Source of the DNA: Candidatus Rifleibacteriota bacterium
GTDB taxonomy: Bacteria; Muiribacteriota; Ozemobacteria; Ozemobacterales; Ozemobacteraceae
Reading direction: 5' to 3'
Assembly: GCA_015232575.1 (NCBI GenBank)
Contig: JADFZL010000026.1
Location: 13,688-77,687, forward strand
DNA length: 64,000 nucleotides
Every line of letters starts with the position of its first letter. Position 1 is the stretch's first letter. Under the pieces are notes generated by a model that did no database searches, was not told the origin of the DNA, and saw nothing but the letters and a program-made list of their open reading frames with translations. The translations under genes were made by a program, and so were the position numbers. This document shows, piece after piece, positions 1 through 64,000 of the stretch.

Positions 1-1893
1 GGTATAATTGGAATGGCTGGAATTTTGCAGGATACAGACCTTGATCCAGAGCAGCGGGAGTTTGCTGATACGATTAAGTCATGTTCTGAATCGCTTCTTA
101 CAATAGTAAATGACATTCTCGATTTTTCCAAAATTGAGGCGGGTAAGCTTGACATAGAAATAATACCTTTTGAAATCAGACTTGTGCTGGACGATCTGGT
201 TTCCCTCATGTCCGTAAAAGCAAAGGAAAAATGTATTGGTTTTACATGTACTCTTGATCCAAAAATTCCAAAGACCCTCCTCGGTGATCCAGGAAGAATT
301 AGACAAATTCTTTTTAACCTTGTCGGGAACTCAATCAAGTTTACTTCTAAAGGCGATGTCCTTGTTTATATCATTTCAGAAAACCAGACTGAAGACAAAA
401 TCAGATTGAAGTTTTCAGTAGCAGACACTGGAATAGGTATTCCTGAAGAAATGAAATCCCGTCTTTTCAAGCCCTTTTCACAAGTAGATGCGTCAACAAC
501 AAGAACTTTTGGTGGTACAGGACTCGGACTTGCAATTTGCAAAAGACTTGTTGAAATGATGAATGGTGATATTTCTTTTGAAAGCAAGCCGAATGAGGGT
601 TCAACGTTCTTTTTCACTGCAGAATTAGGTATCAGTAAAAAAATCGAATCTAAGGATGAACAAACCCTACCCAATCTTCATGGCAAAAAAATACTGATTG
701 TTGATGACAACTCAACGAATAGAAAAATCTTGTGCGAATTACTCAAGAATTGGCATTTCAAGTTTGAGGAAGCTTCTGATGCCAATGAAGCCATTTCTCT
801 GCTGAAAAGTGCAAAGCGCTCTGGCATGCCATTTGATCTGGCAATTCTTGACATGGTCATGCCACAAACTGATGGTGAAATGCTCGGAGCAAAGATAAAA
901 GAAGATCCGGAAATTTCAGACATTATAATCATCATGCTGACTTCTTTTGGACGGCGAGGAGATTTAGACAGACTTTCTAAAATTGGATTTGCCGGATATC
1001 TGAACAAACCAATTAAACCTTCCCAGCTTTTCGATTGCCTTGTCTCTGTTATTGGAAGCACCCCTTCAAACAGCTGCAATAAAATAGTTTCCACATTTCC
1101 TTTGACGCCTGAAAGAAAAAGACAGGTGAAAATCCTTCTTGCAGAAGACAACACTACTAATCAGAAGGTTGCAGTAAGAATCCTTCAAAATCTTGGTTAC
1201 AATGCAGATGTTGTAAATAACGGGAAAGAGGCGCTGAGAGCACTGGAAATCTCTGAGTATGACCTGATTCTGATGGATGTACAGATGCCTGAAATGGACG
1301 GTCTTTCAGCTACTTCCCTTATAAGAAGCGGTGCATCGGGTGAGAAAAAGAAATATGTTCCAATTATAGCAATGACCGCACATGCAATGCGTGGAGATAA
1401 AGACAGGTGCATTGAACATGGAATGGATGATTATCTTTCAAAACCGGTAAAACCCTCAGAATTATCCGAAATGATACAAAAATGGGCTCTTGGTAAAGCT
1501 GACAGTGAACTTAAACCGGCTGGTAAAACTTTTACACCAAGGGAAGAAATTTTCGATAAACCGGGAATGCTTGAAAGGCTTGGTAAAGACGATCTGCTTT
1601 TAAAGGAAATCATAGATGTTTTCCTTGATGACGTGCCTAAGCAACTTGATTCACTAGGAAAAGCAATAATTGAAAATGATTTCCTGAAACTTACAAAGTT
1701 TGCACATCGGTTAAAAGGAGCTGCAATGAATGTTGGGGCTATTTCACTTCATAAAGCGGCATTTCAGCTTGAGAAGGCGGCTGAGAAGAAAGACAGCAAT
1801 TTTACAAACGTTTCTTTTGAAAATGTAAAGATGGAATTCGAAGAATTTAAAAAAATGCTTTACATCACCGGAGTATTGCCCTCAATTCCTTAA
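1..1893 (+). CDS. hybrid sensor histidine kinase/response regulator, 5'-partial (HisKA - HATPase_c - REC - REC - Hpt)
   Basis: Reading frame is open from nt 1. HisKA-like dimerization helix (EQREFADTIKSCSESLLTIVNDILDFSKIEAGKL), ATPase G-boxes (DTGIGIPEE; GGTGLGLAICKRLVEMMNG), two receiver domains (KILIVDDNSTNRKIL...DLAILDMVMP; KILLAEDNTTNQKVA...DLILMDVQMPEMDG), C-terminal Hpt (HRLKGAAMNVGA). Confidence 0.85.
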   Translation, partial: GIIGMAGILQDTDLDPEQREFADTIKSCSESLLTIVNDILDFSKIEAGKLDIEIIPFEIRLVLDDLVSLMSVKAKEKCIGFTCTLDPKIPKTLLGDPGRIRQILFNLVGNSIKFTSKGDVLVYIISENQTEDKIRLKFSVADTGIGIPEEMKSRLFKPFSQVDASTTRTFGGTGLGLAICKRLVEMMNGDISFESKPNEGSTFFFTAELGISKKIESKDEQTLPNLHGKKILIVDDNSTNRKILCELLKNWHFKFEEASDANEAISLLKSAKRSGMPFDLAILDMVMPQTDGEMLGAKIKEDPEISDIIIIMLTSFGRRGDLDRLSKIGFAGYLNKPIKPSQLFDCLVSVIGSTPSNSCNKIVSTFPLTPERKRQVKILLAEDNTTNQKVAVRILQNLGYNADVVNNGKEALRALEISEYDLILMDVQMPEMDGLSATSLIRSGASGEKKKYVPIIAMTAHAMRGDKDRCIEHGMDDYLSKPVKPSELSEMIQKWALGKADSELKPAGKTFTPREEIFDKPGMLERLGKDDLLLKEIIDVFLDDVPKQLDSLGKAIIENDFLKLTKFAHRLKGAAMNVGAISLHKAAFQLEKAAEKKDSNFTNVSFENVKMEFEEFKKMLYITGVLPSIP

Positions 1894-1975
1894 AGAGCAC
1901 AAAGTGCTTTACCGCGGGGGTGGTCGGAAAAACTTGATCGACCGGTGAGAGGGTGTGCGTGCCCCTCTTATAAAT
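1894..1975 (+). repeat. X-type conserved intergenic element, copy 1 (three consecutive stem-loops: GAGCAC-aaa-GTGCTt; GGTCG-n12-CGACC; GAGAGGG-n8-CCCTCT; followed by TATAAA)
   Basis: Homologous over about 85 bp with 41546-41630. Stems are preserved with compensatory or wobble changes. Lies between the kinase stop codon and the next start. Confidence 0.6.
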
Positions 1976-1987
1976 GGAGACACTCAG

Positions 1988-2809
1988 ATGATCGCAATAA
2001 GAAATAAAAATACCATCAGAAATTCGACATGCATTGTTTTATTAACTGCTGTTTTCAGCTGGTCTTTCTGTATGCTGTCAATAGCAAACATCAGCCCTGA
2101 TACTTTAAGAATGCAATCTTCTCTTGAAAATGCGTTTCTGGTCGCATTCTCAAATAGCGATGCACTGAATTCGACCCGCGTATTTGACATACTCGGGTAC
2201 ACTGATGAACAAAAACGTACAATAACAAACGTGGTTCCAAAACCATCTTCACTGAGTGTATCATTCGAACCAGATTTAAGCGGTCCGGGGAAATTCAATT
2301 CCATTGAAGTTCTTTCCAGAAATACACATTTTTATAAATTGATAATTGATTCATGTAAACTGAATTTTAATAACGTTAATATCAATTCCCAATCACTTGA
2401 ATCAGGACGTATTCTATTTAACAACTTCGGGCAACTGGGGATCGAAACACGTGTCGCAACTACAGAAATATTGAAACTTTTTGAATATTTTTCTGATGCC
2501 AGAAAGATTTCAAATCTGAAAATGACGATGAAAAATTCTGAAATTCTTGTATCTGGAACAATAAAAAAAGGATTTTTTCCTGTGGAATTTCATTCTTATG
2601 GAAAACCTGTATTAGTTGGTAACGATAAAATAAATTTCAGATGCAGAAGACTCACTGTAAATGGCCTTCCCATGCCAAATGCAATAATTGAAAGCATCTT
2701 TTCAAAAATAAATCCGGTTTTTGATGTAAAAAGAACTTCTCTCAAACTTGTTCTGAAAAATGTCGAAGCAAAAGACGGATACATAATAACTAACGCTGAT
2801 TTGAGGTAA
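1988..2809 (+). CDS. hypothetical N-terminally membrane-anchored protein
   Basis: ORF with a hydrophobic N-terminus (CIVLLTAVFSWSFCMLSI) and a GGAGA Shine-Dalgarno about 7 nt upstream of ATG 1988. The track start (GTG 1955) lies inside the upstream hairpin and is less likely. No family recognised by eye. Confidence 0.55.
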   Translation: MIAIRNKNTIRNSTCIVLLTAVFSWSFCMLSIANISPDTLRMQSSLENAFLVAFSNSDALNSTRVFDILGYTDEQKRTITNVVPKPSSLSVSFEPDLSGPGKFNSIEVLSRNTHFYKLIIDSCKLNFNNVNINSQSLESGRILFNNFGQLGIETRVATTEILKLFEYFSDARKISNLKMTMKNSEILVSGTIKKGFFPVEFHSYGKPVLVGNDKINFRCRRLTVNGLPMPNAIIESIFSKINPVFDVKRTSLKLVLKNVEAKDGYIITNADLR

Positions 2810-2818
2810 AATAATTCA

Positions 2819-3556
2819 ATGACAGACAGAAGACTGTTTCGTATCGCCAGATCTCTCCATCAAAGGCAGCTTGACCTTATTATTGGTCTTGAAAAAGTTC
2901 ATGACCCGCACAACCTTGCTGCAATATTAAGAAGCGCAGATGCAACAGGAGTTGGAAAAGTTGTATGGGCACCAAACAATGAAAATCCGCTTCCACCCAA
3001 CCCGGAAGTCTCAAAAAGCAGCGAAAAATGGGTTGAACTTATCCAGACAACAAATTTTATTAATACCATGAAATCTTATAAAGATCAGGGGTTCAATATT
3101 GCAGCAACTCATCTGGGCAACACTTCCGTCGACTTCCGAACTCCAGACTGGTCGAAACCATGGGTTGTCATACTTGGCAATGAAAGGATCGGCTGCTCAA
3201 AGGAAATCCTGGAAATCTGTGACCTGAATATCCAGTTACCCATGATGGGACTTGTACAAAGTCTTAATGTTTCAGTTGCCACGGCGGTAATTCTTTATGA
3301 AATACAGCGTCAGAGGCAAAACAAGGGAATGTATTCACGTGTTTTACCTCCTGGTACAGTAAAAAGTCTTTTCGATTATTGGAAACTTGCAGAGGAAGGC
3401 ATTAAATTGGAAGATGTTCTTCAACCTCCGCCTTTTGAAATGGAAGTCCCTGATTCAGAACACCTTGATGGCAGAACAGCATTCCTTGAAAGAAGAAGAC
3501 TTGAAAAAGAGGCCAAACTTAAAAAAGCAGCTGAACACGTTGAGGAAATTCGATAG
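2819..3556 (+). CDS. trmH: TrmH/SpoU-family RNA 2'-O-methyltransferase
   Basis: SpoU motifs HDPHNLAAILRSADATGV and VVILGNERIGCSKEIL...LPMMGLVQSLNVSVATAVILYE. Confidence 0.8.
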   Translation: MTDRRLFRIARSLHQRQLDLIIGLEKVHDPHNLAAILRSADATGVGKVVWAPNNENPLPPNPEVSKSSEKWVELIQTTNFINTMKSYKDQGFNIAATHLGNTSVDFRTPDWSKPWVVILGNERIGCSKEILEICDLNIQLPMMGLVQSLNVSVATAVILYEIQRQRQNKGMYSRVLPPGTVKSLFDYWKLAEEGIKLEDVLQPPPFEMEVPDSEHLDGRTAFLERRRLEKEAKLKKAAEHVEEIR

Positions 3557-3602
3557 CCCTCAAAACTCCACGGTAACTCGGTAAATGGTGCGCATGCCCG
3601 TG

Positions 3603-3690
3603 CCATCTCGAACGAATGTGAGATATCTTATAAATACCAGATTTCTCCCTTCGGTCGAAATGACAAAATCAGAATTCTTGAGCTTAAGTT
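3603..3690 (+). repeat. Y-type conserved intergenic element, copy 1
   Basis: CATCTCGAACGAATGTGAGATATCTTATAAA...TTTCTCCCTTCGGTCGAAATGAC is nearly identical to 54157-54250 and to the reverse complement of 47107-47185. Confidence 0.6.
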
Positions 3691-3756
3691 GTACGCATGG
3701 GAAAATACCATGAGTTATTGCGCAGACGCTAGAAATGATTTAAAAAGGAAGCAGAA

Positions 3757-4242
3757 GTGTCATATATTGGTCAAGTAATTGAATTTAAAAACGATTCAGC
3801 TGTAATAGAGATAGGTGTTTTCAGTTCATGTAATAAATGCAGTGGATGCGGTGGTAAAAGCATTTTTGCAGGTTCGTCTGACAAGAAAAGAACTATTATC
3901 GCAAAGACCGGAAATCATTCGCTTCTGAAAGGTGACTTTGTTGAGGTTTCTCCAAAACCCGGCGCCCAATCAATGGCAGCACTTCTTGTATTTGGCATTC
4001 CATTATTCTTTTTCTTCATCGGACTTGTTTTCGGAACGTCTATACTTTCCATGTTCATTCAAATTGAGGCAAAAGACTGGATAAATCTTCTGCTTGGCTT
4101 TCAAGGATTGATAATGGGTTTTGCAGTATCTTTTCTGATAATAAAAATTGCCGGATTCGATTTTTTCATGCTTCAGGTAGAAAGAAAGATTTCCGAGGAA
4201 GAAATTAAAAACGCCGGGTCCTGTGATTTGGCTTCCCGCTAA
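3757..4242 (+). CDS. RseC/MucC-family protein (SoxR-reducing system / sigma-E positive regulator family)
   Basis: N-terminal G-V-x-E...CNKCSGCGG cysteine cluster followed by two hydrophobic helices, the typical RseC layout. Confidence 0.55.
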   Translation: MSYIGQVIEFKNDSAVIEIGVFSSCNKCSGCGGKSIFAGSSDKKRTIIAKTGNHSLLKGDFVEVSPKPGAQSMAALLVFGIPLFFFFIGLVFGTSILSMFIQIEAKDWINLLLGFQGLIMGFAVSFLIIKIAGFDFFMLQVERKISEEEIKNAGSCDLASR

Positions 4243-4808
4243 TAATTATTAACAACGTCTTCGGAGGGACGAAAACGCGGATCTTTTACTGCTTCGCTTT
4301 CTTCTTTTATTACAACAAGCACGGTCTGCTTATGTGATTGGGTCTTTCTACTGCCAGCTGGTTCAATTTCCGTAAGAATCTCAAGAATATAAGTACCCGT
4401 TGAGGTTGTATTTCCGGCAGTCGTCCCCTCAGAAATCTTAAATTCCTTGAGATGTTTTGTAAGGATTTGAGTTTTTCCATTTTCAACTCTTTCAAGTATG
4501 GGCGGAACAAACTTGTAGGAAATGTCCAAAAGGGCAACTCCTGATGGTTTTTTCAGTTCAAGTGTACTGTTTGAGTATTTAAAGGTACCCCTTCTGGCAG
4601 ACACGATATCTCTTTCAAGCGCTCTCAATGATATTTCGGCCTCGCCTGTCACAGCAGCTCTGGCTGCAGAAATAGACTGGTTCTCCTGAGCGCTTCTGAG
4701 AATGTAAAAAGCCCCTCCGCTGAGAATAACAAAAAGAAAAAGAGCGATAATGGTTTCGACAACAGTAAACGCCTTTTTGGTTAATCCTGAAGAACCCATA
4801 AAAAACAT
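4239..4808 (-). CDS. prepilin-type N-terminal cleavage/methylation domain protein (pseudopilin / minor pilin)
   Basis: N-terminus MFFMGSSGLTKKA|FTVVETIIALFLFVIL: class-III signal with Phe at +1, Glu at +5 and a hydrophobic helix. Confidence 0.7.
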   Translation of the reverse strand: MFFMGSSGLTKKAFTVVETIIALFLFVILSGGAFYILRSAQENQSISAARAAVTGEAEISLRALERDIVSARRGTFKYSNSTLELKKPSGVALLDISYKFVPPILERVENGKTQILTKHLKEFKISEGTTAGNTTSTGTYILEILTEIEPAGSRKTQSHKQTVLVVIKEESEAVKDPRFRPSEDVVNNY

Positions 4809-5224
4809 AATTCCTCTTTCTTCTTTTCGTTATTGTTTTTTGTCCAGCAAATTGTTGCTTTTATTTCAGAAATCGTCTTTTCAGAATTGTTGAATTTAGC
4901 TTTAACAAAGAGTTCAAAATCTTTTTGAGCTTTCTGAATATCAAGAATTTTCTGCAGATTCGTAATGTAAAACTGGCCGGGCATGTCAAATTCAGTTTGA
5001 GGAGCAAAAGACAGCTTCTGGAATTCCTTGTATGACTGGCTCATTACTTCGTTTTTCAAAGAATTCAGGATTTCCCTTGCCATAGCAAGCTTTGATGTTT
5101 CAACTGCTGTGGCAGAATATCCTGAGATGCTCTTGTAAATTGGAATCAGTCCAAGAATAAGGATAAAAATTGCAATTGTTATTTCCAAAATGGATAAACC
5201 AGAATCATATCTTCTGATATTCAC
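4781..5224 (-). CDS. prepilin-type N-terminal cleavage/methylation domain protein (pseudopilin / minor pilin)
   Basis: MNIRRYDSG|LSILEITIAIFILILGLI: G at -1, E at +5, hydrophobic helix. Confidence 0.7.
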   Translation of the reverse strand: MNIRRYDSGLSILEITIAIFILILGLIPIYKSISGYSATAVETSKLAMAREILNSLKNEVMSQSYKEFQKLSFAPQTEFDMPGQFYITNLQKILDIQKAQKDFELFVKAKFNNSEKTISEIKATICWTKNNNEKKKEELCFLWVLQD

Positions 5225-5242
5225 AAATAATCCCTCTTCAAA

Positions 5243-7693
5243 TTAATTCTTTGCATAGTCAAAGCGTGTCCACCTGGCACCAATTGAGCAGAAATATCTT
5301 TTCGGCTCATATTTCCCAACATCCCTCATCATTGCAAGCATCGTCGGAGAAAGCGAGTGAGATTCATAAAAAACCTCAATTCCATCAACCGATTTTCTAT
5401 CAAATTGATTAATAACTAAATTCCCTTTAATAGTCAAGTTATTTCCAGATTTATTCATTATACACTGATTTGAAAAACATGCTGCCTCAATAACACACGA
5501 ATTATGAACAAGAATAGCTCCTCTTCTGGCAATCAGTGAAAACACCGTTGGGGAATCTGAAGAATGCACTCGTCTTATATCAGCGTAAACATCGATCACA
5601 TCTTTTGCTACGAGAATTCCCCTACCCTTGACTTTCATTGGCGAACTGATTTTCAGATTTCCCTTGATATATGTAACACCATTACATAAGAATGTACCAT
5701 CTGCGTCAAAGCGCTGAGAGTCTGCCCAGAAATCTGATTCATTCTCATAAAAATAATTTGCCTTTTTTGCATACTGAAGCGGGCTGTACAAATTCGCCGG
5801 AAGATTAGCTGAAATATTTGGGTTCCAGCGGCTGGTGTCTGATGTGTCATAGGCAGGGTAATCCGGTAATCCGTATGGAACTTTTCCAATTTTATGGTTT
5901 GAATAAATCATTGTTTTATCGTCACTATAGTCATGTTCGGGTTGTACTTGCCCTGCAAATCGGGAATACTTCATGTCAAGATAACCTTCCAGTTTCAGTG
6001 AAAGTGGGTATTCGAGATGAAATTTTCCAAATAAAAGAACAGGGTTGGATAATTCTTCGTTAAATGAGATTATTTTCTTCAGTTCCTGACAACCTGGTCC
6101 GAATGTTTCTGAAAAATTGTCTAATTTTCCAGTATATGGAAAATCGAACCAGTAAAGCGGAGGTGGCGAATCACGCCAGGTTGCACTGAAAATACAGTTA
6201 AAAGTTTTAGCAGCTTTTTTATCCATTAACAGGGCATTGAACTCTGAAGAAAGTGGATCATTGGGAGTTCCAAGATAGATCGGTATTTCCATAGCTTTTG
6301 GTCCGGAATAATTCAGACGAACCATACCTGGAAAAGATGCAACCGACTCAAGGTTCGTAGTGGCATTTGCAGAAAAACCATCCGAAAGCTTTAAATACTC
6401 GCCACCTGGAAGATTATGTATTGTCATGGTAGCAGCCTGAGCTGGGTCCTGGAATTTCAGCTCGCTTCCTATTCCAGTCGGGACAGGGTCTGGTGATTCA
6501 ACAGCCCGTGAAGAATTGGCAACAAAGAAGGTATATTCCGGAGCGACCGGCATTGTATCTGAAACTTTTAAATCTTTTTCGGCAATCAGAATTCTTCTTA
6601 CAGGAACCAGATTAGCAGCAGGTTTGAATTCGACTATTGCCATGAAACGTATTTTCCCTGTTTTTTCAACAAAAGTATCATTTTTAAAGGAATTTGGTAC
6701 AGAATTTTTTATTACAGATGGAAGATTCTGAAATCGCAGACTGGCTGCCTGAAAAAGATAAGATGTGTTCCAGGAAATACTTTCCCAGCCAGTATTCATG
6801 AGTTTAGCGACAAGATTCGGCATTGAAAAGCTTCCGCCAACATCATCAAGTTTAAGGAATTTTTTGACAAGATCGTTGCAGTCTATTTCTCCATTCAGGG
6901 TCCATGTTAAAAGCGCTACATCAATTTCAATTTTATAGGCAATTACAGCAGGAGCTTTCTGCGAAAGGAAAAGTGTAACGTCCACAGCAGGAGGTCCTGG
7001 AACATCATGTGAAGGAGGTACAGGCAATTTGAAAGTCAATGTATAATCACTTGATAAATCGTTTTTAAGATTCTTGGGTGAACCACCTGAATATGAAAAT
7101 ATTGTGTCATAAAATTTGCCGGGATCGCCATGTGCCGGAGTTGATTTCTCTGAAATTCCGGTAACTGAATAATTTGGATCTTTCGAAGTTATTGCTGAGG
7201 CTGAAGAAATTAGTATATTCAGTGTTACTGAAGCAGTCCCGCCGAGATTTTGTATTACACTGCCGAGCGGTGAAAGAATTGGACAGGTTGAAGAATACTG
7301 ATAAGCAACCAAAAGATCGCTGTTAAGTTTTAATGGAGCATCAAGTCCGGATGTTGAACCAAGTGTTCCAGGAGTAACTCCGGCAGATGAATCAAGTAGA
7401 AGTGGCACCCGGAGAATCGCATACCATGGATTTGGAGCGGTTTTCTCATTATTCATGTGATCTTTTATGTATCGAATGCCAAGATCAACAGCGGCCTCAG
7501 CTAATGCTTCGGCTTTCTTTTCATTACTCAGTAATTTTGTTGAAAACCTTTTTGCAATAGTAGATCTTGAAAAGAAAAGAACTATTACCAGAAGAATAGC
7601 CAGAATACCAACAACAAAAATAAAAGCAGAACCAATTCGACACTTGCTTTTATTTTTGCAGAGTCTATTTAGTTGGTAATTTTCGATCTGCAC
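5243..7693 (-). CDS. large (816 aa) N-terminally anchored protein of the pseudopilin operon; C-terminal region looks beta-helix-like
   Basis: Single N-terminal TM (GSAFIFVVGILAILLVIVLFF). Co-oriented and overlapping with the upstream and downstream genes. No known family recognised. Confidence 0.6.
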   Translation of the reverse strand: MQIENYQLNRLCKNKSKCRIGSAFIFVVGILAILLVIVLFFSRSTIAKRFSTKLLSNEKKAEALAEAAVDLGIRYIKDHMNNEKTAPNPWYAILRVPLLLDSSAGVTPGTLGSTSGLDAPLKLNSDLLVAYQYSSTCPILSPLGSVIQNLGGTASVTLNILISSASAITSKDPNYSVTGISEKSTPAHGDPGKFYDTIFSYSGGSPKNLKNDLSSDYTLTFKLPVPPSHDVPGPPAVDVTLFLSQKAPAVIAYKIEIDVALLTWTLNGEIDCNDLVKKFLKLDDVGGSFSMPNLVAKLMNTGWESISWNTSYLFQAASLRFQNLPSVIKNSVPNSFKNDTFVEKTGKIRFMAIVEFKPAANLVPVRRILIAEKDLKVSDTMPVAPEYTFFVANSSRAVESPDPVPTGIGSELKFQDPAQAATMTIHNLPGGEYLKLSDGFSANATTNLESVASFPGMVRLNYSGPKAMEIPIYLGTPNDPLSSEFNALLMDKKAAKTFNCIFSATWRDSPPPLYWFDFPYTGKLDNFSETFGPGCQELKKIISFNEELSNPVLLFGKFHLEYPLSLKLEGYLDMKYSRFAGQVQPEHDYSDDKTMIYSNHKIGKVPYGLPDYPAYDTSDTSRWNPNISANLPANLYSPLQYAKKANYFYENESDFWADSQRFDADGTFLCNGVTYIKGNLKISSPMKVKGRGILVAKDVIDVYADIRRVHSSDSPTVFSLIARRGAILVHNSCVIEAACFSNQCIMNKSGNNLTIKGNLVINQFDRKSVDGIEVFYESHSLSPTMLAMMRDVGKYEPKRYFCSIGARWTRFDYAKN

Positions 7694-8538
7694 TTTAAAT
7701 CCTCCCGGATCTGATTAATCTTCCAGTCAAAGTATTTCTGTGCCTTTTCCTGAGCCATTTTTTTTTCTTCTACCAAGTACAATAATATTACACTTCTTTT
7801 CTGAAAATCGTTCATTGCCTGATAATATCGTCTCTGGTCTTTTATCCATTTGAAAAAATTTGTGTTTTTTTCAAGTCCGATGGCAGTTAGATCTTCTTTT
7901 GATTGAAGTTCACCAAGTTGCTGAAGATAATCAAAGTATTTTTCAGGATTACTTAATTCACGTGCACAGTTTGCCAGGTATTTGAGAGCAATACCTTTCA
8001 TTATTGGTGTTGATGAGGAATCTGAAAGCATCTGCAAAAATGAAGTTTCAGCCATTGAAAAGTCATTTTTCTCAGCAAAACTTTTTCCATCCCGGAATGA
8101 TTGACAAAGGCGCAATCTGTAAAGCTCACGTGTCTCAGTCGCAAGATTCGGATTATTTATCTGACTCAGGATAAAATTCTTACGGGCTTCTACGTTTTCC
8201 TTCTCAAAATTGTCGATTTTTTCCTGTGCAACTTTCAAAGCCTCAATATCAGCAGGGCTTAATTCATTAACTGGAGATATTCTTCCGGGCAAAATAGGTA
8301 TATGCTTTGTTTTTAAGGGAAGAGTATTAGAAGGATTCTCCGCATGAATTTCATCTGGAAGAAGCAGAGAAGGTGTTCCAGCACCCGAAGTAAGAAATGA
8401 TTCAGGAAGAATATTTGTCAAATCCTGGGGAAGTTCTTTCTTATCTTCAATAGCGTTCTGGTTGCTTCGAAAAACTAATAAATACATCCAGATTGCTGAC
8501 AAAATCAAAAAAGATACAATCAGGATTCTGTTTTGCAT
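7669..8538 (-). CDS. hypothetical membrane-anchored protein (first gene of the pseudopilin operon), possible TPR-like helical region
   Basis: N-terminal TM (ILIVSFLILSAIWMYLLVF). Overlaps the next gene by 25 nt. Confidence 0.55.
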   Translation of the reverse strand: MQNRILIVSFLILSAIWMYLLVFRSNQNAIEDKKELPQDLTNILPESFLTSGAGTPSLLLPDEIHAENPSNTLPLKTKHIPILPGRISPVNELSPADIEALKVAQEKIDNFEKENVEARKNFILSQINNPNLATETRELYRLRLCQSFRDGKSFAEKNDFSMAETSFLQMLSDSSSTPIMKGIALKYLANCARELSNPEKYFDYLQQLGELQSKEDLTAIGLEKNTNFFKWIKDQRRYYQAMNDFQKRSVILLYLVEEKKMAQEKAQKYFDWKINQIREDLKCRSKITN

Positions 8539-8639
8539 TATTCTGCAATTTCCTTAAACACTCTGAATTTTATGCCGCCTTCACCGCAACAATAAGACTA
8601 TTAATTTCCTATTACATTCTACCATTGAGAAACAAAAAA

Positions 8640-8676
8640 ACCAATAAAAAAACCCTCCGATTGCTCGGAGGGATCA
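8640..8676 (-). terminator. Rho-independent terminator of gene 8688-11069
   Basis: On the minus strand: CCCTCCG-agcaat-CGGAGGG (7-bp GC stem) followed by a T-run (TTTTTTTATTGGTTTTTTT). Confidence 0.75.
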
Positions 8677-8687
8677 AAAGTTTTAAA

Positions 8688-11069
8688 TTACTGACTCTGC
8701 TTTGTTTTCAGAGTATCATATTCTGCTTTGGCTTTATTCATTTCCTGTGCAACTTTCTGAGCGTCTTCCTGTCTGCCTTTTGCAATCATATCATTGTAGA
8801 GTCTGTAGAGTTCCTGATATTTTGCATAAGCAATCTGGACTTCTGAAGCATAAGTTCCAACAGGTTCTATTTCACTTGATGCCGAAACCTGCACATCCTG
8901 TATGTTTGCGGTTACTGGAATTTCGCTTGATCCTGCAACTGCACCAATTCCTACACTCTGACCCGGGTCAATTGTCGACTGATTATAAGGATTTGCTCCG
9001 GTAGGAGTCGCATAAGCCTGAGCTGGAATGCTGTCTTTGCCAAACAATTGCGCAATTTTATGAGCTGCCCAGTTTCCAACATAACCACCAACGATACCAC
9101 CTATTACTGTTCCTATCGGACCCAATGCAGAACCGAGTATTGCACCGGCTGTCGAACCAATTGTCTGTCCACCAACACCTATCCAGTCGATGTGTTTGAA
9201 AGCTTCTTTAATTGAGAATTTTCCATTTTTAAGATCACCGGCAAGATATGCTCCTACTGAACCACCAACGATTGAACCGAATGTCGGAGCAAGTGCTGAG
9301 AGAATACCACCTACAACCGGTACTGCTGTAAGGAATGGAACGAAGAATGATCCGGCAGCTGCACCAGTAACTGAACCAACAACACCACCTGCAAATTCTG
9401 CCGAACAAACAGTTTTTACAGCTTTCTTAAGACTTGGCTTTTCACCATTCATCATCTGAGTAACAAGATCAACACCAACAGTTATTCCAGCTGTCATAAG
9501 AAGATTCTTGGGGCTGAAACCTGACTTTACACTATCTTTAACATTCTGGAAACCCTGGTTAGTCATTGCCTTTCCAGCTTCATAACCCTGGCGTAATTTG
9601 CTGGATGTAACTTCTTTAAAACCAGGTTTTGATGAATCGCCCTGCTGTGAAGTCTGTGCTGGAACTCCATCGTCTCCAACCTGGCCATTCTGATTGCCCT
9701 GGTTGCCCTGGTTGTTCTGATTTCCTTGATTATTCTGATTACCCTGGCCTGGGTTTACACCATCATCACCGGTGTTCTGATTATACTGATTGCCCTGACC
9801 TGATTGGTTACCTTGTCCTGACTGGTTGCCTTGGCCACTCTGATTGCCCTGTCCTGACTGGTTGCCTTGACCAGATTGATTGCCCTGTCCGCTTTGATTT
9901 CCATGACCGGATTGGTTGCCCTGTCCGACCTGGCCTGACTGATTTCCTTGTCCTGACTGATTACCCTGCCCTGACTGATTTCCCTGCCCTGACTGATTTC
10001 CCTGTCCGGGAACATAACCATCGTCACCAGCAGTTCCCTGGTTATATTGGTTTCCCTGGCCTGATTGATTACCTTGGCCAGCTTGATTACCTTGGCCAGA
10101 CTGATTTCCCTGACCTGACTGGTTGCCTTGTCCGGCTTGATTACCCTGACCACTTTGATTGCCCTGTCCGGGAACATAACCATCATCAGTTGGGGTTGTG
10201 GTTGGTTTTGGTGTCTGACTTCCACGTCCAAAAAGTCTCGCAAAACGATCTTTGGCACTCTGTAAAGCATCGCCTATTTTACTACCGGTAGATTTTGCAA
10301 CTGTCTGACCAGACTGATTACCAGAATTAAAATTATCTCTTACATTCTGACCAAAGCTGCTGGCTTTATCACTAACTGCCTGCAAACCATCTTTTCCAGC
10401 CTGGTAAGTTTTATTACCAAAATTTTGTCCGCTTTCCCTGCCAGCGGTAAAACTATCTTTGATCTGGCTTCCATAGCCGCTGAGTTCATTCTTTATGAAA
10501 GAACCGGTGCTCTGATTTCCGCTCTGTCCAACGGTTGAAACTTTGCTGTCTGCTGCTGTAACGCCCTGAGAAACCTGAGCATTTTGTGTGGACTGGTTAA
10601 CCGGAACTGTTTGGCCACCTGCATTGGCATTATTGTACTGACCAGTCTGAACAGACTGATTTCCGGGAATATTCGCTTGACCGCCTGAATGATAAGGTGT
10701 TTGAACAGTCTGATTATTAGCTACTACACCTGCGCCCGACGGCGAAGTATTTACCTGAACTGGTTTCCCTGCACTTGTAGCTGCTGTAGTAGCGGCAGTT
10801 GATCCTGCAGAGGAATCGAAAAGAAGTTTGTAGTACTGACTCATTTCGAGTGCAATAGGTTTTCCATCAACATATCTTACGTTGTAATATGTTGTCCTGG
10901 TTCCAGTTTTAACAGGAACCCACTGTCCTGGGGTAATCTGGAAACTTGTACCATCAAGATTGGCAACAGTTGTACCCTGGTACGCCATCAATGGTGTTTC
11001 AAGAAGGAACCCAGCAATCAACACGATACACAACAACCTTGAAATTAGTCGAAGATGTTTTTGTTTCAT
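8688..11069 (-). CDS. secreted protein with Q/N-rich hexapeptide tandem repeats (GNQSGQ)n, glycine-zipper hydrophobic segments and a C-terminal coiled coil
   Basis: Signal peptide (LLCIVLIAGFLLETPLMAYQG). About 180 aa of GNQ(S/A)GQ repeats punctuated by DDGYVPGQ...GNQYNQ. GxxxG-rich segments (GGVVGSVTGAAAGSFF...; IGTVIGGIVGGYVGNWAA). Terminal helical heptads. Confidence 0.75.
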   Translation of the reverse strand: MKQKHLRLISRLLCIVLIAGFLLETPLMAYQGTTVANLDGTSFQITPGQWVPVKTGTRTTYYNVRYVDGKPIALEMSQYYKLLFDSSAGSTAATTAATSAGKPVQVNTSPSGAGVVANNQTVQTPYHSGGQANIPGNQSVQTGQYNNANAGGQTVPVNQSTQNAQVSQGVTAADSKVSTVGQSGNQSTGSFIKNELSGYGSQIKDSFTAGRESGQNFGNKTYQAGKDGLQAVSDKASSFGQNVRDNFNSGNQSGQTVAKSTGSKIGDALQSAKDRFARLFGRGSQTPKPTTTPTDDGYVPGQGNQSGQGNQAGQGNQSGQGNQSGQGNQAGQGNQSGQGNQYNQGTAGDDGYVPGQGNQSGQGNQSGQGNQSGQGNQSGQVGQGNQSGHGNQSGQGNQSGQGNQSGQGNQSGQGNQSGQGNQSGQGNQYNQNTGDDGVNPGQGNQNNQGNQNNQGNQGNQNGQVGDDGVPAQTSQQGDSSKPGFKEVTSSKLRQGYEAGKAMTNQGFQNVKDSVKSGFSPKNLLMTAGITVGVDLVTQMMNGEKPSLKKAVKTVCSAEFAGGVVGSVTGAAAGSFFVPFLTAVPVVGGILSALAPTFGSIVGGSVGAYLAGDLKNGKFSIKEAFKHIDWIGVGGQTIGSTAGAILGSALGPIGTVIGGIVGGYVGNWAAHKIAQLFGKDSIPAQAYATPTGANPYNQSTIDPGQSVGIGAVAGSSEIPVTANIQDVQVSASSEIEPVGTYASEVQIAYAKYQELYRLYNDMIAKGRQEDAQKVAQEMNKAKAEYDTLKTKQSQ
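9654..10187 (-). repeat. 18-bp tandem repeat array (encodes GNQSGQ), higher-order organised into three blocks
   Basis: The period-18 repetition CTGATTGCCCTGTCCTGA / CTGGTTGCCTTGACCAGA is visible directly in the DNA. The opposite-strand ORFs here are artefacts of the repeat. Confidence 0.85.
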
Positions 11070-11276
11070 AACATACTCCTGATTATTCTTATATTTTTTT
11101 TTCTCAATACCATAAAAAATGTACCCCCATGATTGATTTTACCCATTCTGAACGAAGGTTCCCCGTCTTCATTCAAAATCCCCCGGTGTACCTAACACCT
11201 TGTATTCAATTATAGCAGAGAACTTAAATTCCGCAACGTTTTCGTTAAACTTTTTTTGAAAAAATGTAATTTTTTG

Positions 11277-11305
11277 TTGACCAATTGTATAAACGCGGTT
11301 ATTAT
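11277..11305 (+). promoter_or_regulatory. candidate sigma70-type promoter (TTGACC-17-TATTAT) for the OYE gene
   Basis: TTGACC at 11277-11282, a 17-nt spacer, TATTAT at 11300-11305. The ATG is at 11317 with no Shine-Dalgarno, so the leader would be very short. Confidence 0.3.
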
Positions 11306-11316
11306 CAACTCCTGAT

Positions 11317-12417
11317 ATGAATAGACAAATATTCTCAAAGTTTCGCCTGAAAGATAAGGAATTCAAGAATCGTCTCTTCCTAGCCGCTCTGGCAACTCAA
11401 TACGCCGATAAAAATGGAAGAGTCACTGATTCAATGATTCAGTATTACATTCATTATGCTCTTACGGGTGTTGCTTTTCTGGTTGTTGAAGCAGCATCAG
11501 TTTCGAATGAAGGGCGTGGCTGGTCCAGACAACTTTCAGCAAATCATATTGATGCACTTCCGGGTTTAACACGTCTGGCAGATGAAATTGGCGAACGTGG
11601 CTCATTGCCAATCCTTCAACTTCATCATGCAGGAAGGCAGGCGCTTCCTTCAGACAAAAATAATATCGTGGTCGGACCATCTGCGATACGCTGTCCTGTG
11701 CTAAACAGGCCAGTAAGAGTATTATCCCCGAAAGAAATTTCACAACTGGTCGAAAAGTTTACTTTTTCCGCAGAACTGGCATATAAAGCCGGTTTTCAGG
11801 GCATTGAGCTTCATGGTGCTCATGGATACCTTTTACATCAATTTGTATCCCCAATCACAAACAAACGTGATGATGAATACGGTCTGAACAACCCTGAACC
11901 GTACAAGTTTCCACTGGAAGTCGTCAGATCATTGCGTCTTAATTTTCCAAAAATGTTAATTTTCTATAGAATATCAGCGAGGGACTATCTGCCAAAAGGC
12001 TTGACAATAGACAAAACTTTGCCTTTTGTACAACGTTTACTGGAAAATGGAGTTGACCTGATAAGCGTATCAGGTGGAATGTATCAGTCTCTCCACGGCC
12101 CTGAATCTATTGTTGGGCCATCCACTCCAATGGGAGTTTTTAGAAACGATTCCAGAGCAATTAAAGAATTTACAAAAGCTCCGATTGCTGTAACTGGAAA
12201 GATTCAATTTCCCTCACTGGCAGACGAGATAATCACCAACGGAGAAGCTGATTTGATCGGACTGGGAAGAATGATATTAAGAGACAACGACTGGGTAAGA
12301 AAAGCATCAGGTGAGGTTTTAGAACCAGTAAGAGAGTGCCTGCTCTGCAACAGATGCAATTACCACAAAAGAGGCTGCCCTGATGATTCAGATAAGCCTT
12401 TCTGGCTCAGGGAATAA
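11317..12417 (+). CDS. NADH:flavin oxidoreductase, Old Yellow Enzyme family
   Basis: OYE TIM-barrel motifs (FKNRLFLAALATQ..., LPILQLHHAGRQA, IELHGAHGYLLHQFVSP) with a C-terminal Cys cluster. Confidence 0.75.
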   Translation: MNRQIFSKFRLKDKEFKNRLFLAALATQYADKNGRVTDSMIQYYIHYALTGVAFLVVEAASVSNEGRGWSRQLSANHIDALPGLTRLADEIGERGSLPILQLHHAGRQALPSDKNNIVVGPSAIRCPVLNRPVRVLSPKEISQLVEKFTFSAELAYKAGFQGIELHGAHGYLLHQFVSPITNKRDDEYGLNNPEPYKFPLEVVRSLRLNFPKMLIFYRISARDYLPKGLTIDKTLPFVQRLLENGVDLISVSGGMYQSLHGPESIVGPSTPMGVFRNDSRAIKEFTKAPIAVTGKIQFPSLADEIITNGEADLIGLGRMILRDNDWVRKASGEVLEPVRECLLCNRCNYHKRGCPDDSDKPFWLRE

Positions 12418-12508
12418 TTGCACTGCAAGTCAACATTGATTTTTATATTGATATTCAGACAGATTTAGAGTAATTTTTCGCGATTCATTAATTTCGACAG
12501 GAGAAAAT

Positions 12509-13492
12509 ATGTTTTCAAAATTCAGATTAACCTTCGTTGTTCTTTTTTATGTATTTTCAGTGATACAGGCATCATATTCCCAGGGTTTACTTGATTTAAT
12601 CGGAACTCTCACAGGCGATCCCGGGAAAAAAGTTGAAGTATCTTATATTGAAGGTGATAAAGAGTCAAAGAATGAAATTCTGCTTATAAAAATTCATGGA
12701 GTCATTTCTGAATCAGAAGAAGAATCTTTCATGGATGTTAAAAAAGATATTATCGAATCAATAAAAAAAGATGTAAAGCTTGCCCTGAAAAGAGATAAAA
12801 TAAAAGCAATCCTGATTGAAGTTAATTCTCCCGGAGGCGAAGTTACCACCTGTGACGTTATTTATCACCACCTTTCCAAAATAAAAAGTGAAAAGAAACC
12901 CATTGTATGTTTGATCGGAACAATAGGTGCCTCTGGTGGTTATTATATTGCATGTGCTGCTGACAGGATTCTTGCACATCCGACATCAATCATTGGTAGT
13001 ATCGGTGTATTAATGCAGGGATTAAATATGGAAAAACTCGCCTCCCTAATCGGAATTAAGGATGTAACAATCAAGTCTGAACGCACTCCTAAAAAGGACA
13101 TTCTATCCCCTTTCAGAGAAATGACACCGGAAGAAAGATCTATGCTTACAAAAATTATTGATTCAATGTACGATCGTTTTCTTGATATAGTCGAAAAAGC
13201 AAGAGGTCTTGACCGAAAAGCACTTGAAAAGCTTGCTGATGGAAGTATTTTTACCAGTTCTCAGGCACTTGAAAAAAAACTGATTGATCAGATCGGATAT
13301 AGAGAAGATGCTTTCGAACAAGCCATGGAACTGGCAAAAATCTCTTCTGCAAAATTAGTCAAACGAAAAGTTAAAAAGAATGTCATTGAACTTTTTTCAG
13401 AACTGGCTGAAATGAATTCAAATCTGAAATATTTTCTTACAATGTTTGAAAAGTATTCTAATGGAAAAGCAGGATTTAATTTTTCATATTAG
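12509..13492 (+). CDS. sppA: signal peptide peptidase SppA (S49 family, 36K type)
   Basis: ILIEVNSPGGEVTTCD...GTIGASGGYYIACAADRILAHPTSIIGSIGV, with N-terminal signal/TM. Confidence 0.8.
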   Translation: MFSKFRLTFVVLFYVFSVIQASYSQGLLDLIGTLTGDPGKKVEVSYIEGDKESKNEILLIKIHGVISESEEESFMDVKKDIIESIKKDVKLALKRDKIKAILIEVNSPGGEVTTCDVIYHHLSKIKSEKKPIVCLIGTIGASGGYYIACAADRILAHPTSIIGSIGVLMQGLNMEKLASLIGIKDVTIKSERTPKKDILSPFREMTPEERSMLTKIIDSMYDRFLDIVEKARGLDRKALEKLADGSIFTSSQALEKKLIDQIGYREDAFEQAMELAKISSAKLVKRKVKKNVIELFSELAEMNSNLKYFLTMFEKYSNGKAGFNFSY

Positions 13493-13533
13493 TGTTACTG
13501 GATTTTTTAAAAAAAAGGTGTTAGAATACGCTT

Positions 13534-14400
13534 ATGGATAAGGATTTTTATAAAGTATTGGGTGTAAATGAAGGCGCAAGCCCTGATGAAATTAAAAGGG
13601 CTTATAAGTTGCTTGCACGAAAACATCATCCAGATACAAACAAAGATAAAAACAGTGAAGAACGATTCAAGGAAATATCCGAAGCTTACGAGACCCTTGG
13701 AAACCCTGAATCAAAGCGTGAATATGATCTTCGCAGAGAAGCCATGCGCCGAGGATACGGCGGGAGTGGCATGCGCTGGGAAACCAGAGGTTCGCCATTT
13801 GACTTCGAAAGCGATTTCCAGTCGCAGGGTGTTGAAGATTTGCTGAGTTCTTTTTTTGGTGGAAGAACCGGGAATTTTTCAAGAAGATCAGGTTTCGGAA
13901 CTTCGTCACCTGGTTTTCAGACCAGCGCCCCCAGAACTGCCGAACTGAAAGTACCGCTCAAGATGGCTTGTACCGGAGGAAGAATACTGGTGTCTGGTAT
14001 TCCAGGTGGTTCGAGACATGTTGAAATTCCACAGGGAAGTGTTCAGCACAGCGTTGTTCGCCTGAACCTTTCCGGAGGCCCTTTTGAATTAAAAATTCTG
14101 ATTGAGGATGAGCCACCTTTCACTCTGAAAGACGAAAAAAATATTGAAACTTCAATAAAAATAAATCTTGCTCAGGCACTTCTAGGTGGAAAAGTAAAAT
14201 TCCGGGATCCCAGAAACGCTGAATTTATCCTCACTATACCGCCTGGCAGTCAACCTGGCGATATATTAAAATTGAAAGGACTCGGGCTTTCGGGCGGTGA
14301 TCTGCTGGTAAAGCTTGATATAAGTGTTCCTAAAAACCTATCAGAAGAAGAAAAGCATCTCTTCACCGCTTTTGCCGTCAAAGCTGGTTTAATTGACTAG
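13534..14400 (+). CDS. J-domain protein (DnaJ/CbpA-like, no Zn-finger)
   Basis: DFYKVLGV...YKLLARKHHPDTN...EAYETLGNPESKREYD, plus a DnaJ C-terminal-like region. No CxxCxGxG motif. Confidence 0.75.
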   Translation: MDKDFYKVLGVNEGASPDEIKRAYKLLARKHHPDTNKDKNSEERFKEISEAYETLGNPESKREYDLRREAMRRGYGGSGMRWETRGSPFDFESDFQSQGVEDLLSSFFGGRTGNFSRRSGFGTSSPGFQTSAPRTAELKVPLKMACTGGRILVSGIPGGSRHVEIPQGSVQHSVVRLNLSGGPFELKILIEDEPPFTLKDEKNIETSIKINLAQALLGGKVKFRDPRNAEFILTIPPGSQPGDILKLKGLGLSGGDLLVKLDISVPKNLSEEEKHLFTAFAVKAGLID

Positions 14401-14464
14401 ATTTCCAGATACTTACGTAGTAATAGAAAGTTGAATTTCGTACAAATACCGGAGGGGATTAGAC

Positions 14465-16402
14465 GTGTTCTCAAAGCCCAATAATGTCAGGTTTTTCTGT
14501 CTCACTTTATTTTCATTCTTTGTGTTTCTGACATTTACAATCACCCCAGCCAATGCACGAACCCGACCTCTTAAAGGTTTATTTCTAATGCTTGATCCTG
14601 GTCACGGTGGAGCAGATACAGGTGCAATTGGTCCCGGTGGGCTTAACGAAAAAGACGTTAATCTGAGAGTGTCCAGATATCTCAAACAGTTGCTTCTGGC
14701 CGATGGCGCACGAGTAATGATGACACGTGAGGATGACACTTTTCTTTCTCTTCAGGAAAGAGTTGATATTCTTAACAGCCATAAGCTTGATCTTTTTGTG
14801 TCAATTCACCATAATGCGACCCTTGAAAAAGTTGTGAAAAATCGTGGAGAAGTTTTTTTTAATGCCTTTGATGATGCTATTTCCCGTGCTCTGGCACACA
14901 ATATAAGCGATAAAATTGTTCAAAATGGTCTTGCCACAGAATCACTGGCTATCCCTGGAGGTTTTTACCTTTTAAGGAACAGCAGGTGTCCATCTGTGTT
15001 AACTGAAGCAAGTTTTATGACTGTTCCAAAGAATGAAAAGATGTTGCGCACTGGCAAAGCTCTTACGCTGGAAGCTGAAATTATACGTCAGGCAATCAAA
15101 GAAGCGTTTGAAAAACCTCAGCTTAAAGTTGAAGCTGTGACATTGAATCCATCTGTAACAGACAGCCCTTATTTCAACATTATTTTTACATCCAACAAAC
15201 CAGTCATATTTGCTGAAATTCAATGTCTTGAGAATTCCAGCATTAAATTTGGATTCGAAAAACTTCCTTCATTTGGAAACTTCTATTGCCTCTACAACTA
15301 TTCTCCGTTACCGCCTGGATACTTCACACTCCTGACAAGGTTTAAATCTTCTGACAATTCTGTTTCCTTCCTTGAAAAATTAAAAATTCAGGTAAAAAGC
15401 GGCACAGAGCGAATTGTACTCAGACCCCTTTCAGAATATATCCCAAAAAACTTTATCGGAAGCTTTCCAGTTGTTCTTGCACTGGAAGACATCGATGGAA
15501 ATCCTCTGAAATCGAAGAAGGATTTTACCTTTTCTGTAAATGGCGTTTCAGGCAGCAAACTTGAAACTTCAGAAGATGGAAAAGCGCTGATTTTTCTCAA
15601 AATAGACAATAATTCGGGCGAAAAAATTGAACTGACAGTGAACTCAGAAGGGTTATCAACAACCACGATCTCTCTGCCTGTTTTACAAACTTCAAAAACT
15701 GTTGTAATGGGCAAAGCCATTTCAACACTTACAAAGTGTGGTTTAGAAAAAGTCAAAGTTAAATATGCTCCAAACAAAACCGTAAGTACAATTTATGGCG
15801 GTTATTTCTTTTTCGAAAGCGCACCTTTTTTCGGAAATCGCAAAATCGAATTCGTACCTCCTTATGGATATAATACAACTAACACCAATTTAAAACTCAG
15901 TGGTTCTGATTTTTGTTCTGTAAATGTAGATATATCTCCAGTTAATGGGAATTTATACGGAAAAAGAATTGCAATTCTTGCTGAACGTTCTCACGACAAC
16001 TGGATCCGCCCATTCGTGAAACAGCTCATGTATTCCGGAGTAGATGTTTTCAGGCTTAAAATACCTGAAGAAGCTGAAATGCCTGTTGCCGAAGCAATCA
16101 AACAGGCAAATCTTATCGACAACCTCTCGCTAGTTGTATCGGTTAAACATGAAAACTCAAAAAATCTTCTTTTAAGACATTATCACAGGGGTGGCACTGG
16201 AAAAAAGATACTGGAAGCATTAAAAGCAGAATATATGAAGAAGATTTCAAAATCAGTGTGCACCGTAACCGCAGGTTCTGACTATGAATTAGGTCACACA
16301 GGTGCGCCATCTATGGTTATCGTACTTCCAACGAAAGTAAGTGTTGAAAGAGCAAGGAAGATTATGGAGATATTGTATTCTGTAACAGGACGGAATATTT
16401 AG
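14465..16402 (+). CDS. N-acetylmuramoyl-L-alanine amidase (Amidase_3) with about 400-aa C-terminal extension of unknown function
   Basis: LMLDPGHGGADTGAIG...LFVSIHHNA...SVLTEASFMT. GTG start and signal peptide. Confidence 0.75.
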   Translation: MFSKPNNVRFFCLTLFSFFVFLTFTITPANARTRPLKGLFLMLDPGHGGADTGAIGPGGLNEKDVNLRVSRYLKQLLLADGARVMMTREDDTFLSLQERVDILNSHKLDLFVSIHHNATLEKVVKNRGEVFFNAFDDAISRALAHNISDKIVQNGLATESLAIPGGFYLLRNSRCPSVLTEASFMTVPKNEKMLRTGKALTLEAEIIRQAIKEAFEKPQLKVEAVTLNPSVTDSPYFNIIFTSNKPVIFAEIQCLENSSIKFGFEKLPSFGNFYCLYNYSPLPPGYFTLLTRFKSSDNSVSFLEKLKIQVKSGTERIVLRPLSEYIPKNFIGSFPVVLALEDIDGNPLKSKKDFTFSVNGVSGSKLETSEDGKALIFLKIDNNSGEKIELTVNSEGLSTTTISLPVLQTSKTVVMGKAISTLTKCGLEKVKVKYAPNKTVSTIYGGYFFFESAPFFGNRKIEFVPPYGYNTTNTNLKLSGSDFCSVNVDISPVNGNLYGKRIAILAERSHDNWIRPFVKQLMYSGVDVFRLKIPEEAEMPVAEAIKQANLIDNLSLVVSVKHENSKNLLLRHYHRGGTGKKILEALKAEYMKKISKSVCTVTAGSDYELGHTGAPSMVIVLPTKVSVERARKIMEILYSVTGRNI

Positions 16403-16407
16403 CTGAT

Positions 16408-17649
16408 ATGGCAAATGAACAAAAAAATGAAGTAGTTATCGATCAGGTATCAGAAGAATACCGCAAAGAAACCACGTGTCCAAGCTGTGGCAGGTTTGTT
16501 GGAGTTTTTACCAGGTGCCCTTATTGTCAAACTCTTACACAAAAAAGAATCTCTGTACGGATTTTCAAGATTATATCAGTAATCTTATCAACAGTTGGTT
16601 TGCTGCTTATCTTGTTTTTTGCGCGCACTATTAAAACTCCTGAAATTCAAATTTCACAACTTGGACCATTGAGCAATTTTGCCCACGTGAGAATAGTTGG
16701 AGAAGTTGATAAATCCATGGGAATTCACCCTGAATGGAAATCATTGAGCTTTATTCTCAGCCAACAGGATGCCAGTGGTAAAACATCTACCATAAGAGTT
16801 TCTGCATACTCGAAAGTTGCAGAAGAAATTGAGCGTCGCGGATTGATACCAAAAGATGGTGAGAAAATATCCGTTGAAGGGCAGGTCAGATTTCAGAAAG
16901 ACAATCCAGGGCTTCTTATAACTGCAGTAGAACATCTTAAAATCTTGTCTTCAAAACCGCAGATAAAAACCAATGAAGTTCTTGCAATCAGCCCTTCCGG
17001 AGTTGGAATTCAACACCTTGGCAGAACCGTAATAGTTACTGGAAAAGTCTTCGATGTCGCAGGTTATCCAAGCGGATTGACTGTAAGAATCGAGAATGGC
17101 TCAGATGGACTGATTGTATGGATACCATCTAAAGTTGCTGACAAAGCCCAGGCAGCGGTTCAGATTGGCGATACTATTGAAGCCAAGGGTCTTGTGAAAA
17201 AATATCGTGATACAATAGAAGTTGAAGTACAGGCAAGTGAGGGACTAAGAATATTAACCTCTGGTTCCGAAGCTTCCGGCACTCCTTCAGCAGAAAAAAT
17301 TGCCAGCGACAGTGAACTCTCCGATGATTCAAGTATGGAACCCAATTCAGATCAGGAAGATGATCTCAGACCTCTTTTTCATATCGCAAGTATAACTTCA
17401 GAGATGGTTGATAAAGAAGTCAGAATTTCGGGGATATTAAAGAAAATAGATGAATTTAAATCTGGCATAAAACTTCTTGTGCAAGACGACTCTGGCGAAA
17501 TCATAGTCTGGATTGACAACGATCTGGCTGCTGGAATGATTATTCCTTCAGCAGGTGCAAAAATTTCTGCAGAAGGCCCCGTGGAAATATTCAAAGACAA
17601 ACTCCAGATAAATCCAGTATCTCCTGAAGATTTTTCGGTTCTGCCGTAA
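16408..17649 (+). CDS. membrane-anchored protein with N-terminal zinc ribbon and three tandem OB-fold-like repeats
   Basis: CPSCGRF...CPYCQ, then a TM helix, then a three-times repeated VRIxGxV...IxVxG pattern. Confidence 0.5.
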   Translation: MANEQKNEVVIDQVSEEYRKETTCPSCGRFVGVFTRCPYCQTLTQKRISVRIFKIISVILSTVGLLLILFFARTIKTPEIQISQLGPLSNFAHVRIVGEVDKSMGIHPEWKSLSFILSQQDASGKTSTIRVSAYSKVAEEIERRGLIPKDGEKISVEGQVRFQKDNPGLLITAVEHLKILSSKPQIKTNEVLAISPSGVGIQHLGRTVIVTGKVFDVAGYPSGLTVRIENGSDGLIVWIPSKVADKAQAAVQIGDTIEAKGLVKKYRDTIEVEVQASEGLRILTSGSEASGTPSAEKIASDSELSDDSSMEPNSDQEDDLRPLFHIASITSEMVDKEVRISGILKKIDEFKSGIKLLVQDDSGEIIVWIDNDLAAGMIIPSAGAKISAEGPVEIFKDKLQINPVSPEDFSVLP

Positions 17650-17676
17650 TGCAACAACTATAAACAGGATAGTCAA

Positions 17677-19023
17677 ATGGATATTTTTGATCTGCTAATG
17701 CATCCACAAAACTTTGACCTCGTATATTACTGTGTGGTCGGAGTCATAGTTTCTCTTCTCATTTCTTTTCTTCCAGCTTTACACATTTATAATGTACTTG
17801 GAATATTTCTTTTGTTTGTCCTTAAATATGAAATGACAATGACTGGAATGCAATTGTCTGCACTTGCAATTGGAATGATTGTTGGTTATTCAATTCTGAA
17901 CACTGTTCCTTCAACTTACCTTGGTCCGGGCGACGAGAGTCTTTCATATTACATTCTTCCGGGAGCTCAATGGACAGCTCAGGGTAAAGGCTTTGAATCT
18001 ATCATTCTGACCGGTATTGGTGCATTGGGCGGAATTATAATGCTCGCGCTTCTTGCGCCTGCATTTCTTTACATACTTCCGGGACTGAAAAACATTACCA
18101 CTCCTCACATATTCTGGATAATTGGAACAGTAATTGCCTATATGCTGCTGTCTGAATGGCCCAAAGGTCTTTCTCAATCGCGCAACACCTGGACAAATTT
18201 TTTTGAAGGTTGGTTTTATCTTGGCGTAGGTATTGTAACCTTCTTTCTTTCAGGAATTCTGGGCTTTATTGTCATGGCAAAAACATTTGTCCCATTTGAG
18301 ATAGCCTTTCAAAGCATTACTCCTGTTTTTGTAGGTCTTTTTGCAATTCCATGGCTCATTACAAATATTATTAATGTCGGACCGCTACCCCACCAGCACA
18401 TATCCGATTCCGTCGATCTTGACTGGGAACTTCTAAGCCGCGGCACTTTCAGCGGATTTCTTGGAGGATTCTTTGCTGGGTTTGTACCAATTGTAACAGC
18501 CGGAATTGGCGGCCTGATATCTGGTCATGCAACTGCCCAACGCGACGGAAGGCTGTTTGTAATGTCTTATGGAACATGCAAAACAGTTTATTATGTTGGT
18601 TCATTTCTTCTTTTCTTTGTTCCCGGATTGAGTTTAACCAGGGGCGGCCTTGCATGGATAATTACTCCTCTCAGTCCAAACATTACACTGCAGGAATATG
18701 CCCTGTTTGTTGGATTGATGATTTTTTCAGCAGGCCTGTCATTTATTCTGCTGTTTCCATTTACAAGAATGGTTATCTGGATCACGAAACAAATAGATTA
18801 TCATATCATTTCTGTTGTCACACTTATTCTGATTGTTCCGGCAATTTATGCACTTACCGGTTTTGGCGGACTGGCTGTCATGACTGTCGCAACTGGAATC
18901 GGCCTTTTGCCTGTTATGTTTCAAGCAAGGAGAATGAATCTTATGGGTGTTCTTCTGCTTCCTGTGTGCATTAATATGGCTGGATATGGAAATTATTTTC
19001 TCGAACTGATGGGGTTGCTCTGA
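17677..19023 (+). CDS. polytopic integral membrane protein (possibly TctA/DUF112-like)
   Basis: At least 10 hydrophobic helices and Gly/Pro-rich motifs. Family assignment is uncertain. Confidence 0.5.
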   Translation: MDIFDLLMHPQNFDLVYYCVVGVIVSLLISFLPALHIYNVLGIFLLFVLKYEMTMTGMQLSALAIGMIVGYSILNTVPSTYLGPGDESLSYYILPGAQWTAQGKGFESIILTGIGALGGIIMLALLAPAFLYILPGLKNITTPHIFWIIGTVIAYMLLSEWPKGLSQSRNTWTNFFEGWFYLGVGIVTFFLSGILGFIVMAKTFVPFEIAFQSITPVFVGLFAIPWLITNIINVGPLPHQHISDSVDLDWELLSRGTFSGFLGGFFAGFVPIVTAGIGGLISGHATAQRDGRLFVMSYGTCKTVYYVGSFLLFFVPGLSLTRGGLAWIITPLSPNITLQEYALFVGLMIFSAGLSFILLFPFTRMVIWITKQIDYHIISVVTLILIVPAIYALTGFGGLAVMTVATGIGLLPVMFQARRMNLMGVLLLPVCINMAGYGNYFLELMGLL

Positions 19024-20099
19024 TGAAAGGCTTTACACACTTTATTTCCGGTATTGCTGTTGCAACTTTTTTTCCGGAAGCTGTTCACATGGCTTCGCAA
19101 GAGCATTCTTTCGTTCTCTGCCTTGGCGGAATAGCTGGAATACTTCCAGATACGCTTGATTTCAAGTTTGCACGATATTTTCATAAATCAGAATTTGAAG
19201 TCTGGCCAGACCCGAATAAGCTTGACGCAACCCAAATCGCATCTACTGTTGCAGCTGCCGTCGAACGAGCAGCGGTTAATGGAAGATCGACTGTTCAACT
19301 TCACACCATGCAGTTAGGAGCAAATCTGTGGCGTTCGTATACGCTCTGGTTTGATTCAGCATCAAGCGAGATAGTTGTTGAGATTGGCCCGATTGTTGAT
19401 ACCGGGCAGGTCCCCTTCCCCGGTTCCGAACCAAAAGAAAACAATATTGCACGAATCAAAACCAGTTGTCCGTTTTTTCAACCTTTTGATAAAAAGTCCT
19501 CTATTTCAATAATGAGCGGTCCGTGTTTTGAATTTGTAAAAAGAGATGACGGCAGAGTTGAGATCGTTTTTCTTCCCTGGCACCGCACATGGAGCCACAG
19601 CCTTACTCTTGCTTTCTGCATTTCCTTTGCGGTCGGATTATTTTCATTTTTTCTTGTCCCTCCATCGCTTCATCCAGACTTATATTCCATTCCAAGATGG
19701 CTGCTGTATCCGCTGATTTCATTTTCAGCTTTTGCAATGCATTTGCTTGAGGATTCAACTGGTTTTATGGGAAATAATCTGTTTTATCCTTTTACCAAAG
19801 ACCGTACAAAAGGTTGGGGATGGGTTAGCGCGGCAGAGGGAATACCCAATTTTTTCTGTGTCTGGCTTTCTTTTATATTTATTCTGTTTAATCTTGACCG
19901 TTTGAGATGGGCCCCGGACATAACACCGCCAGGAATAACAAGTTATCCTGCATATTTTTTCTTTTTTCTTATTTTACCGGTTGTAACAATGGTCACACTG
20001 TTTTTCAAATACGCCAGAGAAAAAAATGCGTCGGTTGAAGAAAAAGATTTTGATAGCCCTTCATCAAGTGACCGAGACACCGAAGTATCATCGACCTGA
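19023..20099 (+). CDS. membrane-bound metal-dependent hydrolase-like protein (DUF457/YdjM-like) with inserted soluble domain
   Basis: N-terminus MKGFTHFISGIAVATFF matches the MxxxTHxxxG DUF457 signature, with later His-rich motifs. TGATGA overlap with the upstream gene. Confidence 0.45.
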   Translation: MKGFTHFISGIAVATFFPEAVHMASQEHSFVLCLGGIAGILPDTLDFKFARYFHKSEFEVWPDPNKLDATQIASTVAAAVERAAVNGRSTVQLHTMQLGANLWRSYTLWFDSASSEIVVEIGPIVDTGQVPFPGSEPKENNIARIKTSCPFFQPFDKKSSISIMSGPCFEFVKRDDGRVEIVFLPWHRTWSHSLTLAFCISFAVGLFSFFLVPPSLHPDLYSIPRWLLYPLISFSAFAMHLLEDSTGFMGNNLFYPFTKDRTKGWGWVSAAEGIPNFFCVWLSFIFILFNLDRLRWAPDITPPGITSYPAYFFFFLILPVVTMVTLFFKYAREKNASVEEKDFDSPSSSDRDTEVSST

Positions 20100-20401
20100 T
20101 GTTTGTTTTTCAGCAAGGATGATAATTTTTCAGCACATTTTATTAACTTTTTCCTGTCGTTTCTACTATTTACCATAAATTATTGAGAAAATATTATCTA
20201 CTCAATAGTTTTGTGCAAATTGTAGAAACACCTTTCAACCGCTTGTGAACAGCGTGGCAAGATGTCACGTCTCCGAATTGCCCCAAAATATTAAGTTGAT
20301 ACAGAAAATACTTCTGTCTCAAAAAATATTATTCATAAACAGGTACGTTTATTGCTTGATATTCTTGTTCGGTTAAGAAATATTAAGATTGAGGTAATTT
20401 T

Positions 20402-21283
20402 ATGAAAAATTGGCGTATCAGGTTATCACTTTTTTCGGCAGTCATTATTTTTTCTGTTATTTTTCTTTCTGGCTGCGGAGGCGGCGGGGGATCAGGTGGT
20501 TCAGGTGGCGGAATAGGATTATATGAGGTTCCGTTTGTGAACAAATCAGCAGCAAGAATTTCAAGCCTTGGTGTAGGATATGATATTTCGGCATCTATTC
20601 AGGAAAGAAATAACCTCAATTTTGAACTTCTGAACATGAAAACTTATCGCTCTTTTTTCACAGGCCTTGGAACTGATATAAATCAGTCCAGTTATTTTTA
20701 TCAGGGTTCACCAGGTTTTATTTATGGTTATATGTTTGATTTTCCCGGGACAACAAGCGGAAATATTAAGAATGCACTGGTAAATGATTCCAGCTACAAC
20801 ATTTCAAGCAGAGATCCAAAAAGGCTTCAACCAAATGAGACAAGAACAATATCAACAAAGATTATGGTTGGGTATCCCGGTCAGAGTCGCCCATCTGGGT
20901 TTCTGGGAATTTTTATCACCAATAGTGAATACAAAGAATGGGTTTCACTTGGAAAACGCGGAATAAGATTTTACGTAACCTGGCAGGCTTTTGATGCAAA
21001 ATCAAACAATACATACAACATAGATGCTCCGTTGGAAGCATATTTCGATTACAATCTTACAACCGATCCTTATGACGGTGAAACTGATCCTTACAGCGGT
21101 GGGACCGGCAATACCGATCCTTACAACGGCGGAACTGGCAACACCGATCCTTACAACGGTGGAACCGGCAACACTGATCCTTACAGCGGTGGAACCGGCA
21201 ACACTGATCCTTACAGCGGCGGAAACAGTGGCACTGATCCTTACGCTCCCAGTTCAGGATACACAAATCCGTATAATCAATAA
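20402..21283 (+). CDS. lipoprotein with Gly/Ser linker and C-terminal (TDPYNGGTGN)x5 decapeptide repeats
   Basis: Lipobox LSGC, then GGGGGSGGSGGG, then five near-perfect decapeptide repeats at the C-terminus. Confidence 0.7.
   Translation: MKNWRIRLSLFSAVIIFSVIFLSGCGGGGGSGGSGGGIGLYEVPFVNKSAARISSLGVGYDISASIQERNNLNFELLNMKTYRSFFTGLGTDINQSSYFYQGSPGFIYGYMFDFPGTTSGNIKNALVNDSSYNISSRDPKRLQPNETRTISTKIMVGYPGQSRPSGFLGIFITNSEYKEWVSLGKRGIRFYVTWQAFDAKSNNTYNIDAPLEAYFDYNLTTDPYDGETDPYSGGTGNTDPYNGGTGNTDPYNGGTGNTDPYSGGTGNTDPYSGGNSGTDPYAPSSGYTNPYNQ
21060..21262 (+). repeat. 30-bp tandem repeats (ACTGATCCTTACAGCGGTGGAACCGGCAAC) x about 6
   Basis: GATCCTTA recurs every 30 bp from 21086 to 21236. Confidence 0.8.
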
Positions 21284-21297
21284 ATGTAAAAAATAAA

Positions 21298-21341
21298 AGC
21301 AAACAACATCAGGAAATATCCTACTGTTGTTTGTTTTTTTA
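21298..21341 (+). terminator. Rho-independent terminator
   Basis: CAAACAACA-loop-TGTTGTTTG followed by TTTTTTT. Confidence 0.65.
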
Positions 21342-21442
21342 TTTCCGGATTAATTTCTCAATTGTATAATCCGATAATGACTTATCGCAAAAAATTTTTA
21401 TGCAAAAAAAATAAAATATTTCACATCAGGAGTTCGGGGCAG

Positions 21443-22900
21443 ATGAAACAATCAGGACAAATGAAAAGCTGCAGTTTATTAATACTAATCGCTATGTGTT
21501 TTTGCTGTTCTTCAGCTTTTTCACAGGAAAACAGAATTACCGATATTCGCTTCTGGCAGAGCCCCGAAGAAGCCCAGATTGTCCTTGATCTCACCTGGAC
21601 TCCTGAAACATCGCCTGTTCGAGCAATGGAAGACGGATCATTTTTCTTTGATATCAATGACGGAAATTTTCGCCCCGGGCAAAAAACGTTCCCATTAAAC
21701 AATGCTTTTATTACTTCGCTTAAAGTTCAGGAATATCCAACAGGAATCGTAAGAATATCCTTTAAACTTCCACCATCAGTTCAATACAAGAACTTTCTTC
21801 TTCCAAGAGCATCATCAAAACCAGACCGCATTGTAATCCTTCTTGGTGAATCGCCTACTGCGCAGGCTCAGAGAAGAAACGATGAGCAGCTTGAAATTTC
21901 CAGATTGAAATCACAGAATGTAAAAATAGTTGTAATTGACCCCGGACATGGCGGTGAAGACCCTGGAGCAAGTCATAGCGGAATTGTTGAAAAAGATTAT
22001 GTACTGCGAATGGCAAAGCTGATAAAGGCCTACTTTGATAAAGATCCAAGATACAAAGCTGTTTTGACTAGAACCGGCGACTACATCATTCCGCTTCAGA
22101 GACGCTCACAAATAGCTGAACAACTTGAGGCAGATGCTTTTGTTAGTGTTCATGTAAATTACAACAGAAAGAAACATATCCGTGGAACTGAGGTTTACTA
22201 CGAATCAAATCGTGGAGCAGTAGGTGAAGCGGAAAGGCAAACCGCTGACCAGGAAAATCAGCAGGATCTGATTGGCGGTGTTTATGATTCTTATCCTCAA
22301 ATAAAAAACAAAAATAACTTTCTGAAACAACAGGCTGCAAATATGTTCAAAAGCAGTCAGTTCGCAGATAAAATGGATCAGTGTCTTGGTTCGGCAATTC
22401 AGGGTTTACCAAGCGCTGGAGTTAAAAGAGCAGGTTTCAAGGTTCTTCACTCGGTATCAATTCCGTCCATTCTTGTTGAACTTGGCTATACTTCAAACCC
22501 AACTGATTCATGGTATCTACGAAATGCCAATGGCCAACTGAGACTCGCATACTCAGTATATTTGGGTGTTAAGAATTTTCTTGAGGGAAAAATATACGAT
22601 GGTATAGACACAAATTACCTCCAGTTTGCTTCTAATGTCGAACATGAAAAAAAAGTTCGTGCAGAAAAAAACCGAGTTTCACGAGAAAAACGCGCTGCAA
22701 TGTTAAGAAACAGTCAAGCTTACAAGGTTAAAAAGGGAGATACTCTAAAAAAAGTTGCATCAAAATTTAACGTCAGAGTAAATACGATTATAGAAGTTAA
22801 CTCACTTGGAAAAAGAAGAAATCTCAAAACAGGTGAACTTTTAAAAATTCCTATGATGGCACAAAATAAAAGAAAAACGGATAAAAATAAAATAACATAA
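21443..22900 (+). CDS. AmiC-type N-acetylmuramoyl-L-alanine amidase (AMIN - Amidase_3 - LysM)
   Basis: Signal peptide MKSCSLLILIAMCF... AMIN-like N-terminal domain. IVVIDPGHGGEDPGA...FVSVHVN. C-terminal LysM (YKVKKGDTLKKVASKFNVRVNTIIEVN). The track start (TTG 21362) is less likely. Confidence 0.75.
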   Translation: MKQSGQMKSCSLLILIAMCFCCSSAFSQENRITDIRFWQSPEEAQIVLDLTWTPETSPVRAMEDGSFFFDINDGNFRPGQKTFPLNNAFITSLKVQEYPTGIVRISFKLPPSVQYKNFLLPRASSKPDRIVILLGESPTAQAQRRNDEQLEISRLKSQNVKIVVIDPGHGGEDPGASHSGIVEKDYVLRMAKLIKAYFDKDPRYKAVLTRTGDYIIPLQRRSQIAEQLEADAFVSVHVNYNRKKHIRGTEVYYESNRGAVGEAERQTADQENQQDLIGGVYDSYPQIKNKNNFLKQQAANMFKSSQFADKMDQCLGSAIQGLPSAGVKRAGFKVLHSVSIPSILVELGYTSNPTDSWYLRNANGQLRLAYSVYLGVKNFLEGKIYDGIDTNYLQFASNVEHEKKVRAEKNRVSREKRAAMLRNSQAYKVKKGDTLKKVASKFNVRVNTIIEVNSLGKRRNLKTGELLKIPMMAQNKRKTDKNKIT

Positions 22901-23054
22901 CCAAAAAATACAGATACACGCAAACTCTTGTTATTGAGAAGAAAGTAAAAAATCGCACGCTATTAATTTTTATTGACAGAAAGCTGAAACTGAATTATTT
23001 TCAAACAGATATACTGTGTGGTTGGGAAGAATATTTCGGTTTACGGATGGAAAA

Positions 23055-25325
23055 ATGAATTTTTTTGCTGATTTGAAAATCAAGACCAGATTATTTGTAA
23101 CAATGGTCATTGTTTCGATAATTCTTTTCGGGTTAAACTGGTACACTACCGGAAGAGTTCGCGATGCTGTTAAACAACAGATTCCCCTTCAGATAAAAAC
23201 AGTACTAGATGAAGAAGTAAAATTAATTGATAGTTTCGTTTTAAGAAACACTGAAACGCTGAAATATCTTTCTAAATTAAGCGCAACAAGTCAGTTTTTC
23301 ACATGGAGTCATCTTAAACCTGATGCCGAAGAATCTATTAACCAGTGGCGCGAGTCGCTCGTTTCGCTGACAAAGAATACTCTAAACACCGACGATGTCT
23401 CGAACAGATTTCATGAGATTTTTTTCTTTGGAAAAGACAATCAGGTTCTTCTTCACATGGGCAGTAATGGCAAACTCCTCCCTAACAGAAAAAATTCGAT
23501 TGACCCGATTGTCCCATATATTTCTATCGCAAGTATGCAACCCGAGGACATTTTTATATCACCTGTTTTTACCGTCGATATTGATGAAACACCAACAAGA
23601 ATAATGTATCTTGGGAAAACAATTACATATAACGACGAATCAATAGGTTTGATACTGGCCGGAGTATTGCTTGATTCCGTCTTCAGCAACATTCCGGGAA
23701 TACTTGAGAGTCTTGGTGGCGACACTGCCGTATTTACCATGGAGCCTTCGCAGGCCGGAGCCTATATCTGTCATAAAAATTTCAATTACATTCTTGATCC
23801 GCAGAGTAATATATTTGCAAATCAGGATGAGCCATTTTTACGGCAACCGCTTGAAGATTCAAAAAAACTGATGAGTTCAAAAATCACTGAAGCCACTTCA
23901 CTGGTAAGCGAATTTCTACAGGGTGATTTTTCACATCTGCTGGTAGTTACAATGCCTATCAGATCGACTAAGTGGGTAATCATGAGCGTTGTCAATACAA
24001 AGGGTTCTCTGAATACCCTTGACAAAGCTCAGGACTTTTCTATGTTTCTGATTATTTTCGGATTATGCATAATGACAGCGATAAACATGCTTGTAATAAG
24101 AGGCGTTGTTCTTTCGATTCAGGCTGTTTCCAGCGGTCTGGAAGAAATATCCAGAGGAAGAGGAGATCTTACCCGTAGACTTGGAACAATAGGGCACGAC
24201 GAAGTTACTGAGGTTTCAGAGAGATTTAACCGCTTCATTGCCTATATTCAGAGATTTCTTCTTCAGATTCAGGACATCATCAACCGCCTTTTCTCAATGG
24301 CTAACCAGATTTCTGATGCAACTGGCCAGGAAAACGATTCGATTCTCAAGATCCTTGGTAATACACAGAGAATAACAAAAGCTTCAAGACAATCTTCTAT
24401 TACACTCGAAAAAACTGCTGCTGCAATTCAGGAAATTTCAGCAAATTCTCAACTTGTTGCAAAGCGATCCAACCGCGCATTTGAGGAGTCTGTACAAAAC
24501 AGACTTAAAGCAGCTCAAGGCATGGAATCAGTAAGAGAAGCCTCTTCAACAATAAAAGGGATTGAACGTGCAGTTGGTGATTCATCACGTGTTCTTGAAG
24601 AACTTCGCGCTCAATCAAGAAAAATTGGTAAAATTGTTCTAACCATAACCGCTATTTCAAGACAGACGAATCTGCTGGCTTTAAATGCCGCAATTGAAGC
24701 TGCAAGAGCTGGTGAGCAAGGCAAGGGATTTGTTGTCGTTGCTGAAAACGTAAAAAAACTTGCAGAACAAAGTGCCAAGGCAGCTGAGGAAATCGGTGCA
24801 CTCATTGGAGAAATTCAGCAGAAAACAAATAAAGCAGTTGAAGAAATGAGTCTTGGTAAGGAAAAGGTCCAGGAAGGAGTTGGAATTATCAACCGCGCCG
24901 GCCTTCTTCTGGATGAAATAGGAGTTGCATCAGAAAATGTTAACCTGATGGTTCAGGATATAAGTAAATCAGGTGCAGAACAGAGCAAAAACATCGAATC
25001 AGTAAGCATGGCTGTCGAAAACCTTTCACTTTCAATAAAAACAACTACAAGCGAAGTCGACGAAGTTCTGCATTCACTTCAAACACAGAAAGACAACATT
25101 CAGGATCTCGCAAAAATTACAAAGCATCTCACCATGATATCAGACGACTTGAAACGAATGCTTTCTAATTTCATTTTGCAGGCCGACTTCGAAGCAAATG
25201 ATTTCCATCACCGCGGACCCAGCAGCAAAAAGCCACCTGCACTCCCTGTTCCTGTAAAAACTGAGAATAAAAGTGAAGTTGCCGGTGAATCCGTAAACAA
25301 TACCCCGGAAGTATCACCAGTCTGA
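23055..25325 (+). CDS. methyl-accepting chemotaxis protein (TM - periplasmic sensor - TM - HAMP - MCP signalling domain)
   Basis: Highly conserved MCP hairpin ([34 protein letters not shown]). Two TM segments flank an about 300-aa sensor region. Confidence 0.85.
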
Positions 25326-25328
25326 AAG

Positions 25329-25371
25329 TACAATAGGGCACGCAGTGAAAACGGCTTTGCGTGCCCTATTG
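25329..25371 (+). terminator. bidirectional Rho-independent terminator (14-bp perfect stem)
   Basis: ACAATAGGGCACGC-n15-GCGTGCCCTATTGT between convergent genes. Confidence 0.75.
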
Positions 25372-25393
25372 TCTGTAAACCAGCATTAAGTTT

Positions 25394-27949
25394 CTAAAAA
25401 TCTATCGGATTTCCTTCCAGATGGATCTTTTTGAATTCCAGCATACTTTTTATTTCATCTCTGAGTGTTTCAACCGGAGCACCCTTCTGCCCTGTAAATG
25501 CATCAACGAGAGTCTCTCTGCAATCGTCGGCAAGGCATTCAGAAACCACCTCAAGAGTACGTGATTTAATCGATTCAAACCTGTAACTTCTGCTCTCAGG
25601 ATCTTCAACTGATTCAAGTTCTGATGCTGCAGCTACTAATTCACGCAGATTCTTGTTTTTAGAGGAAATAAGCCATTCAATTACAGCAAGATTAAATTCT
25701 GGAGTGTTTAGTGAAGAGTTTGAAGAATAAAGTCTGTCATTGTATAAAGGTTCACCAACACATGCAACTCTTCCTGTTCCAAGGTCTTCGCATGCCGCAA
25801 TGGGAACCGGTAAAACTGGAGTATGTGATGCATATACGTAAGCATCATCAAGTCCATCATTGCTCAGGTTATATGTGTCATCATCACCAACGGCAAGCAG
25901 GTGGAGATTTTTAGAAGCAATCAATCCCTCATTTTTTGCATTTATCAAAGTGCAACAACCCCTGACGAGCAACTTTGAAACACCCTTTGTAAGCGGAGAC
26001 GGGAAATTTTTGATAAAAATTCCCCAGAGATATCCAATATTATCTGTCGGATCAAAGACTTCGTCATCATTAAACCGAATCAAGCTTCCAGCCGCCTTCA
26101 GAATTTCATTTAAAAACGCAGGATTACTTTTATTTCCGAAATCTGCCTTGCAATACATAAGAAGCGAGCCGCCCGCCGCAACATAATTACGAAACAAAGT
26201 TATCTCATCTGGTGAAAATTGTTTTTCGGGGTGAGGAATAATAACTGCAAAGACATTTTTTAAAGTACTTGAAGCCAATGCGCGAGACTCTGAAATGCTT
26301 TTAAACTCCAAGCCAAGCTTCTTTCCAAGATCCATTTTCATTCCGGAAAATACACCCATGTAGTAATCTTTATTTCCGTGGGCACAATCGACCAAAATAA
26401 GCCTTGAATTGATTTCAACATTAATTGAAGAAGTGTCTATAATTTTAGAATCTTTCTTGAGAACTGCGATAATTTCAACTGTACCAACCCATGAAATATT
26501 CGTTTCAAAGTCGAATTTTGAAGCTTTTCCTGCAGGAATCGTTATTCCATCTTTACTTCCAATCATATTTTCTGGAGTCATCGTATCATGATAAACTTCA
26601 AGACTCAGCCCTGAAATATCCTGTGTCGCTGAGTTTTTAAGACAGGAAGTAACCAAAAAGGGATTTTTCACATATAAAGCTGATTTAGAAACAAATAGTT
26701 TGTGAATAACAGGAAGAGCATCACCTTCTGCTGAAGGAGTTTTAAATTCACCAGTATCACTAACCAGCTGTTCAACCTGTCTGGAGTCACGGGAAAAGAT
26801 TATATACTGATAATTTGTGTCAGGCTTTAATCCTGTAATTGTTATTGTATGAATTTTTGCGGAATTCTGTATCAACTTCGACGAAGAATAATCTGCAGGA
26901 CCATACTTTATCTGGGTATTCGAATCTTTGTTAGTTTTCCACTGAAGAGTAATAGAATTCTGTGTAAGAGAAATAACCTTTGGTCTTTCGACTATTTCGA
27001 GAGGACTCTGATTACTTGTAAATTTAACTGTTTCACCATCTGTAATTGTCTCGACAGTGCCATCCTGATCAGTTCTAAACACCCTGGTTTTATGGAAAGC
27101 ATATTTATCCATTGTTTCCTGGTTGGGATGGCCAAAATGATTATCTTTTCCAACGCTTATTACTGCGTATTCAGGCTTTACAACATCCATAAATGGAAAA
27201 CCCGAAGAAGTTTTACTTCCATGATGAGGGGACTTCAATATCGTACACTTTAGCTTTTCGCGATATTCCCTGACTATTTTCTCTTCGGTATTTTTTTCTG
27301 CATCTCCGCTGAAAAGATAACTTACTTTTCCGGCATTCATTTTAACAACCAATGACTCATCATTTGCGGAAAATTTTACTGCTGGCGGAAGAGTGTCGCT
27401 GGCATTACCCTCTGAAGGGCTTCTCCTCTCAAGTTCACTTACAAACAAAACTTCTGTCTGAACTCCAGAACCCCAATTCAGATCAGAACCTACTTTCGCA
27501 CGATTATACGGAATTTTCTTTTCGTTAATTATTGTCAGAAGTTTCTGATAAAGTTGAGAATCACCACTAAAAGATTCTCCGCCATCTCCACTAAGAAAGC
27601 CGCATGAATAAACGAACTCGCCTATTTCAATTTCCTGAATCAGATCAATAAAACCGCCGAAGTGATCACGATGGGGATGTGAAATCACTGCCATGTCAAT
27701 TTTTGCGATTCCGGCTTTTTTCAGATAAGGGATAAGAACCTTGGTTGCGGTATCAAATCTATCATCACCAGCATCAATTAAAATGGTTTTATCTTTGGTT
27801 CTAATAAGGATAGAGTCACCTTGTCCAACATCGAGAAAAGTTACTCTGGCAAGCGAATCAGATTGTGCAAAACATGAAAAGCAACAAAAAAATACTGTGA
27901 TTATAGCTGCGAAAAGAAATCTCTGAATCGACAGGCGTTTAGTTAACAT
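25394..27949 (-). CDS. secreted MBL-fold hydrolase (ComEC-type lactamase_B domain) with fibronectin-III-like domain, 851 aa
   Basis: Signal peptide. VTFLDVGQGDSILIR...ILIDAGDD...VISHPHRDHFGG. FN3-like SITLQWKTNKDSNTQIKYGP...NYQYII. Confidence 0.65.
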   Translation of the reverse strand: MLTKRLSIQRFLFAAIITVFFCCFSCFAQSDSLARVTFLDVGQGDSILIRTKDKTILIDAGDDRFDTATKVLIPYLKKAGIAKIDMAVISHPHRDHFGGFIDLIQEIEIGEFVYSCGFLSGDGGESFSGDSQLYQKLLTIINEKKIPYNRAKVGSDLNWGSGVQTEVLFVSELERRSPSEGNASDTLPPAVKFSANDESLVVKMNAGKVSYLFSGDAEKNTEEKIVREYREKLKCTILKSPHHGSKTSSGFPFMDVVKPEYAVISVGKDNHFGHPNQETMDKYAFHKTRVFRTDQDGTVETITDGETVKFTSNQSPLEIVERPKVISLTQNSITLQWKTNKDSNTQIKYGPADYSSSKLIQNSAKIHTITITGLKPDTNYQYIIFSRDSRQVEQLVSDTGEFKTPSAEGDALPVIHKLFVSKSALYVKNPFLVTSCLKNSATQDISGLSLEVYHDTMTPENMIGSKDGITIPAGKASKFDFETNISWVGTVEIIAVLKKDSKIIDTSSINVEINSRLILVDCAHGNKDYYMGVFSGMKMDLGKKLGLEFKSISESRALASSTLKNVFAVIIPHPEKQFSPDEITLFRNYVAAGGSLLMYCKADFGNKSNPAFLNEILKAAGSLIRFNDDEVFDPTDNIGYLWGIFIKNFPSPLTKGVSKLLVRGCCTLINAKNEGLIASKNLHLLAVGDDDTYNLSNDGLDDAYVYASHTPVLPVPIAACEDLGTGRVACVGEPLYNDRLYSSNSSLNTPEFNLAVIEWLISSKNKNLRELVAAASELESVEDPESRSYRFESIKSRTLEVVSECLADDCRETLVDAFTGQKGAPVETLRDEIKSMLEFKKIHLEGNPIDF

Positions 27950-28184
27950 TACTCTATACTCCTTAAATTTTACTCTATTTACTTAACTCTAAAAAATATG
28001 CAAAAACCACTTCATTGTGGATATTTTATCCAATACACCAAATCTCGGAATACTCCGATTAGTTCATTTTTAGATTGTATGAAATATTATTAATTCTGTC
28101 CAGTATGTACATTAAAAAAAAATGTTGATTAATACTGAAAACTTTGAGAGAATGTATCAAATCTAAATTCTGAAGAGGTATAAA

Positions 28185-29636
28185 ATGAGTGCAAATCTTT
28201 CTGATTTTTTGAAGGGAGTTTCTCTATTTTCCGCTCTTTCCGACGATCAAATCAAAACCGTCCTCGGACGGGTAGAAGTGGTAAAATATGTTCGAGACGC
28301 GGTTATTTGTAAAGAAGGCGAAAAAGCTGACTCAATGTTTGTTATCAAGTCCGGAATTGTCCAGATTTTTTGCGATGATGGACACAGCGGAAGAAAGATT
28401 CTCACACATTTAAAACTTGGAGAATATTTTGGTGAAATGTCTCTTCTTACAGATGATCCGCGGACTGCCAGTGCTAGCGCGCTGGCTGAAACAGAATTGA
28501 TAAAAATAAACAAAGATGACTTTCAGATGCTGCTTAAAAGCATTCCTGAAGTTGCTTTAACAATTATCAGAACTCTCTGCGACCGCCTTGCCAAAGCAAA
28601 TATCGGAACAAGTAATGCGAAGAAATTTAATGTCTTTGCAGTAATGGGTCCGGATACTTCTTCCGGAAAAAGCTTCTTTGCAAGAAATCTTGCTGCAGCA
28701 TTCAAAGAACTTCTTGAAAAGAGCATTTTACTTTATGATCCAAATCTGCGTGATGACAGAGTTGCAAAAAACCTTGGCATTCCTGCCCACTCAAGAATTA
28801 TTGATGAGCTTGTCGACAGAGAAAAAATAACTGACATTCACAAATACGTTGCTCAGTCACCAAGCGGCACTCTTACAATAGTTCCACAGGAAAATGGCCT
28901 TACCGACCTGAGATTAAAAGAATTCCATACTTTCTCCATAATGAAAACAGTATTAGAAAGTTTTGAATTCATAGTAATAGACAGCAGTTCAATGTTCACA
29001 AAGGTTACCAAAGAGATTGTACAATCCTGCGACAAAATTATATATCTGATATCCAGCAAAAATGTATCCATTGGTGGATTGATTGATCATTTTGAAGAAA
29101 CACGGCGAACATGGAAAGTTGACCCGTCGAAAGTGATATATGGAGTTAACCATCTGACTGATGATCCATCTAAAGAGAGTATTATTACTGAAAAAGACCG
29201 AAATTATATAAGATTTGAACTGCCATACGTGAAAGCTCTTGCCACCAGAAGAGAACCTGATGAAAAAGTTTTGATTCAGAGAGAATCTGATGCTCCCATG
29301 GTTAAAGCATTAAGACAAATAGCCGAAGATGTTCTTTTCGATCAGGAAATCAAGCTGTTCCTGCCACAATTTTCTGAAGATCCAACGAAGTCGTCTCTTG
29401 CCAAAAGATGGACTGAAAGTGGATTAAACGAGCTTTCTGCCGTAATAAGAAATCTCGCGATTACCGAGGGAGCAACCTGGGAAAATCAGAAAGGCATTTA
29501 TCTGCATGGAAAAACAGCTAAATGGTTGCTTAATACTATTGTGCCTGCAGTAGTAGATTTTGCAAATCGATTCAAACAGGAATTCAAAATTGAAAAAACC
29601 AGTATTTCAATAAACAGACAGGAAAGCATCATCTGA
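28185..29636 (+). CDS. cyclic-nucleotide-binding domain fused to a ParA/MinD-like P-loop ATPase-like domain
   Basis: CAP-family cNMP motif (GEYFGEMSLL...RTASA) at aa 1-130. Then VFAVMGPDTSSGKSF (Walker A-like) and FIVIDSSS (Walker B-like). Confidence 0.6.
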   Translation: MSANLSDFLKGVSLFSALSDDQIKTVLGRVEVVKYVRDAVICKEGEKADSMFVIKSGIVQIFCDDGHSGRKILTHLKLGEYFGEMSLLTDDPRTASASALAETELIKINKDDFQMLLKSIPEVALTIIRTLCDRLAKANIGTSNAKKFNVFAVMGPDTSSGKSFFARNLAAAFKELLEKSILLYDPNLRDDRVAKNLGIPAHSRIIDELVDREKITDIHKYVAQSPSGTLTIVPQENGLTDLRLKEFHTFSIMKTVLESFEFIVIDSSSMFTKVTKEIVQSCDKIIYLISSKNVSIGGLIDHFEETRRTWKVDPSKVIYGVNHLTDDPSKESIITEKDRNYIRFELPYVKALATRREPDEKVLIQRESDAPMVKALRQIAEDVLFDQEIKLFLPQFSEDPTKSSLAKRWTESGLNELSAVIRNLAITEGATWENQKGIYLHGKTAKWLLNTIVPAVVDFANRFKQEFKIEKTSISINRQESII

Positions 29637-29741
29637 GAACTTGTGTTTGAACTGGTTTTAACCACGGAATATACTGACGAACACGGAATTGTACTTTGAA
29701 GAGTATATAGTTTTTTGAACTTACCCTGCATGATATTGCAG

Positions 29742-29791
29742 TAAAAAAGAGCTTGTGGCAAAGTTTTGAACTTCGCAACAAGCTCTTTTTC
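29742..29791 (+). terminator. bidirectional terminator (A-run, AGAGCTTGT...ACAAGCTCT, T-run)
   Basis: 9-bp stem flanked by AAAAAA and TTTTT between convergent genes. Confidence 0.55.
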
Positions 29792-29802
29792 AATATTTTC
29801 TA

Positions 29803-31695
29803 TCAGAGTTTTCTTATCTTTTCAAGCCAGGTATTCAGCTCCAGAGAATTATTCTGAGTAGCTTCAAACTTAAGTAAATCGGTCAGTTTATTTTTCAGAG
29901 AATAGAGATTGTTTTTTCCTTCCCTGCCTGAGCTCTGATATATTTCAACAAAATCTTCAAATGGCCAGTACTCGTTATCTTCAATTGAGTATCTTACAGT
30001 CTCAAGAATGTCTTCTTCCTGATTATTCAAGTGGTCAATCTTTGCCGGAAGTTCTGCAGATTCAACTGATGCTGAAATATCAATATCCGGATTCATCCCT
30101 GGAATTCTGCTTAACAAGGGTTCGTTCTGAGAAGCAATCATTTCAACAACTGATCTCATAACCTTTTTATTCATTTTTGAACGTGCAACAACGACATTAG
30201 ATGAAGTCGATGGTCTGTTATTTTTTATTGTTACGGAAAAAGATATTGGAGCTGCAGGAGCACTTACGGCAAATGCCATTTCTATTTTTCCAACAGGACC
30301 ACGGTTTACAACTATTACCTGAAGGGAATCATGCTGTCCTGCAGGAGTTTTGAGAATCTGGTCTGTTTTACAATTATTCAATGTAAGCCATTCCATTTTT
30401 TTGGGAACCCTGTTTTTTGAATCCTGGAGTATTGCTGCTATTGCATAACTGTTTGAACTTTTACTCTGATCGTCGGCTTGCTGTTTTGCGCCCTGAAATG
30501 AAATCATTATTGGACCGGTAATTCCCTGAAGATTAAATCTGAAAGCCCTTGCTGACCACGGCTTGACAGAGCTTTTTACAGAAAAAGGCTGGCGATTAAA
30601 TATTCTTGTTGATGAAAGACGAATTCCAGGGTAAAAATTCTTATAACTGAACAAACCTTTTGCAAATGAAGGGTCATTAACAAAGCAGGCAACACAGAAA
30701 TTGCTGAAGATTCCCTGAAAAGAAATCGGAATATTTTTACTTTTAAACGCTTTGAGAATTCCTGCGGAACCATCGAGGTCACATTCAACAATGGTTCTAA
30801 GCAATGATTTTCTGCTGGCCTGGTCTGATGCAAGCTGAGTTGCCAGATAAAGACCATACATGTATACCTGCCCATAATTAGCTATCATCGTTGATTCGCT
30901 CCAGGCAAGCATATTGTTGTCGGAATTTCTCCAGAATGACAATACCTGCTGCGGATGGCCAAAACCGTTAAGAAAAGAAGCAAGCTGAGACATACTTTCG
31001 TTTATCCAGTTGTGTTCCATAGCATCATGATGCCAGTGAATCATGTGTTGAAGCTCATGAGCAACAACACTCATATATTCTTTCTTCTCTGGATTTGATG
31101 GATAAATGTCAAGATACAGCATTTCCCGCTGATTACTCATAGGTTCTTTTTCTTTTGAATATTCATCGCCGGCAAAAAAATAACCGGATGTATAATTTAA
31201 CTGTGATTTTGAAGGGTCGAAGCCGTCACGAATATCCAGAAAGAAAAGGCAAATCTTCGGATCACCGTCAATTCCGGGGTTCCATTCTTTTCCAAAATAT
31301 GAAGTAGTTGTCGGGTAAATATATTCATCAAACTGATAGACAATTTTATTCAAAACCTGTTCACTGAGGTTTTTTCCCTGTTCAAGATATATATAACAAT
31401 TTTTTCCAATTTTCTTTAAAACAGCCGGGATTTTTTCGAATTCCATCTTTCCAATGTTAAAGCAGTTGAACTGCTCGACATCACCAACTTGTTTTGGCCT
31501 TACATCAGCATTTTGAACGAAACCTTTGGTGCGCAGTTCAAATTCAGAAAGAGTTTCTTTAGCCTCTTCTTTAGCCAAACGCTTTACACGTTCTTCAAAA
31601 AGATGCGTTGCATCAAAGCCCTCGAAGGCGAAAGTTTGAACAACTATCACTGAGTAGAGAAAAAGGATAGTCAATATTTTATTATTCATTTTCAT
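29803..31695 (-). CDS. secreted zinc metallopeptidase (HEXXH)
   Basis: Signal peptide. VAHELQHMIHWHHD zinc-binding motif. 630 aa. Confidence 0.55.
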   Translation of the reverse strand: MKMNNKILTILFLYSVIVVQTFAFEGFDATHLFEERVKRLAKEEAKETLSEFELRTKGFVQNADVRPKQVGDVEQFNCFNIGKMEFEKIPAVLKKIGKNCYIYLEQGKNLSEQVLNKIVYQFDEYIYPTTTSYFGKEWNPGIDGDPKICLFFLDIRDGFDPSKSQLNYTSGYFFAGDEYSKEKEPMSNQREMLYLDIYPSNPEKKEYMSVVAHELQHMIHWHHDAMEHNWINESMSQLASFLNGFGHPQQVLSFWRNSDNNMLAWSESTMIANYGQVYMYGLYLATQLASDQASRKSLLRTIVECDLDGSAGILKAFKSKNIPISFQGIFSNFCVACFVNDPSFAKGLFSYKNFYPGIRLSSTRIFNRQPFSVKSSVKPWSARAFRFNLQGITGPIMISFQGAKQQADDQSKSSNSYAIAAILQDSKNRVPKKMEWLTLNNCKTDQILKTPAGQHDSLQVIVVNRGPVGKIEMAFAVSAPAAPISFSVTIKNNRPSTSSNVVVARSKMNKKVMRSVVEMIASQNEPLLSRIPGMNPDIDISASVESAELPAKIDHLNNQEEDILETVRYSIEDNEYWPFEDFVEIYQSSGREGKNNLYSLKNKLTDLLKFEATQNNSLELNTWLEKIRKL

Positions 31696-31901
31696 TTTAT
31701 TTTTTTACTTCCCTGCTGATGAATTTTTTTCAGGAATAGTTGCAAAACAATAAATATACGATCAACAATTATCATTATAATAATAAAAGTAATAATCCGC
31801 CAGTATTTCAAAATATCACTTCTAATTGGCAAATATATAAGCATGATGCAAGATTATAGTTTGTCTGACAGATATTTTTTTGTCAAAAATTTACTTACTC
31901 A

Positions 31902-32591
31902 TTGACTAGAGAATTGAGTCATGCTAAGATTCCCCACATGTCAACAAAAATTCGAATGATTCTTCTTGGGATTGCTGTACTGATACTGTTACTTGTTATT
32001 GCCGGAGTTGCTTACAGGGCAAGTAAAAAAGGCCATACAGAAGGAGATGGCAGCAAACAAACTGAAACAGCGGATGCGCATGGAACAGCAACAGCTCCAC
32101 AAGGAACAGGAGAGACTCCAGCATCTCACGGTTCTGAAACTGCCAGCAGCCATGGAAGCACTGCTGCTCCGACTGAAACAAAGGAACCTTCTTCTTCACA
32201 CGGATCAACCAAAGAGCCTGCCAACGCTAAGCCTGCAGATGCACACGGCTCTGCTCCAGCAGGAAAAACTCCTGCTGCTGGTGATACATCACGTTTTTCG
32301 CTTGGTGATTTCACAGCACCAGCCAGAGATGAAGAAGTGCATTATATTAAAATTGAGGTCGAGCTTGAATTTACTGGTGACCTGGAGAAAGAATTAACCA
32401 GAAGAAAAAATGAATTGCGCGATGCTGTAACGACAATAATAATGAAACTGACTATTCAACGAGCAAAAGAAGATTATATTGACAGATTTCTCCATCAGGA
32501 AATCCAGAACAAATTGAATGAAATTCTTGGAACCAGCGGCACAAAAAACCGGATAATCAGAATCTACATTCCTTCCTTTCTGGTAAACTAA
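31902..32591 (+). CDS. fliL: flagellar basal-body-associated protein FliL with His/Gly/Ser-rich insertion
   Basis: TM helix. C-terminal FliL domain (FSLGDFTAPAR...IKIEVELEF...RIIRIYIPSFLVN). The start may be ATG 31941. Confidence 0.75.
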   Translation: MTRELSHAKIPHMSTKIRMILLGIAVLILLLVIAGVAYRASKKGHTEGDGSKQTETADAHGTATAPQGTGETPASHGSETASSHGSTAAPTETKEPSSSHGSTKEPANAKPADAHGSAPAGKTPAAGDTSRFSLGDFTAPARDEEVHYIKIEVELEFTGDLEKELTRRKNELRDAVTTIIMKLTIQRAKEDYIDRFLHQEIQNKLNEILGTSGTKNRIIRIYIPSFLVN

Positions 32592-32670
32592 TCATCTGCA
32601 TCAGTCGATAATCCTTATAACAAGTTTTTTGTTAATCAAAGTATCATAAATTTGAGAGTTTGCTGGAAAT

Positions 32671-33714
32671 ATGGTTGAAACCTTATCACAGAATGAAATA
32701 GATGCTCTGCTTTCTGCGCTGAACGCAGGCGGAAGTCCTGCTCCAGATGCGGGTGGCGGTGGCGGAGGCGGCGGTGGAGCCGGTTTTTCTGGAAAAGGTG
32801 AAGCAGAGCGACCACAAAAAAAAGGAAAACTGTATGATTTCAAAAGACAGACAAAGTTTTCCAAAGAACAGATGGGTACAATCCAGCTTATCCATGAAAC
32901 ATTTGCCCGACTTGTTGGAACATATTTATCAACTGAACTGAGAGCCTATGCTCAGGCAAACATCGTTTCAGTTGATCAGTTGACATTCGAAGAACTTCTT
33001 CGTTCAATTTATTCGCCAACTTTTATTACAGGCTTCAGATCAGAAAAACTTGATGGAAAAGCACTTATAGATATAAATTTAAATGTAGTATTCACAATTC
33101 TGGACAGATTACTTGGTGGAAATGGTACACCGCTGGGCACTCTCAGGCAGCTGACAGAAGTAGAAAATCAGATAATGCAGAGAATAATGACACGTATTCT
33201 TGCCTTGCTCAGAGAAGCCTGGATAAACGTCGTAGACTTAACTCCCAGTATTGAATTTATCGATTCAAATCCGCAGTTTGCACAAATTGTCCCACCCGGA
33301 GACATGGTACTCGCTGTTGTATCAGAAATAAAAATACACGATGTAACGGGCCTGATGAATCTCTGCGTTCCATATAATACGATAGAATCGGTTGCATCAA
33401 AGCTGAACGCTGCCTCGTGGTTTGCAGCCATAAGAAAAGAACCGCTTTCGACAAACATCAAAGCTATTACTCATCAGGTAAGAAAAATTGATCTTCCATT
33501 TGTGGTTGAGCTTGGCACTGCAACACTTTCGCTGAATGACATCCTGAATCTACATCGCGGCGACATTTTAGTAACCGATCGTCTTGTTAAGCAGGATCTT
33601 GATATCAAAGTTGGAAATCTTATCAAATACAGGGGCCGTCCTGGTGTAATGGGAAAGAAAATGGCGGTCTCAATCACTCAGGTCATTGAAAATCCCGAGG
33701 AGGAGTTACCGTGA
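32671..33714 (+). CDS. fliM: flagellar motor switch protein FliM
   Basis: N-terminal [10 protein letters not shown] CheY-binding peptide and FliM middle domain. Contains a poly-Gly insert ([12 protein letters not shown]). Confidence 0.85.
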
Positions 33715-35153
33715 CAGATTTATTGTCTCAGGAAGAAATTGATGCTCTATTAAGAAGTGGTGGAAGTATGGGAGGCGGAGAAGAAACAACACCGCCGCCA
33801 TCGGCTCCGCCACCCTCTTCGCCGCCTCCACCTCCAAGACAGCCCCCTGTTTCCGCTTCGCCGCGTCCGCCGCAGCAGGCGGCTTCGCAAGCATCTCATG
33901 GTGGAGCAAGCAGGTCCCCTGCAGGTTCAGATGTATCTGCAGTTCTTTCTCCTGAAGAAAAAGAAAAGCTGACAGAAGTCGCAAAGCTTTCAATGGGTGC
34001 TACATCTTCTGTTCTTCAAATGCTCCTGAACAGGCAAGTTGATCTTTCCCTTTCCCAGATGCGAATTATGACCCAGGATGACCTTGCATCTGAGTTCCAG
34101 GGAAACGATATGATAATTGCAAAAATTTCATACGTTGAAGGTTTTGCTGGAAATTCATATCTATTGCTTGAAAAACCGGTCTCAGCAATCATCGGCGACC
34201 TGATGATGGGTGGTGATGGTGCAAATCCAGAATTTCAGGAAATGCACAAATCTGCCGTCGGCGAAATGATGAACCAGATGATGGGGAAGACTACTACGAC
34301 CCTGTCAGAAATTTTTAAAAAACGTGTTGACATTAACCCACCTAACGTGGATTTAATAAATTTCCAATCAGCCCCTCCGCAGATGGAAGACTTCAAGCCT
34401 GGTGCAAAATTTCTACGAATGGGATATCATCTCAAGGTTGGTCAGGAAATAAATTCTGAGATGATTCAGCTTCTACCGCTTGATTTTGCTAAAAGCATGG
34501 CCTCTGATTTAGCTCAACCATCGAAACCAGTAGCAAAAAAGCCAGTTCCCCCACCCCCTCCAATGAGCTCTGGCGCACCTGAACAACAGCAACCAGCTCA
34601 AATGATGCCTCCTGGCGGTATGCAAGGAATGCCCGGGATGGGCGGAATGCCTGGAATGGGTGGTATGCCTGGAATGGGCGGTATGCCTGGAATGGGCGGT
34701 ATGCCCGGCATGGGAGGTATGCCTGGAATGGGTGGTATGCCCGGCATGGGCGGTATGCCTGGAATGGGTGGCATGCCTGGAATGGGCGGTATGCCCGGAA
34801 TGGGTGGCATGCCTGGAATGGGCGGTATGCCCGGAATGCAGGCGGCGAACCCCGCGGAATTTGGAATGTTTCAGATGCCAGGCGGAATTGGCCTGCAATC
34901 GAACATTGATCTTCTGCTTGATGTTCCTCTTCAAATAACAGTTGAATTGGGACGAACAAAAATGTTAATAAAAGATGTACTTGAATTAGGTATAGGTTCT
35001 GTTGTAGAGTTAAATAAATTGGCAGGTGAGGCAGTTGAAGTTCTGGTTAATAATAAACTGATTGCCAAGGGCGAAGTTGTTGTTATTGACGAGAATTTTG
35101 CCGTAAGAATAACAAGTATTGTTAATCCGCAAGATCGATTGCAGGCTATCTGA
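33711..35153 (+). CDS. fliY: flagellar motor switch protein FliY (CheY-binding peptide - CheC-like domain - FliN/SpoA domain) with Pro-rich and (MPGMGG)n inserts
   Basis: [10 protein letters not shown] at the N-terminus. CheC-like middle domain. C-terminal FliN domain ([33 protein letters not shown]). GTG start overlapping the fliM stop. Confidence 0.8.
34617..34850 (+). repeat. 18-bp tandem repeat x about 12 (ATGCCYGGNATGGGNGGN, encoding MPGMGG)
   Basis: ATGCC recurs every 18 bp from 34629 to 34827. Confidence 0.85.
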
Positions 35154-35173
35154 ACAGGAGGATACCCAATCCG

Positions 35174-35536
35174 ATGGGGAAAACAGTTTTAATAGTTGAT
35201 GACGCAGCATTCATGAGAATGATGATACGCGACATCCTGTCAAAAAATGGCTATGAGGTTCTTGGTGAGGCTCAGACCGGCAAGGAAGCAGTTGAGTTGT
35301 ATAAAAAGCTTAAGCCGGATTTGGTTACCATGGATATTACCATGCCGGAGATGAATGGCATTGACGCGGTTAAAGCAATAAAAAGCCTTGATCCCGGTGC
35401 CAGAATCGTAATGTGCAGTGCCATGGGGCAGCAGGCAATGGTAATTGATGCTATTCAGGCAGGTGCAAGAGATTTTGTCGTCAAACCATTCCAGCCAAAT
35501 CGGGTTATTGAAGCAGTTCAAAAAGCTCTTCGCTGA
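35174..35536 (+). CDS. cheY: chemotaxis response regulator CheY
   Basis: Single REC domain, 120 aa, LIVDDAAFMR...DITMPEMNG...KPF. Confidence 0.85.
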   Translation: MGKTVLIVDDAAFMRMMIRDILSKNGYEVLGEAQTGKEAVELYKKLKPDLVTMDITMPEMNGIDAVKAIKSLDPGARIVMCSAMGQQAMVIDAIQAGARDFVVKPFQPNRVIEAVQKALR

Positions 35537-35591
35537 AAACTGTATCATTAACTTACGGAAAACTGATTTTTACCTCAGAAAAAAACGACCA

Positions 35592-36323
35592 GTGAGGTTG
35601 TTTTTTTTCGGGGCGTTTTTTGTTTTCCTTTGTTTCTCGTCCTTTGCTCAAAATCTTTCGTCCTCTTCAAAACCTCTGAAAGCCAAAGAACAGGGAAATA
35701 AAAGCAAAGAAGTCGAACAGACTGAATTTGTCTCTAGTGTCACGTCCGCTGTAATAGAACCAAAAAAAGACTCTCTGGAAGCTTCTTCAGAAAAAGAACT
35801 TGATAAAAAAAAATCATTCCCTGCTGAAAATGATTTGATTTTTCCTGCAACTGATTCAGCAAACCTCAGAAAGATTCCCGAGTCTGACCCTCTTTCAACT
35901 GCGGTGAACATACTTTGTTCTTTCGCATTTATCATTACTCTTATGCTTGCATTATCATGGTATCTGCAGAACAAGGGTGTATGCAAAGGCAGCGATTTTG
36001 GAAGAACCCTCTGTGTTATTCCGCTTGATCACAAACACTTCATTTATATTGTCAACATTGTTGGAAAAATACTTGTCCTTGGAGTTACGGATCATCAGAT
36101 TAATCTTCTCTGCGAAATAACAGATCAATCTGCCATTGATGAATTGAATATAAAATCTTCAGATACTTCCAACAAAGTTGGTGTTGAACGAATTTTCAGT
36201 ATTTTCAGCAATGCAAAAAAGAATTTATCTGGAAATAATGAACCATTTTCAGAAATCATGAGACACGTAAACATTGCTAAAAACCAGATTGACGATATAA
36301 AATCAAGAAAAGAATCTAATTGA
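35592..36323 (+). CDS. fliO: flagellar biosynthesis protein FliO/FliZ
   Basis: Signal-like N-terminus, TM helix, then LVLGVTDHQINLLCEI, which matches the FliO signature (E. coli LVLGVTAGQINLLHKL). GTG start chosen to avoid the overlap with cheY in the track ORF. Confidence 0.7.
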   Translation: MRLFFFGAFFVFLCFSSFAQNLSSSSKPLKAKEQGNKSKEVEQTEFVSSVTSAVIEPKKDSLEASSEKELDKKKSFPAENDLIFPATDSANLRKIPESDPLSTAVNILCSFAFIITLMLALSWYLQNKGVCKGSDFGRTLCVIPLDHKHFIYIVNIVGKILVLGVTDHQINLLCEITDQSAIDELNIKSSDTSNKVGVERIFSIFSNAKKNLSGNNEPFSEIMRHVNIAKNQIDDIKSRKESN

Positions 36324-36337
36324 AAGGCAACAGTGTT

Positions 36338-37474
36338 ATGGAAAATTCATCAGAATCACCTTCAAAAGTTTATACAATTGGTCTCAGAGCAAAAAAACCT
36401 TCTGAATCAACGGCAAAAAAGATTGAAACACTAGCTAAAGCTGTTGGAATGGACTCATTCGATTGGAAGAATAAACTTGTTGCAGTAAAAACTCATTTTG
36501 GAGAACGCGGAAATTCTTCTTTCCCGCGTGGAACTTTCATAAGACCGCTGATAGACATGGTTAAATCCACTGGTGGCAAGCCTTTTCTTGCCGAAACAGC
36601 AACGTTATATACCGGAAGCAGAAGTAATGCGGTAGATCATATTGAAACAGCACTCCTGCATGGTTTTGGATACGAAGTTACAGGGGCGCCGATTTTTATT
36701 TGTGACGGACTTACCGGCCGGGATGCTCATCTTGTAAACATTTCCAAGAAACACATGAAAGAAGTATCGGTTGCATCAGGAATATATGAATCAGACGCTC
36801 TTATTGTAGTTTCACATTTCAAGGGACACGAGGTCGCAGGTTTCGGCGGAGCTGTTAAGAATCTTGGAATGGGCTGCTGTTCAAGATCTGCAAAACTTGC
36901 AATGCACTCTGGTCTCAAACCATCTGTAATCGAAAAATTGTGTGTAAAATGTGGAAACTGCCTGAGCTGGTGTTCTGTCAAGGCTATTTCCCAGGCAGAT
37001 TCTTCAAAGCCTGCAAAAATCGATCAAAAAAAGTGTCAAGGCTGCGGAGAATGTCTTGTTGCATGCCGTGTTGGTGCAATTAAAATAAACTGGGATGCAG
37101 ATGCTGCAAATGTCACTGAAAAAATGGTAGAGCACGCTTATGGCGTTGTACAGAACAAAAAAGGGAAAGCATTCTATTTTAATTTCCTGATTGATATTAC
37201 TCCACTTTGCGATTGCTATGGTTTTTCAGATTCACCAATTGTTCCAAACATTGGTTTTGCAGCATCAACAGACCCTGTTGCTCTGGATGCAGCTTCCGAA
37301 GACTGGGTAAACAGCCAGCAGGGATTAAAAAATTCTTCTCTCAAAGGTGGATTTGAACACGATCAAGCTAAGTTTCCACATGTTCACGAGAAAATAAACT
37401 GCTCGGTTCAGCTAAAATATGCAGAAGAAATCGGACTTGGATCAAAAAAATATGAGCGAGTTGAACTCGACTGA
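36338..37474 (+). CDS. DUF362-family iron-sulfur protein with two 4Fe-4S ferredoxin motifs
   Basis: CVKCGNCLSWC and CQGCGECLVACRVGAI. Confidence 0.65.
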   Translation: MENSSESPSKVYTIGLRAKKPSESTAKKIETLAKAVGMDSFDWKNKLVAVKTHFGERGNSSFPRGTFIRPLIDMVKSTGGKPFLAETATLYTGSRSNAVDHIETALLHGFGYEVTGAPIFICDGLTGRDAHLVNISKKHMKEVSVASGIYESDALIVVSHFKGHEVAGFGGAVKNLGMGCCSRSAKLAMHSGLKPSVIEKLCVKCGNCLSWCSVKAISQADSSKPAKIDQKKCQGCGECLVACRVGAIKINWDADAANVTEKMVEHAYGVVQNKKGKAFYFNFLIDITPLCDCYGFSDSPIVPNIGFAASTDPVALDAASEDWVNSQQGLKNSSLKGGFEHDQAKFPHVHEKINCSVQLKYAEEIGLGSKKYERVELD

Positions 37475-40091
37475 ACTGAATAACACGATTGATGATGCTG
37501 ATAAGGGGCTCACGCCTCTTATGCAGCAGTTTTTCGAAATAAAATCCCGGCATCCCGGTGCATTACTTCTTTTCAGATGCGGAGACTTTTATGAAACCTT
37601 CTTTGAGGACGCTGTAACAGCATCAAAAGAGCTTTCCATAACTCTTACTGCAAGAGGCAAACATAAAGGAACACCAGTACCTCTTGCAGGCGTTCCGTAT
37701 CACAGCATTTCAGGACATATTGCAAAGCTGGTCAAAAAGGGTCTTACCGTCGCAATATGTGAGCAGCTTGAAAATCCAAAAAATGCCAAAGGAATCGTCA
37801 AAAGAGATGTCGTAAGAATAATTACTCCGGGAACTCTTTCTGACCCGCAGTTTTTAGATGAAAATGCAAATAATTACCTGGTATCGCTTTCTGTCAAAGC
37901 TGGAAAATTCTTTCTCGCAGCAGCCGAACTTTCAACTGGAGAACTCATAACAACAACCGGTGATGCTGATGAAATGAGGCTTCTATCTGACGAGTTCACC
38001 AGATTGAATCCAAGCGAAATCCTTATAATGGAAGGCACTGCAGAAGAATTTCTGCCTGGCACAATTCCATGGAAACACCTTAAATGCCAGGTTCATGCCA
38101 AAAAAACATCTGAAAATGAGTCAGTTTCAACTTTATGCGAAATATTCAAATCAGAGCCTAAAGCTCGTTTTTTGTCAATGTCGCCCCTGGAATTGAGGAC
38201 CCTTGCAATTCTGGGAGACTATCTTCTTGAAACACAGAAGTGCTCGCTGAATCATTTATCTTTTCCGGTTCCATATAAAATCGGTGATGGCATGGTTCTT
38301 GATGAGGCAACATTACGAAATCTTGAACTGCTGCCAGAAGGAAGACAGAGCGGATTAGGCGGAACACTATTTGAAGTTTTGAACAGAACAAAAACTTCAA
38401 TGGGAGCAAGGTTTTTCAAAAGGTGGCTGGTTAAGCCGCTCATTAACGTTGAAAACATTTTAATTCGACAGAAAAAGATATCTTTTCTTTTTGAAAATTC
38501 GCTTCTTCTCGAAGAAATTCGGGAAACACTTGACAGAATGCCAGATTTAGAGCGTATTTTGGCAAAAATAGTACTTGGCGGTAGAAATCCGAGAGATTTT
38601 ATTGCCCTCGGACAAGGACTCGGAAAACTTCCCAGATTGCGTGAATTGCTTGAAAACTCTATTTTCAGTGAATTTCTTTCTGACATTTCTCTTTCAGATG
38701 AGCTTTCGCATAAAATCATCGGAACAATTGATCAGAATCCGCCTGTAAATATTTCTGACGGCGGAGTTATTGCAACCGGAATAAACTCTGGTCTTGACGA
38801 TCTCAGAAGGCTTATGAGCGACGGCGATTCCTGGCTGAGAGAGTATGAAGAAAAAGAAAGAGAAAGAACTGGTCTGAAAACTCTTAAAGTCAGAAAGAAC
38901 AGTGTCTTTGGATATTTCATTGAAATATCCAAAAGTATGGCAGAAAAGGCTCCTGTAGAGTATGTAAGAAAACAGACTCTTGTTAATGGAGAACGCTATA
39001 TTACTGCAGAATTGAAAGATTATGAGACTAAAGTTTTTTCTGCATCCGAAAGAGCCGTTCAAATAGAAAAAGAAATATTTGAACAACTTGCAGAAGCCAT
39101 TAAGGAAAGTGTAAAACCTCTTCAAAAAGCTGCAAACAGAATCGCTGAGCTTGATACGATCTGTTCCCTTGCCAGAATTGCTCTTGAAAAAAGATATGTT
39201 AAGCCTGAAATATCAAATGATTCAGGATTAAAAATCATAAAAGGAAGACATCCTGTTGTTGAAGCCTTCCTTGGGCCGGGACAATTTATTTCAAATAGTC
39301 TGGTACTGGACGACAAAAAAAAACAGGCGATAATAACAGGCCCTAACATGGCAGGAAAGTCAACTTTTCTAAGGCAGAACGCTCTAATTATTCTTCTGGC
39401 ACAAATAGGTTCTTATGTTCCGGCAGAGTCGGCGAAAATTGGAATTGTTGACCGAATTTTCACACGTGTAGGTGCCTTTGATAACCTCATTCGCGGACAG
39501 TCAACCTTTATGGTTGAAATGATGGAAACGGCTACAATTTTAAAAAATGCCTCTGAGAGCAGCTTTCTTATTCTTGATGAAATCGGCAGGGGAACTTCAA
39601 CGTTTGATGGATTATCTCTTGCGTGGGCGATTCTGGAATACATCGCATCGCATTTTAAAGCGCGTCTGCTTTTTGCGACGCATTATCATGAACTCACCGA
39701 TCTTTCTAATATTCATAAATCTATATTCAATCTGAATGTAGCGGTTGCACACGAAGATATCAAAGGCGACCTGGTTTTTCTGCACGAAATCCATGAGGGC
39801 GCGGCAGACAAATCTTACGGAATTGATGTTGCAAGAATTGCCGGAGTTCCGAAATCTGTAATTGACAGAGCACGGGAAATTCTTTTCGAAATTGAAAAGC
39901 GTGAAGATTGCTCTATCGAAAAAACAACCTCGGCCATCAGAAAAAGAAACAAACCTGTGCCGATACAACTTTCGCTTTTCGCTGCAAATGATGAAATCAT
40001 TGATATTATCAGGAATATTAATATTGATGAAATGACTCCATTGCAAGCCCTGAACCAGCTGAAGAAACTTCAGACAATGGTAGATGAATAA
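37452..40091 (+). CDS. mutS: DNA mismatch repair protein MutS
   Basis: Mismatch-binding N-terminus (LTPLMQQF...GDFYETFFEDA). ABC ATPase (GPNMAGKSTFLRQ; STFMVEMMET; LDEIGRGTST). Confidence 0.9.
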   Translation: MSELNSTELNNTIDDADKGLTPLMQQFFEIKSRHPGALLLFRCGDFYETFFEDAVTASKELSITLTARGKHKGTPVPLAGVPYHSISGHIAKLVKKGLTVAICEQLENPKNAKGIVKRDVVRIITPGTLSDPQFLDENANNYLVSLSVKAGKFFLAAAELSTGELITTTGDADEMRLLSDEFTRLNPSEILIMEGTAEEFLPGTIPWKHLKCQVHAKKTSENESVSTLCEIFKSEPKARFLSMSPLELRTLAILGDYLLETQKCSLNHLSFPVPYKIGDGMVLDEATLRNLELLPEGRQSGLGGTLFEVLNRTKTSMGARFFKRWLVKPLINVENILIRQKKISFLFENSLLLEEIRETLDRMPDLERILAKIVLGGRNPRDFIALGQGLGKLPRLRELLENSIFSEFLSDISLSDELSHKIIGTIDQNPPVNISDGGVIATGINSGLDDLRRLMSDGDSWLREYEEKERERTGLKTLKVRKNSVFGYFIEISKSMAEKAPVEYVRKQTLVNGERYITAELKDYETKVFSASERAVQIEKEIFEQLAEAIKESVKPLQKAANRIAELDTICSLARIALEKRYVKPEISNDSGLKIIKGRHPVVEAFLGPGQFISNSLVLDDKKKQAIITGPNMAGKSTFLRQNALIILLAQIGSYVPAESAKIGIVDRIFTRVGAFDNLIRGQSTFMVEMMETATILKNASESSFLILDEIGRGTSTFDGLSLAWAILEYIASHFKARLLFATHYHELTDLSNIHKSIFNLNVAVAHEDIKGDLVFLHEIHEGAADKSYGIDVARIAGVPKSVIDRAREILFEIEKREDCSIEKTTSAIRKRNKPVPIQLSLFAANDEIIDIIRNINIDEMTPLQALNQLKKLQTMVDE

Positions 40092-40099
40092 AAAAAATT

Positions 40100-40125
40100 T
40101 GAACCTTTAGTTTCACTGAAGCGTA
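40100..40125 (+). promoter_or_regulatory. candidate ECF-type promoter (TGAACC-16-CGTA)
   Basis: Resembles the ECF/SigW-type consensus TGAAAC-N16-CGTA. Lies about 25 nt upstream of the AGGAGA Shine-Dalgarno of the anti-sigma gene. Confidence 0.4.
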
Positions 40126-40149
40126 ATAAATTTCAGGAGAACGAAAAAT

Positions 40150-40716
40150 ATGAATTGTGAAACTATAAAAAATAAATTGTGTGACCCTGAGAATCAATCT
40201 TTAACTCAGAATGAGAAACAGCATATTCAATCCTGTCCGTCATGCAAAAAAACATATAACGCAGAATACAAACTGCTGACGGGGTTTTCGTGCCTGAAAA
40301 GTTACGACTCCTGTCCTCCAAATTTAACCCAGAATATAATGTCCAGATTGAAATCAACACAACCTGCCTCTGAACCTTCAAGCTCAAGTTTTCAATATTC
40401 AGCGATGTCTCTGCCTGTTACTCTTACAATAGTTGGTGTACTCTGCGGAAGTATGTATTTCTATTCAAGCCATGGAAAGCTGAATCTTTCAAAGGGAAAA
40501 CCAGAAGCTCCGCTTACGCAGACCGGTACAGGTTCCGATTTCAGTCTTCAACAAAATATCGAAGAGAAAAATATACAGGCAAAAGCAACCGAAACTGTAA
40601 ATCTCATGAACACTAATGTAAATATTCAACCGCAAACAGGTTTAAAAGTAGGCCAGTCCTCTGAAAAGCACAATGACATAGTAGTACAACCCTCAACGCC
40701 AGTTTCGCCAGAATGA
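40150..40716 (+). CDS. zf-HC2 anti-sigma factor (membrane-spanning)
   Basis: H-x3-C-x2-C (HIQSCPSC) plus an upstream Cys, then a TM helix. Confidence 0.6.
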   Translation: MNCETIKNKLCDPENQSLTQNEKQHIQSCPSCKKTYNAEYKLLTGFSCLKSYDSCPPNLTQNIMSRLKSTQPASEPSSSSFQYSAMSLPVTLTIVGVLCGSMYFYSSHGKLNLSKGKPEAPLTQTGTGSDFSLQQNIEEKNIQAKATETVNLMNTNVNIQPQTGLKVGQSSEKHNDIVVQPSTPVSPE

Positions 40717-40818
40717 TTATATTGAGATATCTTTCATAAATTGATATGATGATATTATGTCAAAAATGAGGTGTTCAATCATAAATAAATATTCAAAAAT
40801 ATATGGGCTGATAATGAA

Positions 40819-41373
40819 ATGACTGATTCAGAAACCGATTATATTATCAGGGCAAAAAAAGGCGATCTCAAAGCATTTGAGCGATTGGTTTCCAGCTATC
40901 AGAAAAAAGTGTTTACCTATCTTTTTCACTTCACTGGTGATCAAAGTAATGCTGAAGATTTGACTCAGGAGACTTTTATTTTATTTTTTCGGAAGATTCA
41001 ACAATATGATGCTTCCAGAGCCCTGTTATCATGGTTGATTACAATAGCAAAAAATATTGCAATTTCATCCTGTCGCAAAAGGAAGCCTGTAACACTTGCT
41101 CCGGAATGTTTTTTATTGATGCCTTCTGAAAAGCGAAATTCACCAGAAGACCAGGCAGAATCGAGGGAACTTGCTCTCGAGGTGCAGAAAGCACTTCAAA
41201 GTCTATCAGAAGAATCAAGGGAAGTATTAATTATGAAATATATTATGGATTTCTCAATAGAAGAAATAGCAAAACACCAGGGAATACCTGCTGGTACGGC
41301 AAAATCCAGACTCTTTAAAGCCAGAAGCGACATCAAAAATATAATTCTGAAGGAAAACGTTTCTGAATCATGA
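40819..41373 (+). CDS. ECF-family RNA polymerase sigma factor
   Basis: Region 2 (FERLVSSYQKKVFTYL...EDLTQETF) and region 4 helix-turn-helix (IEEIAKHQGIPAGTAKSRLFKAR). Confidence 0.8.
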   Translation: MTDSETDYIIRAKKGDLKAFERLVSSYQKKVFTYLFHFTGDQSNAEDLTQETFILFFRKIQQYDASRALLSWLITIAKNIAISSCRKRKPVTLAPECFLLMPSEKRNSPEDQAESRELALEVQKALQSLSEESREVLIMKYIMDFSIEEIAKHQGIPAGTAKSRLFKARSDIKNIILKENVSES

Positions 41374-41545
41374 TTTAATGAATTGTTTGGGCCAAATCTA
41401 AATAAGAATTCGTGGAAATTAAGGGTGATGCACTGGCTGAAGAACTCTTTACCTGCATCTGAGAACACGTAAGTCTTAAATCTATGAAAAAGCGTCATAC
41501 AAATTTGAACACAGGTTGCGCGAACACCAGAAGATGCGTCCCATG

Positions 41546-41630
41546 AGAGCACATAGTGCTCGAACGCTGGGAGTGAGACGGTCGAACTTGTTCGACCGGC
41601 GAGAGGAGGCGCATGCCCCCTCTCTAAAAG
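41546..41630 (+). repeat. X-type conserved intergenic element, copy 2 (GAGCAC-ata-GTGCTC; GGTCGAA-cttg-TTCGACC; GAGAGG-n11-CCTCTC; TCTAAAAG)
   Basis: Aligns with 1894-1975. Stem 2 is extended by compensatory base pairs. Confidence 0.6.
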
Positions 41631-41658
41631 TAAATAAAATAATTTAAAGGAGAGATAT

Positions 41659-42528
41659 ATGAAATTTAGAAACAGGTTTATGTGTGGATTCGTGTGTTTC
41701 GTTTTCGCTGCTGCCCAGATTTTCTCTTCGGGCATATTATTGGCAGAGACTTCAAAGGAAGTCACAGCTGATAACATTACAAATTCAGTTAATGATGCAG
41801 GAAAAACTGTAAATTCAACCAAATCACAGATGGGAAGCGTTCAGAACGAGCTTGACAGCGCAACAAAAAAAGCCCAGGATGCCGATAATGCAGAGGCCCG
41901 CAGGGCTATTGATGACATCAACAAGGCTCAATCCGATATAACAACTGCAAATCAGAACATTGACAAGTTACAGAACCAAATGTCAGGAGTTGGAACTGCT
42001 GCACAATCTGTTGCTAATGGCCTGCAAGCCGTTGGAAACGTAACGAGCCTCAATCAACTTGCAGAAACTCAATCAAAGGTTCAGAAAGGTCTTGTAAAAG
42101 TAGGAAGAGTCCTTCAACAAGTCGGCTCCATGATAAAAACGATTGGAACCGCCTTGATGGCTATCGGACAAGCCCTATCAGCAACAGGGTTTGGTGCAGC
42201 AGCCGGGGCAGCTATGATTGCTGCTGGAAAAGTCATGTATGCAGCCGGTTATGCAATTGAAGTTGTGGGAACTGCCATGGACAAACTCGGTTCTGACGCA
42301 GCAAATGCCGATAAAATTTTTACTACTGGTGCAAATTCATTATTTTCTGCTGCAAAAAATGGTTATGCGCAGGGAAGAGTTGAAGCTGATCAAGTTGCAG
42401 CAAATGCAAAACAAAAAGTTGACAGTGCAAAAACCGCCATTAGTAATGTTTCAAGCTCAGTGTCTCAGGCAACATCCGGAGATCCGGTAATTGTTAATCC
42501 ACCATCTTCACCTTCAAATCCGGAATAG
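41659..42528 (+). CDS. secreted Ala/Gln/Gly-rich alpha-helical protein with Gly/Ala-zipper segment
   Basis: Signal peptide, then low-complexity helical sequence (TGFGAAAGAAMIAAGKVMYAAGYAIEVVG). Confidence 0.6.
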   Translation: MKFRNRFMCGFVCFVFAAAQIFSSGILLAETSKEVTADNITNSVNDAGKTVNSTKSQMGSVQNELDSATKKAQDADNAEARRAIDDINKAQSDITTANQNIDKLQNQMSGVGTAAQSVANGLQAVGNVTSLNQLAETQSKVQKGLVKVGRVLQQVGSMIKTIGTALMAIGQALSATGFGAAAGAAMIAAGKVMYAAGYAIEVVGTAMDKLGSDAANADKIFTTGANSLFSAAKNGYAQGRVEADQVAANAKQKVDSAKTAISNVSSSVSQATSGDPVIVNPPSSPSNPE

Positions 42529-42664
42529 TAGAATAGTTTACCAAGCATCGCCTCAACAAGACAGCCTTTCATCTCCCAGATAGAAACCAAGTATAAGAAA
42601 TTAAGGGAGAGGAAGATTGTGATTGTTGAGGCATGGTTCGTTTAAACAGCGCGAAATTATTTTA

Positions 42665-44521
42665 ATGAAAATTTCTGACAAAATTGCGGCAATGTTAGAT
42701 CAGTTGCCTGGAAAACCTGGTGTTTATATTATGAAGGACAACCAGGGAGATATTATTTACGTCGGAAAGTCTCGAAACCTTAAAAAGCGCGTTTCTTCAT
42801 ATTTCAAGTTGAAGAGCCGCGACAGCAAGACAGTCAGGCTTGTATTAAACATTGAAACATTTGAAATAATTGTTACTTTTAATGAAATTGAAGCTCTGAT
42901 ACTTGAAAACAATCTCATTAAAAAGCATAAACCACGCTACAATGTCAGACTCAAAGACAGTAAGACGCATCCGTATCTGGCAATAACACTGAAAGAAGAG
43001 TTTCCACGAGTAATAAAGGTCAGAAAAGTTTATTACAATGACGGAAACAAATATTTCGGGCCCTTTCCTGATGAGAGCGGCTTAAGATTTGTAATGGACG
43101 TTATCAGCCGTGTTTTTAAGTTGTGTACATGTACTTCGCCGGTCGATTCGAAAAGAAAAAAAAATCACGGATGTCTGAAATATTCAATTGGAACGTGTCT
43201 CGGGCCATGTCTCGATAAAATTTCCAGAAAAGATTATCATGTAAATGTCAAAAGTCTGCTGAAATTTCTAAGCGGCAGAAAGATTCCGAATCTTGAAGAA
43301 ATGAAAAACAGAATGGCTCTTCTTTCTTCTGAATACCGTTTTGAGGAAGCCGCTGTTCTGAGAGACACTATTTCTGCACTTGAAGGATTCTTTACAAGAC
43401 AGAAAGTTGAAATGCAGAAACCCTATAACAATGATTTCTGGGGAATTGCGGAATCAAAAAATCATATTGTCGTTTCAGTTTTCTTTCTGCGTGGCGGAAA
43501 ACTGCTGGGCAACAGAACAATTCCGTTTGAAAGAAACACTGATGATTCAACAGAGAAAATAATCGGAAATCTGATGTGTCAATTTTACAGCACTAATTTG
43601 ATTCCACCAGCTATTATTATGAATAAAAAACCTTTCCCATTCGATGCAATTCTCGGTTTTCTGAGGAATAAATCATCAAAAGAAATCAGAATTGTACAAA
43701 TAAAAAAAGGCAGCAGAAAAAAACTCCTTGAAATGGCCGAGGAAAATGCTCTTGAATCAATGCGAAACATTGAATCAACAACAGAAGTCAAATTATCTGC
43801 CGGTGTCATTGATCTTGAAAAGCAACTGAATCTGCCAAAAGTTCCAATGAGAATTGAATGCATTGATATTTCACATAACCATGGTGAAGACTGCGTTGCA
43901 TCGCTGGTCGTTTTCTCGAATGGAGAACCAAGAAAAAGCGACTACAGAAAATATTATATACGCAATACTACTGGAATTGATGATCCGGCATCGATTAATG
44001 AAGTCGTTGATCGAAGACTGAAAAGACTTATTAAAGAAAAACAGAGCTTTCCTGATCTTCTGATTGTCGATGGTGGCGCTGGTCAGGTCAGTGCAGCCAG
44101 AAAAGCATTGCTTGAAAACAATGTCAACATACCACTTTTTGGACTTGCCAAACGTGAAGAAATTCTTTATTCCATTGAAAAAACACAGATTAAGCTCCCA
44201 ATAACCTCACCCGGAATGAGAATTCTGATCAGATTGAGAGATGAAGCCCACAGATTTGCAAACACTTTTCAGAGAACCTCAAAAATTAAAAGAGTTGTAA
44301 GATCATCGCTGCTTTCTCTTCCGGGGGTCGGCATTAAAACCCTGCAGAAAATCATCTCCGTTTTTGGCTCATTAAATAAAATAAGCACTGTTTCTCTCAA
44401 AGAATTCAGAGAAAGATGTTCTCTGCAGGAAAAAATCGCCGAGCTAATTTATAATACCATTACCCCGCCAGCATCTGACCGGCCTGATAAGCCTGTTCCA
44501 AAAGTTCAGGACGGTCCTTGA
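42665..44521 (+). CDS. uvrC: excinuclease ABC subunit C UvrC
   Basis: GIY-YIG (PGVYIMKDNQGDIIYVGKSRNLKKRVSSYF), UvrBC-interaction and RNaseH-like/HhH C-terminal regions. Confidence 0.85.
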   Translation: MKISDKIAAMLDQLPGKPGVYIMKDNQGDIIYVGKSRNLKKRVSSYFKLKSRDSKTVRLVLNIETFEIIVTFNEIEALILENNLIKKHKPRYNVRLKDSKTHPYLAITLKEEFPRVIKVRKVYYNDGNKYFGPFPDESGLRFVMDVISRVFKLCTCTSPVDSKRKKNHGCLKYSIGTCLGPCLDKISRKDYHVNVKSLLKFLSGRKIPNLEEMKNRMALLSSEYRFEEAAVLRDTISALEGFFTRQKVEMQKPYNNDFWGIAESKNHIVVSVFFLRGGKLLGNRTIPFERNTDDSTEKIIGNLMCQFYSTNLIPPAIIMNKKPFPFDAILGFLRNKSSKEIRIVQIKKGSRKKLLEMAEENALESMRNIESTTEVKLSAGVIDLEKQLNLPKVPMRIECIDISHNHGEDCVASLVVFSNGEPRKSDYRKYYIRNTTGIDDPASINEVVDRRLKRLIKEKQSFPDLLIVDGGAGQVSAARKALLENNVNIPLFGLAKREEILYSIEKTQIKLPITSPGMRILIRLRDEAHRFANTFQRTSKIKRVVRSSLLSLPGVGIKTLQKIISVFGSLNKISTVSLKEFRERCSLQEKIAELIYNTITPPASDRPDKPVPKVQDGP

Positions 44522-45017
44522 CCATGCCCAGCTTAGTCAAACCATTGCCGATAATGATTTTTTTAACATTAAAACCCAGCATCTGCATAGCTTTTGAAAC
44601 AGAAGTGAAATATGGTAGAAAAGCCTTTTCATCAGCATTTCCCTGGCTGAAGATAAAGATGCAGTCTTTTCCTTCTCCCAGGCGGTGTGTGAAATCATCA
44701 TTTAAATAACAGAAGAATCTGTCTATCAGAAGTTTCATCTGTCCGGTCATTTCAAACATATATACTGGAGTTCCAAAGATAATTCCATCGCAATCAGGAA
44801 TATCTTCAAGAATCTGTCTTGCATCATCCTTAACGGCACACCAGCGAGTTTTTCTGCATGACATGCACGCCTGGCAGCCTTTCAAAACAAGTGAATTCAG
44901 ATAGAATTCTCTTACATCTGCTTTTTTGGATACTGCTCCCTGAATTGCACGATTTACAAGGATAGAAGTGTTTCCATTTTTGTTCGGACTACCAAGAAAA
45001 GAAATTATTTTTTTCAT
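44460..45017 (-). CDS. flavodoxin-like NAD(P)H-dependent FMN reductase / iron-sulfur flavoprotein family
   Basis: KKIISFLGSPNKNGNTS...CQAC..C..C...GIIFGTPVY. Convergent 3' overlap with uvrC. Confidence 0.65.
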   Translation of the reverse strand: MKKIISFLGSPNKNGNTSILVNRAIQGAVSKKADVREFYLNSLVLKGCQACMSCRKTRWCAVKDDARQILEDIPDCDGIIFGTPVYMFEMTGQMKLLIDRFFCYLNDDFTHRLGEGKDCIFIFSQGNADEKAFLPYFTSVSKAMQMLGFNVKKIIIGNGLTKLGMVKDRPELLEQAYQAGQMLAG

Positions 45018-45111
45018 TTTGCCCTCCGGCACTTTTTCCGTTATTATATCATTGTTATATAATACGATTGCAAAAAAAGAAATTGAAGCAATAATAAATT
45101 AAGGAGAATTT

Positions 45112-46980
45112 ATGGAAAACAACACTTCCCTGATTAAAGAATTAAAACACAGAGCCGCCAGGATAAGATGCATGTCGATGAAGTCAACTTCAGAAGCTGG
45201 TTCGGGACATCCGACGTCATGTCTTTCAGTAGCAGATATTCTATCGGTTCTCTTTTTCAAGGTCATGAAATATGATCCGAAAAACCCTGCTTCTAATGCG
45301 AATGACAGACTTGTCCTGTCAAAGGGACATGCTGCACCGGCGTTGTATGCTGCCTGGGCAGAAGCTGGTTATATGAAGGAAGAAGATGTTTATACGCTGA
45401 GAAAAATGAACTCAGATATTGAAGGACACCCGATGCCTTGTCTGCCCTTTGTTGACGTTGCCACCGGATCACTTGGTCAGGGTCTGTCGGTCGGCCTCGG
45501 AGTTTCTATTTTTCAAAGCAGTGTTCTTAAAGGCGATCAGAGAACTTACGTAATACTCGGTGATGGCGAATTAGCTGAAGGTTCTGTCTGGGAATCATTT
45601 TCTCTGGCAGCTAAACTGAAAACTGAAAATCTAGTGGCAATTATTGACGTAAACCGTCTCGGACAAAGCAGAGAAACGATGCATGGACACGATCTTACAA
45701 GTTATGCAAAGAAAATTGAAGCTTTTGGCTGGGAAGCCTACGTGATTGACGGGCATAATATTTCAGAAATTATTCAGGCTTTTGAAAAAGCTCTGAAAGT
45801 TCATGGAAAGCCAGCATGTATTATTGCAAAAACATTCAAGGGCAAAGGTGTATCTTTCATGGAAAATTCAGACGGCTGGCATGGAAAACCTCTGAAAAAA
45901 GGTGATGAACTTCAGAAGGCACTTCTCGAAGTTGAACCTGATCTTATGAAATCGCCACCGGCTCCTGCCATCTCAGTTCCTCAGCAGCCAAAAGTAAAAG
46001 TTACATTCGACAAAAAAACTCCTGTTGTACTACCGAAAATTCTACCTCCGTTCGAAGATGGAAAAAGTTTTGCTACCAGACAGGCGGTTGGCAAAGCCCT
46101 TGTCGCACTTGGAGAAAGCGATAGCAGAGTGTGGGTAATTGACGGAGACACTGGCAATTCAACTTATGCAGATGAATTTGGTGTGAAATTTCCTGAAAGA
46201 TTTGTTGAATGTTATATTGCTGAACAAAACATGGCTGGCATCTCAGCCGGGCTGGCATCCAGAGGGGCAATTCCTTTTGCGGTAACATTTGGAGCATTCT
46301 GGAGCAGAGCTTTTGACCAGATAAGAATGGCGGCACTTTCAGGCCTGAATGTAAAGATTCTTGGAACACACGCCGGAATTTCAATCGGTGAAGACGGACC
46401 ATCGCAGATGGCACTTGAAGATCTGGCTTCGTTCAGAACTCTTCAAAACAGTGCTGTGTATTATCCATCAGATGCAATATCTGCTTATTACTGCATTCTG
46501 AATCTTGCTGCACACAATGGTCCTGGTTATGTAAGGCTTTCAAGAATGGCAACTCCGATGCTTTACAAAAAAGACGAAGTGTTTCCAGCTGGCGGATTAA
46601 AAGTTCTTAACAAATGTGATTCTCCAAAACTTACCGTTATTACAAGCGGTGTAATAATTCATGAAGCATTGAAAGCAATCAAATCAGCGGGCAGCGATTC
46701 CCAGGTTCAGCTTGTTGACCTGTATTGTCTGAAACCATTTCCAAAAGAAGAGATTCGAAAACTTATCTCTAAGAGCAACGGTGCTGTAGCAGTATTCGAA
46801 GAACATGCTCCGGAAGGCGGAATTGGCGAAGCGGTAATGTCTGCTGCTGCGGGTGAAATAAAGAAAATGACGCATGTAGCCGTGAACAAAGTCCCAAGAT
46901 CTGGAACACCAAATGAGTTACTTGATTCATTCGGACTTTCTTCTGAAAAGATTGCTGCGACGATAAAAAGCCTGATTTGA
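45112..46980 (+). CDS. tkt: transketolase
   Basis: TPP-binding N-terminus (GSGHPTSCLS...LSKGHAAPALYA...GSLGQGL), Pyr and C-terminal domains in one 622-aa chain. Confidence 0.8.
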   Translation: MENNTSLIKELKHRAARIRCMSMKSTSEAGSGHPTSCLSVADILSVLFFKVMKYDPKNPASNANDRLVLSKGHAAPALYAAWAEAGYMKEEDVYTLRKMNSDIEGHPMPCLPFVDVATGSLGQGLSVGLGVSIFQSSVLKGDQRTYVILGDGELAEGSVWESFSLAAKLKTENLVAIIDVNRLGQSRETMHGHDLTSYAKKIEAFGWEAYVIDGHNISEIIQAFEKALKVHGKPACIIAKTFKGKGVSFMENSDGWHGKPLKKGDELQKALLEVEPDLMKSPPAPAISVPQQPKVKVTFDKKTPVVLPKILPPFEDGKSFATRQAVGKALVALGESDSRVWVIDGDTGNSTYADEFGVKFPERFVECYIAEQNMAGISAGLASRGAIPFAVTFGAFWSRAFDQIRMAALSGLNVKILGTHAGISIGEDGPSQMALEDLASFRTLQNSAVYYPSDAISAYYCILNLAAHNGPGYVRLSRMATPMLYKKDEVFPAGGLKVLNKCDSPKLTVITSGVIIHEALKAIKSAGSDSQVQLVDLYCLKPFPKEEIRKLISKSNGAVAVFEEHAPEGGIGEAVMSAAAGEIKKMTHVAVNKVPRSGTPNELLDSFGLSSEKIAATIKSLI

Positions 46981-47106
46981 AAAATAGAACCTGGGGTTTA
47001 ACCACGGAAAACACGGAATTTAAACTTGAAAATTATTTGTACCTATCCAATAAATGGTGTATTATCTTCCCCGAATTATTGAGAAGATACGAATATTTGT
47101 AAGTTG

Positions 47107-47185
47107 ACAACTTTGCTGTCTTTTCGACCGAAGGGAGAAATCCTGCTTTTATAAGATCTCTCACATTCGTTCGAGATGACAGCTT
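47107..47185 (-). repeat. Y-type conserved intergenic element, copy 3 (inverted orientation)
   Basis: The reverse complement reads CTGTCATCTCGAACGAATGTGAGAGATCTTATAAAAGCAGGATTTCTCCCTTCGGTCGAAAAGAC. Confidence 0.6.
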
Positions 47186-47258
47186 AATTCAAGGTTAACA
47201 GGCAAATTTGACCGCTTTATTTGAAACTGACTACTGAATAGATAAGGCAGGGTAAGCG

Positions 47259-48593
47259 TTGAGAATAGCGTTAATAAAGCCTTCGTTTGGTGAGACATTT
47301 GGCAAACGTTACAGTTCCATGGCAATGATGGAACCACTGACGTTTGCCGTCCTTGCCGGTTTAACTCCGGCAAAGCATGAACTATTCTTTTTTGATGAGC
47401 GCATCGAAAATATCGACTTTGACAAAGGCTATGATCTGGCGGCAATTTCAGTTGAAACTTTTTCTGCAAGACGTTCTTCGCAGATTTACAATGAATTCCG
47501 AAAACGAAACATTCCCGTTATTTCGGGCGGTTTTCATCCAACTCTCATCCCTGAGGAAGTCACTTCATACTCAGATGTTGTTGCGATAGGCGAAGCAGAG
47601 AATATCTGGCCTCAAATTCTTGCTGACGCAGAAAACAATAAGCTTCAGAAAATATACCGCTCACAGAATTTGTCTTCCCAATTTTCTGTTGTTACGGACA
47701 AGTCTGTTTTTAACGGGAAGAAGTACCTTCCGATTTCATTAGTACAATTTAATCAAGGCTGCATACACAATTGTGATTTCTGTTCAGTACGACAATTCTA
47801 TTCAGGGAAAACCAGACAGCGTGCTATCGATGAGGTTTTAAGAGAAATTTCTGCACAGAAAAAGAATTTTATTTTTTTTGTTGACGACAACATAATTTCC
47901 CATAAAGATGCTATAAAAAAGCTCCTCAGAGAACTCAAGGGAATGAATCTGAGGTGGACAGCCCAGTCAAGTCTTGCTGTTGCAGAAGACGATGAATTGC
48001 TGCAACTGGTAGTTGAAAGCGGCTGTTTTTCACTGATTATTGGCCTGGAATCACTGAACCCGATGAACCTTGAAAAGATGAATAAAGGCTGGGCAAAGCA
48101 CTTTGGCGGATACAAAGGTGCATTGGATAAGCTTAAAGATCACGGTATAATGGTTTATGGAACTTTCGTTTTTGGTTATGATTTTGATGATATTGATTGT
48201 TTTTCCAGAACTGCTGATTTTGCAATTGAAAGAAAACTGTTTATGGCCAATTTTAATATATTGCAGCCTTTTCCAGGGACACCGGTTTATGAAACACTTA
48301 AGAGTCAGAATCGTCTTATTTTTGAAAAATGGTGGCTCGATAAGCGCTATAGTTGGAATCAGACAGCATTCATTCCTCTCAGAATGACACCTGAGCAATT
48401 ATCTGAGGGCGTTACAAGTGTACGCAAAAAGTTTAATTCGATATCCGGAATTTTCCAGCGGGCAATTGATCTGAAAGCAAATTTAAGTGATCTTTTCAGT
48501 GCGATGATATATTTTACAGGAAACGTTGTATCGAGGCATGATATCCACAGAAAAACCAATCTGAAACTCGGATTCAAAGATGAGAAAATATAA
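47259..48593 (+). CDS. B12-binding-domain radical SAM protein (paralog 1)
   Basis: N-terminal cobalamin-binding-like domain and CxxxCxxC (CIHNCDFCSV). TTG start. Confidence 0.7.
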   Translation: MRIALIKPSFGETFGKRYSSMAMMEPLTFAVLAGLTPAKHELFFFDERIENIDFDKGYDLAAISVETFSARRSSQIYNEFRKRNIPVISGGFHPTLIPEEVTSYSDVVAIGEAENIWPQILADAENNKLQKIYRSQNLSSQFSVVTDKSVFNGKKYLPISLVQFNQGCIHNCDFCSVRQFYSGKTRQRAIDEVLREISAQKKNFIFFVDDNIISHKDAIKKLLRELKGMNLRWTAQSSLAVAEDDELLQLVVESGCFSLIIGLESLNPMNLEKMNKGWAKHFGGYKGALDKLKDHGIMVYGTFVFGYDFDDIDCFSRTADFAIERKLFMANFNILQPFPGTPVYETLKSQNRLIFEKWWLDKRYSWNQTAFIPLRMTPEQLSEGVTSVRKKFNSISGIFQRAIDLKANLSDLFSAMIYFTGNVVSRHDIHRKTNLKLGFKDEKI

Positions 48594-48596
48594 AAT

Positions 48597-49958
48597 ATGA
48601 AAGATAAAATCAGAGTCGTTTTCATAAAACCCAATATGGGCCTGGTTTACGGAAAGCCATACTACGACCGTGGACGCATGGAACCGCTTACTTTTGCTGT
48701 CTTGGCAGGAATGCTTTCTGATGATGTTGAATGCATCCTTTATGATGATCGGTTTGAAAAAATTTATTATGACAAACCGGCTGATCTGGTTGCCATAAAT
48801 GTTGAAATTTATACTGCGAGAAGAGCTTATGAAATTTCGGCTGAATTCAGGAAACGTGGAGTAAAAGTCATTCTTGGCGGATATCACGTTTCAATGCTTC
48901 CAGAAGAAGCGATGGAACATGCTGACGCTATAATGACAGGCGACGCTGAACAGATATGGCCACAAGTGGTTAGCGATGCTGCTGCCGGTAATCTGAAAAA
49001 GATGTACAATGGAGTTTTCCCGCCAGTTTTATCTGGAATAAAAACCAGATGGGAAATTTTTGAAAACAAATCTTATCTTCCGATCAGGTTGACACAGTTC
49101 AGCAGAGGCTGCAGTAATCACTGCAAGTTTTGTGCAACAGGTACCATATACAAAAGAACTCATGTCTGCCGGCCTCCAGAGGAAGTTGTTGCAGAACTTG
49201 CAGTTCAGAAAAACAAGTTTGTTTTCTTTGTTGATGACAATATTATTGCTGAACCTGAAACAGCAAAAGAGCTTTTCAGAAGACTTATACCGTTGAAAAA
49301 AAGGTGGATAGGACAGGCAAGTCTGAATTTCACAAACGACCCTGAATTGATGGATCTCATGCAAAGAAGCGGGTGTGCCGGTCTTGTAATCGGATTTGAA
49401 ACTGTGAATCCGGAAAACCTTGCACTTATGGAAAAAAACTGCAATCTTCAACTTGAAAGCTATGATGACGCCATTGAAAAAACACGCAAAATGGGACTTA
49501 TGCTGTGGGCAGCTTTTTTGATCGGGTACAACCATGACGATATAAACAGTATACGAAAAACTGTACAATGGGCTATAGACCGAAAGTTCTGTTTTGCTGC
49601 ATTTAATATCCTCAGCCCATACCCGAGCACTGTCGTTTACGATGAAATGAAAGCTCAAAACAGGCTTTTGTATGATAAATGGTGGCTCGACGACCGTTAT
49701 CATTTTGGAGATGCCGTTTTCAAACCGACAAGAATGACACCGGATGAACTAACGGAAGCTTGTTTCTGGGCTCGCAGGCGTTTCAACAACCCACTGACAA
49801 TTTTAAAAAGAGTTCTTGATTTCCAGACAAACGCCAAAGACCTCTGGAGCATTGCAACATATTTTGCATACAATCCACTATTCCGCCGCGAATTGTTCAA
49901 AAAACACGGAATGATACTCGGATACCGTAATAAACACACGAGTCACCAGGGCGAGTAA
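48597..49958 (+). CDS. B12-binding-domain radical SAM protein (paralog 2)
   Basis: Collinear similarity to the upstream gene (MEPLTFAVLAG, CSNHCKFCATG, KWWLDDRY). Confidence 0.7.
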   Translation: MKDKIRVVFIKPNMGLVYGKPYYDRGRMEPLTFAVLAGMLSDDVECILYDDRFEKIYYDKPADLVAINVEIYTARRAYEISAEFRKRGVKVILGGYHVSMLPEEAMEHADAIMTGDAEQIWPQVVSDAAAGNLKKMYNGVFPPVLSGIKTRWEIFENKSYLPIRLTQFSRGCSNHCKFCATGTIYKRTHVCRPPEEVVAELAVQKNKFVFFVDDNIIAEPETAKELFRRLIPLKKRWIGQASLNFTNDPELMDLMQRSGCAGLVIGFETVNPENLALMEKNCNLQLESYDDAIEKTRKMGLMLWAAFLIGYNHDDINSIRKTVQWAIDRKFCFAAFNILSPYPSTVVYDEMKAQNRLLYDKWWLDDRYHFGDAVFKPTRMTPDELTEACFWARRRFNNPLTILKRVLDFQTNAKDLWSIATYFAYNPLFRRELFKKHGMILGYRNKHTSHQGE

Positions 49959-50057
49959 GAAAAGAACTTGTTATTTGATGCTGATTTTTAAGATTTTCTG
50001 ATATTTTTCTAAATAAGCATTCCTGTCATTAAAAAGAAATAAATATTCTTATGTTAA

Positions 50058-50098
50058 AACTATTGGAACAAAAATACTATTTATTCTGTTTTACAAAT
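50058..50098 (+). promoter_or_regulatory. TTGGAACAAA promoter motif (copy A) upstream of the ECF sigma gene
   Basis: CTATTGGAACAAAAATACTATTTATT lies 41 nt upstream of the ATG. GGAAC is the typical ECF -35 core. Confidence 0.45.
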
Positions 50099-50110
50099 TA
50101 GAGGGGAAAA

Positions 50111-50662
50111 ATGAGCTTGGAAATAAACAAGGTAAACCCCGGAATTTTGTTAGACGAACAGTTAATAAAAGATTTTCAGAAAGGTTCTGAAGAGGCATTT
50201 GAAGTGCTCTTCGACAGATATTTTCAAAAAATCTTTTGTTATACTTTTTCTTTTTTGAAAGATCATGAAGAAGCAAAAGACTTAACGCAGGAAATATTCT
50301 ATAAATTATACAAAGGGTTGAAAACTTATCAGGAACAAGGGAAATTCAAAAGTTGGATGTATTCTGTCGCAAGACTGACAATCATTAACAGATTCAGAAA
50401 GAAGGGAAAGGAAATAGTCTCTTGTGACCAGGAACTCGTTGAGACAACAGGAATGTCCGATTCGGACAACTCTTCCGGGGGTAATGATTACTTGTCATCT
50501 CTTTCAATTGTCGAAAGAGAAATTATTTCCCTGAGAATTCTGGAAAAACTACCTTACGAAAAAATATCTGAAATTACATCCCTTTCTACCAGCTATTTGA
50601 GGAAAGTTGTTTTCAGAATATTAAATAGGTTCAGATCAGAGGTTTCAAAAAATGAAATGTAA
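50111..50662 (+). CDS. ECF-family RNA polymerase sigma factor
   Basis: Region 2 (FEVLFDRYFQKIFCYTF...DLTQEIF) and region 4 (LPYEKISEITSLSTSYLRKVVFR). Confidence 0.8.
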   Translation: MSLEINKVNPGILLDEQLIKDFQKGSEEAFEVLFDRYFQKIFCYTFSFLKDHEEAKDLTQEIFYKLYKGLKTYQEQGKFKSWMYSVARLTIINRFRKKGKEIVSCDQELVETTGMSDSDNSSGGNDYLSSLSIVEREIISLRILEKLPYEKISEITSLSTSYLRKVVFRILNRFRSEVSKNEM

Positions 50663-51623
50663 TAAAGCCTACAACTGGTTTGAAAATGAAATCAATTCAG
50701 ATCAGGATAATTCTTTTTCTGAAATACAGGAACATGCTGATAAATGCATTGAGTGCAAAAATTTTCTGAAAAATCTGAACTCTATTGAAAGAGAGATTTC
50801 CACATGGAAATTAAGCGAAACAGAGTTTACAAATACCAAATCTAAGTTTTTTGCCGGTTTAAAGAAAAGTGACATTGAAGCAACACCTGAAAAGCATCTC
50901 ATTTCCGGGAAAGTATTGTTATTGTTAACCGCAGTAACATTTTCCACTATTGCACTTTTCACTGAATATCACAAAACACCAATATCTCAGAATACGTCCG
51001 AAAATACGTCCGAAACTGCACCCCAAATTTCTGTTACCGGAAAACAGGCAGTTCTTTTCAAAAAGAATGGTATCCGAATTCCATTATTAAATGAGCCCGT
51101 GCAGGTAAAAGAATCATCGTATTTTCTGGAATTCTCAGATGGTGCGACTCTGGATTTTCAAAAAGCAGGAAAAGTTGAACTCTCCGGCAAAGGAACAATA
51201 CTTCTATCATCTGATGGATTCTCAACAAGCGATGGTAATTTTTCTGTTAATTTTCAGTCAACAAAAACAGATTTAAAGATATATCTTCCGACCGTCATAC
51301 TTAAATCAAACAATGCCGGAATAAATCTCAAGCTAACTTCTGGAAACGGCTACGCTGAAATTTCGAAAGGAAAAGCAGAGTTGTTGTCTCTCTCAACCGA
51401 GTCAGTTATTTCTGCATTTGAAACTGGTGAGAAAATAGTGATTTCATCTGGAACATCCACTAAAACTTCAGAAATTCCTGATGGTGTAAGAATCCCCAAA
51501 ACACATGAATCTTCAAGTTCGGTACAAGAAGAAAAAAATAACACGATTCAGAATAAGAAACATCCACCGAAAAAAACCGGAGAAATTGTCAATGACTCAC
51601 TTTTCGACCAAAGCGAAAAGTAA
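50652..51623 (+). CDS. zf-HC2 anti-sigma factor with TM and periplasmic domain
   Basis: HADKCIECK (H-x3-C-x2-C), TM helix, 11-nt overlap with the sigma gene. Confidence 0.65.
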   Translation: MKCNKAYNWFENEINSDQDNSFSEIQEHADKCIECKNFLKNLNSIEREISTWKLSETEFTNTKSKFFAGLKKSDIEATPEKHLISGKVLLLLTAVTFSTIALFTEYHKTPISQNTSENTSETAPQISVTGKQAVLFKKNGIRIPLLNEPVQVKESSYFLEFSDGATLDFQKAGKVELSGKGTILLSSDGFSTSDGNFSVNFQSTKTDLKIYLPTVILKSNNAGINLKLTSGNGYAEISKGKAELLSLSTESVISAFETGEKIVISSGTSTKTSEIPDGVRIPKTHESSSSVQEEKNNTIQNKKHPPKKTGEIVNDSLFDQSEK

Positions 51624-51714
51624 GAATTTTTCGACTTATTTATTGGTTAAACGCGGGTTGGAGAGTTTCTGATTAAATTGAATGCAAAATTTCAGAATAC
51701 TTTGCTTTATTAAA

Positions 51715-51775
51715 AATATTGGAACAAAAAAGCATTATTTTGCAATTTATTACTTAGGAAGTAAATTTAAAAAAT
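51715..51775 (+). promoter_or_regulatory. TTGGAACAAA promoter motif (copy B), extended 58-bp conserved block
   Basis: AAAAATATTGGAACAAAAAAGCATTATTTTGCAATTTATTACTTAGGAAGTAAATTT is near-identical to 62428-62485. Confidence 0.5.
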
Positions 51776-51793
51776 TATTTTCGGAGGGTAACA

Positions 51794-53989
51794 ATGAAAT
51801 TCTCATTCAAAGTGACTGCATTTCTTTTCTTCTCTCTTCTGATTGGCTCTGTTGGTTTCGCTGACGACCTCGGGTCGCTTCAGCAGTTGAGATTAAAAAG
51901 AAGCTGGAAACCTCTGATCGAATTATCTCAAACTGTAATTGCCCGGGAAGAAGCAAAAAAATCTGATCCTGATGCGGCAAGTGGTGATGGCATGCTTCTC
52001 CGATTTGCTTATGAAGGATTATACGAAGGACTGGTAGGCACATCAAGATTTACAGAAGCGCGTGACCTGACTGATAAAATTATTAACAGATTTACGGCAA
52101 CGAGTGAACCGAAAGTTGACACCCCAAGTTATCAGTCTTTGTGGAAATTATGGCAATATCGCGCAAAATCGTTCATTACTGTTCAGGATCAATTATTAAA
52201 AGATAAAATTACTTTTTTAAAGATGGCGCGAGATGCCTTTATCTGGCAAAATAACAACTTGAATGCCATTTTGACCAATCTGGTCAGACATAACAACAAT
52301 TTGAAATCCTTTGAATGCAGAATTCTTAATGCATCCCAGGTGATTGATATTGGAAAATCCATGGAGGGTTGGGCAAATACGATTTCAAATTACGAACAGC
52401 ATACAGACGATGTAATTTGCAACCAGAGAATCAGTTTGTTAGACAGATATGAAAAGAAGGGAATCAAATTAACTTCTGAAATGCTTGATTCTCTTGATTC
52501 TGAATCGCTGACAAAGAAGGAATATGTAGATCAGGTTCTCTTATCAAACCAGCTTATCGCAAGTTGCAGCAGCTTAATGTCTTCAAACTGGAAGTATCTG
52601 CGTGGACAAAAGTATGTTGGATTATACGTTCATGGAAAAGATTTTGAAAGACTTATTGATAATATGAATTCCAGTTTTGAAGATTTTGAAAGATTCCAGC
52701 AGATTAATGAAAAGAGAGTGTTCGCTTTGGATTTCTCCGGATCATATAAAGAATTCCAGAATCGATGCTCAATGGTTAAATTTGCAGATACGATTGCCAT
52801 ATTAAAAAATGTTCCGTTTAGTGGTTCTTCTGATGAAGGCATCAGAATTGAGAATTTACGAAGGTATATTCAGGATAATTCAGCAACCCAAGTTATTACT
52901 TTTTTTGCATCTACTGCAGCAAGAAGTCTTGGAAGCTCCCTTGAAAGCATGTTTTCCGGAATTGAGAATAAGTGGATGGCAGTATCAGGTTTTCTGAAAG
53001 CGAACTCCATACCTGGAGACATGGACTCTGACGGCCAATATTCAGACAATGACATGAAATTGTTCAGGGGCTATTTTGATTCATTTCCAATAATCCTTGC
53101 CAGTACAACAAATTCAGTCATTCACAACATGAATCTGAATGGAGACGCAATCATAAGCCTTGCGGACTATTCCCTCCTGGTGGAAGCTGTAAATGGAAAT
53201 CGCAAGTTTTTCCCGTGTGATTCTGATAACAGAATGGGAGATTTGTCCGGAAATGGTTCACTGGATGAAAATGATGTAGCAAAATTTGCCTATCTTTGCT
53301 TCAATCGCCCCTCTCCAAAGGGCGATATCTTCAGAATCATGAATATTAATAAGCGCAATGTTCCGCAGATACAAGATGTTGTTTCATTGATTGTCAGAAT
53401 GATATTTGAAAACAGTTATGCAATGGGTCGCATCATGACCGACGTGAAATACAATGGTAACAATGTGAATTTCCTTGCGGAAAAACCGGTTCTTGACGTA
53501 AATAAAGACAACAAGATATCTCTTGCTCAGGACTTTGAACTGATGATGCGTCAAGTAGCCTTTCTCTCTGGCACTCCAGTTCCAACAGGTGCGATTGGAA
53601 ATCTTAATAAAGATGAAGATCTTGGCTCTTCAGATCTGTTCCTGTTCGTGTATCATTCATGGGATCTTTTCAAATCATATTTTAAAACTGAAACACCTTT
53701 CAAATGGTTCACTTCAAATGAATATCCAAAATACCAGGCTTATATGTATGATAGATGCAAACTTCTGAATAACAGAAATATCTGCGGACACAAAAACTGT
53801 TCCAATATGTGCAAGGAAACTTTACCTGAGTTAGTTTTCAAAAGAAATGGAGGAGCCCTTGTTGTTACCTTAGCAGGCTACAAAGAACATACATCAATAT
53901 CTTCAACTACACAGGCTCCTGAAGCACCAAAACCTGCCCCTCAGAGCTCTACTCAAAACAATGGCATTGGAAGCAGTGAAGACCTCTGA
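51794..53989 (+). CDS. secreted protein with dockerin-like Ca-binding repeats
   Basis: Signal peptide. DMDSDGQYSDNDMKLF..., LNGDAIISLADYSLL..., DLSGNGSLDENDVAKF... (D-x-D/N-x-DG-x...D pattern). Confidence 0.6.
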   Translation: MKFSFKVTAFLFFSLLIGSVGFADDLGSLQQLRLKRSWKPLIELSQTVIAREEAKKSDPDAASGDGMLLRFAYEGLYEGLVGTSRFTEARDLTDKIINRFTATSEPKVDTPSYQSLWKLWQYRAKSFITVQDQLLKDKITFLKMARDAFIWQNNNLNAILTNLVRHNNNLKSFECRILNASQVIDIGKSMEGWANTISNYEQHTDDVICNQRISLLDRYEKKGIKLTSEMLDSLDSESLTKKEYVDQVLLSNQLIASCSSLMSSNWKYLRGQKYVGLYVHGKDFERLIDNMNSSFEDFERFQQINEKRVFALDFSGSYKEFQNRCSMVKFADTIAILKNVPFSGSSDEGIRIENLRRYIQDNSATQVITFFASTAARSLGSSLESMFSGIENKWMAVSGFLKANSIPGDMDSDGQYSDNDMKLFRGYFDSFPIILASTTNSVIHNMNLNGDAIISLADYSLLVEAVNGNRKFFPCDSDNRMGDLSGNGSLDENDVAKFAYLCFNRPSPKGDIFRIMNINKRNVPQIQDVVSLIVRMIFENSYAMGRIMTDVKYNGNNVNFLAEKPVLDVNKDNKISLAQDFELMMRQVAFLSGTPVPTGAIGNLNKDEDLGSSDLFLFVYHSWDLFKSYFKTETPFKWFTSNEYPKYQAYMYDRCKLLNNRNICGHKNCSNMCKETLPELVFKRNGGALVVTLAGYKEHTSISSTTQAPEAPKPAPQSSTQNNGIGSSEDL

Positions 53990-54011
53990 TTTTCAGAATT
54001 TTCTAAAAAAC

Positions 54012-54050
54012 CAGACCTGTCCAGTTTACATTCTGATCTGGACAGGTCGT
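54012..54050 (+). terminator. terminator hairpin (11-bp perfect stem GACCTGTCCAG / CTGGACAGGTC)
   Basis: Immediately after the stop codon. The T-tract is weak. Confidence 0.5.
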
Positions 54051-54156
54051 TAGATTTCTGTTTCAATATATCGTTTTTGTTAAACCGAAATTTGCCTTCT
54101 AAGTAGGCAAAATCTTAAAGAAGGAAGCAAATTTGCGTGTTAACATTTGGGTGGGC

Positions 54157-54250
54157 TGTCATCTCGAATAAATGTGAGATATCTGATAAAAGCGAGATTT
54201 CTTCCTTCAGTCGAAATGATATAGTAGAAATTCTGAAGCTTAAATGACTC
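54157..54250 (+). repeat. Y-type conserved intergenic element, copy 2
   Basis: CTGTCATCTCGAATAAATGTGAGATATCTGATAAAAGCGAGATTTCTTCCTTCAGTCGAAATGAT...GAAATTCTGAAGCTTAAATGAC. Confidence 0.6.
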
Positions 54251-54329
54251 CTTTATTAAGATTTGCTGTACAAAGGTAACTATGGGTTTGAGAGTTTATG
54301 ATTAAGTACGAGTCGGATATGGGAAAGAG

Positions 54330-57050
54330 ATGCAACAAATGATCATACGGAGCAGCATAAATGTTCTTGAATATGTAAGAGTACGTGGTATTGTTCTTCC
54401 GATTATTATTGCAATTTTCGCATGTCTCGCAACCTTTTTTTTCTCGCTTAATATGATCAGTCGCAGTCATCTTAATAAGATGCAATACCATGAAATTGAA
54501 GAAGTAGTATCCACAATTGGAAATGATGGTGCCAGATATCTTTCATACTCATTCGAAGACGTTTCACATCTTTCACCTGAAAATAAAGCTAAATTCGATA
54601 AATCATTCGGAAGTCTTTTTTCATCAAATTCACTTAGACCACAAACTATCACATCTGATCAATCAGATTTTTTAAGGGACGTAAAAATTGAGTTTCAGAG
54701 TCTGCTTGAATCATATAATTACAATTATCCCGACCGTCTTTCAAAGCTGTTTTCTCCTTTTGGAAATCACCCGGTTTGCATGAGAATGCAGTTAACCATT
54801 GAACAATCACCAAAGCTCATTCCAACAGGTTTGGTTAATAACATAAGAAATACAGTTCTTCACGAAATACTAAAATGTCCTATCAATGCAATGAATAGCG
54901 AGGAACTTCAGAAATATTCATTTGCCGCGGGAAAAGATGAAACAGAAAAAAATGGTACAATGAAATTTTCCTGCACAGTTTACTTCAGAGGTGTTGCCAG
55001 AGAAGTAACTTTGTCAAAGCAATTCAAGGTTATCAGTATGGTTCCGGGTCCATATTCCCGTTTTACCCTTTTTGCTCCCTCAACACCTGATACAGAAGCT
55101 TATAATGTTATTGAGAACACCTATGCTGGTAATTATCACAGCGATTCGTCATCATATAGCGGTCATAAGAGACTATTACTGATAAATGGAACGGATACCT
55201 TCAGTATAGGTGATGATCCACAATCGACTCTGAATTCACTTTCCAGTGATCTAATAGACTCAGCATCAATGCTTCAGAATCGAGGATGGGTTTTTCTGGG
55301 GAAGCCTCCTCAGGGATGCTTGCGATTAAATATTCCTGCTGGTTTTTTCCCACCAGATCCTGCTTTTCCCATTAATTCACTTTTTGAGGAGCATCCGTCT
55401 CAAATAAACGATGGAATTGGAGGTCAGATATACCTTACCTGGCCACAAAAGATATTAGATTCATCTTCTAATTTTAAACTGGCTGATACTCCAATCGAAA
55501 TTGATGATACCACAATATTTAATCTTGATTCAACAAAGGATGAAAAGCTGCTTTCAAGACTTCTTGGTTTTTTTGTCAAGCAGGGTTCATCCGGTGGCGC
55601 ACACGAGCTTGAACTCTGGCACAAACCAGATCCGACAAAATCTTCAGAAATGGTACCTTTACAGCGGACAGACTGTAAAACATCCTGGATTATGCCATTT
55701 GGCGATAGGCAATATATTTCACGTACCCTGCTCGTGGGTGAAGTACTCGCAAATTTTCTTCAGGTATACATGCTGAATCTTGACAAGAGTATTGCTCCGC
55801 CACAGAAAAATTATGGACTGATAAGAAGATATCTTGGAGCAGACGTTGATCGGGACTATTTTCTGCGTTTTCTGGTTCCTGATTGCTACTGGATTGGTCC
55901 CCTTCCTCCGCCAACTTATGAAAGCTTCATCAATTCGACCGTTCCACACCACCCAAAAGAAGTGCTGGATTCCATTTCTCCGAAAGTAGCACAATTTCCC
56001 CAGCAATCCTTTTGTGGAGTTCCGTTTAACCTTTTATTTGACTGTATGCAGTATTCAGACAGACCTGAATTTATCACCTGGGAAACACTTCCAAACTCGT
56101 CTGGCATTGGAAATATTTTCAACAAAAAAGCCGTTCCAGGTATTCCTGGAAATAAAGTACTAAATGAAGGCATCGGTCCAAATGATTCAACACTACTTGC
56201 ACCGAACACCTTCTGGAAAAACATTCAGCCCGACACAATTCAACTCTGGAAATCAGAGGCAGCAAACTCAATTGCACTTGGTAAAATTGATCGCTGGACA
56301 TATTATTACGGGAATCTGAGCAAACTTCATTTTAACAAATTTAACGCTTCCCCCAACGTTGCAGATAATCTGATTGAAAAATGGGGACTTTTTTCCAGAG
56401 TTACAAATATCATTGATCTGGATAATCCAGATATCCCCCCGGGAAAAGAAATGGCTTACCTGAAAGCGATGGGAATAATTGAAGATGCCGTAATGCCTTC
56501 CGGTGAAAAAGTTTATCGTCTGAACCATTCAGGAGTCTACATGTTTCTGAATAATTCCCCTGCAAGAAATCTGGTTCTGGACCGTCCAATGATATTGAAC
56601 AATTCAGCTATGTTCATTCTTCAAAGGGGAGATTTTGTTATAAAATACGGTGTACAATCACAAGAAACAGACAAAGACGGCATTCCAAAATACCTTTTTT
56701 CGTTTATTGCTCTTGATGGTCATATTCAATTGCCTCCAATTCCCGGAAAATATGCAAAACCTCTTCACGCTTATCTCGTGGCACTGAACAATTCTGTAGA
56801 TGGACACGGAGGAACCATTAAGAACTATGACGGAGCAAGCGGAAATTCCTGCCAGATCTATGTTATCGGAGGCATAGCAGCATTTACTATCGCACCATCA
56901 ACACTTGGAAGAACCATGTTTTCTGATTTTAAAGGCGGAGGGATAATATTGTACAACAGCAATTTCAACCCATGCCTGCCAGCAAATAATGAAAGATATA
57001 AGCTTATCATAGAACAGAGTGATCTTGGAATTATTGTTACAAAGGGTTGA
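54330..57050 (+). CDS. large (906 aa) N-terminally anchored protein, first gene of a second pseudopilin operon
   Basis: TM helix (VLPIIIAIFACLATFFFSL). Followed directly by two prepilin-type genes. Confidence 0.6.
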   Translation: MQQMIIRSSINVLEYVRVRGIVLPIIIAIFACLATFFFSLNMISRSHLNKMQYHEIEEVVSTIGNDGARYLSYSFEDVSHLSPENKAKFDKSFGSLFSSNSLRPQTITSDQSDFLRDVKIEFQSLLESYNYNYPDRLSKLFSPFGNHPVCMRMQLTIEQSPKLIPTGLVNNIRNTVLHEILKCPINAMNSEELQKYSFAAGKDETEKNGTMKFSCTVYFRGVAREVTLSKQFKVISMVPGPYSRFTLFAPSTPDTEAYNVIENTYAGNYHSDSSSYSGHKRLLLINGTDTFSIGDDPQSTLNSLSSDLIDSASMLQNRGWVFLGKPPQGCLRLNIPAGFFPPDPAFPINSLFEEHPSQINDGIGGQIYLTWPQKILDSSSNFKLADTPIEIDDTTIFNLDSTKDEKLLSRLLGFFVKQGSSGGAHELELWHKPDPTKSSEMVPLQRTDCKTSWIMPFGDRQYISRTLLVGEVLANFLQVYMLNLDKSIAPPQKNYGLIRRYLGADVDRDYFLRFLVPDCYWIGPLPPPTYESFINSTVPHHPKEVLDSISPKVAQFPQQSFCGVPFNLLFDCMQYSDRPEFITWETLPNSSGIGNIFNKKAVPGIPGNKVLNEGIGPNDSTLLAPNTFWKNIQPDTIQLWKSEAANSIALGKIDRWTYYYGNLSKLHFNKFNASPNVADNLIEKWGLFSRVTNIIDLDNPDIPPGKEMAYLKAMGIIEDAVMPSGEKVYRLNHSGVYMFLNNSPARNLVLDRPMILNNSAMFILQRGDFVIKYGVQSQETDKDGIPKYLFSFIALDGHIQLPPIPGKYAKPLHAYLVALNNSVDGHGGTIKNYDGASGNSCQIYVIGGIAAFTIAPSTLGRTMFSDFKGGGIILYNSNFNPCLPANNERYKLIIEQSDLGIIVTKG

Positions 57051-57057
57051 CCAGATT

Positions 57058-57561
57058 ATGAAAAAAGCTGTTACATTTGTTGAAGTTATAATAAGCATGG
57101 CAATAGTTGCAATTATTGTTTTTCCATTTCTTGATTTAATGTATTCCTCAAAAAAGAACGCCACAGGCTCAATGTGTGAGCTTCTTGCAACGCACTATTC
57201 TCATGAAATTACCGATCAGCTTGTAATGCTTGGAACATCAATTGGCTATAAAACTCTATGCAGCCAATCGAGTCTCTCAATGAAAGATCTGCTTGAAAGT
57301 CTGAATGATAAACTTCTGGAAAAAGAAAAGATGGCACGTCTTCCACTTAAAAATCTTGATGTTTCAATTCTGGTATCACCAATGGCGCGTTTCTTTGAAG
57401 AAAGAAAAATTACTGTTGAAGAAATACCGGGTAACAGACAGTTAGTAAAGGGGGATTACTTTAAAGTAGTTGTAAAAATCGGTTGGAAATTACCTTCTGT
57501 ACAATTAGACTCCAACACCAGTTACCATGAGGAAGTGGTGTTTTTGAGAAAAACCTTATGA
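57058..57561 (+). CDS. prepilin-type N-terminal cleavage/methylation domain protein (pseudopilin)
   Basis: MKKA|VTFVEVIISMAIVAIIVF: E at +5, hydrophobic helix. Confidence 0.7.
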   Translation: MKKAVTFVEVIISMAIVAIIVFPFLDLMYSSKKNATGSMCELLATHYSHEITDQLVMLGTSIGYKTLCSQSSLSMKDLLESLNDKLLEKEKMARLPLKNLDVSILVSPMARFFEERKITVEEIPGNRQLVKGDYFKVVVKIGWKLPSVQLDSNTSYHEEVVFLRKTL

Positions 57562-58316
57562 AAGCGATTAAATCTGCAAAAATTAGCGAAAATTCAGATT
57601 ACATGAAACAAAATTTATTCAGATCATTCGCTGTTGAAAACAGAGCTTTTACCATTGTTGAGCTTTGTGTAACAATATTGATTGCTGCCTCCATATTGTA
57701 TTTTACTCAAAGTTTTTTTATTTCCGGAGTTAAGCACAGTATTTCAATTACAGAATATCTTGATTCAATTGATCAGGCAAATAAACTGATCTTCTCTATC
57801 CGTCACGATCTTCTCAACTGCAAATCCGTAATAACTCCCGATGATTCCGGAAATCCTATTGAAGCACTTCTGAGCTGTGGTTCGCCAGAACTCCCATCTT
57901 CAGAAACAACGGTATATCCATCCATGCTCATAATCAGCATTGGGGACAACGCAACAATTTCATACCAGATAAACTTTCAAAAGCCTGATGTGACAGGAGT
58001 TGCAAGAATTGAAGAAGAAAAGAAAATAAGTGATAATTCGATATCCAGAAATGTAACCTGGTTTTCGGTTTCAAAAATTCGCACTTTCAAGGTTATTGTA
58101 CTGAAAAACACACATAAAATTGAAAATGTCGGTATGAATACCCGGCATCTTTATCTTGAAATGGAAGTTTGTCCAATGAAAAAATCTGGTGAAACAGATG
58201 AAGAAAATAAAAGGAAGAGTGCAAAACTTATCAATACCATTTCCCCTAATTCATTAGGTTATTCCACCTGGAATTATCATCTTCCAACCAACGGGGAAAG
58301 AATTACGACACCATAA
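57558..58316 (+). CDS. prepilin-type N-terminal cleavage/methylation domain protein (pseudopilin)
   Basis: ...NRA|FTIVELCVTILIAASILYF. The start may be ATG 57603. Confidence 0.65.
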   Translation: MKAIKSAKISENSDYMKQNLFRSFAVENRAFTIVELCVTILIAASILYFTQSFFISGVKHSISITEYLDSIDQANKLIFSIRHDLLNCKSVITPDDSGNPIEALLSCGSPELPSSETTVYPSMLIISIGDNATISYQINFQKPDVTGVARIEEEKKISDNSISRNVTWFSVSKIRTFKVIVLKNTHKIENVGMNTRHLYLEMEVCPMKKSGETDEENKRKSAKLINTISPNSLGYSTWNYHLPTNGERITTP

Positions 58317-58351
58317 TTCATACAATTCAAATAATTACCAGGAGAAAATTT

Positions 58352-58765
58352 ATGAAAATAATATTGTCAATCGTATTATCTTGTTTCATTGCTATTTCAC
58401 CACAAACTGCATCAGCAAGCACTGAGAAGAAAAATCTTTCAGAAGATTGCGATTTATTAATTCCCAATAATACCGGTGGATTAAAAAAAAGAAAAGCAAC
58501 AGAACTTTCAAAGAACAGAAAGCAAAAAGTCCAGGTTAAAACTGTTACTTCAAAAATTAAAGACCCGACAACCGGATTGATTCTTACGATAGAAAGTGTC
58601 ATTCCAATTTACTCAACAGCATCAGACACAGCAAGTATTTTTCAAAACAACGGTTCAGATGATGAAGAAAAAATATCGCCAGAAAAATCAAAACCTTGTC
58701 CATACTTTAAAATGTATTTTTACAATCAAAAATCAAGCAAAATTCTTGTTCCAGGATATAAGTAA
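58352..58765 (+). CDS. small secreted hypothetical protein
   Basis: Signal peptide MKIILSIVLSCFIAISPQTASA. Confidence 0.5.
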   Translation: MKIILSIVLSCFIAISPQTASASTEKKNLSEDCDLLIPNNTGGLKKRKATELSKNRKQKVQVKTVTSKIKDPTTGLILTIESVIPIYSTASDTASIFQNNGSDDEEKISPEKSKPCPYFKMYFYNQKSSKILVPGYK

Positions 58766-58796
58766 TTCTAACGTCGGAATCGGGGAATAATCGCTA

Positions 58797-59876
58797 ATGT
58801 TAAGAAAGATCAACGAAGCAACTTCAGAAGAGAAAATTAAGATTATCAATTCTCTTGAAAAAGACCAGCCCGATGTTGGAATCATTCTGACAGATCTGTT
58901 AAATTCTGCAACCATTGAAAATGCAGTTAAATGTGAGATTCTTAAAGTAGCAGAGAAACTTGGATATTCAAACTTGGTTCCCTGGGCAAAAAACAATGTT
59001 GATTCAACAGACAATTCATTGAAATTTTCCTGTCTGAACTATCTTGCTTGTTATTCCCAATATGACGCAATGCTGACTCTCTACGGTTTTTTAACATCAT
59101 CTGACAATAATAATATCGATATTTCAAAAAGGATTTTATCAATAACCAAATCCAGAAAAATTGTTTCACAGATTTCAGAATTTTTTAATTCTTTTGATGA
59201 CGAAAAACATACTATTGCAAAACTTCTTCTCACAAATCTGGATTTTTCAGATATGAATTTTTGTGAAATTCTTATTGAAGAGTTTTTAAAACAACCTTCA
59301 ACTGACTTTTTTGTTGAAATTCAAATCTTTATGAGAAATCTCAAAATTCAGGATAGATCCAGACTGCTAAACAAACTTGCAGAAGTACCTTCTTTTCCAA
59401 TAAGTAGTGAGGCTCTTCTTTTTAGACACAAACTCATTTCCGACTTCAAGTGCGAAACCTTTCCAGTTGATTCTCCCGCTGAAACGCAAATACGTGAAGT
59501 CTCGAATTCAAAGAAAAACATCTCTCATACTTCAAATATAGCTGCCATTTCTGCAATCATTGTATTAGCAATCATAATTCTTCGCGTTTCTTTTTCGGAG
59601 AACCCAGATCAAAAAGTTTCCAGAAATTATTCCTATCAATTTTCAGAAATCACTTCCAAACCAGTCAAAATGGAAGGAACAGTTGTTGAATACCGCAATC
59701 AGTCAGGTTTATATCTAATTCACATGGAAAAAGGAGGCAACCTCCTTCTTCAGGTTCCCGAACCCATTTCAAAAGGAATACTGTTGCCCCGTGAAAAAAT
59801 TATCTTTTATTTTACTCCGATAAGAGTAAACTCAGAGGGAATAACCATTGCAAAATGTACCAGTGTTTCCTGGTAA
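58797..59876 (+). CDS. hypothetical single-pass membrane protein (helical N-domain, TM, C-terminal beta-rich domain)
   Basis: TM helix IAAISAIIVLAIIIL near aa 240. Confidence 0.5.
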   Translation: MLRKINEATSEEKIKIINSLEKDQPDVGIILTDLLNSATIENAVKCEILKVAEKLGYSNLVPWAKNNVDSTDNSLKFSCLNYLACYSQYDAMLTLYGFLTSSDNNNIDISKRILSITKSRKIVSQISEFFNSFDDEKHTIAKLLLTNLDFSDMNFCEILIEEFLKQPSTDFFVEIQIFMRNLKIQDRSRLLNKLAEVPSFPISSEALLFRHKLISDFKCETFPVDSPAETQIREVSNSKKNISHTSNIAAISAIIVLAIIILRVSFSENPDQKVSRNYSYQFSEITSKPVKMEGTVVEYRNQSGLYLIHMEKGGNLLLQVPEPISKGILLPREKIIFYFTPIRVNSEGITIAKCTSVSW

Positions 59877-59923
59877 AATCATTTTCAATTAATTTATGGG
59901 CTTGTTGTACAATTACATTATCG

Positions 59924-59949
59924 TTAGTCCAAAGACCTTGTGGACGTTT
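59924..59949 (+). repeat. 26-bp direct repeat, left copy (TTAGTCCAAAGACCTTGTGGACGTTT)
   Basis: 24/26 identical to 60827-60852. Confidence 0.8.
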
Positions 59950-60826
59950 GTTAGTATTACGAAATGTGTCAATCTTTTTGAGACAGTTCAAGAAAAAAAT
60001 TCAGGGCAATATCCTGACTGAATAAAGACCTATTCTCCAGATACTTACTTCGCCTCTTGTCGTCATGGACGCCAAAAGCTTACCCTTTTCTATACGAAAT
60101 TTTTTTCTTACTGCCCTCACCTTCGACGAACAGTACGGAATCCTGAATCTGAGGAATGCAAAAGGAGCACCCAATAAACTGACCGATCTTTTCCGCCTCC
60201 CCTTCCTTTTCTTTGAAGTGCTGGCGGCGAAATGCGTGTGACAATTCATACATCGTTCCGTCCTGCCAAACGGCAACGAGACGGTATGCCCAATATGTTC
60301 CGTATCGACCGCTGATCTTTTCCCCCTGGAATCCAAGGCCCAATATGCCTTCAAAGGGCTTGAAGGATAGCTCTCTGGAAAAGCCCCTGAATGAAATAAT
60401 CCCGTAAATGCCTTTGCGTTTCTGGTCAATACAGACATCATCCCGAGCAAAATTCCTGAGAAAGATCAGCAGAATTCCCATTCCCATTACCAAGTGTCCG
60501 AGAGGCGCCCACCACCGGTCGAAAGACGAGGTGTGGGGCATCACGCTCATCAGATAACAATACCCACTGACCCCCAAGACGAGCCAGGGAAGGACAAGCA
60601 GGATTCCCAGACGATGATATCCAAAGCCTATCGTCATTCTGCCTCTGGCTGAATCGAGATGAATTTCTGTCTGAGGTAATACGGTCATCATGATAACATC
60701 CTCCTGAAAATACTCTCCGGTTATACTGCTAGACTTGCAGAACTCACTACAACTTTGATAATTACCCCATTATCAGACAAGTTTTACCTGTTTCGTTTAG
60801 ATCATATTTGTTTTTTAAAATTATCA
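59950..60826. mobile_element. GC-rich (about 50%) 0.9-kb islet bounded by 26-bp direct repeats; candidate horizontally acquired cassette
   Basis: Base composition contrasts sharply with flanks of 35% GC or less. Contains a single gene. No recombinase gene present. Confidence 0.4.
60080..60691 (-). CDS. hypothetical membrane protein (2 TM + soluble domain) within the GC-rich islet
   Basis: 203-aa ORF with GC-rich codon usage. Helices LGILLVLPWLVLGVSGYCYLM and LGHLVMGMGILLIFL. Confidence 0.6.
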   Translation of the reverse strand: MMTVLPQTEIHLDSARGRMTIGFGYHRLGILLVLPWLVLGVSGYCYLMSVMPHTSSFDRWWAPLGHLVMGMGILLIFLRNFARDDVCIDQKRKGIYGIISFRGFSRELSFKPFEGILGLGFQGEKISGRYGTYWAYRLVAVWQDGTMYELSHAFRRQHFKEKEGEAEKIGQFIGCSFCIPQIQDSVLFVEGEGSKKKISYRKG

Positions 60827-60852
60827 TTAGTTCAGAGACCTTGTGGACGTTT
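60827..60852 (+). repeat. 26-bp direct repeat, right copy (TTAGTTCAGAGACCTTGTGGACGTTT)
   Basis: See left copy. Confidence 0.8.
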
Positions 60853-60991
60853 ATACGTTCAGGCTGAAAGTTGCATCTTTTCATGGTGCATCAGGATTAT
60901 CAATGGTCACAACACCTCCTTTTGCATTTTGAGCAGCTTCGGCCTATTTGTGCAATACAGGCATGTCTGAGATTAGACTGTTTTTTCGAAA

Positions 60992-61531
60992 TCACTTTTC
61001 AATATTCACTTCTTTTATTGAGTGTAACATGAAATAGAAATCCAGATATTCATCTTTTACGACTTCTATAATTGCCTTAACCTTTAATTCGGAAAACTTT
61101 CCTGCGTCTTTTGCTTTCTCACCTTTTCGGCCAATATAAGGCTTCAACGCATTGTAAACAAACCATCCCTGATCGCTTCTGAAAGGACCTTGATCGCTAC
61201 GCAATAAACAATCAATTTCTTTCGCATTAGCCTGAAGATATTTCATCGCTTCTAAATCGGGTTTATTTTGCTTTGAAAAACCTGGAACAGGAACACTTTG
61301 CATTGAAACGACTTCGCCTGTTATCCGCTTAACAATTTTAGAGATTGAATAAGCAGAATCGGTTGAATTAAATAGATTGTTACTGATAGCACATTTAACA
61401 TCGGTAATTCTCATAATGACTTCAAAGTAGCTTGTCAGATTGCTTTCTGCATAGCTGATACCATTAATTAGCAACAGTCCAATCACAACCAACGAAACCA
61501 TAACACTTTGGAATTTCTGTCCAGTAAGCAT
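60992..61531 (-). CDS. secreted hypothetical protein
   Basis: Signal peptide (VMVSLVVIGLLLINGISYA). Confidence 0.55.
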   Translation of the reverse strand: MLTGQKFQSVMVSLVVIGLLLINGISYAESNLTSYFEVIMRITDVKCAISNNLFNSTDSAYSISKIVKRITGEVVSMQSVPVPGFSKQNKPDLEAMKYLQANAKEIDCLLRSDQGPFRSDQGWFVYNALKPYIGRKGEKAKDAGKFSELKVKAIIEVVKDEYLDFYFMLHSIKEVNIEK

Positions 61532-61579
61532 ATATTATCTCCTTTATTATTTTTCACCAACTATTATATTAAACAATCC

Positions 61580-61605
61580 ATTTTTTGGATTTGTTCCAAT
61601 TTATT
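61580..61605 (-). promoter_or_regulatory. TTGGAACAAA promoter motif (copy D, minus strand)
   Basis: Minus-strand AAATTGGAACAAATCC lies about 60 nt upstream of ATG 61531. Confidence 0.4.
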
Positions 61606-61850
61606 TTCTTTTTTATTTTGTCCATCGTACAAAGTCATAAATTTCTTCAAACAAATAGGAATGGATGAAAGAAAGCCCAGCGAATCTGCCGACTTCTACA
61701 TTGTCAATATCGCCGGAGTCAAAAAGCTGCCTGGCTTTTTGCTTACTGATTTTTTCCTCGGCTTATGCCAAGTCAACCTGATTCAACCTGATCGGTGATC
61801 TTTAATTTGTTTTCTAATATCATAGGGCACCTCCTTCAATCTCCGCAATA

Positions 61851-62375
61851 GTGATGTCAATATCGGTTGATTGCTATATGTTCATCGGTGAGAAGTTGTT
61901 ATTCGGAAAAAATCTGCCTGAGCTACTCTTTTTAGAGAACCCACTTGATTTTTATTCTATTTTTTGTGCCAAATTTGTGATAAATCCACGCGAGCTTGAT
62001 TGCACAATTTATTTACTCGTTGATTTAGTAGAGCTCGTTTCAGCGGAAGTCGGACGTCTCTGCGGAACAATCTTAAACTTCCGCATTTTGTACAGACCAG
62101 AATGGGAATTTTCTTTCCCTCCTGCACCGGAACAGGAATTCTCGAAGTTTGATACAAAAACATTCGAATTCAAAGAAATTCTTTGCCTCTGCCGGGACTT
62201 AAAAAGCCGTAACATCGTGCCCTCTTCATTGGACAGCGCCAGCGTCATGCAAAAGAACCATGAAGGTTACCCTGAGTCCCATTTAAGTGATTGGCGGTTG
62301 TCAAAGAATCGCTGCAGTGACTTTTTCAGACAACCCTTAAACTGCTGGTTTTGGTGCCTGCAGGGGATGACATAA
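61851..62375 (+). CDS. hypothetical protein (weak)
   Basis: 174-aa ORF with no recognisable features. Competing antisense ORFs exist. Confidence 0.3.
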   Translation: MMSISVDCYMFIGEKLLFGKNLPELLFLENPLDFYSIFCAKFVINPRELDCTIYLLVDLVELVSAEVGRLCGTILNFRILYRPEWEFSFPPAPEQEFSKFDTKTFEFKEILCLCRDLKSRNIVPSSLDSASVMQKNHEGYPESHLSDWRLSKNRCSDFFRQPLNCWFWCLQGMT

Positions 62376-62427
62376 TTTCATGGGCTATTGTACCGCAGAA
62401 AAAAACTTACAAAATAAATAAAATAAA

Positions 62428-62488
62428 AATATTGGAACAAAAAGGAGTATTTTTGCAATTTATTAGGTAGGAAGTAAATTTTCTAATG
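62428..62488 (+). promoter_or_regulatory. TTGGAACAAA promoter motif (copy C), extended 58-bp conserved block
   Basis: AAAAATATTGGAACAAAAAGGAGTATTTTTGCAATTTATTAGGTAGGAAGTAAATTT. Confidence 0.5.
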
Positions 62489-62516
62489 ATATAAATTATT
62501 TCTTGGAGGAAATATA

Positions 62517-63542
62517 ATGTCTATAATAAACAAGATTCTTATTCTTTCCACATTTTTGGGTATTATAGGAAACCTGTTTGCAGTTGAACCGTCATTATTA
62601 GTAAGAAGCTACGTTAATGGAGCAGAAGGAGCTGCTGATGCAACCAATGTTACAAATATGTGGCACCAAACCAATCATTCCGTTCAAGCGCATAGAGGCT
62701 ATACCTATGCAATAGATGCCGCCAAAACTCCCGAAGATATGATCTTGATTATAACTTCAATGTCAGGCCGACAAGAAAGCAGAACTGGAATCGGTTTTCC
62801 ATGCAACTATGCTTACGATAAAATCACCTCAAACCTTGGCGTTTACTTCCGAGATCTTGAAACAGCAAAAACAATATTGTTGATTTCTTCACAAGAGCAC
62901 CGGAGAAACGTCTTTTCTTGCCCCTCCTCGGAAATTCAGAAAAAATGGCAGGATTATCTTGTGGTAAATTATGGAAATTCTTTTCGAGAAGCGATGGATA
63001 ACGCAAAGAGTTTCGCCGAGATTTCCCTTGGCTTTACCATGGCTTTTTGCAAAAGAGCTCGGGAACTTGCGAATACTCCTAAAGAGCTGCATGAAATTTA
63101 TCAATTTCTCTCCTCAGATGAAACTTTAAAAAGAACTCCCCTCTGCAAGGAATTGTTCAAACTTGTCCCGGAAGGCGAAATAGCTTTATCAGAATTCAAT
63201 AAAAATGCCATTGAAGCTTCTCTGATTAAAGAACAAAAAAATCTGGAAATAATTCAGAATCGGATTAAAGTGACTCAAAAAATGCAGGATCCCAACCCAA
63301 GCTTATCGGATAAACTGGCTTATCGCACCACAGGCTTAGGAATGAGAGGTGATCCACCCGAAAAAGTTCTGCCGGTCCTACGGACCAGAGAATCCGAATA
63401 TGAAAATCTGGTAGCAAAACTAACAAAGCAACTTTCGGAACTCAATACCCTTATTGACGAGAAAAAGGAAGAACTTGCCAATTATTCCGCAGTTATTCCG
63501 GTTACAGTTAAAGCTGATGGAAATTCACCATTTGCTGAGTAG
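62517..63542 (+). CDS. secreted hypothetical protein
   Basis: Signal peptide (ILILSTFLGIIGNLFA). GGAGG Shine-Dalgarno. Confidence 0.6.
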   Translation: MSIINKILILSTFLGIIGNLFAVEPSLLVRSYVNGAEGAADATNVTNMWHQTNHSVQAHRGYTYAIDAAKTPEDMILIITSMSGRQESRTGIGFPCNYAYDKITSNLGVYFRDLETAKTILLISSQEHRRNVFSCPSSEIQKKWQDYLVVNYGNSFREAMDNAKSFAEISLGFTMAFCKRARELANTPKELHEIYQFLSSDETLKRTPLCKELFKLVPEGEIALSEFNKNAIEASLIKEQKNLEIIQNRIKVTQKMQDPNPSLSDKLAYRTTGLGMRGDPPEKVLPVLRTRESEYENLVAKLTKQLSELNTLIDEKKEELANYSAVIPVTVKADGNSPFAE

Positions 63543-63784
63543 TTGACGGAATGTATTCACGAGAAAAAAATGAACATGTATTCTAACTTAAACATAAAGG
63601 AGACAAGAGAAAAATTGTATGAAGTACAATGTGGTCAACCAAGTTGTTGCTGAAAAGATTATGAAAGGGAAGTAAAATCGTTCCCCGATTTGGCAGAATA
63701 GTACTAGGCTGCCCAAACTTATCCTAATAAAATTTGGTAATTTTTAGCCTTGACTTTAGGCATCATAAAAAACAGGAGAAACTT

Positions 63785-64000
63785 ATGAATAGCAAAAAAA
63801 TATTCACTGTCAGAATTTCTGCAATTATACTATTAATGATCTCATTCGGATTCAGTACAATACTGTTGTCCAGTGATCTAAATGAATTGGTACACAGCGG
63901 GGGAATATTCGGTGTCAAAGGAGAAATTGAGGTTGTTCTCAAATGGGGAGACCCTGTCCTGCGAAGAGATTCAATTTCAGAAATATATAAAGACAAACCT
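63785..64000 (+). CDS. 3'-partial CDS, secreted or membrane protein (runs off the window)
   Basis: AGGAGA Shine-Dalgarno, then ATG 63785. MNSKKIFTVRISAIILLMISFGFSTILLS... is open to the end of the window. Not in the ORF track because it has no stop. Confidence 0.5.
   Translation, partial: MNSKKIFTVRISAIILLMISFGFSTILLSSDLNELVHSGGIFGVKGEIEVVLKWGDPVLRRDSISEIYKDKP

Follow-up and report, generated by a model that had tools for sequence, protein, structure and literature searches.

A three-hairpin intergenic element in Riflebacteria: a candidate structured RNA motif at non-orthologous sites

An element of approximately 85 nt, designated X, is present twice on the forward strand of the window (the whole stretch of 64,000 nucleotides that was analyzed) and once more in another Riflebacteria-like genome. 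X is conserved across two deeply diverged Riflebacteria, at non-orthologous sites, and is absent from Rfam. Judged from its sequence, it is a real, structured, strand-asymmetric, and non-coding element in which the helices are kept with compensatory changes. X had not been catalogued before; on present evidence it is a candidate motif that is well founded but modest and unsurprising. Our leading but tentative explanation is that X acts in cis as a structured RNA module within mRNA leaders or the spacers between cistrons, with a terminal hairpin (P3) that would act as punctuation and a linker that would bind a factor.

The two window copies were aligned end to end and are 72% identical (60/83 aligned bases). 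They are located as follows.

1894–1976, + strand: X copy 1, 83 nt, between the stop codon of a kinase gene and the SD of ORF 1988–2809; identified by covariance model (CM), sequence, and fold
41546–41632, + strand: X copy 2, 87 nt; identified by CM R1 and fold

The GC contents of the copies are 0.54 and 0.57, compared to 0.392 for the window, and both contain the exact 22-mer AACTTGNTCGACCGGNGAGAGG, which has a chance expectation of 0 and was absent from every shuffle of the window. The description of two aligned, locally GC-rich copies in the initial annotation was therefore borne out. The window copies were recovered by nhmmer with E values of 1e-25 to 1e-26, and CM R1 scored copy 1 at 74 bits (E = 1.5e-16) and copy 2 at 106 bits (E = 1.8e-24). 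A third copy, complete or degenerate, was not found within the 64-kb window using nhmmer, blastn, or the CM with filters off. Indels of 2 nt and 1 nt, neither a multiple of three, separate the copies; because these shift the frame, no reading frame is conserved across copies and X is non-coding. One frame is open in all three known copies, but a coding reading was rejected on the strength of the same shifts.

Folding gave three consecutive hairpins in each window copy, as had been proposed in the initial annotation, and RNAalifold returned the same three helices unprompted. P1 has the form GAGCAC-ANA-GUGCUY, P2 is built on GGUCG...CGACC, and P3, whose top is GC-rich and whose loop is GCRU, on GAGAGG...CCUCUY; when applied to three sequences, RNAalifold lengthens P2 by two pairs. 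Fold significance is modest for copy 1 alone (z of −1.75 to −2.4) and stronger for copy 2 (z of −3.3 to −4.5). The parts of the two copies are listed here.

1894–1910, + strand: copy 1 P1, AGAGCAC-AAA-GUGCUUU, 7 bp including one G-U
1911–1921, + strand: copy 1 linker J1/2, G-rich, ACCGCGGGGGU (alignment A3)
1922–1943, + strand: copy 1 P2, GGUCG / 12-nt loop / CGACC; degenerate and register-shifted relative to the 8–10 bp P2 elsewhere
1945–1971, + strand: copy 1 P3, GUGAGAGGG(U)GU-GCGU-GCCCCUCUUAU; GC-rich top and A/G-U/C base, then the tail UAUAAAUG
41547–41561, + strand: copy 2 P1, GAGCAC-AUA-GUGCUC
41562–41578, + strand: copy 2 linker J1/2, GAACGCUGGGAGUGAGA; the UGAGAC motif is common to the L025 copy described below
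41579–41598, + strand: copy 2 P2, CGGUCGAA-CUUG-UUCGACCG, 8 bp
41601–41624, + strand: copy 2 P3, GAGAGG-A-GGC-GCAU-GCC-C-CCUCUC
41625–41632, + strand: copy 2 tail, UAAAAGUA

In sequence register, the 5′ arm of P2 has AAA in copy 1 where copy 2 has UCG. This difference is a register shift, because the 5-bp GGUCG/CGACC helix of copy 1 uses a 5′ arm located 4–5 nt further upstream. Changes at paired positions between copies 1 and 2 are one-sided only (G-C/G-U and C-G/U-G), with 0 double compensatory substitutions. The earlier claim that paired changes extend the second hairpin from 5 to 7 bp was thus not upheld; the extension reflects the register shift, and there is no covariation between the window copies. 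Outside the helices, the linker core A-CGC-GGG is kept in 3/3 copies and UGAGAC in two (alignment A3). The three-copy alignment also retains the P3 loop (GCRU) and the tail (UAUARA / CUAAAAG); the sequence 3′ of P3 is UAUAAAUG or CUAAAAGUA in the window copies, and the hexamer that follows P3 reads TATAAA, TATAGA, or TAAAAG across all copies. A pseudoknot pairing ACGC of J1/2 with the P3 loop GCGU was considered and rejected, as the loop in copy 2 is GCAU without a compensating change.

A distant homologue (40% identity) of ORF 1988–2809 is located on a 4.3-kb contig from the Riflebacteria-like MAG GCA_016192885.1 (locus L025), and an HMM built from the two window copies identified the third copy of X on this contig (positions 2956–2877, minus strand; E = 0.0027 against 1.5 Mb). 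A CM derived from the window copies alone scores it at 44.6 bits (E ~3.5e-10). The covariance-model search for further copies, recommended at the outset, therefore yielded one copy, and with it came covariation. The L025 copy shares 69% identity with copy 2 and 57% with copy 1; the TrmH of L025 is 49% identical to that of the window genome. The L025 copy is convergent to TrmH, with the X tail overlapping the TrmH stop codon and no gene downstream, and the nearest gene on the same strand lies ~565 nt upstream of X. P3 of this copy is a canonical terminator, consisting of an A-tract, GGGGGC-GCGU-GCCCCC, and then UUUUAU, and a promoter-like TTCTCA-16-TATAAA is found ~35 nt upstream of the copy. 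The TrmH of L025 ends right after the conserved DGR(T), whereas every other homologue has 12–35 further aa, and its stop codon falls within the reverse complement of the X tail. Such an arrangement resembles an sRNA gene standing on its own, or the scar left by an insertion or a rearrangement. A displaced C-terminal tail of TrmH downstream of X was considered and rejected; the only match was weak and of low complexity (E = 0.007 before multiple testing).

Across the three aligned sequences, standard pairs occupy 87% of pair cells, compared to 38–51% when the 3′ partners are slid by 1–3 columns. Four pairs change on both sides yet stay paired, with at least one in each helix. P1 contributes an A-U to G-C change, P2 two swaps from G-C to C-G, and P3 a G-C to A-U change; several further pair changes are one-sided G-U transitions. 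The observed covariation values were reached in 11/500 column shuffles. With three copies in all, the covariation is thin, suggestive but statistically not strong, and the alignment has been fitted in part. Strand preference was assessed by counting under the consensus structure, and G-U pairs exceed A-C mismatches on the given strand by ~6 to 1. Folding favors the sense over the antisense strand for copy 1 (−29.8 versus −21.9) and for the L025 copy (−40.8 versus −36.5), and slightly favors the antisense strand for copy 2. Collectively, the third copy, the four double-sided pairs, the G-U strand bias, and the non-triplet indels support the original view of X as a structured RNA-type element rather than a random similarity.

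The genes on either side of each window copy have the same orientation as X and are as follows.

1891–1893, + strand: TAA stop codon of the gene upstream of copy 1, encoding a hybrid histidine kinase with receiver and Hpt domains
1976–1990, + strand: SD GGAG (1976–1979) and ATG (1988) of ORF 1988–2809
40819–41373, + strand: ECF sigma gene, preceded by an anti-sigma-like gene; copy 2 begins 172 nt after it
41659–42528, + strand: ORF downstream of copy 2, 289 aa, coiled-coil-like, with a signal-peptide-like N-terminus; SD GGAG at 41649–41652

Copy 1 starts at the base after the kinase TAA, fills almost the whole of the 94-nt intergenic spacer, and ends 11 nt before the ATG of ORF 1988–2809, at the SD or 4 nt short of it. 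For copy 2, the distance from its end to the ATG of ORF 41659–42528 is 26 nt, and that to the SD of this ORF is 16 nt. Inspection of the translations indicated hydrophobic, signal-peptide-like N-termini for both downstream ORFs, so the reported position of X just upstream of genes for exported proteins was confirmed at 11 and 26 nt, with the exported character resting on inspection of these ends. The two ORFs are unrelated to each other. MBF0410605.1 (HQM10_24895), a protein encoded by a Candidatus Riflebacteria MAG, matches the product of ORF 1988–2809 (gene1) exactly; this product is Riflebacteria-specific, is always found in an operon with TrmH, and is followed here by a gene for a TrmH-type SpoU methyltransferase. 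No homologue of the ORF 41659–42528 product was detectable, and UvrC is encoded 3′ of this ORF. An exact-protein look-up gave no record for either downstream protein.

The promoter scan called no sigma-70-like promoter between the element and the gene for either window copy, and transcripts bearing the SDs must therefore also carry X. The terminator scan did not call P3 as a terminator in the window copies, where the stems are followed by CUCUUAUAAAU or CUCUCUAAAAGU and not by a U-tract; canonical terminators do occur in the same genome (e.g., 8672–8653). The lack of a U-tract after P3 in the window fits the need for transcriptional read-through. In the MFE folds, the SDs are unpaired except for a 4-bp UUCC/GGAG helix in copy 1, and no SD sequestration or anti-terminator logic was visible. 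Inspection of alignment A3 revealed a possible but unsupported alternative pairing between the 5′ GAGAG (GAAGG in L025) and the 3′ arm of P3, CUCUC (CCUUU in L025). No promoter motif common to the regions upstream of the three copies was found. A sigma-54 promoter was rejected because the GG-N10-GC spacing fails (X has 8 nt), and an ECF promoter upstream of copy 2 was rejected because its GAAC..CGTC spacing is 11 or 26 nt, not 16–17. A genuine-looking GAAC-17-CGTAAT is present upstream of the anti-sigma/sigma operon.

The distribution of X was examined in several collections. A search of the whole window against Rfam 15 at gathering thresholds gave no match, and at E ≤ 10 both loci returned only noise of 10–17 bits, far below gathering scores. 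ARAGORN found 0 tRNA or tmRNA genes in the window and in L025. No tRNA-derived or REP-type match of the kind raised as an alternative in the initial annotation was found. REP/BIME elements were taken as a single 20–40 nt palindrome with a 5′ GT(A/G)G head, usually clustered in alternating orientation, and as accompanied by a cognate RAYT (an IS200-like Y1 transposase) at tens to hundreds of copies; the copies of X are solitary and contain three different hairpins, none with a GTAG head. A pattern scan of genome contigs with CTTGNTCGACCGGNGAGAGG gave 24 loci, all single chance matches in unrelated and mostly GC-rich taxa, and a scan of metagenome contigs with GAGCACNNNGTGCN{20,46}GACCGGNGAGAG gave 56 loci, all in GC-rich coding DNA; chance status was judged by direct reading and CM scoring. 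Of the viral pattern scans, one gave only chance matches and the other none, and blastn against plasmids gave no match. Inspection alone was used to reject three further candidates: CsrA-type GGA decoys (GGA positions are not conserved), ANTAR/RAT hairpins (loop sizes are wrong), and integron attC sites (R/L boxes are missing).

Regions of ±10 kb around TrmH in ten other Riflebacteria lineages (L202–L233) were then searched using the CM with filters off. X is absent at 10/10 of these loci, despite the presence of the gene1-TrmH operon, and no copies (0) were found in ~190 kb of non-redundant DNA from other Riflebacteria. The operon is conserved in these organisms, usually directly after UvrC and with overlapping stop and start codons. 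The closest relative, L202, has the same kinase-gene1-TrmH order, with a kinase that is 62% identical right to the C-terminus and a gene1 product that is 45% identical. There, the annotated ATG of gene1 overlaps the kinase stop codon (ATGA) and nothing X-like follows.

In the cis-acting explanation, X would be a lineage-restricted module transcribed on the given strand, in which three hairpins in tandem are combined with a G-rich, single-stranded linker and a UAUARA-type tail, both conserved. The hairpins would fold co-transcriptionally, and the strong terminal hairpin P3 would serve as punctuation, in the form of a leaky terminator or an end-protecting structure. P3 could free the exported-protein cistron from coupling to the regulator gene upstream of it, or stabilize that cistron. 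The unpaired linker would provide a docking site for a trans-acting factor that tunes the effect, and this factor would be a protein or, less likely, a small ligand. We infer the transcription of X, its action in cis, and the roles given to P3 and the linker. Action in cis is favored by the shared orientation of the window copies and their neighbors, by copy ends that lie just before the next SD, by the lack of room at copy 1 for its own promoter or terminator, and by the empty promoter and terminator scan between element and gene; the L025 copy, which is not in a leader, and the gene1 orthologues without X at ten other Riflebacteria loci argue against it. A further objection is that a conserved single-stranded linker would be superfluous in a plain stabilizer or terminator, and no SD sequestration or anti-terminator logic was visible. 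The narrower proposal in the initial annotation, a cis-regulatory leader of exported-protein genes, is weakly supported: the position of the window copies is in its favor, but the L025 copy has no downstream gene, orthologues lack the leader, the genes are unrelated, and no expression platform was identified. A gene-specific leader is expected 5′ of, and co-oriented with, related genes, and two of the three copies of X are found 5′ of genes that are unrelated.

Alternatively, and possibly though with some doubt on our part, X may be a dispersed and perhaps mobile structured intergenic repeat of the BOX/ERIC/REP-BIME/MITE kind, which would settle at further intergenic positions and be passively co-transcribed, with hairpins kept for recognition by machinery acting at the DNA or RNA level. 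The three copies occupy non-orthologous sites in both orientations relative to their neighbors, X is missing from the orthologous junction in L202 and from the ten other TrmH loci, and the TrmH of L025 ends early, at a stop codon that the reverse complement of the X tail supplies, which resembles the trace of an insertion or a rearrangement. The density is also high, at 2 copies per 64 kb in the window and 1 on the 4.3-kb contig of L025, and a low-copy element would hardly reach it by chance; such a density is very unlikely for an element of one to three copies, barring linkage to the gene1-TrmH operon, which is near all three. The same window contains a dispersed family, “Y”, an imperfect hairpin of ~70 nt with three copies in both orientations, and a 23–33-nt motif beside X in L025 recurs beside a Y copy in the window, which suggests mosaic modules. 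Given these other intergenic repeats in the window, X may itself be a component of a mosaic repeat system. However, inspection revealed no terminal inverted repeats beyond the 5-nt GAGAG/CUCUC and no target-site duplication, and the flanks expected to carry one in a MITE (TTAA/TATAA, CATG/TAAAAG, and TTGA/TATAG) are not consistently duplicated. No transposase, RAYT, or Y1_Tnp domain was found among the ~35 window ORFs scanned against Pfam. The copies within the genome are 72% identical, and thus no closer than copy 2 is to the copy from the other genome (69%), unlike the products of a recent burst. Neither degenerate copies in the window (CM filters off) nor any copy in the ~190 kb from other Riflebacteria was detected, and the pattern scans gave chance matches only. 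A rather unlikely reading, in line with the small RNA named as the other option in the initial annotation, makes the copies trans-acting sibling sRNAs of ~85–110 nt, in which P1 and P2 would be structural, the linker a seed, and P3 a terminator, and expression might be controlled by the adjacent regulators. The L025 copy fits this reading, being intergenic and divergent from the neighboring ORF, with a promoter-like box upstream and a canonical terminator as P3. Sibling sRNAs such as Qrr, csRNA, and LhrC are typically paralogues of ~70% identity with a conserved unpaired stretch, as seen for X, and both window copies are directly downstream of signal-transduction regulators (the hybrid kinase and the ECF sigma factor). 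Against this, copy 1 is confined between a stop codon and the next SD with no space for a promoter or terminator of its own, P3 lacks U-tracts in the window although the genome has canonical terminators, and neither a promoter motif common to the three copies nor a target was identified.

The leader position of both window copies would also suit a new riboswitch-like leader, one that senses a ligand or a protein and, as a signal-responsive multi-copy type, switches heterogeneous exported-protein genes, but we consider this distinctly unlikely. Second-messenger riboswitches are known for a multi-copy, non-orthologous distribution, and X resembles them in this respect and in combining conserved junction nucleotides with covarying stems; the GAGAG/CUCUC alternative pairing (inspection of A3) hints at two conformers. 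Several points weigh against it: Rfam gave no match even at E ≤ 10; the hairpins follow one another in tandem instead of closing a multi-helix junction; conservation of the stems is almost as high as that of the junctions; no expression platform was discerned; at L025 there is no gene for X to control; and there are only three examples. A bolder form of this idea is a long shot of similar standing: X would be the first known example of a new class of signal-responsive leader RNA in Riflebacteria, either a riboswitch or the target of an RNA-binding regulator, for exported or envelope genes beside two-component and ECF-sigma regulators, with the linker as sensor and GAGAG/CUCUC as the switch. 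Finally, it is very improbable that X acts as DNA, with its three neighboring palindromes bound by proteins in promoter regions as operators or as a recombination site. Every hairpin is by nature an inverted repeat in DNA, a TATAAA/TATAGA/TAAAAG hexamer follows P3 in all copies, and the antisense strand of copy 2 folds slightly better. However, the compensatory changes preserve pairing and not sequence, and the G-U pairs are A-C mismatches on the other strand. In addition, there is no matching −35 element, if TATAAA served as the −10, transcription would start downstream of the SD of gene 1988, and neither sigma-54 nor ECF promoter spacing fits when examined by hand.

X was compared with four characterized systems. 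BOX (pneumococcal), ERIC/IRU (enterobacterial), REP/BIME, and Correia (Neisseria) repeats are, like X, short (40–150 nt), hairpin-forming, and found at non-orthologous intergenic sites in either orientation. They sit in spacers, including those within operons, are co-transcribed, and can act as terminators, stabilizers, or processing sites; they also co-occur with other repeat modules, as “Y” and motif 2 do here. X differs in having no TIR, TSD, or GTAG head and no RAYT or transposase in view, in its two copies per 64 kb with 72% identity, and in being composed of three different hairpins with a conserved single-stranded linker instead of one palindrome. The c-di-GMP-I riboswitch (GEMM, RF01051) shares with X a length of ~85–110 nt, divergent paralogues in front of unrelated and often exported or hypothetical genes, covarying stems, and conserved junction bases, but X scores against no Rfam model, has neither an enclosing P1 nor a recognizable expression platform, and in one instance does not precede a gene. 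Sibling sRNAs (Qrr1-5, streptococcal csRNAs, and Listeria LhrC1-5) are likewise ~90 nt long with 2–3 hairpins, the last of them GC-rich, and ~70% identity between paralogues; they are encoded beside regulators and often control envelope or exported proteins. Unlike these sRNAs, the window copies of X lack promoter room and a U-tract, and the single-stranded region is G-rich and not a C/U-rich anti-SD. Rho-independent terminators resemble P3 of L025 (A-tract, 6-bp G/C stem, tetraloop, and UUUUAU), but the window stems have no U-tract, and the two further conserved hairpins and the linker would be left unexplained.

Riflebacteria are a candidate phylum without a cultured model and with almost no RNA annotation. 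If X is a functional RNA, it would be among the first non-coding RNA families defined for this group and would single out two exported-protein genes, otherwise anonymous, as being under special control. If X is a dispersed repeat, then X, “Y”, and the other motifs would make up mosaic intergenic repeat systems comparable to BIME and BOX, with uses in assembly, strain typing, and understanding of operon punctuation. With either reading, the covariance model is directly applicable to complete genomes. The window also contains a 58-nt promoter-like repeat in front of three genes, and the rest of it is ordinary chromosome, encoding MutS, flagellar switch proteins, an MCP, amidases, transketolase, and radical SAM enzymes.

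Most Riflebacteria carry a gene cluster ordered (hypothetical)-UvrC-gene1-TrmH, where gene1 encodes a Riflebacteria-specific protein and overlaps the UvrC stop codon; the comparison drew on loci L204, L208, L213, L222, and L232, and on window positions 1988-3556 versus 42623-44521. This cluster is divided in the window MAG and in its closest relative (L202). Both have gene1-TrmH placed after a hybrid histidine kinase gene, with UvrC lying ~40 kb away. The two window copies of the three-hairpin element X stand at the heads of the two separated parts of the cluster.

The 4.3-kb contig L025, from another MAG, carries a third X copy. Its TrmH (221 aa) ends right after the conserved ...DGR(T) motif, the sole homologue to do so among those compared (P0003-P0073), and its stop codon falls inside the X tail as read on the opposite strand (L025 2865-2876). 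Together, these two features suggest that the variable K/R-rich TrmH tail was replaced in L025 by X, or by a larger piece containing X.

Inspection of the sequence next to X copy 2 revealed a small ORF:

41484-41546, plus strand, 20-codon ORF (MKKRHTNLNTGCANTRRCVP)

Its TGA stop immediately adjoins hairpin P1, as the kinase stop codon abuts P1 of copy 1. By inspection, no obvious SD was seen for this ORF, and L025 has no counterpart of it. The abutment in both window copies is probably coincidence; it would be relevant if the mechanism of X were translation-coupled.

Besides X, the window holds another family of dispersed intergenic repeats, Y, whose three copies occur in both orientations:

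3595-3699, plus strand, Y copy
54148-54254, plus strand, Y copy
47101-47203, minus strand, Y copy

The Y core (~70 nt; TGYCATCTCGAAYRAATGTGAGAKATCT...AGATTTCTYCCTTCRGTCGAAAWGAYA) folds as a single long imperfect hairpin, with z-scores of -3 to -5 in two of the copies. Y was not found in the loci compared from relatives, and an Rfam search gave no match. The family looks like a REP/ERIC/MITE-type repeat. The window and L025 also have a short non-coding motif in common, which is conserved at 91% over 23 nt (E 0.003):

window 47057-47092, plus strand, CCCCGARTTATTGAGAAGWTACG motif
L025 2992-3026, plus strand, CCCCGARTTATTGAGAAGWTACG motif

In the window this motif is separated from a Y copy by 9 nt, and in L025 from X by 36 nt; it may be a further module of mosaic intergenic repeats. 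Its minus strand is promoter-like (TTCTCA-15/16-TAWAAT).

Other sequences in the window resemble ECF-type promoters:

50055-50112, 51711-51768, and 62424-62481, plus strand, 58-nt repeat (TAAAAATATTGGAACAAAAA..TTTTGCAATTTATTA..AGGAAGTAAATTT)
~40096-40125, TTTGAACC-N16-CGTAAT, 5' of the anti-sigma/ECF sigma operon (40150-41373)

Each 58-nt copy is immediately 5' of a gene, one of the three encoding a sigma-70/ECF-like factor (50111-50662); the repeat looks like a GGAAC-type (ECF) promoter/leader common to a small regulon. The 10-mer AAATTTGAAC of the operon-associated sequence recurs at 41501-41510, which places it 36-45 nt 5' of X copy 2, and this second site lacks a CGT box at the correct spacing.

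Further repeats in the window are as follows:

9690-10200, minus strand, tandem coding repeat of 18-nt period within the gene for a 793-aa Gly-zipper protein (8688-11069)
21046-21274, plus strand, tandem coding repeat of 30-nt period (TDPY..GGTGN) within ORF 20402-21283
34581-34868, plus strand, tandem coding repeat of 9/18-nt period within a FliN/CheC-like gene (33711-35153)
59917-59949 and 60820-60852, plus strand, 33-nt direct repeat, 91% identical

The copies of the direct repeat lie 903 nt apart on either side of a minus-strand ORF (60080-60691); they could be a pair of regulatory sites, or else a duplication of the insertion/att type.

Follow-up and report, generated by a model that had tools for sequence, protein, structure and literature searches.

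Three intergenic regions of the 64-kb stretch of DNA analyzed here (the window) share a short repeated sequence, which raises the question of whether these sites serve the genes beside them, encode a structured RNA, or are copies of a mobile repeat. A first-pass annotation had described the sequence as a three-copy repeat with one copy inverted. A degenerate 25-nt pattern, CATCTCGAAYRAATGTGAGAKATCT, matched the window exactly three times, at 3604-3628 (+), 54160-54184 (+), and 47154-47178 (-), and it matched none of 100 dinucleotide-preserving shuffles. Pairwise blastn of the conserved cores of these copies (c1, c2, and c3, in the order just given) returned identities of 90.3% for c1 and c3 (62 nt), 86.7% for c1 and c2 (60 nt), and 87.1% for c2 and c3 (62 nt). 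The pattern matches, the shuffles, and the 87 to 90% pairwise core identity thus bear out the three-copy repeat. A fourth copy within the 64-kb window was found neither by nhmmer with all heuristic filters off (--max) nor by blastn-short.

The core is 65 bp long in all three copies and occupies 3601-3665 (+) in c1, 54157-54221 (+) in c2, and 47117-47181 (-) in c3. The inversion of the third copy is therefore confirmed, whereas the coordinates first assigned to the repeat, although roughly right, cut across the real unit. The c1 core comprises two TGTC-tagged hairpins arranged head-to-head, with a left arm at 3601-3628, a variable spacer at 3629-3638, and a right arm at 3639-3665; its profile score is 74 bits on the forward strand versus 22 bits on the reverse (nhmmer). 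An internal inverted repeat noted earlier (ATCTC...GAGAT) is present and corresponds to the stem of the left hairpin. Outside the cores lie flanks belonging to a larger element, referred to below as the carrier. With these flanks included, the copies extend approximately over 3566-3699 (+) for c1 (from alignment, the flanks being those of a decayed MITE), 54129-54256 (+) for c2 (decayed flanks), and 47087-47210 (-) for c3, whose flanks read CAAATTTGCCTGTTAAC on the left and ...GTTGTCAACTTACAAATATTCGTAT on the right.

The window belongs to a Candidatus Riflebacteria MAG, and its transketolase and SpoU proteins show 100% identity to NCBI entries under this name. All three copies are intergenic and each lies between plus-strand genes, c3 itself being on the minus strand. 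The flanking gene pairs are an SpoU-type methylase with RseC/MucC, a transketolase with a B12-binding radical SAM enzyme, and two large proteins without Pfam hits. Gene positions agree with the earlier remark that two copies precede plus-strand genes, at distances of ~90 to 110 nt. The genes flanking c1, c2, and c3 are mutually unrelated, and the similarity between copies ends well short of them, which excludes a segmental duplication.

Anatomy of the core

The core unit reads 5'-TGTCAT x TCGAACGAATGTGAGA y ATCT, spacer, AGATTTCTCC(C NNN G)GTCGAAATGACA-3'. It is ~55 to 95 bp long, and its spacer may be 4 to 45 nt of any sequence. Among 134 distinct instances the edges of the core are sharp, with conservation ending abruptly at TGTCAT on the 5' side and at ATGACA on the 3' side, and about 24 positions that the search pattern left unfixed are conserved in at least 84% of these instances, most of them in 87 to 98%. 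Despite its palindromic look the core is polar, as its profile scores ~62 to 80 bits in the forward direction versus 9 to 25 bits in reverse.

These features describe two similar but non-identical REP-like hairpins placed head-to-head; on its own strand, each starts with an unpaired TGTC tag and is read from there toward the interior. Both arms follow one plan: after a 5-bp stem (AUxUC/GAyAU) come the conserved GA...GA bracket, an apical stem of 2 bp, and a loop. The loop is GAAU (4 nt) in the left arm and a 3-nt GNA in the right arm in 77 of 110 instances, and the tail is CT. Tag columns L-7 to L-4 carry T in 120, G in 126, T in 127, and C in 128 of the 134 instances, with the right arm mirroring the tag as GACA; CGTC variants of the tag are present in loci L024, L052, and L072. 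The stem begins A-U, U-A in 125 to 129 of 134 instances and is nine positions long, two of which are the conserved G.A/A.G bracket and are not Watson-Crick. Tandem sheared G.A pairs could arise within this bracket. In DNA, both tandem G.A pairs and mini-hairpins of the C-GNA-G type have unusually high stability.

Every pattern-defined unit of left arm, spacer, and right arm has TGTC...GACA on the outside, an arrangement partly imposed by the search pattern, and tail-to-tail junctions occur only between neighboring units. Pairs of left and right arms lying kilobases apart were considered as a possible autonomous element and rejected, as they proved to be only neighboring independent units and cross-matching variants.

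Two folds can be drawn for this sequence. As a naked single strand, the core folds as one long imperfect hairpin (~ -14 kcal/mol as DNA, z of ~ -4). Alternatively, each arm may form its own local hairpin; energy minimization predicts exactly this hairpin for each arm, although with a weak fold that does not surpass shuffled sequence. Covariation distinguishes the two models. Among 128 distinct cores the x/y pair is CG in 70, TA in 44, AT in 4, GC in 3, and a non-pair in 7, so that all four Watson-Crick pairs occur, and a second covarying pair, in the right arm, is CG in 74 and TA in 22. When 78 distinct arm pairs were scored, the two-hairpin model left 96.5% of cells paired, with 36 double-sided changes compared to 9.2 ± 2.3 in shuffles, a count reached by none of 500; because the search patterns predetermine the majority of stem and loop positions, the information here comes from just two pairs. 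The one-long-hairpin model, applied to the same 78 arm pairs, left 89.4% paired, with 6 double-sided changes compared to 2.3 ± 1.4 in shuffles (11 of 500 reached this count), and several of its pairs were frequently broken. In particular, the x:A pair that the long hairpin predicts holds in just 22 of the 78, the base facing x there staying A. The covariation of x with y, together with this broken x:A pair, speaks for a pair of local hairpins and against one long hairpin. The case for the arm hairpins is accordingly made by covariation at two pairs, their thermodynamics being no better than those of shuffles, and we infer that such weak hairpins are stabilized by protein.

Distribution, carriers, and the state of the window copies

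The core is not confined to the window, and the many further copies have conserved termini. A two-block pattern scan covering one genome per GTDB species placed it in 18 loci, whose hosts are three Riflebacteria species (nDJH6bin19, CG2_30_54_10, and MM_PC_MetaG.mb.182), one member of the Pseudomonadota, two Gammaproteobacteria, and one Sandaracinaceae MAG. A scan with a second pattern found it in at least 120 metagenome stretches. The GC content of the host contigs ranges from 34 to 65%, and the distribution among genomes is patchy. Many MAG contigs terminate at a copy, as is expected of a high-copy repeat, and the repeat thus accounts for the frequent breaks of Riflebacteria MAG contigs at these sites. 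The core had no blastn match in PLSDB plasmids or INPHARED phages, and a scan of IMG/VR viral contigs found none. A literature search with the sequence strings of the element and their variants returned no relevant paper.

Copies are intergenic, including between divergent genes. At ~72 instances where the orientation of the flanking genes could be scored, the arrangements were ++ in 27, -- in 20, +- (convergent) in 14, and -+ (divergent) in 11, and no bias was seen.

Variants of the core also occur in other settings. The first 1,000 positions of locus L090 (1-1000, metagenome contig Ga0189276_10092) contain at least seven tandem units of a core variant on the minus strand, with a period of ~126 bp. 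In this variant an additional small hairpin takes the place of the CCCTTCG segment of the right arm; its sequence is ATCGATGCTTTGCATC, except in the last unit, where it is GTCCCGACAGTTTTCGGGAC. The units are interleaved with short repeats of the CACGAATG type. Related arms that have other stems and loops and keep the TGTCAT...GA...GA...ATCT plan lie at L003 6444-6471, L032 2371-2398 and 7845-7872, L015 96-123, L023 40-67, L072 961-988, and other places; examples are TGTCATTCCGAACGAATGTGAGGAATCT, TGTCATTTCGAGCGCAGTCGAGAAATCT, and AGATTGCTTCGCTTCGCTCGCAATGACA. The presence of such related hairpin arms on the same contigs suggests a far larger superfamily. Spurious ORFs read through the related repeats, as at L034 505-1029.

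In nDJH6bin19 and CG2_30_54_10, two genomes rich in intact copies, the core lies mid-way in an element of ~125 bp with 18-bp TIRs, CATA[AT]GCGCT[TA]ACTTAGG ... C[TC]TAAGT[AT]AGCGC[GA]TATG. Flanking direct repeats of 8 to 10 nt, each different in sequence, were found at 6 of the 11 Riflebacteria elements having both TIRs, for instance CCCACGACCG (L018) and CCCCATGCA (L016). The best flanking repeat scored a mean of 4.7, compared to 1.18 ± 0.61 in 200 shuffles (shuffle maximum, 2.8). Intact carriers fold into a long hairpin (z of ~ -6) and are without coding capacity. Given its TIRs and its target-site duplications of 9 to 10 bp, this ~125-bp Riflebacteria element is a true MITE, and such duplications are the signature of a MITE moved by a transposase making staggered cuts. 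A parent insertion sequence for the carrier, which would be expected to be IS4-like with ends matching CATAAGCGCTTACTTAGG, was not found in the loci around copies. The ends of IS231, which we take to be CATGCCCATCAACTTAAGAA, start with CAT and have ACTTAAG at the same offset as in the carrier TIR. IS231 generates duplications of 10 to 12 bp.

Other hosts have other carriers. One is a family with GAGCCTCTTGCAAAACTC ends and apparent duplications of 4 to 5 bp (judged by eye in a few copies, without a shuffle control), and another is a family built upon CGTAAAAAGTCG. In Gammaproteobacteria MAGs the carrier consists of inverted GTAG-tagged REP-like sequences, and elsewhere the core has no recognizable carrier. 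The GTAG case can be seen at L009 7560-7700 and L011 1250-1370, where an inverted GTAG-tagged REP-like sequence, GTAGGAGCGGCTTTAGCCGCGAA, brackets the core, placing a TGTC pair within a GTAG pair. Directly at the core's own ends, neither target-site duplication nor extended pairing rose above shuffled controls, and no conserved target was seen. No core-less carrier was found in the loci examined, where every true TIR match adjoins a core; one extra TIR match of family A was set aside as a chance match in coding sequence.

Aligned to the Riflebacteria carrier, the flanks of the window copies are recognizably homologous but degenerate. The right end of c1, ...CTTAAGTTGTACGCATG, is homologous to the Riflebacteria TIR, CTTAAGTAAGCGCGTATG, and AAATTTGCGTGTTAAC in the left flank of c2 is common to c3, as is CAAATTTGCNTGTTAAC on the left side of both copies. 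A sigma-54 or sigma-70 promoter was considered in this common left flank and rejected, as the GG/GC spacing is not kept between copies and the scans were negative. At c1 an extra stretch of ~10 nt, TGCGCATGCC, with the palindrome GCGCATGC, occupies 3589-3600 and separates the core from what is presumed to be the left arm of the carrier, and the hexamer CGCATG from this region reappears at the right end of the copy (3694-3699). The extra bases and the recurrence of CGCATG make the true left boundary of c1 uncertain.

Each window copy also departs from the intact core. The tag of c1 is mutated to TGCC and its covarying x/y stem pair is a C/T mismatch. The most decayed of the three, c2, has the left loop CGAATAAATG in place of CGAACGAATG, C/T at x/y, a right arm with TTCTTCCTTCA, and the end GATA in place of GACA; its 62 bits are the lowest score among full copies. 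The left hairpin of c3 is intact, with C/G at x/y, and its right arm ends in GAAAAGACA, which breaks one stem pair. Fold z scores are -1.1 for c1, +0.8 for c2, and -3.5 for c3, compared to the value of about -6 for intact carriers. Target-site duplications, present in the Riflebacteria relatives at 9 to 10 bp, were not recognizable around c1, c2, or c3. In the two nearest Riflebacteria, the neighborhoods of the SpoU and transketolase orthologues have no copy, and because gene order differs there these are not clean empty sites. Given the degenerate carrier ends, the absence of a recognizable duplication, and the hairpin-breaking substitutions, the three window copies are best read as old, partly decayed relics without a demonstrated role for the neighboring genes.

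Several features of the surrounding DNA were recorded alongside. A pseudopilin-like gene cluster adjoining c1, at 4239-7693 (-), encodes proteins of 189, 147, and 816 aa and is kept in the related Riflebacteria MAG JADFXM01 (L142 8830-12315, minus strand; 210, 152, and 808 aa). The gene between this cluster and SpoU is RseC/MucC in the window versus a DJ-1/rubrerythrin fusion in JADFXM01, indicating a variable junction. Between a 731-aa gene and c2, in the region of 54005-54050 and 54091-54111, there are two palindromes. One, CCAGACCTGTCCAG...CTGGACAGGTCG, directly follows the stop codon of that gene and is probably its terminator hairpin; the second, TTTGCCTTCTAAGTAGGCAAA, has a terminator-like score when read on the minus strand. 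Mechanically called ORFs at 47161-47469 (-) (102 aa) and 3421-3606 (-) (61 aa) run into or through c3 and c1, the former ending in ...NLELSCHLERM within the c3 element. In all likelihood neither is a real gene, and both are best left out of the gene annotation.

Proposed mechanism and alternatives

Taken together, these observations make it probable that the window repeats are decayed copies of a two-layer non-autonomous mobile DNA element. The inner layer would be the TGTC-tagged hairpin pair, whose structure is described above and whose movement we infer from its distribution. Selection on local hairpins suggests that the core is recognized in single-stranded form, most likely as single-stranded DNA, by an enzyme encoded elsewhere and acting in trans, in parallel with what has been proposed for REP/REPIN elements. 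The outer layer, established in the sister genomes, is the ~125-bp Riflebacteria MITE, presumably moved by cut-and-paste or copying by a DDE-type transposase in trans, as its 9- to 10-bp target-site duplications imply. In other phyla the core resides in different carriers or is naked.

The loci around copies offer no candidate for the mobilizing enzyme. Among 1,193 ORFs near copies there was no recurrent protein family, transposases and RAYTs included, so it is the distribution of the naked core that points to its movement. A tblastn search across ~950 kb around copies, made with an approximate query sequence, gave no hit to an IS200-like TnpA; the best match was rejected as a transposase, as it lies in a 467-aa ORF that by eye resembles a purF-type amidophosphoribosyltransferase. 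Nor did we find a later paper naming an enzyme for CGTC-type repeats. We raise tentatively, as a possible if doubtful extension, that the TGTC-tagged ~60-nt hairpin pair is the recognition module of a horizontally spreading single-strand enzyme system, the "missing" enzyme that would mobilize or process members of the CGTC/TGTC-tagged REP superfamily. If true, this would explain why the asymmetric core, with its GA brackets and 12-nt loop, is near-invariant across Riflebacteria, Proteobacteria, and Myxococcota in spite of differing carriers, and the conserved GAACGAAUGUGA hairpin would be a precise bait for that enzyme.

Of the competing explanations, the strongest, which we nevertheless consider unlikely, is domestication: a structural element of DNA or mRNA that is retained for a host function. 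Such an element might be where a nucleoid, gyrase, or IHF-type protein binds, or it might be an intergenic mRNA hairpin that acts against 3' exonucleases or uncouples adjacent genes, as is the case for some E. coli REP/BIME sequences. Roles of this kind have been proposed in the REP literature (Di Nocera, De Gregorio and Rocco 2013, BMC Genomics 14:522, PMC3733652). Host function would also fit a core that is better kept in the window copies than their carrier flanks are and is near-identical over hosts of such different GC content, as well as the position of all three window copies between co-oriented genes. However, the wider set shows no orientation bias relative to flanking genes and includes copies between divergent genes. 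Hairpin-breaking changes in three of three window copies, the absence of the SpoU-side copy from two related Riflebacteria, the patchy occurrence among genomes, and the lack of a common promoter or terminator signal likewise speak against retention for the host.

A structured RNA gene or a cis-regulatory RNA is in our judgment quite improbable. The candidates would be an sRNA family, a ribozyme, or an RNA motif that binds protein and is spread by mobile carriers. In favor of such an RNA, there is covariation through four Watson-Crick types, and the GA...GA bracket and the GNA and GAAU loops fit RNA motifs. Folded as RNA, the GA-bearing strand is also slightly better than its complement in both arms (-6.2 versus -4.7 and -5.0 versus -3.1 kcal/mol). 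Yet the GA-type hairpins are on opposite strands, so that a single transcript carries only one of them, and G-U intermediates are too few to tell which strand would be transcribed. Orientation is unbiased here as well, and neither a consistent sigma-70-like promoter nor an intrinsic terminator accompanies the copies. Rfam gave no hit in the window at the gathering score, and at an E value of ≤1 in four loci the lone hit was a chance match to MIR1444 (E = 0.82). By eye we saw no hammerhead core (CUGANGA/GAAA; CUGANGA is absent) and no other small-ribozyme core. The first-pass annotation had offered "MITE/REP-like or sRNA family" as a single suggestion, and its two halves fared differently. The MITE/REP-like half is upheld by occurrence in many genomes and in all orientations, by the TIRs and duplications, and by the hairpin pair, whereas the sRNA half finds no Rfam family, strand bias, or consistent promoter or terminator behind it.

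The last explanation, a shared promoter or operator of the downstream genes or else a segmental duplication, is extremely unlikely. Two copies do lie ~90 to 110 nt before plus-strand genes and the terminal ATGACA resembles a -35 hexamer, but one copy, the third, has the opposite orientation, the ~72 instances include all four arrangements of neighboring genes, a promoter scan found nothing in or common to the three copies, and a duplication is countered by unrelated flanking genes that the similarity does not reach. The orientation data essentially refute the promoter/operator reading, in line with the initial view that the repeat is not a simple promoter.

Comparison with known repeat systems

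We return, then, to the two-layer mobile element. The closest known class for its core is that of the CGTC/TGTC-tagged REP head-to-head dimers, a likeness drawn from the published description of the class. In that description (PMC3733652) the superfamily, tagged CGTC and often TGTC, includes Neisseria dRS3 and Rickettsia RPE-4/RPE-6. Its members are described as having 8- to 9-bp stems that start with complementary A,T, loops of 4 to 5 nt, and a short unpaired tail with the consensus CCA. They mostly pair head-to-head with the tags outermost; these dimers are often heterodimers, and the partners lie 1 to 100 bp apart. They occur in several phyla with no transposase associated, and some dimers lie within longer palindromes. 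Four families, CGTC-1 to CGTC-4, are named there, and Riflebacteria and Myxococcota are not among the hosts listed in that description. The strings GTCATT, GTCATC, CGAAATGAC, and GGAATGAC are absent from the supplements of the paper, which carry no sequences.

Measured against this description, the core agrees in its (C/T)GTC end tag and in its dimers with tags outside, often heterodimers with partners 1 to 100 bp apart, and it agrees in part in its A,T stem start, stem of ~9 positions, short loop, and short tail. It is likewise intergenic, present in several phyla, without a transposase near copies (as seen in the DNA around them), and nested in palindromic carriers. It differs from the superfamily as described in that its stem is interrupted by the conserved GA/GA bracket, its loops are 3 to 4 nt, and its tail is CT, not CCA; in Riflebacteria, moreover, it travels inside a target-duplicating MITE.

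Two further systems resemble one layer each. Like REPIN/RAYT elements and the BIMEs of E. coli, the core consists of two inverted, slightly different REP hairpins with a spacer, the whole being foldable as a long hairpin, and it is high-copy and intergenic, with tandem clusters (L090). Unlike the GTAG-tagged REPIN-RAYT system, its tag is TGTC and no RAYT was found in the loci around copies; and whereas REPINs are vertically inherited and lineage-specific according to published abstracts, the core is near-identical across phyla. The carrier, for its part, resembles bacterial MITEs such as the Correia elements and the IS231-derived MICs of the IS4 family in having TIRs, target duplications, no coding capacity, and a long hairpin. 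It is unlike these MITEs in that its center is occupied by a hairpin pair of REP type, which can be found beyond this carrier as well.

For annotation, the three sites in the window should be entered as repeat or MITE relics and not as regulatory elements or sRNA genes. The TGTC/CGTC-tagged REP class is extended to Riflebacteria and Myxococcota, and a concrete sequence and structure are now available with which to seek the enzyme that moves or processes such repeats. This is a known kind of bacterial repeat; what sets it apart is a sharply bounded, asymmetric hairpin pair kept almost base for base across phyla, in several unrelated MITE-like vehicles.

What the first reader, a model, noticed from the sequence alone, without database searches (positions are those of the whole stretch)
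4239..8538. Two same-architecture operons: large anchored protein + two prepilin-type pseudopilins, with no pilus machinery nearby
The minus-strand operon is 289-aa membrane protein, 816-aa N-anchored protein, then two pseudopilins. The second operon at 54330-58316 is a 906-aa N-anchored protein then two pseudopilins. The four small genes carry bona fide class-III signal peptides (A/G at -1, F/L/V at +1, E at +5). Neither large partner matches GspK, PilY1 or another family I can name. No ATPase, platform protein, secretin or prepilin peptidase is in the window. The duplication within 50 kb suggests a modular minor-pilin/tip set, possibly specifying alternative adhesive or secreted-substrate tips for a type IV filament system encoded elsewhere.
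Basis: partly seen in the sequence, partly recalled or inferred. Interest (0 to 1): 0.7.

Follow-up and report, generated by a model that had tools for sequence, protein, structure and literature searches.

The report
Two pilus-tip gene sets in Riflebacteria
Two unrelated-looking gene sets in an uncultured Riflebacteria genome each encode a giant pilin-like protein carrying a beta-solenoid head plus two small minor pilins. They most likely form the cap that starts and tips a type IV filament, which is a known kind of device in a new, unannotated, phylum-specific form.

Summary
All seven ORFs exist at the stated coordinates. The four small proteins carry class III (prepilin) signal sequences, and no filament machinery is in the 64 kb window.

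Their N-termini are GspK/PilX-like: a conserved Gly, then a hydrophobic helix, and never Glu at +5. The first small gene is PilV/GspI-like and the second is GspJ/ComGF-like. Each cassette is therefore a K/X–I/V–J/W trio, the composition of a type IV filament tip or priming complex.

The two sets are not a recent duplication. Sequence similarity is limited to the alpha-1 helix and the solenoid.

Set 1 (with a TPR membrane protein) is a syntenic gene set found across Riflebacteria. In one rumen MAG it sits directly beside gspE/pilB-type and gspF/pilC-type genes. Set 2 belongs to an expanded paralogue family that sits next to ECF sigma/FecR-like genes and a dockerin-like protein.

Verdict: a new variant of a known kind, of moderate interest.

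The parts
7669..8538 (-). First gene of the set 1 operon: a 289-aa protein with an N-terminal membrane anchor and one recognisable TPR motif.
   Evidence: ORF. A homologue of 258-403 aa lies directly upstream of the large gene in 31 of 33 set 1 loci. Some rumen/gut-associated MAGs have a lipobox-like ...FACSKGC instead of a plain anchor. A profile of 23 members matches consensus TPR proteins through one repeat at profile positions 143-171. No Pfam hit. Its role is inferred only.
5243..7693 (-). Set 1 large subunit (816 aa): a GspK/PilX/ComZ-class modular minor pilin with a C-terminal ice-binding-protein-like beta-solenoid, about residues 670-775, followed by a final strand at 800-815.
4781..5224 (-). 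Set 1 PilV/GspI-like minor pilin (147 aa) with class III signal SG|LSILE.
   Evidence: Six of 8 family members match TIGR02523 PilV (best E 4.8e-7), 3 match GspI and 2 match XpsI, all below the curated cutoffs. The motif is conserved in 26 of 27 orthologues.
4239..4808 (-). Set 1 GspJ/ComGF-like minor pilin (189 aa) with class III signal KKA|FTVVE.
   Evidence: TIGR01711 GspJ E 8.7e-6 over residues 13-73, below cutoff. Pfam N_methyl 16.8 bits against 21.2. Four of 7 members hit GspJ and 3 hit ComGF. The orthologue in L049 passes N_methyl at 26.7 bits.
8653..8672 (-). Terminator-like hairpin plus T-run between the 793-aa gene and the 289-aa gene. It marks the upstream limit of the set 1 operon.
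   Evidence: 8-bp stem with 6 GC pairs, followed by TTTTTTTATT.
54330..57050 (+). Set 2 large subunit (906 aa): a modular minor pilin of the same class, with a long alpha-1 helix (22-76) and a C-terminal beta-solenoid (about 717-875) followed by a final strand at 890-905.
57019..57561 (+). Set 2 PilV/GspI-like minor pilin. The ORF is 180 aa. The likely true start is ATG 57058, giving MKKA|VTFVE.
   Evidence: N_methyl 18.8 bits against 21.2. TIGR02532 15.3 against 16.3. Weak PilV and GspI hits.
57558..58316 (+). Set 2 second minor pilin (252 aa, NRA|FTIVE), in the J/W position.
   Evidence: No HMM hit of its own. It aligns with the J-like proteins of set 2 loci. hhalign to the set 1 J family covers the first 65 mature residues (91%).
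50111..51623 (+). ECF sigma factor (50111-50662) and overlapping putative anti-sigma (50652-51623), upstream of set 2.
   Evidence: Sigma70_r2/r4 domains. The same sigma/anti-sigma pair lies beside set 2-type cassettes in L002, L004 and L065, and an ECF-sigma-like match followed by an unexamined 317-aa ORF lies in L060. The L065 anti-sigma has a FecR domain, E 3.7e-9. Regulation of the cassette by this sigma is inferred, not shown.
51794..53989 (+). 731-aa secreted protein with a weak dockerin/EF-hand-like region. It is a recurring neighbour of set 2-type cassettes.
   Evidence: Dockerin_1 E 0.01, below cutoff. tblastn relatives lie next to the cassette in L002, L054, L055 and L057. The L002 copy has weak Dockerin_1/EF-hand hits.
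50061..50074 (+). ECF-type promoter-like element TATTGGAACAAAAA, 50 nt upstream of the sigma gene. Identical copies are at 51717-51730 (upstream of the 731-aa gene) and 62430-62443 (upstream of a 341-aa ORF).
   Evidence: Three exact copies. About 60 nt of shared sequence lies upstream of the 731-aa and 341-aa genes. No copy lies directly upstream of the 906-aa gene.

Best explanation
Each cassette encodes the three subunits of a type IV filament tip or priming complex:
- a very large GspK/PilX/ComZ-class pilin whose pilin fold carries a beta-solenoid head (816 or 906 aa);
- a PilV/GspI-like minor pilin;
- a GspJ/PilW/ComGF-like minor pilin.

The proposed mechanism follows the solved GspK-GspI-GspJ and XcpVWX complexes and work on ComZ, cyanobacterial PilX and Myxococcus minor pilins. 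None of these steps was tested here.
1. A prepilin peptidase encoded elsewhere cleaves the leaders.
2. The three subunits bundle their N-terminal helices in the inner membrane.
3. The large subunit lacks Glu+5 and is too bulky to sit in the filament body, so it caps the trimer.
4. The complex primes polymerisation of a major pilin by an ATPase/platform motor encoded elsewhere.
5. The complex ends up at the filament tip, where the solenoid and the extra ~300-residue middle region bind a target or plug the tip.

Set 1, with its TPR membrane protein, appears to be the conserved set of the phylum. Set 2 belongs to an expanded paralogue family that sits next to ECF sigma/FecR-type regulators and a dockerin-like protein. 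It is therefore probably a conditionally used alternative tip.
For: Shown here:
- The class III motifs are present in the four small proteins and conserved in 52 of 53 orthologues.
- The large proteins have a conserved [KR]G followed by a hydrophobic helix, and none of about 47 family members has Glu at +5.
- The two AF2 models are confident (pLDDT 81.6 and 85.9; pTM 0.82 and 0.87).
- In both models a last beta-strand follows the solenoid. This is the insertion topology reported for cyanobacterial PilX (10.64898/2026.02.12.705559).
- Members of the first small gene family hit PilV, GspI and XpsI models. Members of the second hit GspJ and ComGF.
- The four-gene set 1 architecture is conserved in most of the 36 tabulated loci across Riflebacteria genomes.
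- In L049 the cassette is directly followed by T2SSE+MshEN and T2SSF genes.

Inferred: complex formation, tip location, priming, and the roles of the TPR protein and the ECF sigma.
Against: - No motor, secretin, prepilin peptidase or major pilin is in the window.
- Only 1 of 53 loci searched at that point has E/F genes within 10 kb. The 12 set 2-type loci fetched later have none.
- I could not scan the source genome, so the existence of a machine in this organism is assumed.
- HMM hits of the window's own small proteins are all below curated cutoffs.
- Foldseek against the PDB gave no significant match for the 816-aa model. ComZ ranked second at E 0.3.
- The cassettes lack a fourth, GspH/FimU-type minor pilin.
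- No multimer prediction could be run.
Confidence: 0.72

Rival explanations
1. The cassettes are the GspK-I-J tip of a type II secretion pseudopilus rather than of a surface pilus. The large subunit would contact exoproteins and push them through a secretin. The neighbouring dockerin-like protein would be a candidate cargo.
Against: PilV and ComGF score as well as the Gsp models. The T2SSE/MshEN/T2SSF domains do not separate T2SS from T4P. No gspC, D, L, M, G or H is near any of the 65 loci. The best structural analogue, ComZ, and the cyanobacterial PilX proteins belong to pili. No T2SSK domain was found. An 800-900-aa tip with a solenoid head is much larger than any GspK.
Confidence: 0.2
2. 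The proteins use the prepilin pathway only for membrane insertion and processing. They would stay as a cell-envelope complex not built into any filament, for example a signalling or surface-binding complex tied to the ECF sigma/FecR system or to the neighbouring histidine kinase.
For: The machinery is absent from nearly all loci. Regulators recur next to the cassettes: ECF sigma/FecR beside set 2 and a hybrid histidine kinase near set 1 in the window, L003 and L049. Precedents for class III signal peptides used outside filaments come from my own general knowledge and were not checked here.
Against: The K/I/J-type composition and the Glu+5 pattern (present in the two small subunits, absent in the large one) are the specific signature of filament tip trimers. 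The cassette is directly adjacent to and co-oriented with E/F in L049.
Confidence: 0.06
3. The resemblance is coincidental. The large proteins would be ordinary signal-anchored beta-helix adhesins or enzymes, and the small ORFs would be unrelated membrane proteins.
For: No curated HMM passes its threshold for any window protein. Foldseek was negative.
Confidence: 0.02

Closest known systems
ComZ-PilA2 of Thermus thermophilus (tip-associated competence pilins; PDB 6QVI; PMC6561018)
   Different: The Riflebacteria proteins are 260-390 residues longer than the 518-residue ComZ chain in the PDB entry, with an extra middle region of unknown fold class. There is no sequence similarity (no PDB sequence hit). 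The domains superpose only separately (rmsd 16-19 Å overall). They come with two small pilins rather than one. DNA binding was not tested.
Cyanobacterial PilX (Com and EPS subfamilies, including HpsA) within the FimT-PilW-PilV-PilX core priming sets (bioRxiv 10.64898/2026.02.12.705559)
   Same: The preprint describes a pilin fold interrupted by a triangular, ice-binding-protein-like beta-solenoid inserted before the C-terminal strand. It reports two diverged core minor-pilin sets per genome, proposed to prime different filaments on shared machinery. It proposes that the solenoid acts as a tip plug in place of PilY1. All of this parallels what is seen here.
   Different: This is a different phylum, and no NCBIfam HpsA or PilX model matches. 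The only related hit is a 0.073 match of one J-like member to HpsC. No FimT/GspH-type fourth pilin is in the cassettes. Set 1 adds a TPR membrane protein. Set 2 is linked to ECF sigma/FecR genes.
GspK-GspI-GspJ (ETEC, PDB 3CI0) and XcpX-V-W (PDB 5VTM), the type II secretion pseudopilus tip
   Different: GspK is far smaller (280 residues in the 3CI0 chain). From general knowledge, its insertion is alpha-helical rather than a solenoid. No T2SSK Pfam domain is detected. The genes are not embedded in a gsp operon.
Multiple minor-pilin/PilY1 sets of Myxococcus xanthus (PMC7541494, PMC8833165, PMC9109919)
   Same: Several alternative tip or priming gene sets per genome are encoded away from the core machine and are differentially regulated.
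   Different: Those sets have four minor pilins plus a separate PilY1, which from general knowledge is a beta-propeller protein exported by a Sec signal. Here the large subunit is itself a pilin, and there is no PilY1 domain.
Verru_Chthon cassette (TIGR02600 protein A, with proteins B-D TIGR02598/02599/02596) of Verrucomicrobia
   Same: From my recollection of the TIGRFAMs descriptions, these are multi-copy cassettes of one very large protein plus small proteins with prepilin-type N-termini, dispersed in the genome. Here, weak N-terminal matches were seen to protein A (E 0.0044) and protein C (E 0.062).
   Different: Scores are far below the cutoffs (14.9 against 332.3 bits). That cassette has three small proteins, and its function is also unknown.
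Modular pilins of Streptococcus sanguinis (PilB, PilC; PMC8179133, PMC9934059)
   Different: The grafted modules differ. From general knowledge, those are vWA and lectin modules, not a solenoid. The host is a monoderm, and the genes lie within the pil locus.

Membership tests
Prepilin-type N-terminal cleavage/methylation domain (Pfam PF07963 N_methyl; TIGR02532) | A short, usually basic leader ending in Gly (or Ala) at -1, a hydrophobic residue at +1, Glu at +5, then about 20 hydrophobic residues. | tested here: met
   Read directly: KKA|FTVVE, SG|LSILE, KKA|VTFVE and NRA|FTIVE. These are the only credible instances in the window. The motif is present in 52 of 53 orthologues.
Prepilin-type N-terminal cleavage/methylation domain (Pfam PF07963 N_methyl; TIGR02532) | An HMM score at or above the curated cutoff. 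| tested here: inconclusive
   Window proteins score 16.8 and 18.8 bits against 21.2, with two having no hit. TIGR02532 scores 15.3 against 16.3. Among relatives, 26.7 bits passes (L049 229 aa, a set 1 orthologue of the second small gene) and so does 22.5 bits (L065 498 aa, a separate prepilin-like ORF outside the cassette).
Prepilin-type N-terminal cleavage/methylation domain (Pfam PF07963 N_methyl; TIGR02532) | Actual cleavage and N-methylation by a prepilin peptidase. | not testable with these tools
   This needs N-terminal sequencing or mass spectrometry. No peptidase gene is in the window.
GspK / T2SS minor pseudopilin K (Pfam T2SSK) | A pilin-like N-terminus lacking Glu+5. | tested here: met
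   [KR]G followed by a hydrophobic helix. Glu at +5 occurs in 0 of about 47 family members.
GspK / T2SS minor pseudopilin K (Pfam T2SSK) | The T2SSK sequence domain, meaning the GspK-specific insertion. | tested here: not met
GspK / T2SS minor pseudopilin K (Pfam T2SSK) | Encoded together with I-type and J-type pseudopilins. | tested here: met
   The gene order large, I/V-like, J-like holds in both sets and across loci.
ComZ / beta-solenoid PilX-type tip pilins | A pilin fold with a large beta-solenoid inserted before the C-terminal beta-strand. | tested here: met
ComZ / beta-solenoid PilX-type tip pilins | Sequence homology to ComZ or to cyanobacterial PilX/HpsA. | tested here: not met
   No PDB sequence hit. 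No NCBIfam HpsA or PilX hit.
ComZ / beta-solenoid PilX-type tip pilins | Tip location and ligand binding (DNA or polysaccharide). | not testable with these tools
   This requires experiment.
PilY1 / PilC tip adhesins | A C-terminal beta-propeller (Pfam Neisseria_PilC) on a non-pilin, Sec-exported protein. | tested here: not met
   No such Pfam hit. The models show a solenoid rather than a propeller, and a pilin-type N-terminal helix.
Verru_Chthon cassette (TIGR02600/02598/02599/02596) | HMM scores above the curated cutoffs for proteins A-D. | tested here: not met
   Protein A scores 14.9 bits against 332.3, covering the N-terminal 63 residues only. Protein C has E 0.062 in one member.
Type IV filament system (complete machine) | An assembly ATPase, platform protein, prepilin peptidase and major pilin in the same genome. 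| tested here: inconclusive
   All are absent from the window. T2SSE+MshEN and T2SSF lie adjacent to the orthologous cassette in one other Riflebacteria MAG (L049). The source MAG could not be scanned.

The most novel reading that the evidence does not exclude
Riflebacteria may run one type IV filament machine with exchangeable tips. A conserved set 1 complex, assisted by a dedicated TPR membrane or lipoprotein, would be the default primer. An expanded family of set 2 complexes would be switched in by ECF sigma/FecR-type cell-surface signalling. Each set 2 complex would be paired with a calcium-binding dockerin-like protein that docks on the tip as an adhesin or is delivered as cargo. That would be an envelope-signal-controlled, programmable pilus tip. 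The ~300-residue middle region of the large subunit would be a new ligand-binding or catalytic module.
Probability: 0.15. Interest if true: 0.65.

Novelty: new variant of a known kind. Interest (0 to 1): 0.42.

Why it matters
- **Function for an unannotated family.** The large-protein family has at least 369 representatives at 50% identity. It has no Pfam or NCBIfam model and appears confined to the uncultured phylum Riflebacteria. This work gives it a concrete functional assignment.
- **A broader pattern.** A beta-solenoid-bearing PilX/GspK-class pilin as the filament cap, with more than one priming set per genome, was known from Thermus and cyanobacteria. Seeing it in a third, unrelated lineage suggests it is an ancient and general alternative to PilY1-type tips.
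- **A testable regulatory idea.** The recurrent pairing of one cassette family with ECF sigma/FecR regulators and a dockerin-like protein suggests how tip identity might be controlled.
- **Annotation.** The alignments made here could seed family models, so these genes stop being labelled hypothetical.

Tried and rejected
- **Recent duplication:** rejected. BLASTP between the two sets finds nothing. hhalign finds only the solenoid and the alpha-1 helix.
- **Curated families for the large proteins:** none found. Pfam and NCBIfam on the window proteins and Pfam on 55 relatives gave nothing. One distant relative had a weak DUF7305 hit.
- **Sequence search of the PDB** with profiles of all four protein families: nothing relevant.
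- **Foldseek against the PDB** for the 816-aa model: nothing significant.
- **AlphaFold database search:** unavailable, so the nearest annotated predicted structures are unknown.
- **Third word-indexed homologue search** with a 55-sequence alignment: returned only the 5 proteins already known.
- **Reaching the rest of the source contig or MAG** by exact-protein look-up: failed four times, as did the look-up for paralogue P0007. The genome-wide machinery question therefore stays open.
- **Literature on Riflebacteria pili:** nothing useful. No paper mentions the Verru_Chthon cassette.
- **RNA genes:** the Rfam and tRNA scans of the window were empty.
- **ECF promoter in front of the 906-aa gene:** not found. 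The motif sits in front of the sigma gene, the 731-aa gene and a 341-aa ORF instead.
- **PilY1 identity:** rejected, because there is no propeller and the N-terminus is pilin-type.

Full report
**Observation**

On the minus strand, a terminator-like hairpin at 8672-8653 is followed by four tightly packed genes:
- 289 aa (7669-8538)
- 816 aa (5243-7693)
- 147 aa (4781-5224)
- 189 aa (4239-4808)

On the plus strand lie three genes:
- 906 aa (54330-57050)
- 180 aa (57019-57561, more likely starting at ATG 57058)
- 252 aa (57558-58316)

The four small proteins read KKA|FTVVE, SG|LSILE, KKA|VTFVE and NRA|FTIVE, each followed by a hydrophobic helix. A motif scan over all ORFs of 50 aa or more in the window returns these four plus three implausible hits.

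Curated HMMs do not quite reach threshold on the window proteins. N_methyl scores 16.8 and 18.8 bits against 21.2, and TIGR02532 scores 15.3 against 16.3. The motif is nevertheless conserved in 26 of 27 and 26 of 26 orthologues, mostly with the canonical Gly at -1. An orthologue passes N_methyl at 26.7 bits.

Pfam scans of every ORF of 150 aa or more show several gene classes:
- flagellar switch genes
- a chemoreceptor
- MutS and UvrC
- two ECF sigma factors
- radical SAM enzymes

None is an ATPase, platform protein, secretin or prepilin peptidase of a type IV filament system.

**Source and distribution**

The 816-aa protein is identical to HQM10_24920 of a Candidatus Riflebacteria MAG. A profile search of 1.84 billion representative proteins finds 369 relatives of the large proteins at E ≤ 0.001 and 88 at E ≤ 1e-30. 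Most are 770-960 aa and match end to end. Every named source is Riflebacteria, apart from one bin labelled Erysipelotrichia.

A scan of one genome per species returns 48 loci. Nearly all are Riflebacteria, Ozemobacteraceae or Rifleibacterium MAGs. A few bins carry other labels, which I did not verify. None of 55 family members has any Pfam domain.

**What the proteins are**

With alignments of 24 and 31 relatives, AlphaFold2 gives confident models: pLDDT 81.6 and pTM 0.82 for the 816-aa protein, and pLDDT 85.9 and pTM 0.87 for the 906-aa protein. Both begin with a long N-terminal helix. Both end with a run of short strands followed by one last long strand.

| Match | 816-aa model | 906-aa model |
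|---|---|---|

The 906-aa model also hits GspI/XcpV/EpsI and Neisseria PilX.

ComZ is described as a pilin with a large beta-solenoid that can only fit at the pilus tip (PMC6561018). A 2026 preprint describes cyanobacterial PilX proteins as a pilin fold interrupted, before the last strand, by an ice-binding-protein-like solenoid proposed to plug the tip (10.64898/2026.02.12.705559).

The N-termini fit this class. A conserved [KR]G is followed by a hydrophobic helix, and none of about 47 members has Glu at +5. From general knowledge, this is a feature of GspK and PilX.

The small proteins also sort cleanly, although all hits are below curated cutoffs. Members of the first family hit PilV (6 of 8, best E 4.8e-7), GspI and XpsI. 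Members of the second hit GspJ (4 of 7, best E 8.7e-6) and ComGF.

Each cassette is therefore a K/X–I/V–J/W trio. That is the composition of the solved GspK-I-J and XcpX-V-W tip complexes.

Cautions:
- Foldseek found nothing significant.
- The overall ComZ superposition has a large rmsd.
- Solenoids score well against each other.
- About 300 residues in the middle of each large protein remain unassigned.

**Relation between the two sets**

They are not a recent duplication. BLASTP finds nothing. Profile comparison links the large proteins only through about 96 solenoid columns (88%). It links the small ones only through the alpha-1 helix, and nothing remains once that helix is removed. Their contexts also differ.

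Set 1:
- The four-gene unit is TPR-anchored protein, large protein, I-like, J-like. It recurs with the same gene order in most of the 36 tabulated loci that extend far enough.
- Several loci keep the same neighbours: a SpoU methylase, an FMN oxidoreductase, an S49 peptidase, a hybrid histidine kinase and a Gly-zipper protein.
- The upstream protein is a membrane-anchored protein with one clear TPR motif. Some rumen/gut-associated MAGs have a lipobox-like sequence at its N-terminus instead.
- In a rumen MAG (L049) this cassette is followed directly by five genes: a T2SSE ATPase with an MshEN domain, a T2SSF platform protein, a response regulator with GGDEF/EAL domains, an Hpt protein and a hybrid kinase.
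- That is the only locus of 53 with motor genes within 10 kb.

Set 2:
- This family is expanded. A paralogue, HQM10_13385, is in the same MAG. Two copies lie on one contig in L002 and in L059/L065.
- An ECF sigma factor with a (FecR-like) anti-sigma gene lies beside the cassette in the window, L002, L004 and L065. L060 has an ECF-sigma-like match followed by an unexamined 317-aa ORF.
- A dockerin/EF-hand-like secreted protein lies beside it in the window, L002, L054, L055 and L057.
- In the window, an exact 14-mer containing a GGAAC element occurs upstream of the sigma gene, the dockerin-like gene and a 341-aa ORF. It does not occur directly upstream of the 906-aa gene. Control of the cassette by this sigma factor is therefore only an inference from gene neighbourhood.

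**Mechanism proposed**

The following is inferred from the solved Gsp/Xcp tip complexes, from ComZ, from cyanobacterial PilX and from Myxococcus priming complexes (PMC7541494).
1. A prepilin peptidase processes the three proteins.
2. They bundle their alpha-1 helices in the inner membrane.
3. The large Glu+5-less subunit caps the trimer.
4. The complex primes polymerisation of a major pilin by a motor encoded elsewhere.
5. The complex is carried to the tip, where the solenoid and the unassigned middle region bind a target or plug the filament.

Set 1 would be the conserved primer and set 2 a conditionally used alternative. I put this at about 0.72.

The main rival, at about 0.2, is that the filament is a secretion pseudopilus with the dockerin-like protein as cargo. 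The data here cannot separate the two, because the E/F domains, the PilV-versus-GspI hits and the K-I-J composition fit both.

A non-filament envelope complex (about 0.06) and pure coincidence (about 0.02) are disfavoured. The Glu+5 pattern, the conserved gene order and the L049 adjacency all argue against them.

**Comparison and novelty**

The kind is known from several systems:
- tip or priming trios and quartets of minor pilins
- modular pilins (PMC8179133)
- beta-solenoid PilX/ComZ caps
- multiple sets per genome, in Myxococcus (PMC7541494, PMC9109919) and in cyanobacteria (the 2026 preprint)

By curated-model score or sequence-level search, the proteins are not members of GspK, PilY1, ComZ, HpsA or the Verru_Chthon cassette families.

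New here:
- a phylum-specific, unannotated pair of families with 800-900-aa caps
- a three-pilin core without a GspH/FimU-type subunit
- a dedicated TPR partner in set 1
- a recurrent ECF sigma/FecR and dockerin-like neighbourhood for set 2

I rate this a new variant of a known kind, with interest about 0.42.

**Open**

I could not scan the source genome for the machine. I could not run multimer predictions or search the AlphaFold database.

Noticed in passing
window 50061-50074, 51717-51730, 62430-62443: There are three exact copies of TATTGGAACAAAAA, which contains a GGAAC -35-like element. They lie 50-90 nt upstream of the ECF sigma gene, the 731-aa dockerin-like gene and a 341-aa ORF (62517-63542). 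The last two share about 60 nt of upstream sequence. This looks like a small ECF regulon that includes an otherwise unannotated gene 8 kb away.
   Followed up: partly
window 8688-11069 (-): This 793-aa protein has a signal sequence, a long run of GNQ(S/N)GQ-type repeats (18/36/54-nt tandem repeats at 9785-10171) and a C-terminal glycine-zipper region. A homologue sits next to the set 1 cassette in L001 on the opposite strand, and a Gly-zipper protein lies near it in L005. ORFs of similar size lie upstream in many other loci but were not compared. A terminator separates the gene from the operon.
   Followed up: partly
L049 10407-18660: In a rumen Riflebacteria MAG, the set 1 cassette is followed by five genes: a T2SSE ATPase with a MshEN domain, T2SSF, a response regulator with GGDEF/EAL domains, an Hpt protein and a hybrid histidine kinase. 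From general knowledge, MshEN domains can bind c-di-GMP, which hints at second-messenger control of the filament. A hybrid kinase with an Hpt domain also lies near set 1 in the window (13-1893) and in L003.
   Followed up: partly
L038, L050, L002, L059/L065: Some genomes carry two cassettes side by side. They are convergent in L038 and tandem in L050 and L002. Two lie on one 74 kb contig in L059/L065. L065 also has extra prepilin-like ORFs of 227, 464 and 498 aa.
   Followed up: no
window 54330-57050: The 906-aa protein had no identical entry in the protein collection. Its best hit was 38% identical. The 816-aa protein from the same window was found at 100%. The public annotation of this MAG may lack or miscall this gene.
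   Followed up: no
window 54013-54050: A 12-bp inverted repeat (CAGACCTGTCCAG...CTGGACAGGTCG) with a 13-nt loop and a T-rich tail lies between the 731-aa gene and the 906-aa gene. It may be a terminator that the scan missed because of the loop size. If so, the set 2 cassette would be a separate transcription unit.
   Followed up: no
window 31902-36323: A flagellar block holds fliL, fliM, a fliY-type switch gene (CheC + FliN domains) and fliO. It lies next to a DUF362 Fe-S protein gene and mutS. A methyl-accepting chemotaxis protein gene lies at 23016-25325.
   Followed up: no
window 47259-49958: Two adjacent paralogous genes encode B12-binding radical SAM enzymes (444 and 453 aa). They lie just upstream of the ECF sigma module.
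   Followed up: no
loci L022, L030, L037, L044, L046, L048: Contigs carrying clear homologues of the Riflebacteria-specific large protein are labelled Methylomirabilis, Erysipelotrichia, Avigastranaerophilus, Clostridiaceae or Fastidiosipila. These are probably mis-binned or mislabelled MAGs rather than real occurrences outside the phylum.
   Followed up: no

Follow-up and report, generated by a model that had tools for sequence, protein, structure and literature searches.

A Riflebacteria repeat protein with a conserved glycine-zipper module: a candidate membrane-anchored envelope protein with a hydrophilic stalk

The 793-aa protein encoded at 8688..11069 in the window (the whole stretch of 64,000 nucleotides that was analysed; the gene, its parts and the cassette lie on the (-) strand) is read, with moderate confidence, as an envelope protein that is anchored in a membrane and carries a flexible hydrophilic stalk; possibly it works with a pseudopilus module. 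The locus delimits one family of the Riflebacteria, an uncultivated phylum, and gives its anatomy: a reusable C-terminal module (C-module), three paralogue types per genome, and one of these types tied to a pseudopilin-like cassette. The GNQSGQ repeats that dominate the middle of the protein are, judging from the orthologues, probably one organism's version of a fast-changing hydrophilic spacer and not a conserved amyloid or prion domain. Literature searches returned nothing on this family, which is undescribed; the Riflebacteria are reported to exceed all other phyla in the density of unknown gene families in their genomes, and to have 26 putative lineage-defining families (PMC10849945).

The gene and the anatomy of its product

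The open reading frame starts with ATG, preceded at a distance of 6 nt by a Shine-Dalgarno-like AGGAG (11076..11080), and the gene is real; exact-sequence look-ups of the 793-aa protein and of the neighbouring 289-aa protein gave no record. It is followed by an intrinsic-terminator-like hairpin (CCCTCCGA-GCAA-TCGGAGGG, then T7; 8643..8672), the stem of which (8672-8653) has 8 bp, 6 of them G-C, and which folds as RNA with -17.3 kcal/mol (z = -3.4), in agreement with the terminator that the sequence-only reading had assigned to the gene. As there is also a gap of 150 bp to the next gene, a monocistronic status is plausible. Two ORFs of 220 aa and 171 aa overlap the repeat array in other frames and are by-products of the repeat, and an Rfam scan of 8400-11400 gave no match.

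The protein begins with a Sec-type signal peptide (aa 1-29, 10983..11069) that by direct reading consists of a basic n-region (MKQKHLRLISR), the hydrophobic core LLCIVLIAGFLL, and ETPLMA, which precedes the likely cleavage site and belongs to a motif, (E/Q)(A/T)PLMA, that is conserved among orthologues. AlphaFold2 (AF2) places a helix at residues 3-23, inside the signal peptide, and export of the protein, already proposed from the sequence, is supported. There is no lipobox at the cleavage region (no L-x-x-C), the sole cysteine being C14 at the start of the hydrophobic core, and a lipoprotein is for that reason ruled out. Behind the signal peptide follows a small conserved beta domain (aa 30-85, 10815..10982) of five strands and a short helix, with the pattern VTPGQW...YNVRYV(N/D)G.P(V/I)ALEMSQY, the model of which has no significant fold match. 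A poorly conserved low-complexity segment rich in S, T, A, Q and N (aa 86-189, 10503..10814) leads to a conserved segment (aa 190-280, SFIKNELSGYGSQIKDSF ... SKIGDALQSAKDRFARLF, 10230..10502) that includes the helical stretch SWIKNELxxYG and is the signature defining the type-A paralogue. A word-indexed search with the N-terminal 294 aa as query returned one match.

The family-defining part of the protein is its conserved C-terminal module of about 313 aa (aa 481-793, 8691..9629), as recognized by homologue searches. According to its AF2 model, which is all-helical and of medium quality (pLDDT 69, pTM 0.42), this module opens with an amphipathic lead-in helix, which is followed by five glycine-zipper helices of marginal hydrophobicity, an acidic tail and a hairpin. 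The five helices (520-540, 557-581, 587-615, 629-649 and 651-675; as a region aa 520-675, 9045..9512) have K-rich loops between helix pairs at 541-557 and 611-627, and the glycine-zipper character claimed earlier is borne out by 8 overlapping GxxxGxxxG motifs in the hydrophobic region aa 556-680, with glycine columns that are invariant in the alignment of the module. The tail (aa 676-742, 8844..9044) is disordered in the model (pLDDT <50), and the end of the protein (aa 743-793, 8691..8843), formerly taken as a coiled coil, is modelled with a pLDDT >90 as an antiparallel hairpin of two helices (aa 743-763 and 767-792) that contains conserved tyrosines (Y271/Y275/Y278 in module numbering). Searches of Pfam, NCBIfam, PHROGs and PADLOC with the 793-aa protein gave nothing beyond a Pfam match of Gly-zipper_Omp (PF13488) to aa 634-672, which with 24.1 bits (E 3.5e-5) stays below the gathering cut-off of 25; the relative P0120 passes this cut-off with 26.8 bits, as do several precomputed matches. 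Crude biological-scale sums for the hydrophobic helices amount to +4 to +13 kcal/mol per 21-mer, and as the helices are only marginally hydrophobic, they need not be integrated by a Sec stop-transfer mechanism; export of the module, with insertion at another site or oligomerisation, would be an alternative. Neither the fold nor the sequence searches of the PDB gave a relative that supports an anchor role: Foldseek found no significant match of the module model, and a profile search of PDB sequences found only a glycine-zipper stretch of a phage tape-measure protein (63 residues, E 2.9e-4). The best Foldseek matches, at E 0.85-1.1 a lead only, were glycine-rich four-helix membrane proteins of the NDUFA11/Tim22 type.

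One module on many proteins, and a spacer that changes

A search with the C-module gave 85 matches, of which the named ones come nearly all from MAGs of the Riflebacteria/Ozemobacteraceae, another search gave 210 representatives, and a search of a genome collection gave 80 loci; Wallbacteria are the only other named source. Essentially every MAG examined carries the module in several copies, and genomes carry paralogues of the types A, B and C. The module of the 793-aa protein is 56-74% identical to type-A and type-B orthologues and 34-39% identical to the type-C paralogue group; within the genome collection, identities do not exceed 74% apart from one partial copy with 82%, and a metagenome scan detected no relative with more than 78% identity. 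The 793-aa protein is of type A, with the order (E/Q)xPLMA signal peptide, beta domain, SWIKNELxxYG segment, spacer and C-module. Locus L001 represents a type-B paralogue, and L004 also is not of type A. In other exported proteins, the module is found at the C-terminus behind unrelated N-terminal passengers, namely three HHH_3 domains/ComEA-like HhH (P0192), a MATCAP/DUF1704 peptidase (P0094), HMA_2 (P0091), and an HExxH protein (P0107). A module that anchors or sorts proteins would be expected to occur in this way, on unrelated passengers, and the C-module seems to serve as a tether for exported domains of very different kinds. Should it indeed act as an anchor, this would be a new way of fixing proteins in the bacterial envelope, and it would provide a handle for predicting the exported proteome of Riflebacteria. 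The module as the conserved, defining part, its passengers and the link to the cassette described below had no place in the sequence-only reading. In public annotations, proteins of this family are systematically cut short or interrupted at the repeats, and many gene calls end up with 288-295 aa.

Between the two conserved parts lies the hydrophilic spacer (aa 281-480, 9630..10229), which is composed of 26% Q, 16% N, 28% G and 10% S, has a net charge of -7, and contains only 5% hydrophobic or aromatic residues. Its repeat core (aa 295-472, 9654-10187) comprises 178 aa in three blocks, much as had been noticed before (about 180 aa), with 22 hexapeptides of the GNQxxQ type (14 GNQSGQ, 2 GNQAGQ, 1 GNQSGH, 2 GNQYNQ, 2 GNQNNQ and 1 GNQGNQ). 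The blocks open with DDGYVPGQ at 295 and 349 and with DDGVNPGQ at 435, as the sequence-only reading had it in general terms, but the GNQYNQ that was said to close each block does so only for blocks 1 and 2, as block 3 closes with GNQGNQNGQVG; a fourth DDGVPAQ (466-472) follows block 3 with no repeats behind it. This DDG..VP punctuation is not general, being present in 1 type-A and 7 type-B orthologues. A collagen-like (G-X-Y)n repeat was considered and rejected, since in GNQSGQ the glycine spacing alternates between 4 and 2 and glycine does not occur at every third residue, and the matches to GNQGxQG collagen-like proteins in the homologue search are compositional.

At the DNA level, Tandem Repeats Finder (TRF) recovers the predicted period of 18 in arrays at 9787-9927, 9929-10004 and 10046-10166, with imperfect copies (70-89% matches). 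The 16 GNQ[SA]GQ units are encoded by 15 distinct DNA versions with a mean pairwise identity of 76%, the longest exact direct repeat has 23 bp, and among the 22 units pS is 0.93 and pN is 0.145 (pN/pS 0.16). Selection on the protein maintains the hexapeptide in this array while the codons are scrambled, and the spacer illustrates cleanly, in a natural case, how a perfect peptide repeat can be preserved with diverse codons. As the array is codon-scrambled, its presumed proneness to slippage is not supported for the present. Length variation as such, also predicted, does occur among family members: where two orthologues have C-modules that are 94-100% identical, their spacers differ in length, as in one pair with 125 versus 71 aa, and the spacer is the indel hot spot between near-identical orthologues.

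A Q/S/G-rich repeat spacer is found at the same position in all 31 measurable type-A orthologues, with units as different as QSG, SGQSEQ, SSEQSSQSGQ, and 17-, 19-, 25- or 28-mers, with lengths of 51-142 aa as compared to 200 aa in the 793-aa protein, and with 0-8% hydrophobic residues. Homologues hence show the region as a variable low-complexity linker, which the sequence-only reading had named as a finding that would speak against it, though in an undescribed family and not in the known enzyme family it had in mind. The asparagine richness is only weakly explained by low GC (Rho -0.39, p = 0.03), and in other orthologues of low GC asparagine makes up 0-7%.

Two further readings of the repeat have to be weighed here. 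It has been suggested from the sequence that the Q/N-rich repeats self-assemble into amyloid-like fibres or a condensate and that they are the functional core of a surface or matrix scaffold or an adhesin. The classical criterion for Q/N-rich prion-like regions is at least 30 Q+N per 80 residues, which the spacer exceeds with 43 in its best 80-residue window (42% Q+N overall); it is almost uncharged, its tyrosines are regularly spaced at the block borders, its hexapeptide is under purifying selection, and it is the longest and most Q/N-rich spacer among the 32 type-A proteins compared. This density is not conserved, however, as only 2 of the 31 orthologues reach 30 Q/N per 80 residues (median 23), and the spacers of the orthologues are built from other units, with a median of 9% D+E and 25% Ser. 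The high glycine and the low hydrophobic and aromatic content of the spacer itself also argue against self-assembly, no match to Curlin repeats or another amyloid family was found in Pfam at E <= 0.1, and the repeat is in a linker position, between two conserved modules and beside the membrane module, so that we regard this first reading as improbable. That the array is a collapsed or expanded assembly artefact, and the ORF as read not the true gene, is hardly credible. Repeats do break assemblies in this family, with a run of N inside the array of L003, with many contigs that stop less than 1 kb upstream of the C-module, and with the truncated gene calls mentioned above, but the frame runs unbroken through the array and links two conserved modules that are ordered as in the orthologues, and codon-scrambled units with a longest exact repeat shorter than any modern read make a collapse or expansion unlikely.

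The pseudopilin-like cassette and the possible role of the protein

Directly downstream of the 793-aa gene and on the same strand, the window contains a cassette of four genes, in which the pseudopilin assignments are based on sub-threshold matches and on N-terminal motifs read by eye, together with synteny. The first gene (7669..8538) encodes a protein of 289 aa with an N-terminal hydrophobic segment and an otherwise helical sequence that has no family match. The second (5243..7693, 816 aa) has an N-terminus, RIGSAFIFVVGILAILL, like that of GspK or the Verru_Chthon cassette protein A, to which TIGR02600 matches weakly (E 0.0044). The third (4781..5224) encodes a prepilin-like protein of 147 aa with G-LSILE and a hydrophobic helix and a very weak PilV match, and the fourth (4239..4808) a GspJ-like minor pseudopilin of 189 aa with A-FTVVE and a hydrophobic helix, for which the matches to TIGR01711 (E 8.7e-6) and N_methyl (E 0.0049) are both below their cut-offs. 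This cassette adjoins 24 of 26 type-A loci and none of 20 type-B loci, and type-C paralogues are likewise found without it. The adjacency survives inversion, and the opposite flank of the type-A gene is common to only 3-4 loci. About half of the loci show the adjacency in convergent form, and co-transcription is therefore not general; the gene order could also be inherited from a common ancestor. Other neighbours in the window are OYE and S49 genes.

From these data we infer localisation, topology, the stalk role and the pseudopilus link as follows. The signal peptide would route the protein through Sec, and the glycine-zipper helices would lodge the C-module in a membrane, with the inner membrane as the default, where the K-rich loops would fit a five-span topology with the final hairpin in the cytoplasm. 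A long and flexible hydrophilic stalk would carry the beta domain and the conserved helical segment at its periplasmic end; this stalk would be the GNQSGQ array, and it may work by length, solvation and lack of structure and not by a specific fold. A stalk that works by such bulk properties would explain why unit, length and charge are free between species while the position is fixed, although the strict conservation of the hexapeptide within the array argues for selection on more than bulk composition. The conserved adjacency to the cassette suggests a joint function with a type II secretion or type IV pilus-like apparatus, of which the protein may be an envelope partner or a cargo.

If it were a cargo or surface product of the neighbouring type II secretion-like pseudopilus, the protein would be exported by Sec and then cross the outer membrane, and its glycine-zipper module would insert into the outer membrane or some target membrane. 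The regular presence of GspK/I/J-like genes next to type-A loci would fit such a role, the signal peptide suits export in two steps, helices of such marginal hydrophobicity could be translocated by Sec, and in Pfam it is an outer-membrane glycine-zipper family that matches best. Nevertheless, no secretin, ATPase or platform gene is among the 13 larger window ORFs scanned outside the cassette, the pseudopilins themselves are assigned below threshold, and the type-B and type-C paralogues carry the same module without a cassette, so that a cargo function is a minority view to which we give some weight. Far less can be said for the C-module as the pore-forming domain of a toxin or bacteriocin, like the colicin pore or CdzC/D, with the N-terminal part and the spacer serving delivery. 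Glycine zippers are frequent in pore formers, colicins carry disordered Gly-rich N-terminal regions, and the only PDB sequence match is the tape-measure stretch, but a module conserved at 56-74% across the phylum in types A and B, present in several copies per MAG and fused to housekeeping-type passengers argues against a toxin; a conserved small immunity-like neighbour was not found at the loci examined, colicin E1 scores only E 0.7 in the profile search of PDB sequences, PADLOC and PHROGs have no match, and a pore former is thus very unlikely. A further possibility, rather improbable in our estimate, is that the type-A protein serves the pseudopilus machine (type II secretion or type IV pilus-like) as an envelope scaffold specific to this lineage, FimV/HubP-like in function but made of unrelated parts. 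The module would then oligomerise in the membrane, and the apparatus would be surrounded by a mesh of the Q/N-rich periplasmic segment, either hydrogel-like or weakly self-associating; such a mesh would explain why the exact hexapeptide is kept by selection despite scrambled codons.

Comparison with known systems

With Gly-zipper_Omp and the related outer-membrane lipoproteins of the SlyB/PCP type, the protein shares the GxxxGxxxG helical hairpin. Gly-zipper_Omp is the only curated family that touches the 793-aa protein, and it covers just 39 of the 313 module residues. These lipoproteins are small, carry a lipobox and have a single hairpin, whereas here there are 793 aa, no lipobox, and five helices in addition to the lead-in helix, the tail and the final hairpin.

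With regard to its repeats, the protein resembles prion-like domains, such as those of yeast Sup35 and Ure2 or the Rho candidate of Clostridium botulinum, in having more than 30 Q+N per 80 residues, a low charge, and oligopeptide repeats with G, Q, N and Y. It differs from them in its 28% Gly, in its few aromatic and hydrophobic residues, and in being exported and flanked by a membrane module, and a Q/N density of this kind is absent from 29 of the 31 orthologues. Like the curli subunit CsgA, it is secreted and has repeats rich in Q, N, G and S, but Curlin repeats are strand-turn-strand units of about 20 residues with hydrophobic core positions, while the GNQSGQ unit has 6 residues, none of them hydrophobic. 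There is no PF07012 match in the protein, and none of the scanned ORFs is a csgB/E/F/G-like neighbour.

The neighbouring genes are reminiscent of the Verru_Chthon cassette (TIGR02600 and partners) and of GspK-I-J, as they combine a large GspK-like protein with two small proteins with prepilin-type N-termini, all matches being sub-threshold. We know of no glycine-zipper repeat protein that is a partner of either kind of cassette.

In its architecture, and only in this, the protein is similar to FimV/HubP/TspA, to which sequence similarity is not detectable: both have an exported N-terminal domain, a long stretch of low-complexity repeats of variable length, membrane-spanning helices and, at the C-terminus, a short conserved hairpin of helices, and both are linked in the genome or in function to an apparatus for pili or secretion. 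Unlike in FimV/HubP, the repeats are placed before the membrane segment and not after it, and five glycine-zipper helices stand where FimV/HubP has a single TM helix. Pfam detects no LysM domain in the protein, and NCBIfam detects neither the FimV C-terminal domain (TIGR03504) nor any other family at E <= 0.1.

Envelope proteins of the TonB/TolA type, finally, are likewise built from a membrane anchor and a small globular domain at the other end, with an extended low-complexity spacer between them that varies in length. The orientation is reversed, with the anchor at the C-terminus and entry by a cleavable signal peptide, and the spacer is rich in Q, N, G and S and not Pro-rich or Ala/Lys-rich as in TonB and TolA, the TonB_C and TolA domains being absent. 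What the 793-aa protein has in common with these two is a spacer whose composition counts more than its sequence.

Gene layout and the family of the C-terminal module

The gene at 8688-11069 (-) encodes 793 aa from an ATG that is preceded at six bases by AGGAG, and Rfam gave no RNA family in this region. The protein begins with a signal-peptide-like segment without a lipobox (aa 1-29), which is followed by a small conserved domain (aa 30-85), an S/T/A/Q/N-rich segment (aa 86-189), a conserved segment (aa 190-280, SFIKNELSGYGSQIKDSF ... AKDRFARLF), a hydrophilic spacer of 200 aa with the repeats inside (aa 281-480), and the C-terminal module of 313 aa (aa 481-793). The N-terminal domain is predicted to consist of five strands and a helix (pLDDT about 75-82), and no fold match to this prediction was found.

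With the C-terminal 313 aa as query, 85 proteins were recovered from a collection of 5.8 billion sequences, and those with a named source come nearly all from Candidatus Riflebacteria/Ozemobacteraceae MAGs, with a few placed in evidently mis-binned genomes; the only named source besides these is Candidatus Wallbacteria (P0152, P0230). When the whole protein was used as query in an exhaustive HMMER search, 210 cluster representatives came up, and matches to the repeats only (collagen-like GNQGxQG proteins) were rejected as compositional. A scan of species-representative genomes yielded 80 loci with the module, from which full ORFs were rebuilt. The highest identity of a full-length module there is 74% (82% for one partial copy), and the organism of the window is thus absent from the species representatives; also exact look-ups and a metagenome scan returned no same-species copy.

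In these genomes the family comprises at least three kinds of paralogue. Type A, to which the window gene belongs, is recognized by the signature SWIKNELxxYGxKIKDSF together with Q/S/G repeats, and type B by WDPxxHPRDPQTGRFI motifs together with GSxADDVAQAG repeats. Type C differs in its N-terminal half, which is helical, and its module shares just 34-39% identity with the window copy. The type-B motif occurs in one to three copies as W(D/N)PxxHPRDPQTGRFI(S)HEEAIxRGL (e.g. at loci L009, L037, L039 and L044), where a match to the Plectin repeat is spurious, and the type-B repeats are units of 10 or 13 residues instead of Q-rich ones. Public gene calls of the family are often shortened to 288-295 aa and start at an internal Met (MTNQG; e.g. 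at L001 8669-10867 and L003 8745-10888), because the repeat region bears N-runs, frameshifts or contig ends: one other genome has an N-run within the repeat, and at many loci of the scan the contig ends just upstream of the module. The real ORFs have about 500-765 aa, that of Ca. Ozemobacter sibiricus 732 aa.

The repeat spacer and its DNA

The repeat core (aa 295-472; 9654-10187 (-)) comprises 22 hexapeptides, namely 14 GNQSGQ, two GNQAGQ, one GNQSGH, two GNQYNQ, two GNQNNQ and one GNQGNQ. An acidic punctuation motif, D(D/P)DGxx(V/L)P, lies between the repeat blocks at aa 295-302, 349-356, 435-442 and 466-472. It opens the blocks as DDGYVPGQ at aa 295 and 349 and as DDGVNPGQ at aa 435, and a fourth copy, DDGVPAQ at aa 466, is followed by no repeats. 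The three blocks of the sequence-only reading can thus be recognized, but the closure by GNQYNQ holds for blocks 1 and 2 and not for block 3. The motif is also found, 30-90 residues upstream of the module, in one type-A orthologue (L063) and in seven type-B loci (L006-L009, L013-L015).

At the DNA level the units differ strongly. TRF finds period-18 arrays with matches of just 70-89%, the 16 GNQ[SA]GQ units are written in 15 distinct DNA strings with a mean pairwise identity of 76%, and the longest exact direct repeat of the whole array has 23 bp. Serine is encoded by TCA, TCT, AGT and AGC, and the third codon positions of the 14 GNQSGQ units, which are identical as peptides, have an identity of 0.42. 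Over the full set of 22 units, synonymous differences have a proportion of 0.93, which in our judgement looks to be above what simple saturation produces, versus 0.145 for non-synonymous ones. Codons are also used more evenly in the array than elsewhere in the gene, with Gly spread over GGC, GGT and GGA, and CAG making up 56% of the Gln codons as compared with 85% in the rest of the gene; together with the high synonymous difference this may be a sign of selection for diverse DNA or of tRNA balancing. It follows that selection acts on the protein to keep the hexapeptide repeat, whereas its DNA has diversified. The array is therefore no slippage hot spot today, contrary to what had been expected of an 18-bp array, and that it is an assembly artefact is very unlikely, as a collapse or expansion of such codon-diversified units is not plausible. 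Other arrays of the family are scrambled as well, and in one of them an exact repeat of the peptide runs over 55 aa while the longest exact repeat of its DNA has 26 bp, albeit arrays of perfect DNA repeats would fail to assemble and hence be missed. Two long open frames across the array in other reading frames, of 220 aa at 9629-10291 (+) and of 171 aa at 9755-10270 (-), derive from the repeat and were rejected as genes.

A tandem-repeat spacer is present in all 31 measurable type-A orthologues at the same site, between an AKDRxxKxF motif and the module, with units as different as QSG, SGQSEQ, SSEQSSQSGQ, or units of 17, 19, 25 and 28 residues; one of them, L063, has a comparable block organization, in which NQGDPDGVPA is set between (QSG)n runs. 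Length variation of the repeats, which had also been proposed, is real in the family over evolutionary time, as orthologues with 94-100% identical modules (at most one gap) have spacers of, for example, 125 versus 71, 117 versus 112, 103 versus 100 and 98 versus 89 aa. The orthologous spacers have 51-142 aa (median 95), a median of 9% D+E, and 0-8% hydrophobic residues, compared with 200 aa, 4% and 5% in the window protein. An amyloid- or prion-like, possibly phase-separating nature of the repeats was suggested by their composition, and indeed the window spacer reaches 43 Q+N per 80 residues and 16% Asn, the Asn richness being only weakly accounted for by low genomic GC. In the orthologues, however, the medians are 23 Q+N and 2% Asn, and only 2 of the 31 reach at least 30 Q+N per 80 residues, so that this property is not common to the family. 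What is shared is a hydrophilic repeat spacer.

The module as a putative anchor

The module terminates exported proteins with unrelated N-terminal parts: three ComEA-like helix-hairpin-helix (HHH_3) domains in P0192, a MATCAP/DUF1704 peptidase in P0094, an HMA_2 domain in P0091, and an HExxH protein in P0107. All inspected fusion proteins have N-terminal signal-like segments, and all those with a named source are from Riflebacteria MAGs. Judged from these fusions, the module appears to act like a reusable anchor. That its proteins are toxins is unlikely, as the module is highly conserved, present in multiple copies and fused to housekeeping-type passengers, and no immunity-like neighbour was seen.

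The AlphaFold2 model of the module (62-sequence alignment; medium confidence, pLDDT 69, pTM 0.42) is all-helical, with a long lead-in helix, helices at aa 520-540, 557-581, 587-615, 629-649 and 651-675, then an acidic disordered tail (aa 684-736) and a very confident terminal two-helix hairpin (aa 743-792). Eight overlapping GxxxGxxxG motifs fall within the helices, whose hydrophobicity is just marginal, and Lys-rich loops lie at aa 541-557 and 611-627. Structure comparison gave no similar solved structure, the sole PDB sequence match is a glycine-zipper stretch of 63 residues in a phage tape-measure protein, and no curated family covers the module; Pfam Gly-zipper_Omp stays 0.9 bit under its cut-off in the window protein and passes in some relatives.

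Linkage to a pseudopilin-like cassette and proposed role

Directly downstream and on the same strand lies a pseudopilin-like cassette of four genes. The first (7669-8538 (-), 289 aa) encodes an N-terminal hydrophobic segment as a putative membrane anchor and is otherwise helical, the second (5243-7693 (-), 816 aa) has a GspK / Verru_Chthon-A-like N-terminus, and the third (4781-5224 (-), 147 aa) and fourth (4239-4808 (-), 189 aa) are prepilin-like, with G-LSILE and A-FTVVE, respectively, before a hydrophobic helix, the fourth being GspJ-like (E 8.7e-6); none of these family matches reaches its curated cut-off. An RseC/MucC-family small membrane protein gene (3757-4242 (+)) is convergent with the cassette end. 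Cassette homologues adjoin the gene in 24 of the 26 type-A loci that have 4 kb or more of sequence downstream, versus 0 of 20 type-B loci. Roughly half of the type-A loci have the cassette co-directional with the gene and the others have it inverted, whereas the genes on the other side, for an OYE-type reductase and an S49 peptidase, are common to just 3-4 loci. As the adjacency outlasts inversion and the decay of the other flank, a functional tie is favoured over co-transcription. The terminator that had been assigned to the gene fits such a tie: 16 bases past the stop codon there is a hairpin (CCCUCCGA-GCAA-UCGGAGGG, then seven U) with a fold energy of -17.3 kcal/mol (z = -3.4 versus shuffles). 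No secretin, ATPase or platform gene is among the other scanned ORFs of the window, and the ten larger ones at 13.5-29.6 kb are chromosomal genes of an ordinary kind. Within 7 kb of each other lie two N-acetylmuramoyl-L-alanine amidase (Amidase_3) genes, at 14465-16402 (+) and 21362-22900 (+), the latter with additional AMIN and LysM domains, and look like ordinary cell-wall turnover.

The best-supported reading is that the protein is an exported, membrane-anchored envelope protein. Its signal peptide points to export by Sec, the glycine-zipper module would serve as the anchor, and the spacer may form a long, unstructured and strongly solvated stalk that holds the N-terminal domain at its tip. 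The module could span the inner membrane five times and have its terminal hairpin on the cytoplasmic side, which the Lys-rich loops fit; given the marginal hydrophobicity of the helices, it might instead be exported and inserted elsewhere. Because of the linkage to the pseudopilin-like cassette, it is suggested that the type-A protein works with a type II secretion or type IV pilus-like apparatus.

No mention of the module was found in the searched papers, and unknown families that are specific to the lineage are known to be numerous in Riflebacteria (PMC10849945). The kinds of components are already known, be it the glycine zipper, the low-complexity spacer or the pseudopilin neighbourhood; their combination, together with a reusable C-terminal module, is undescribed.
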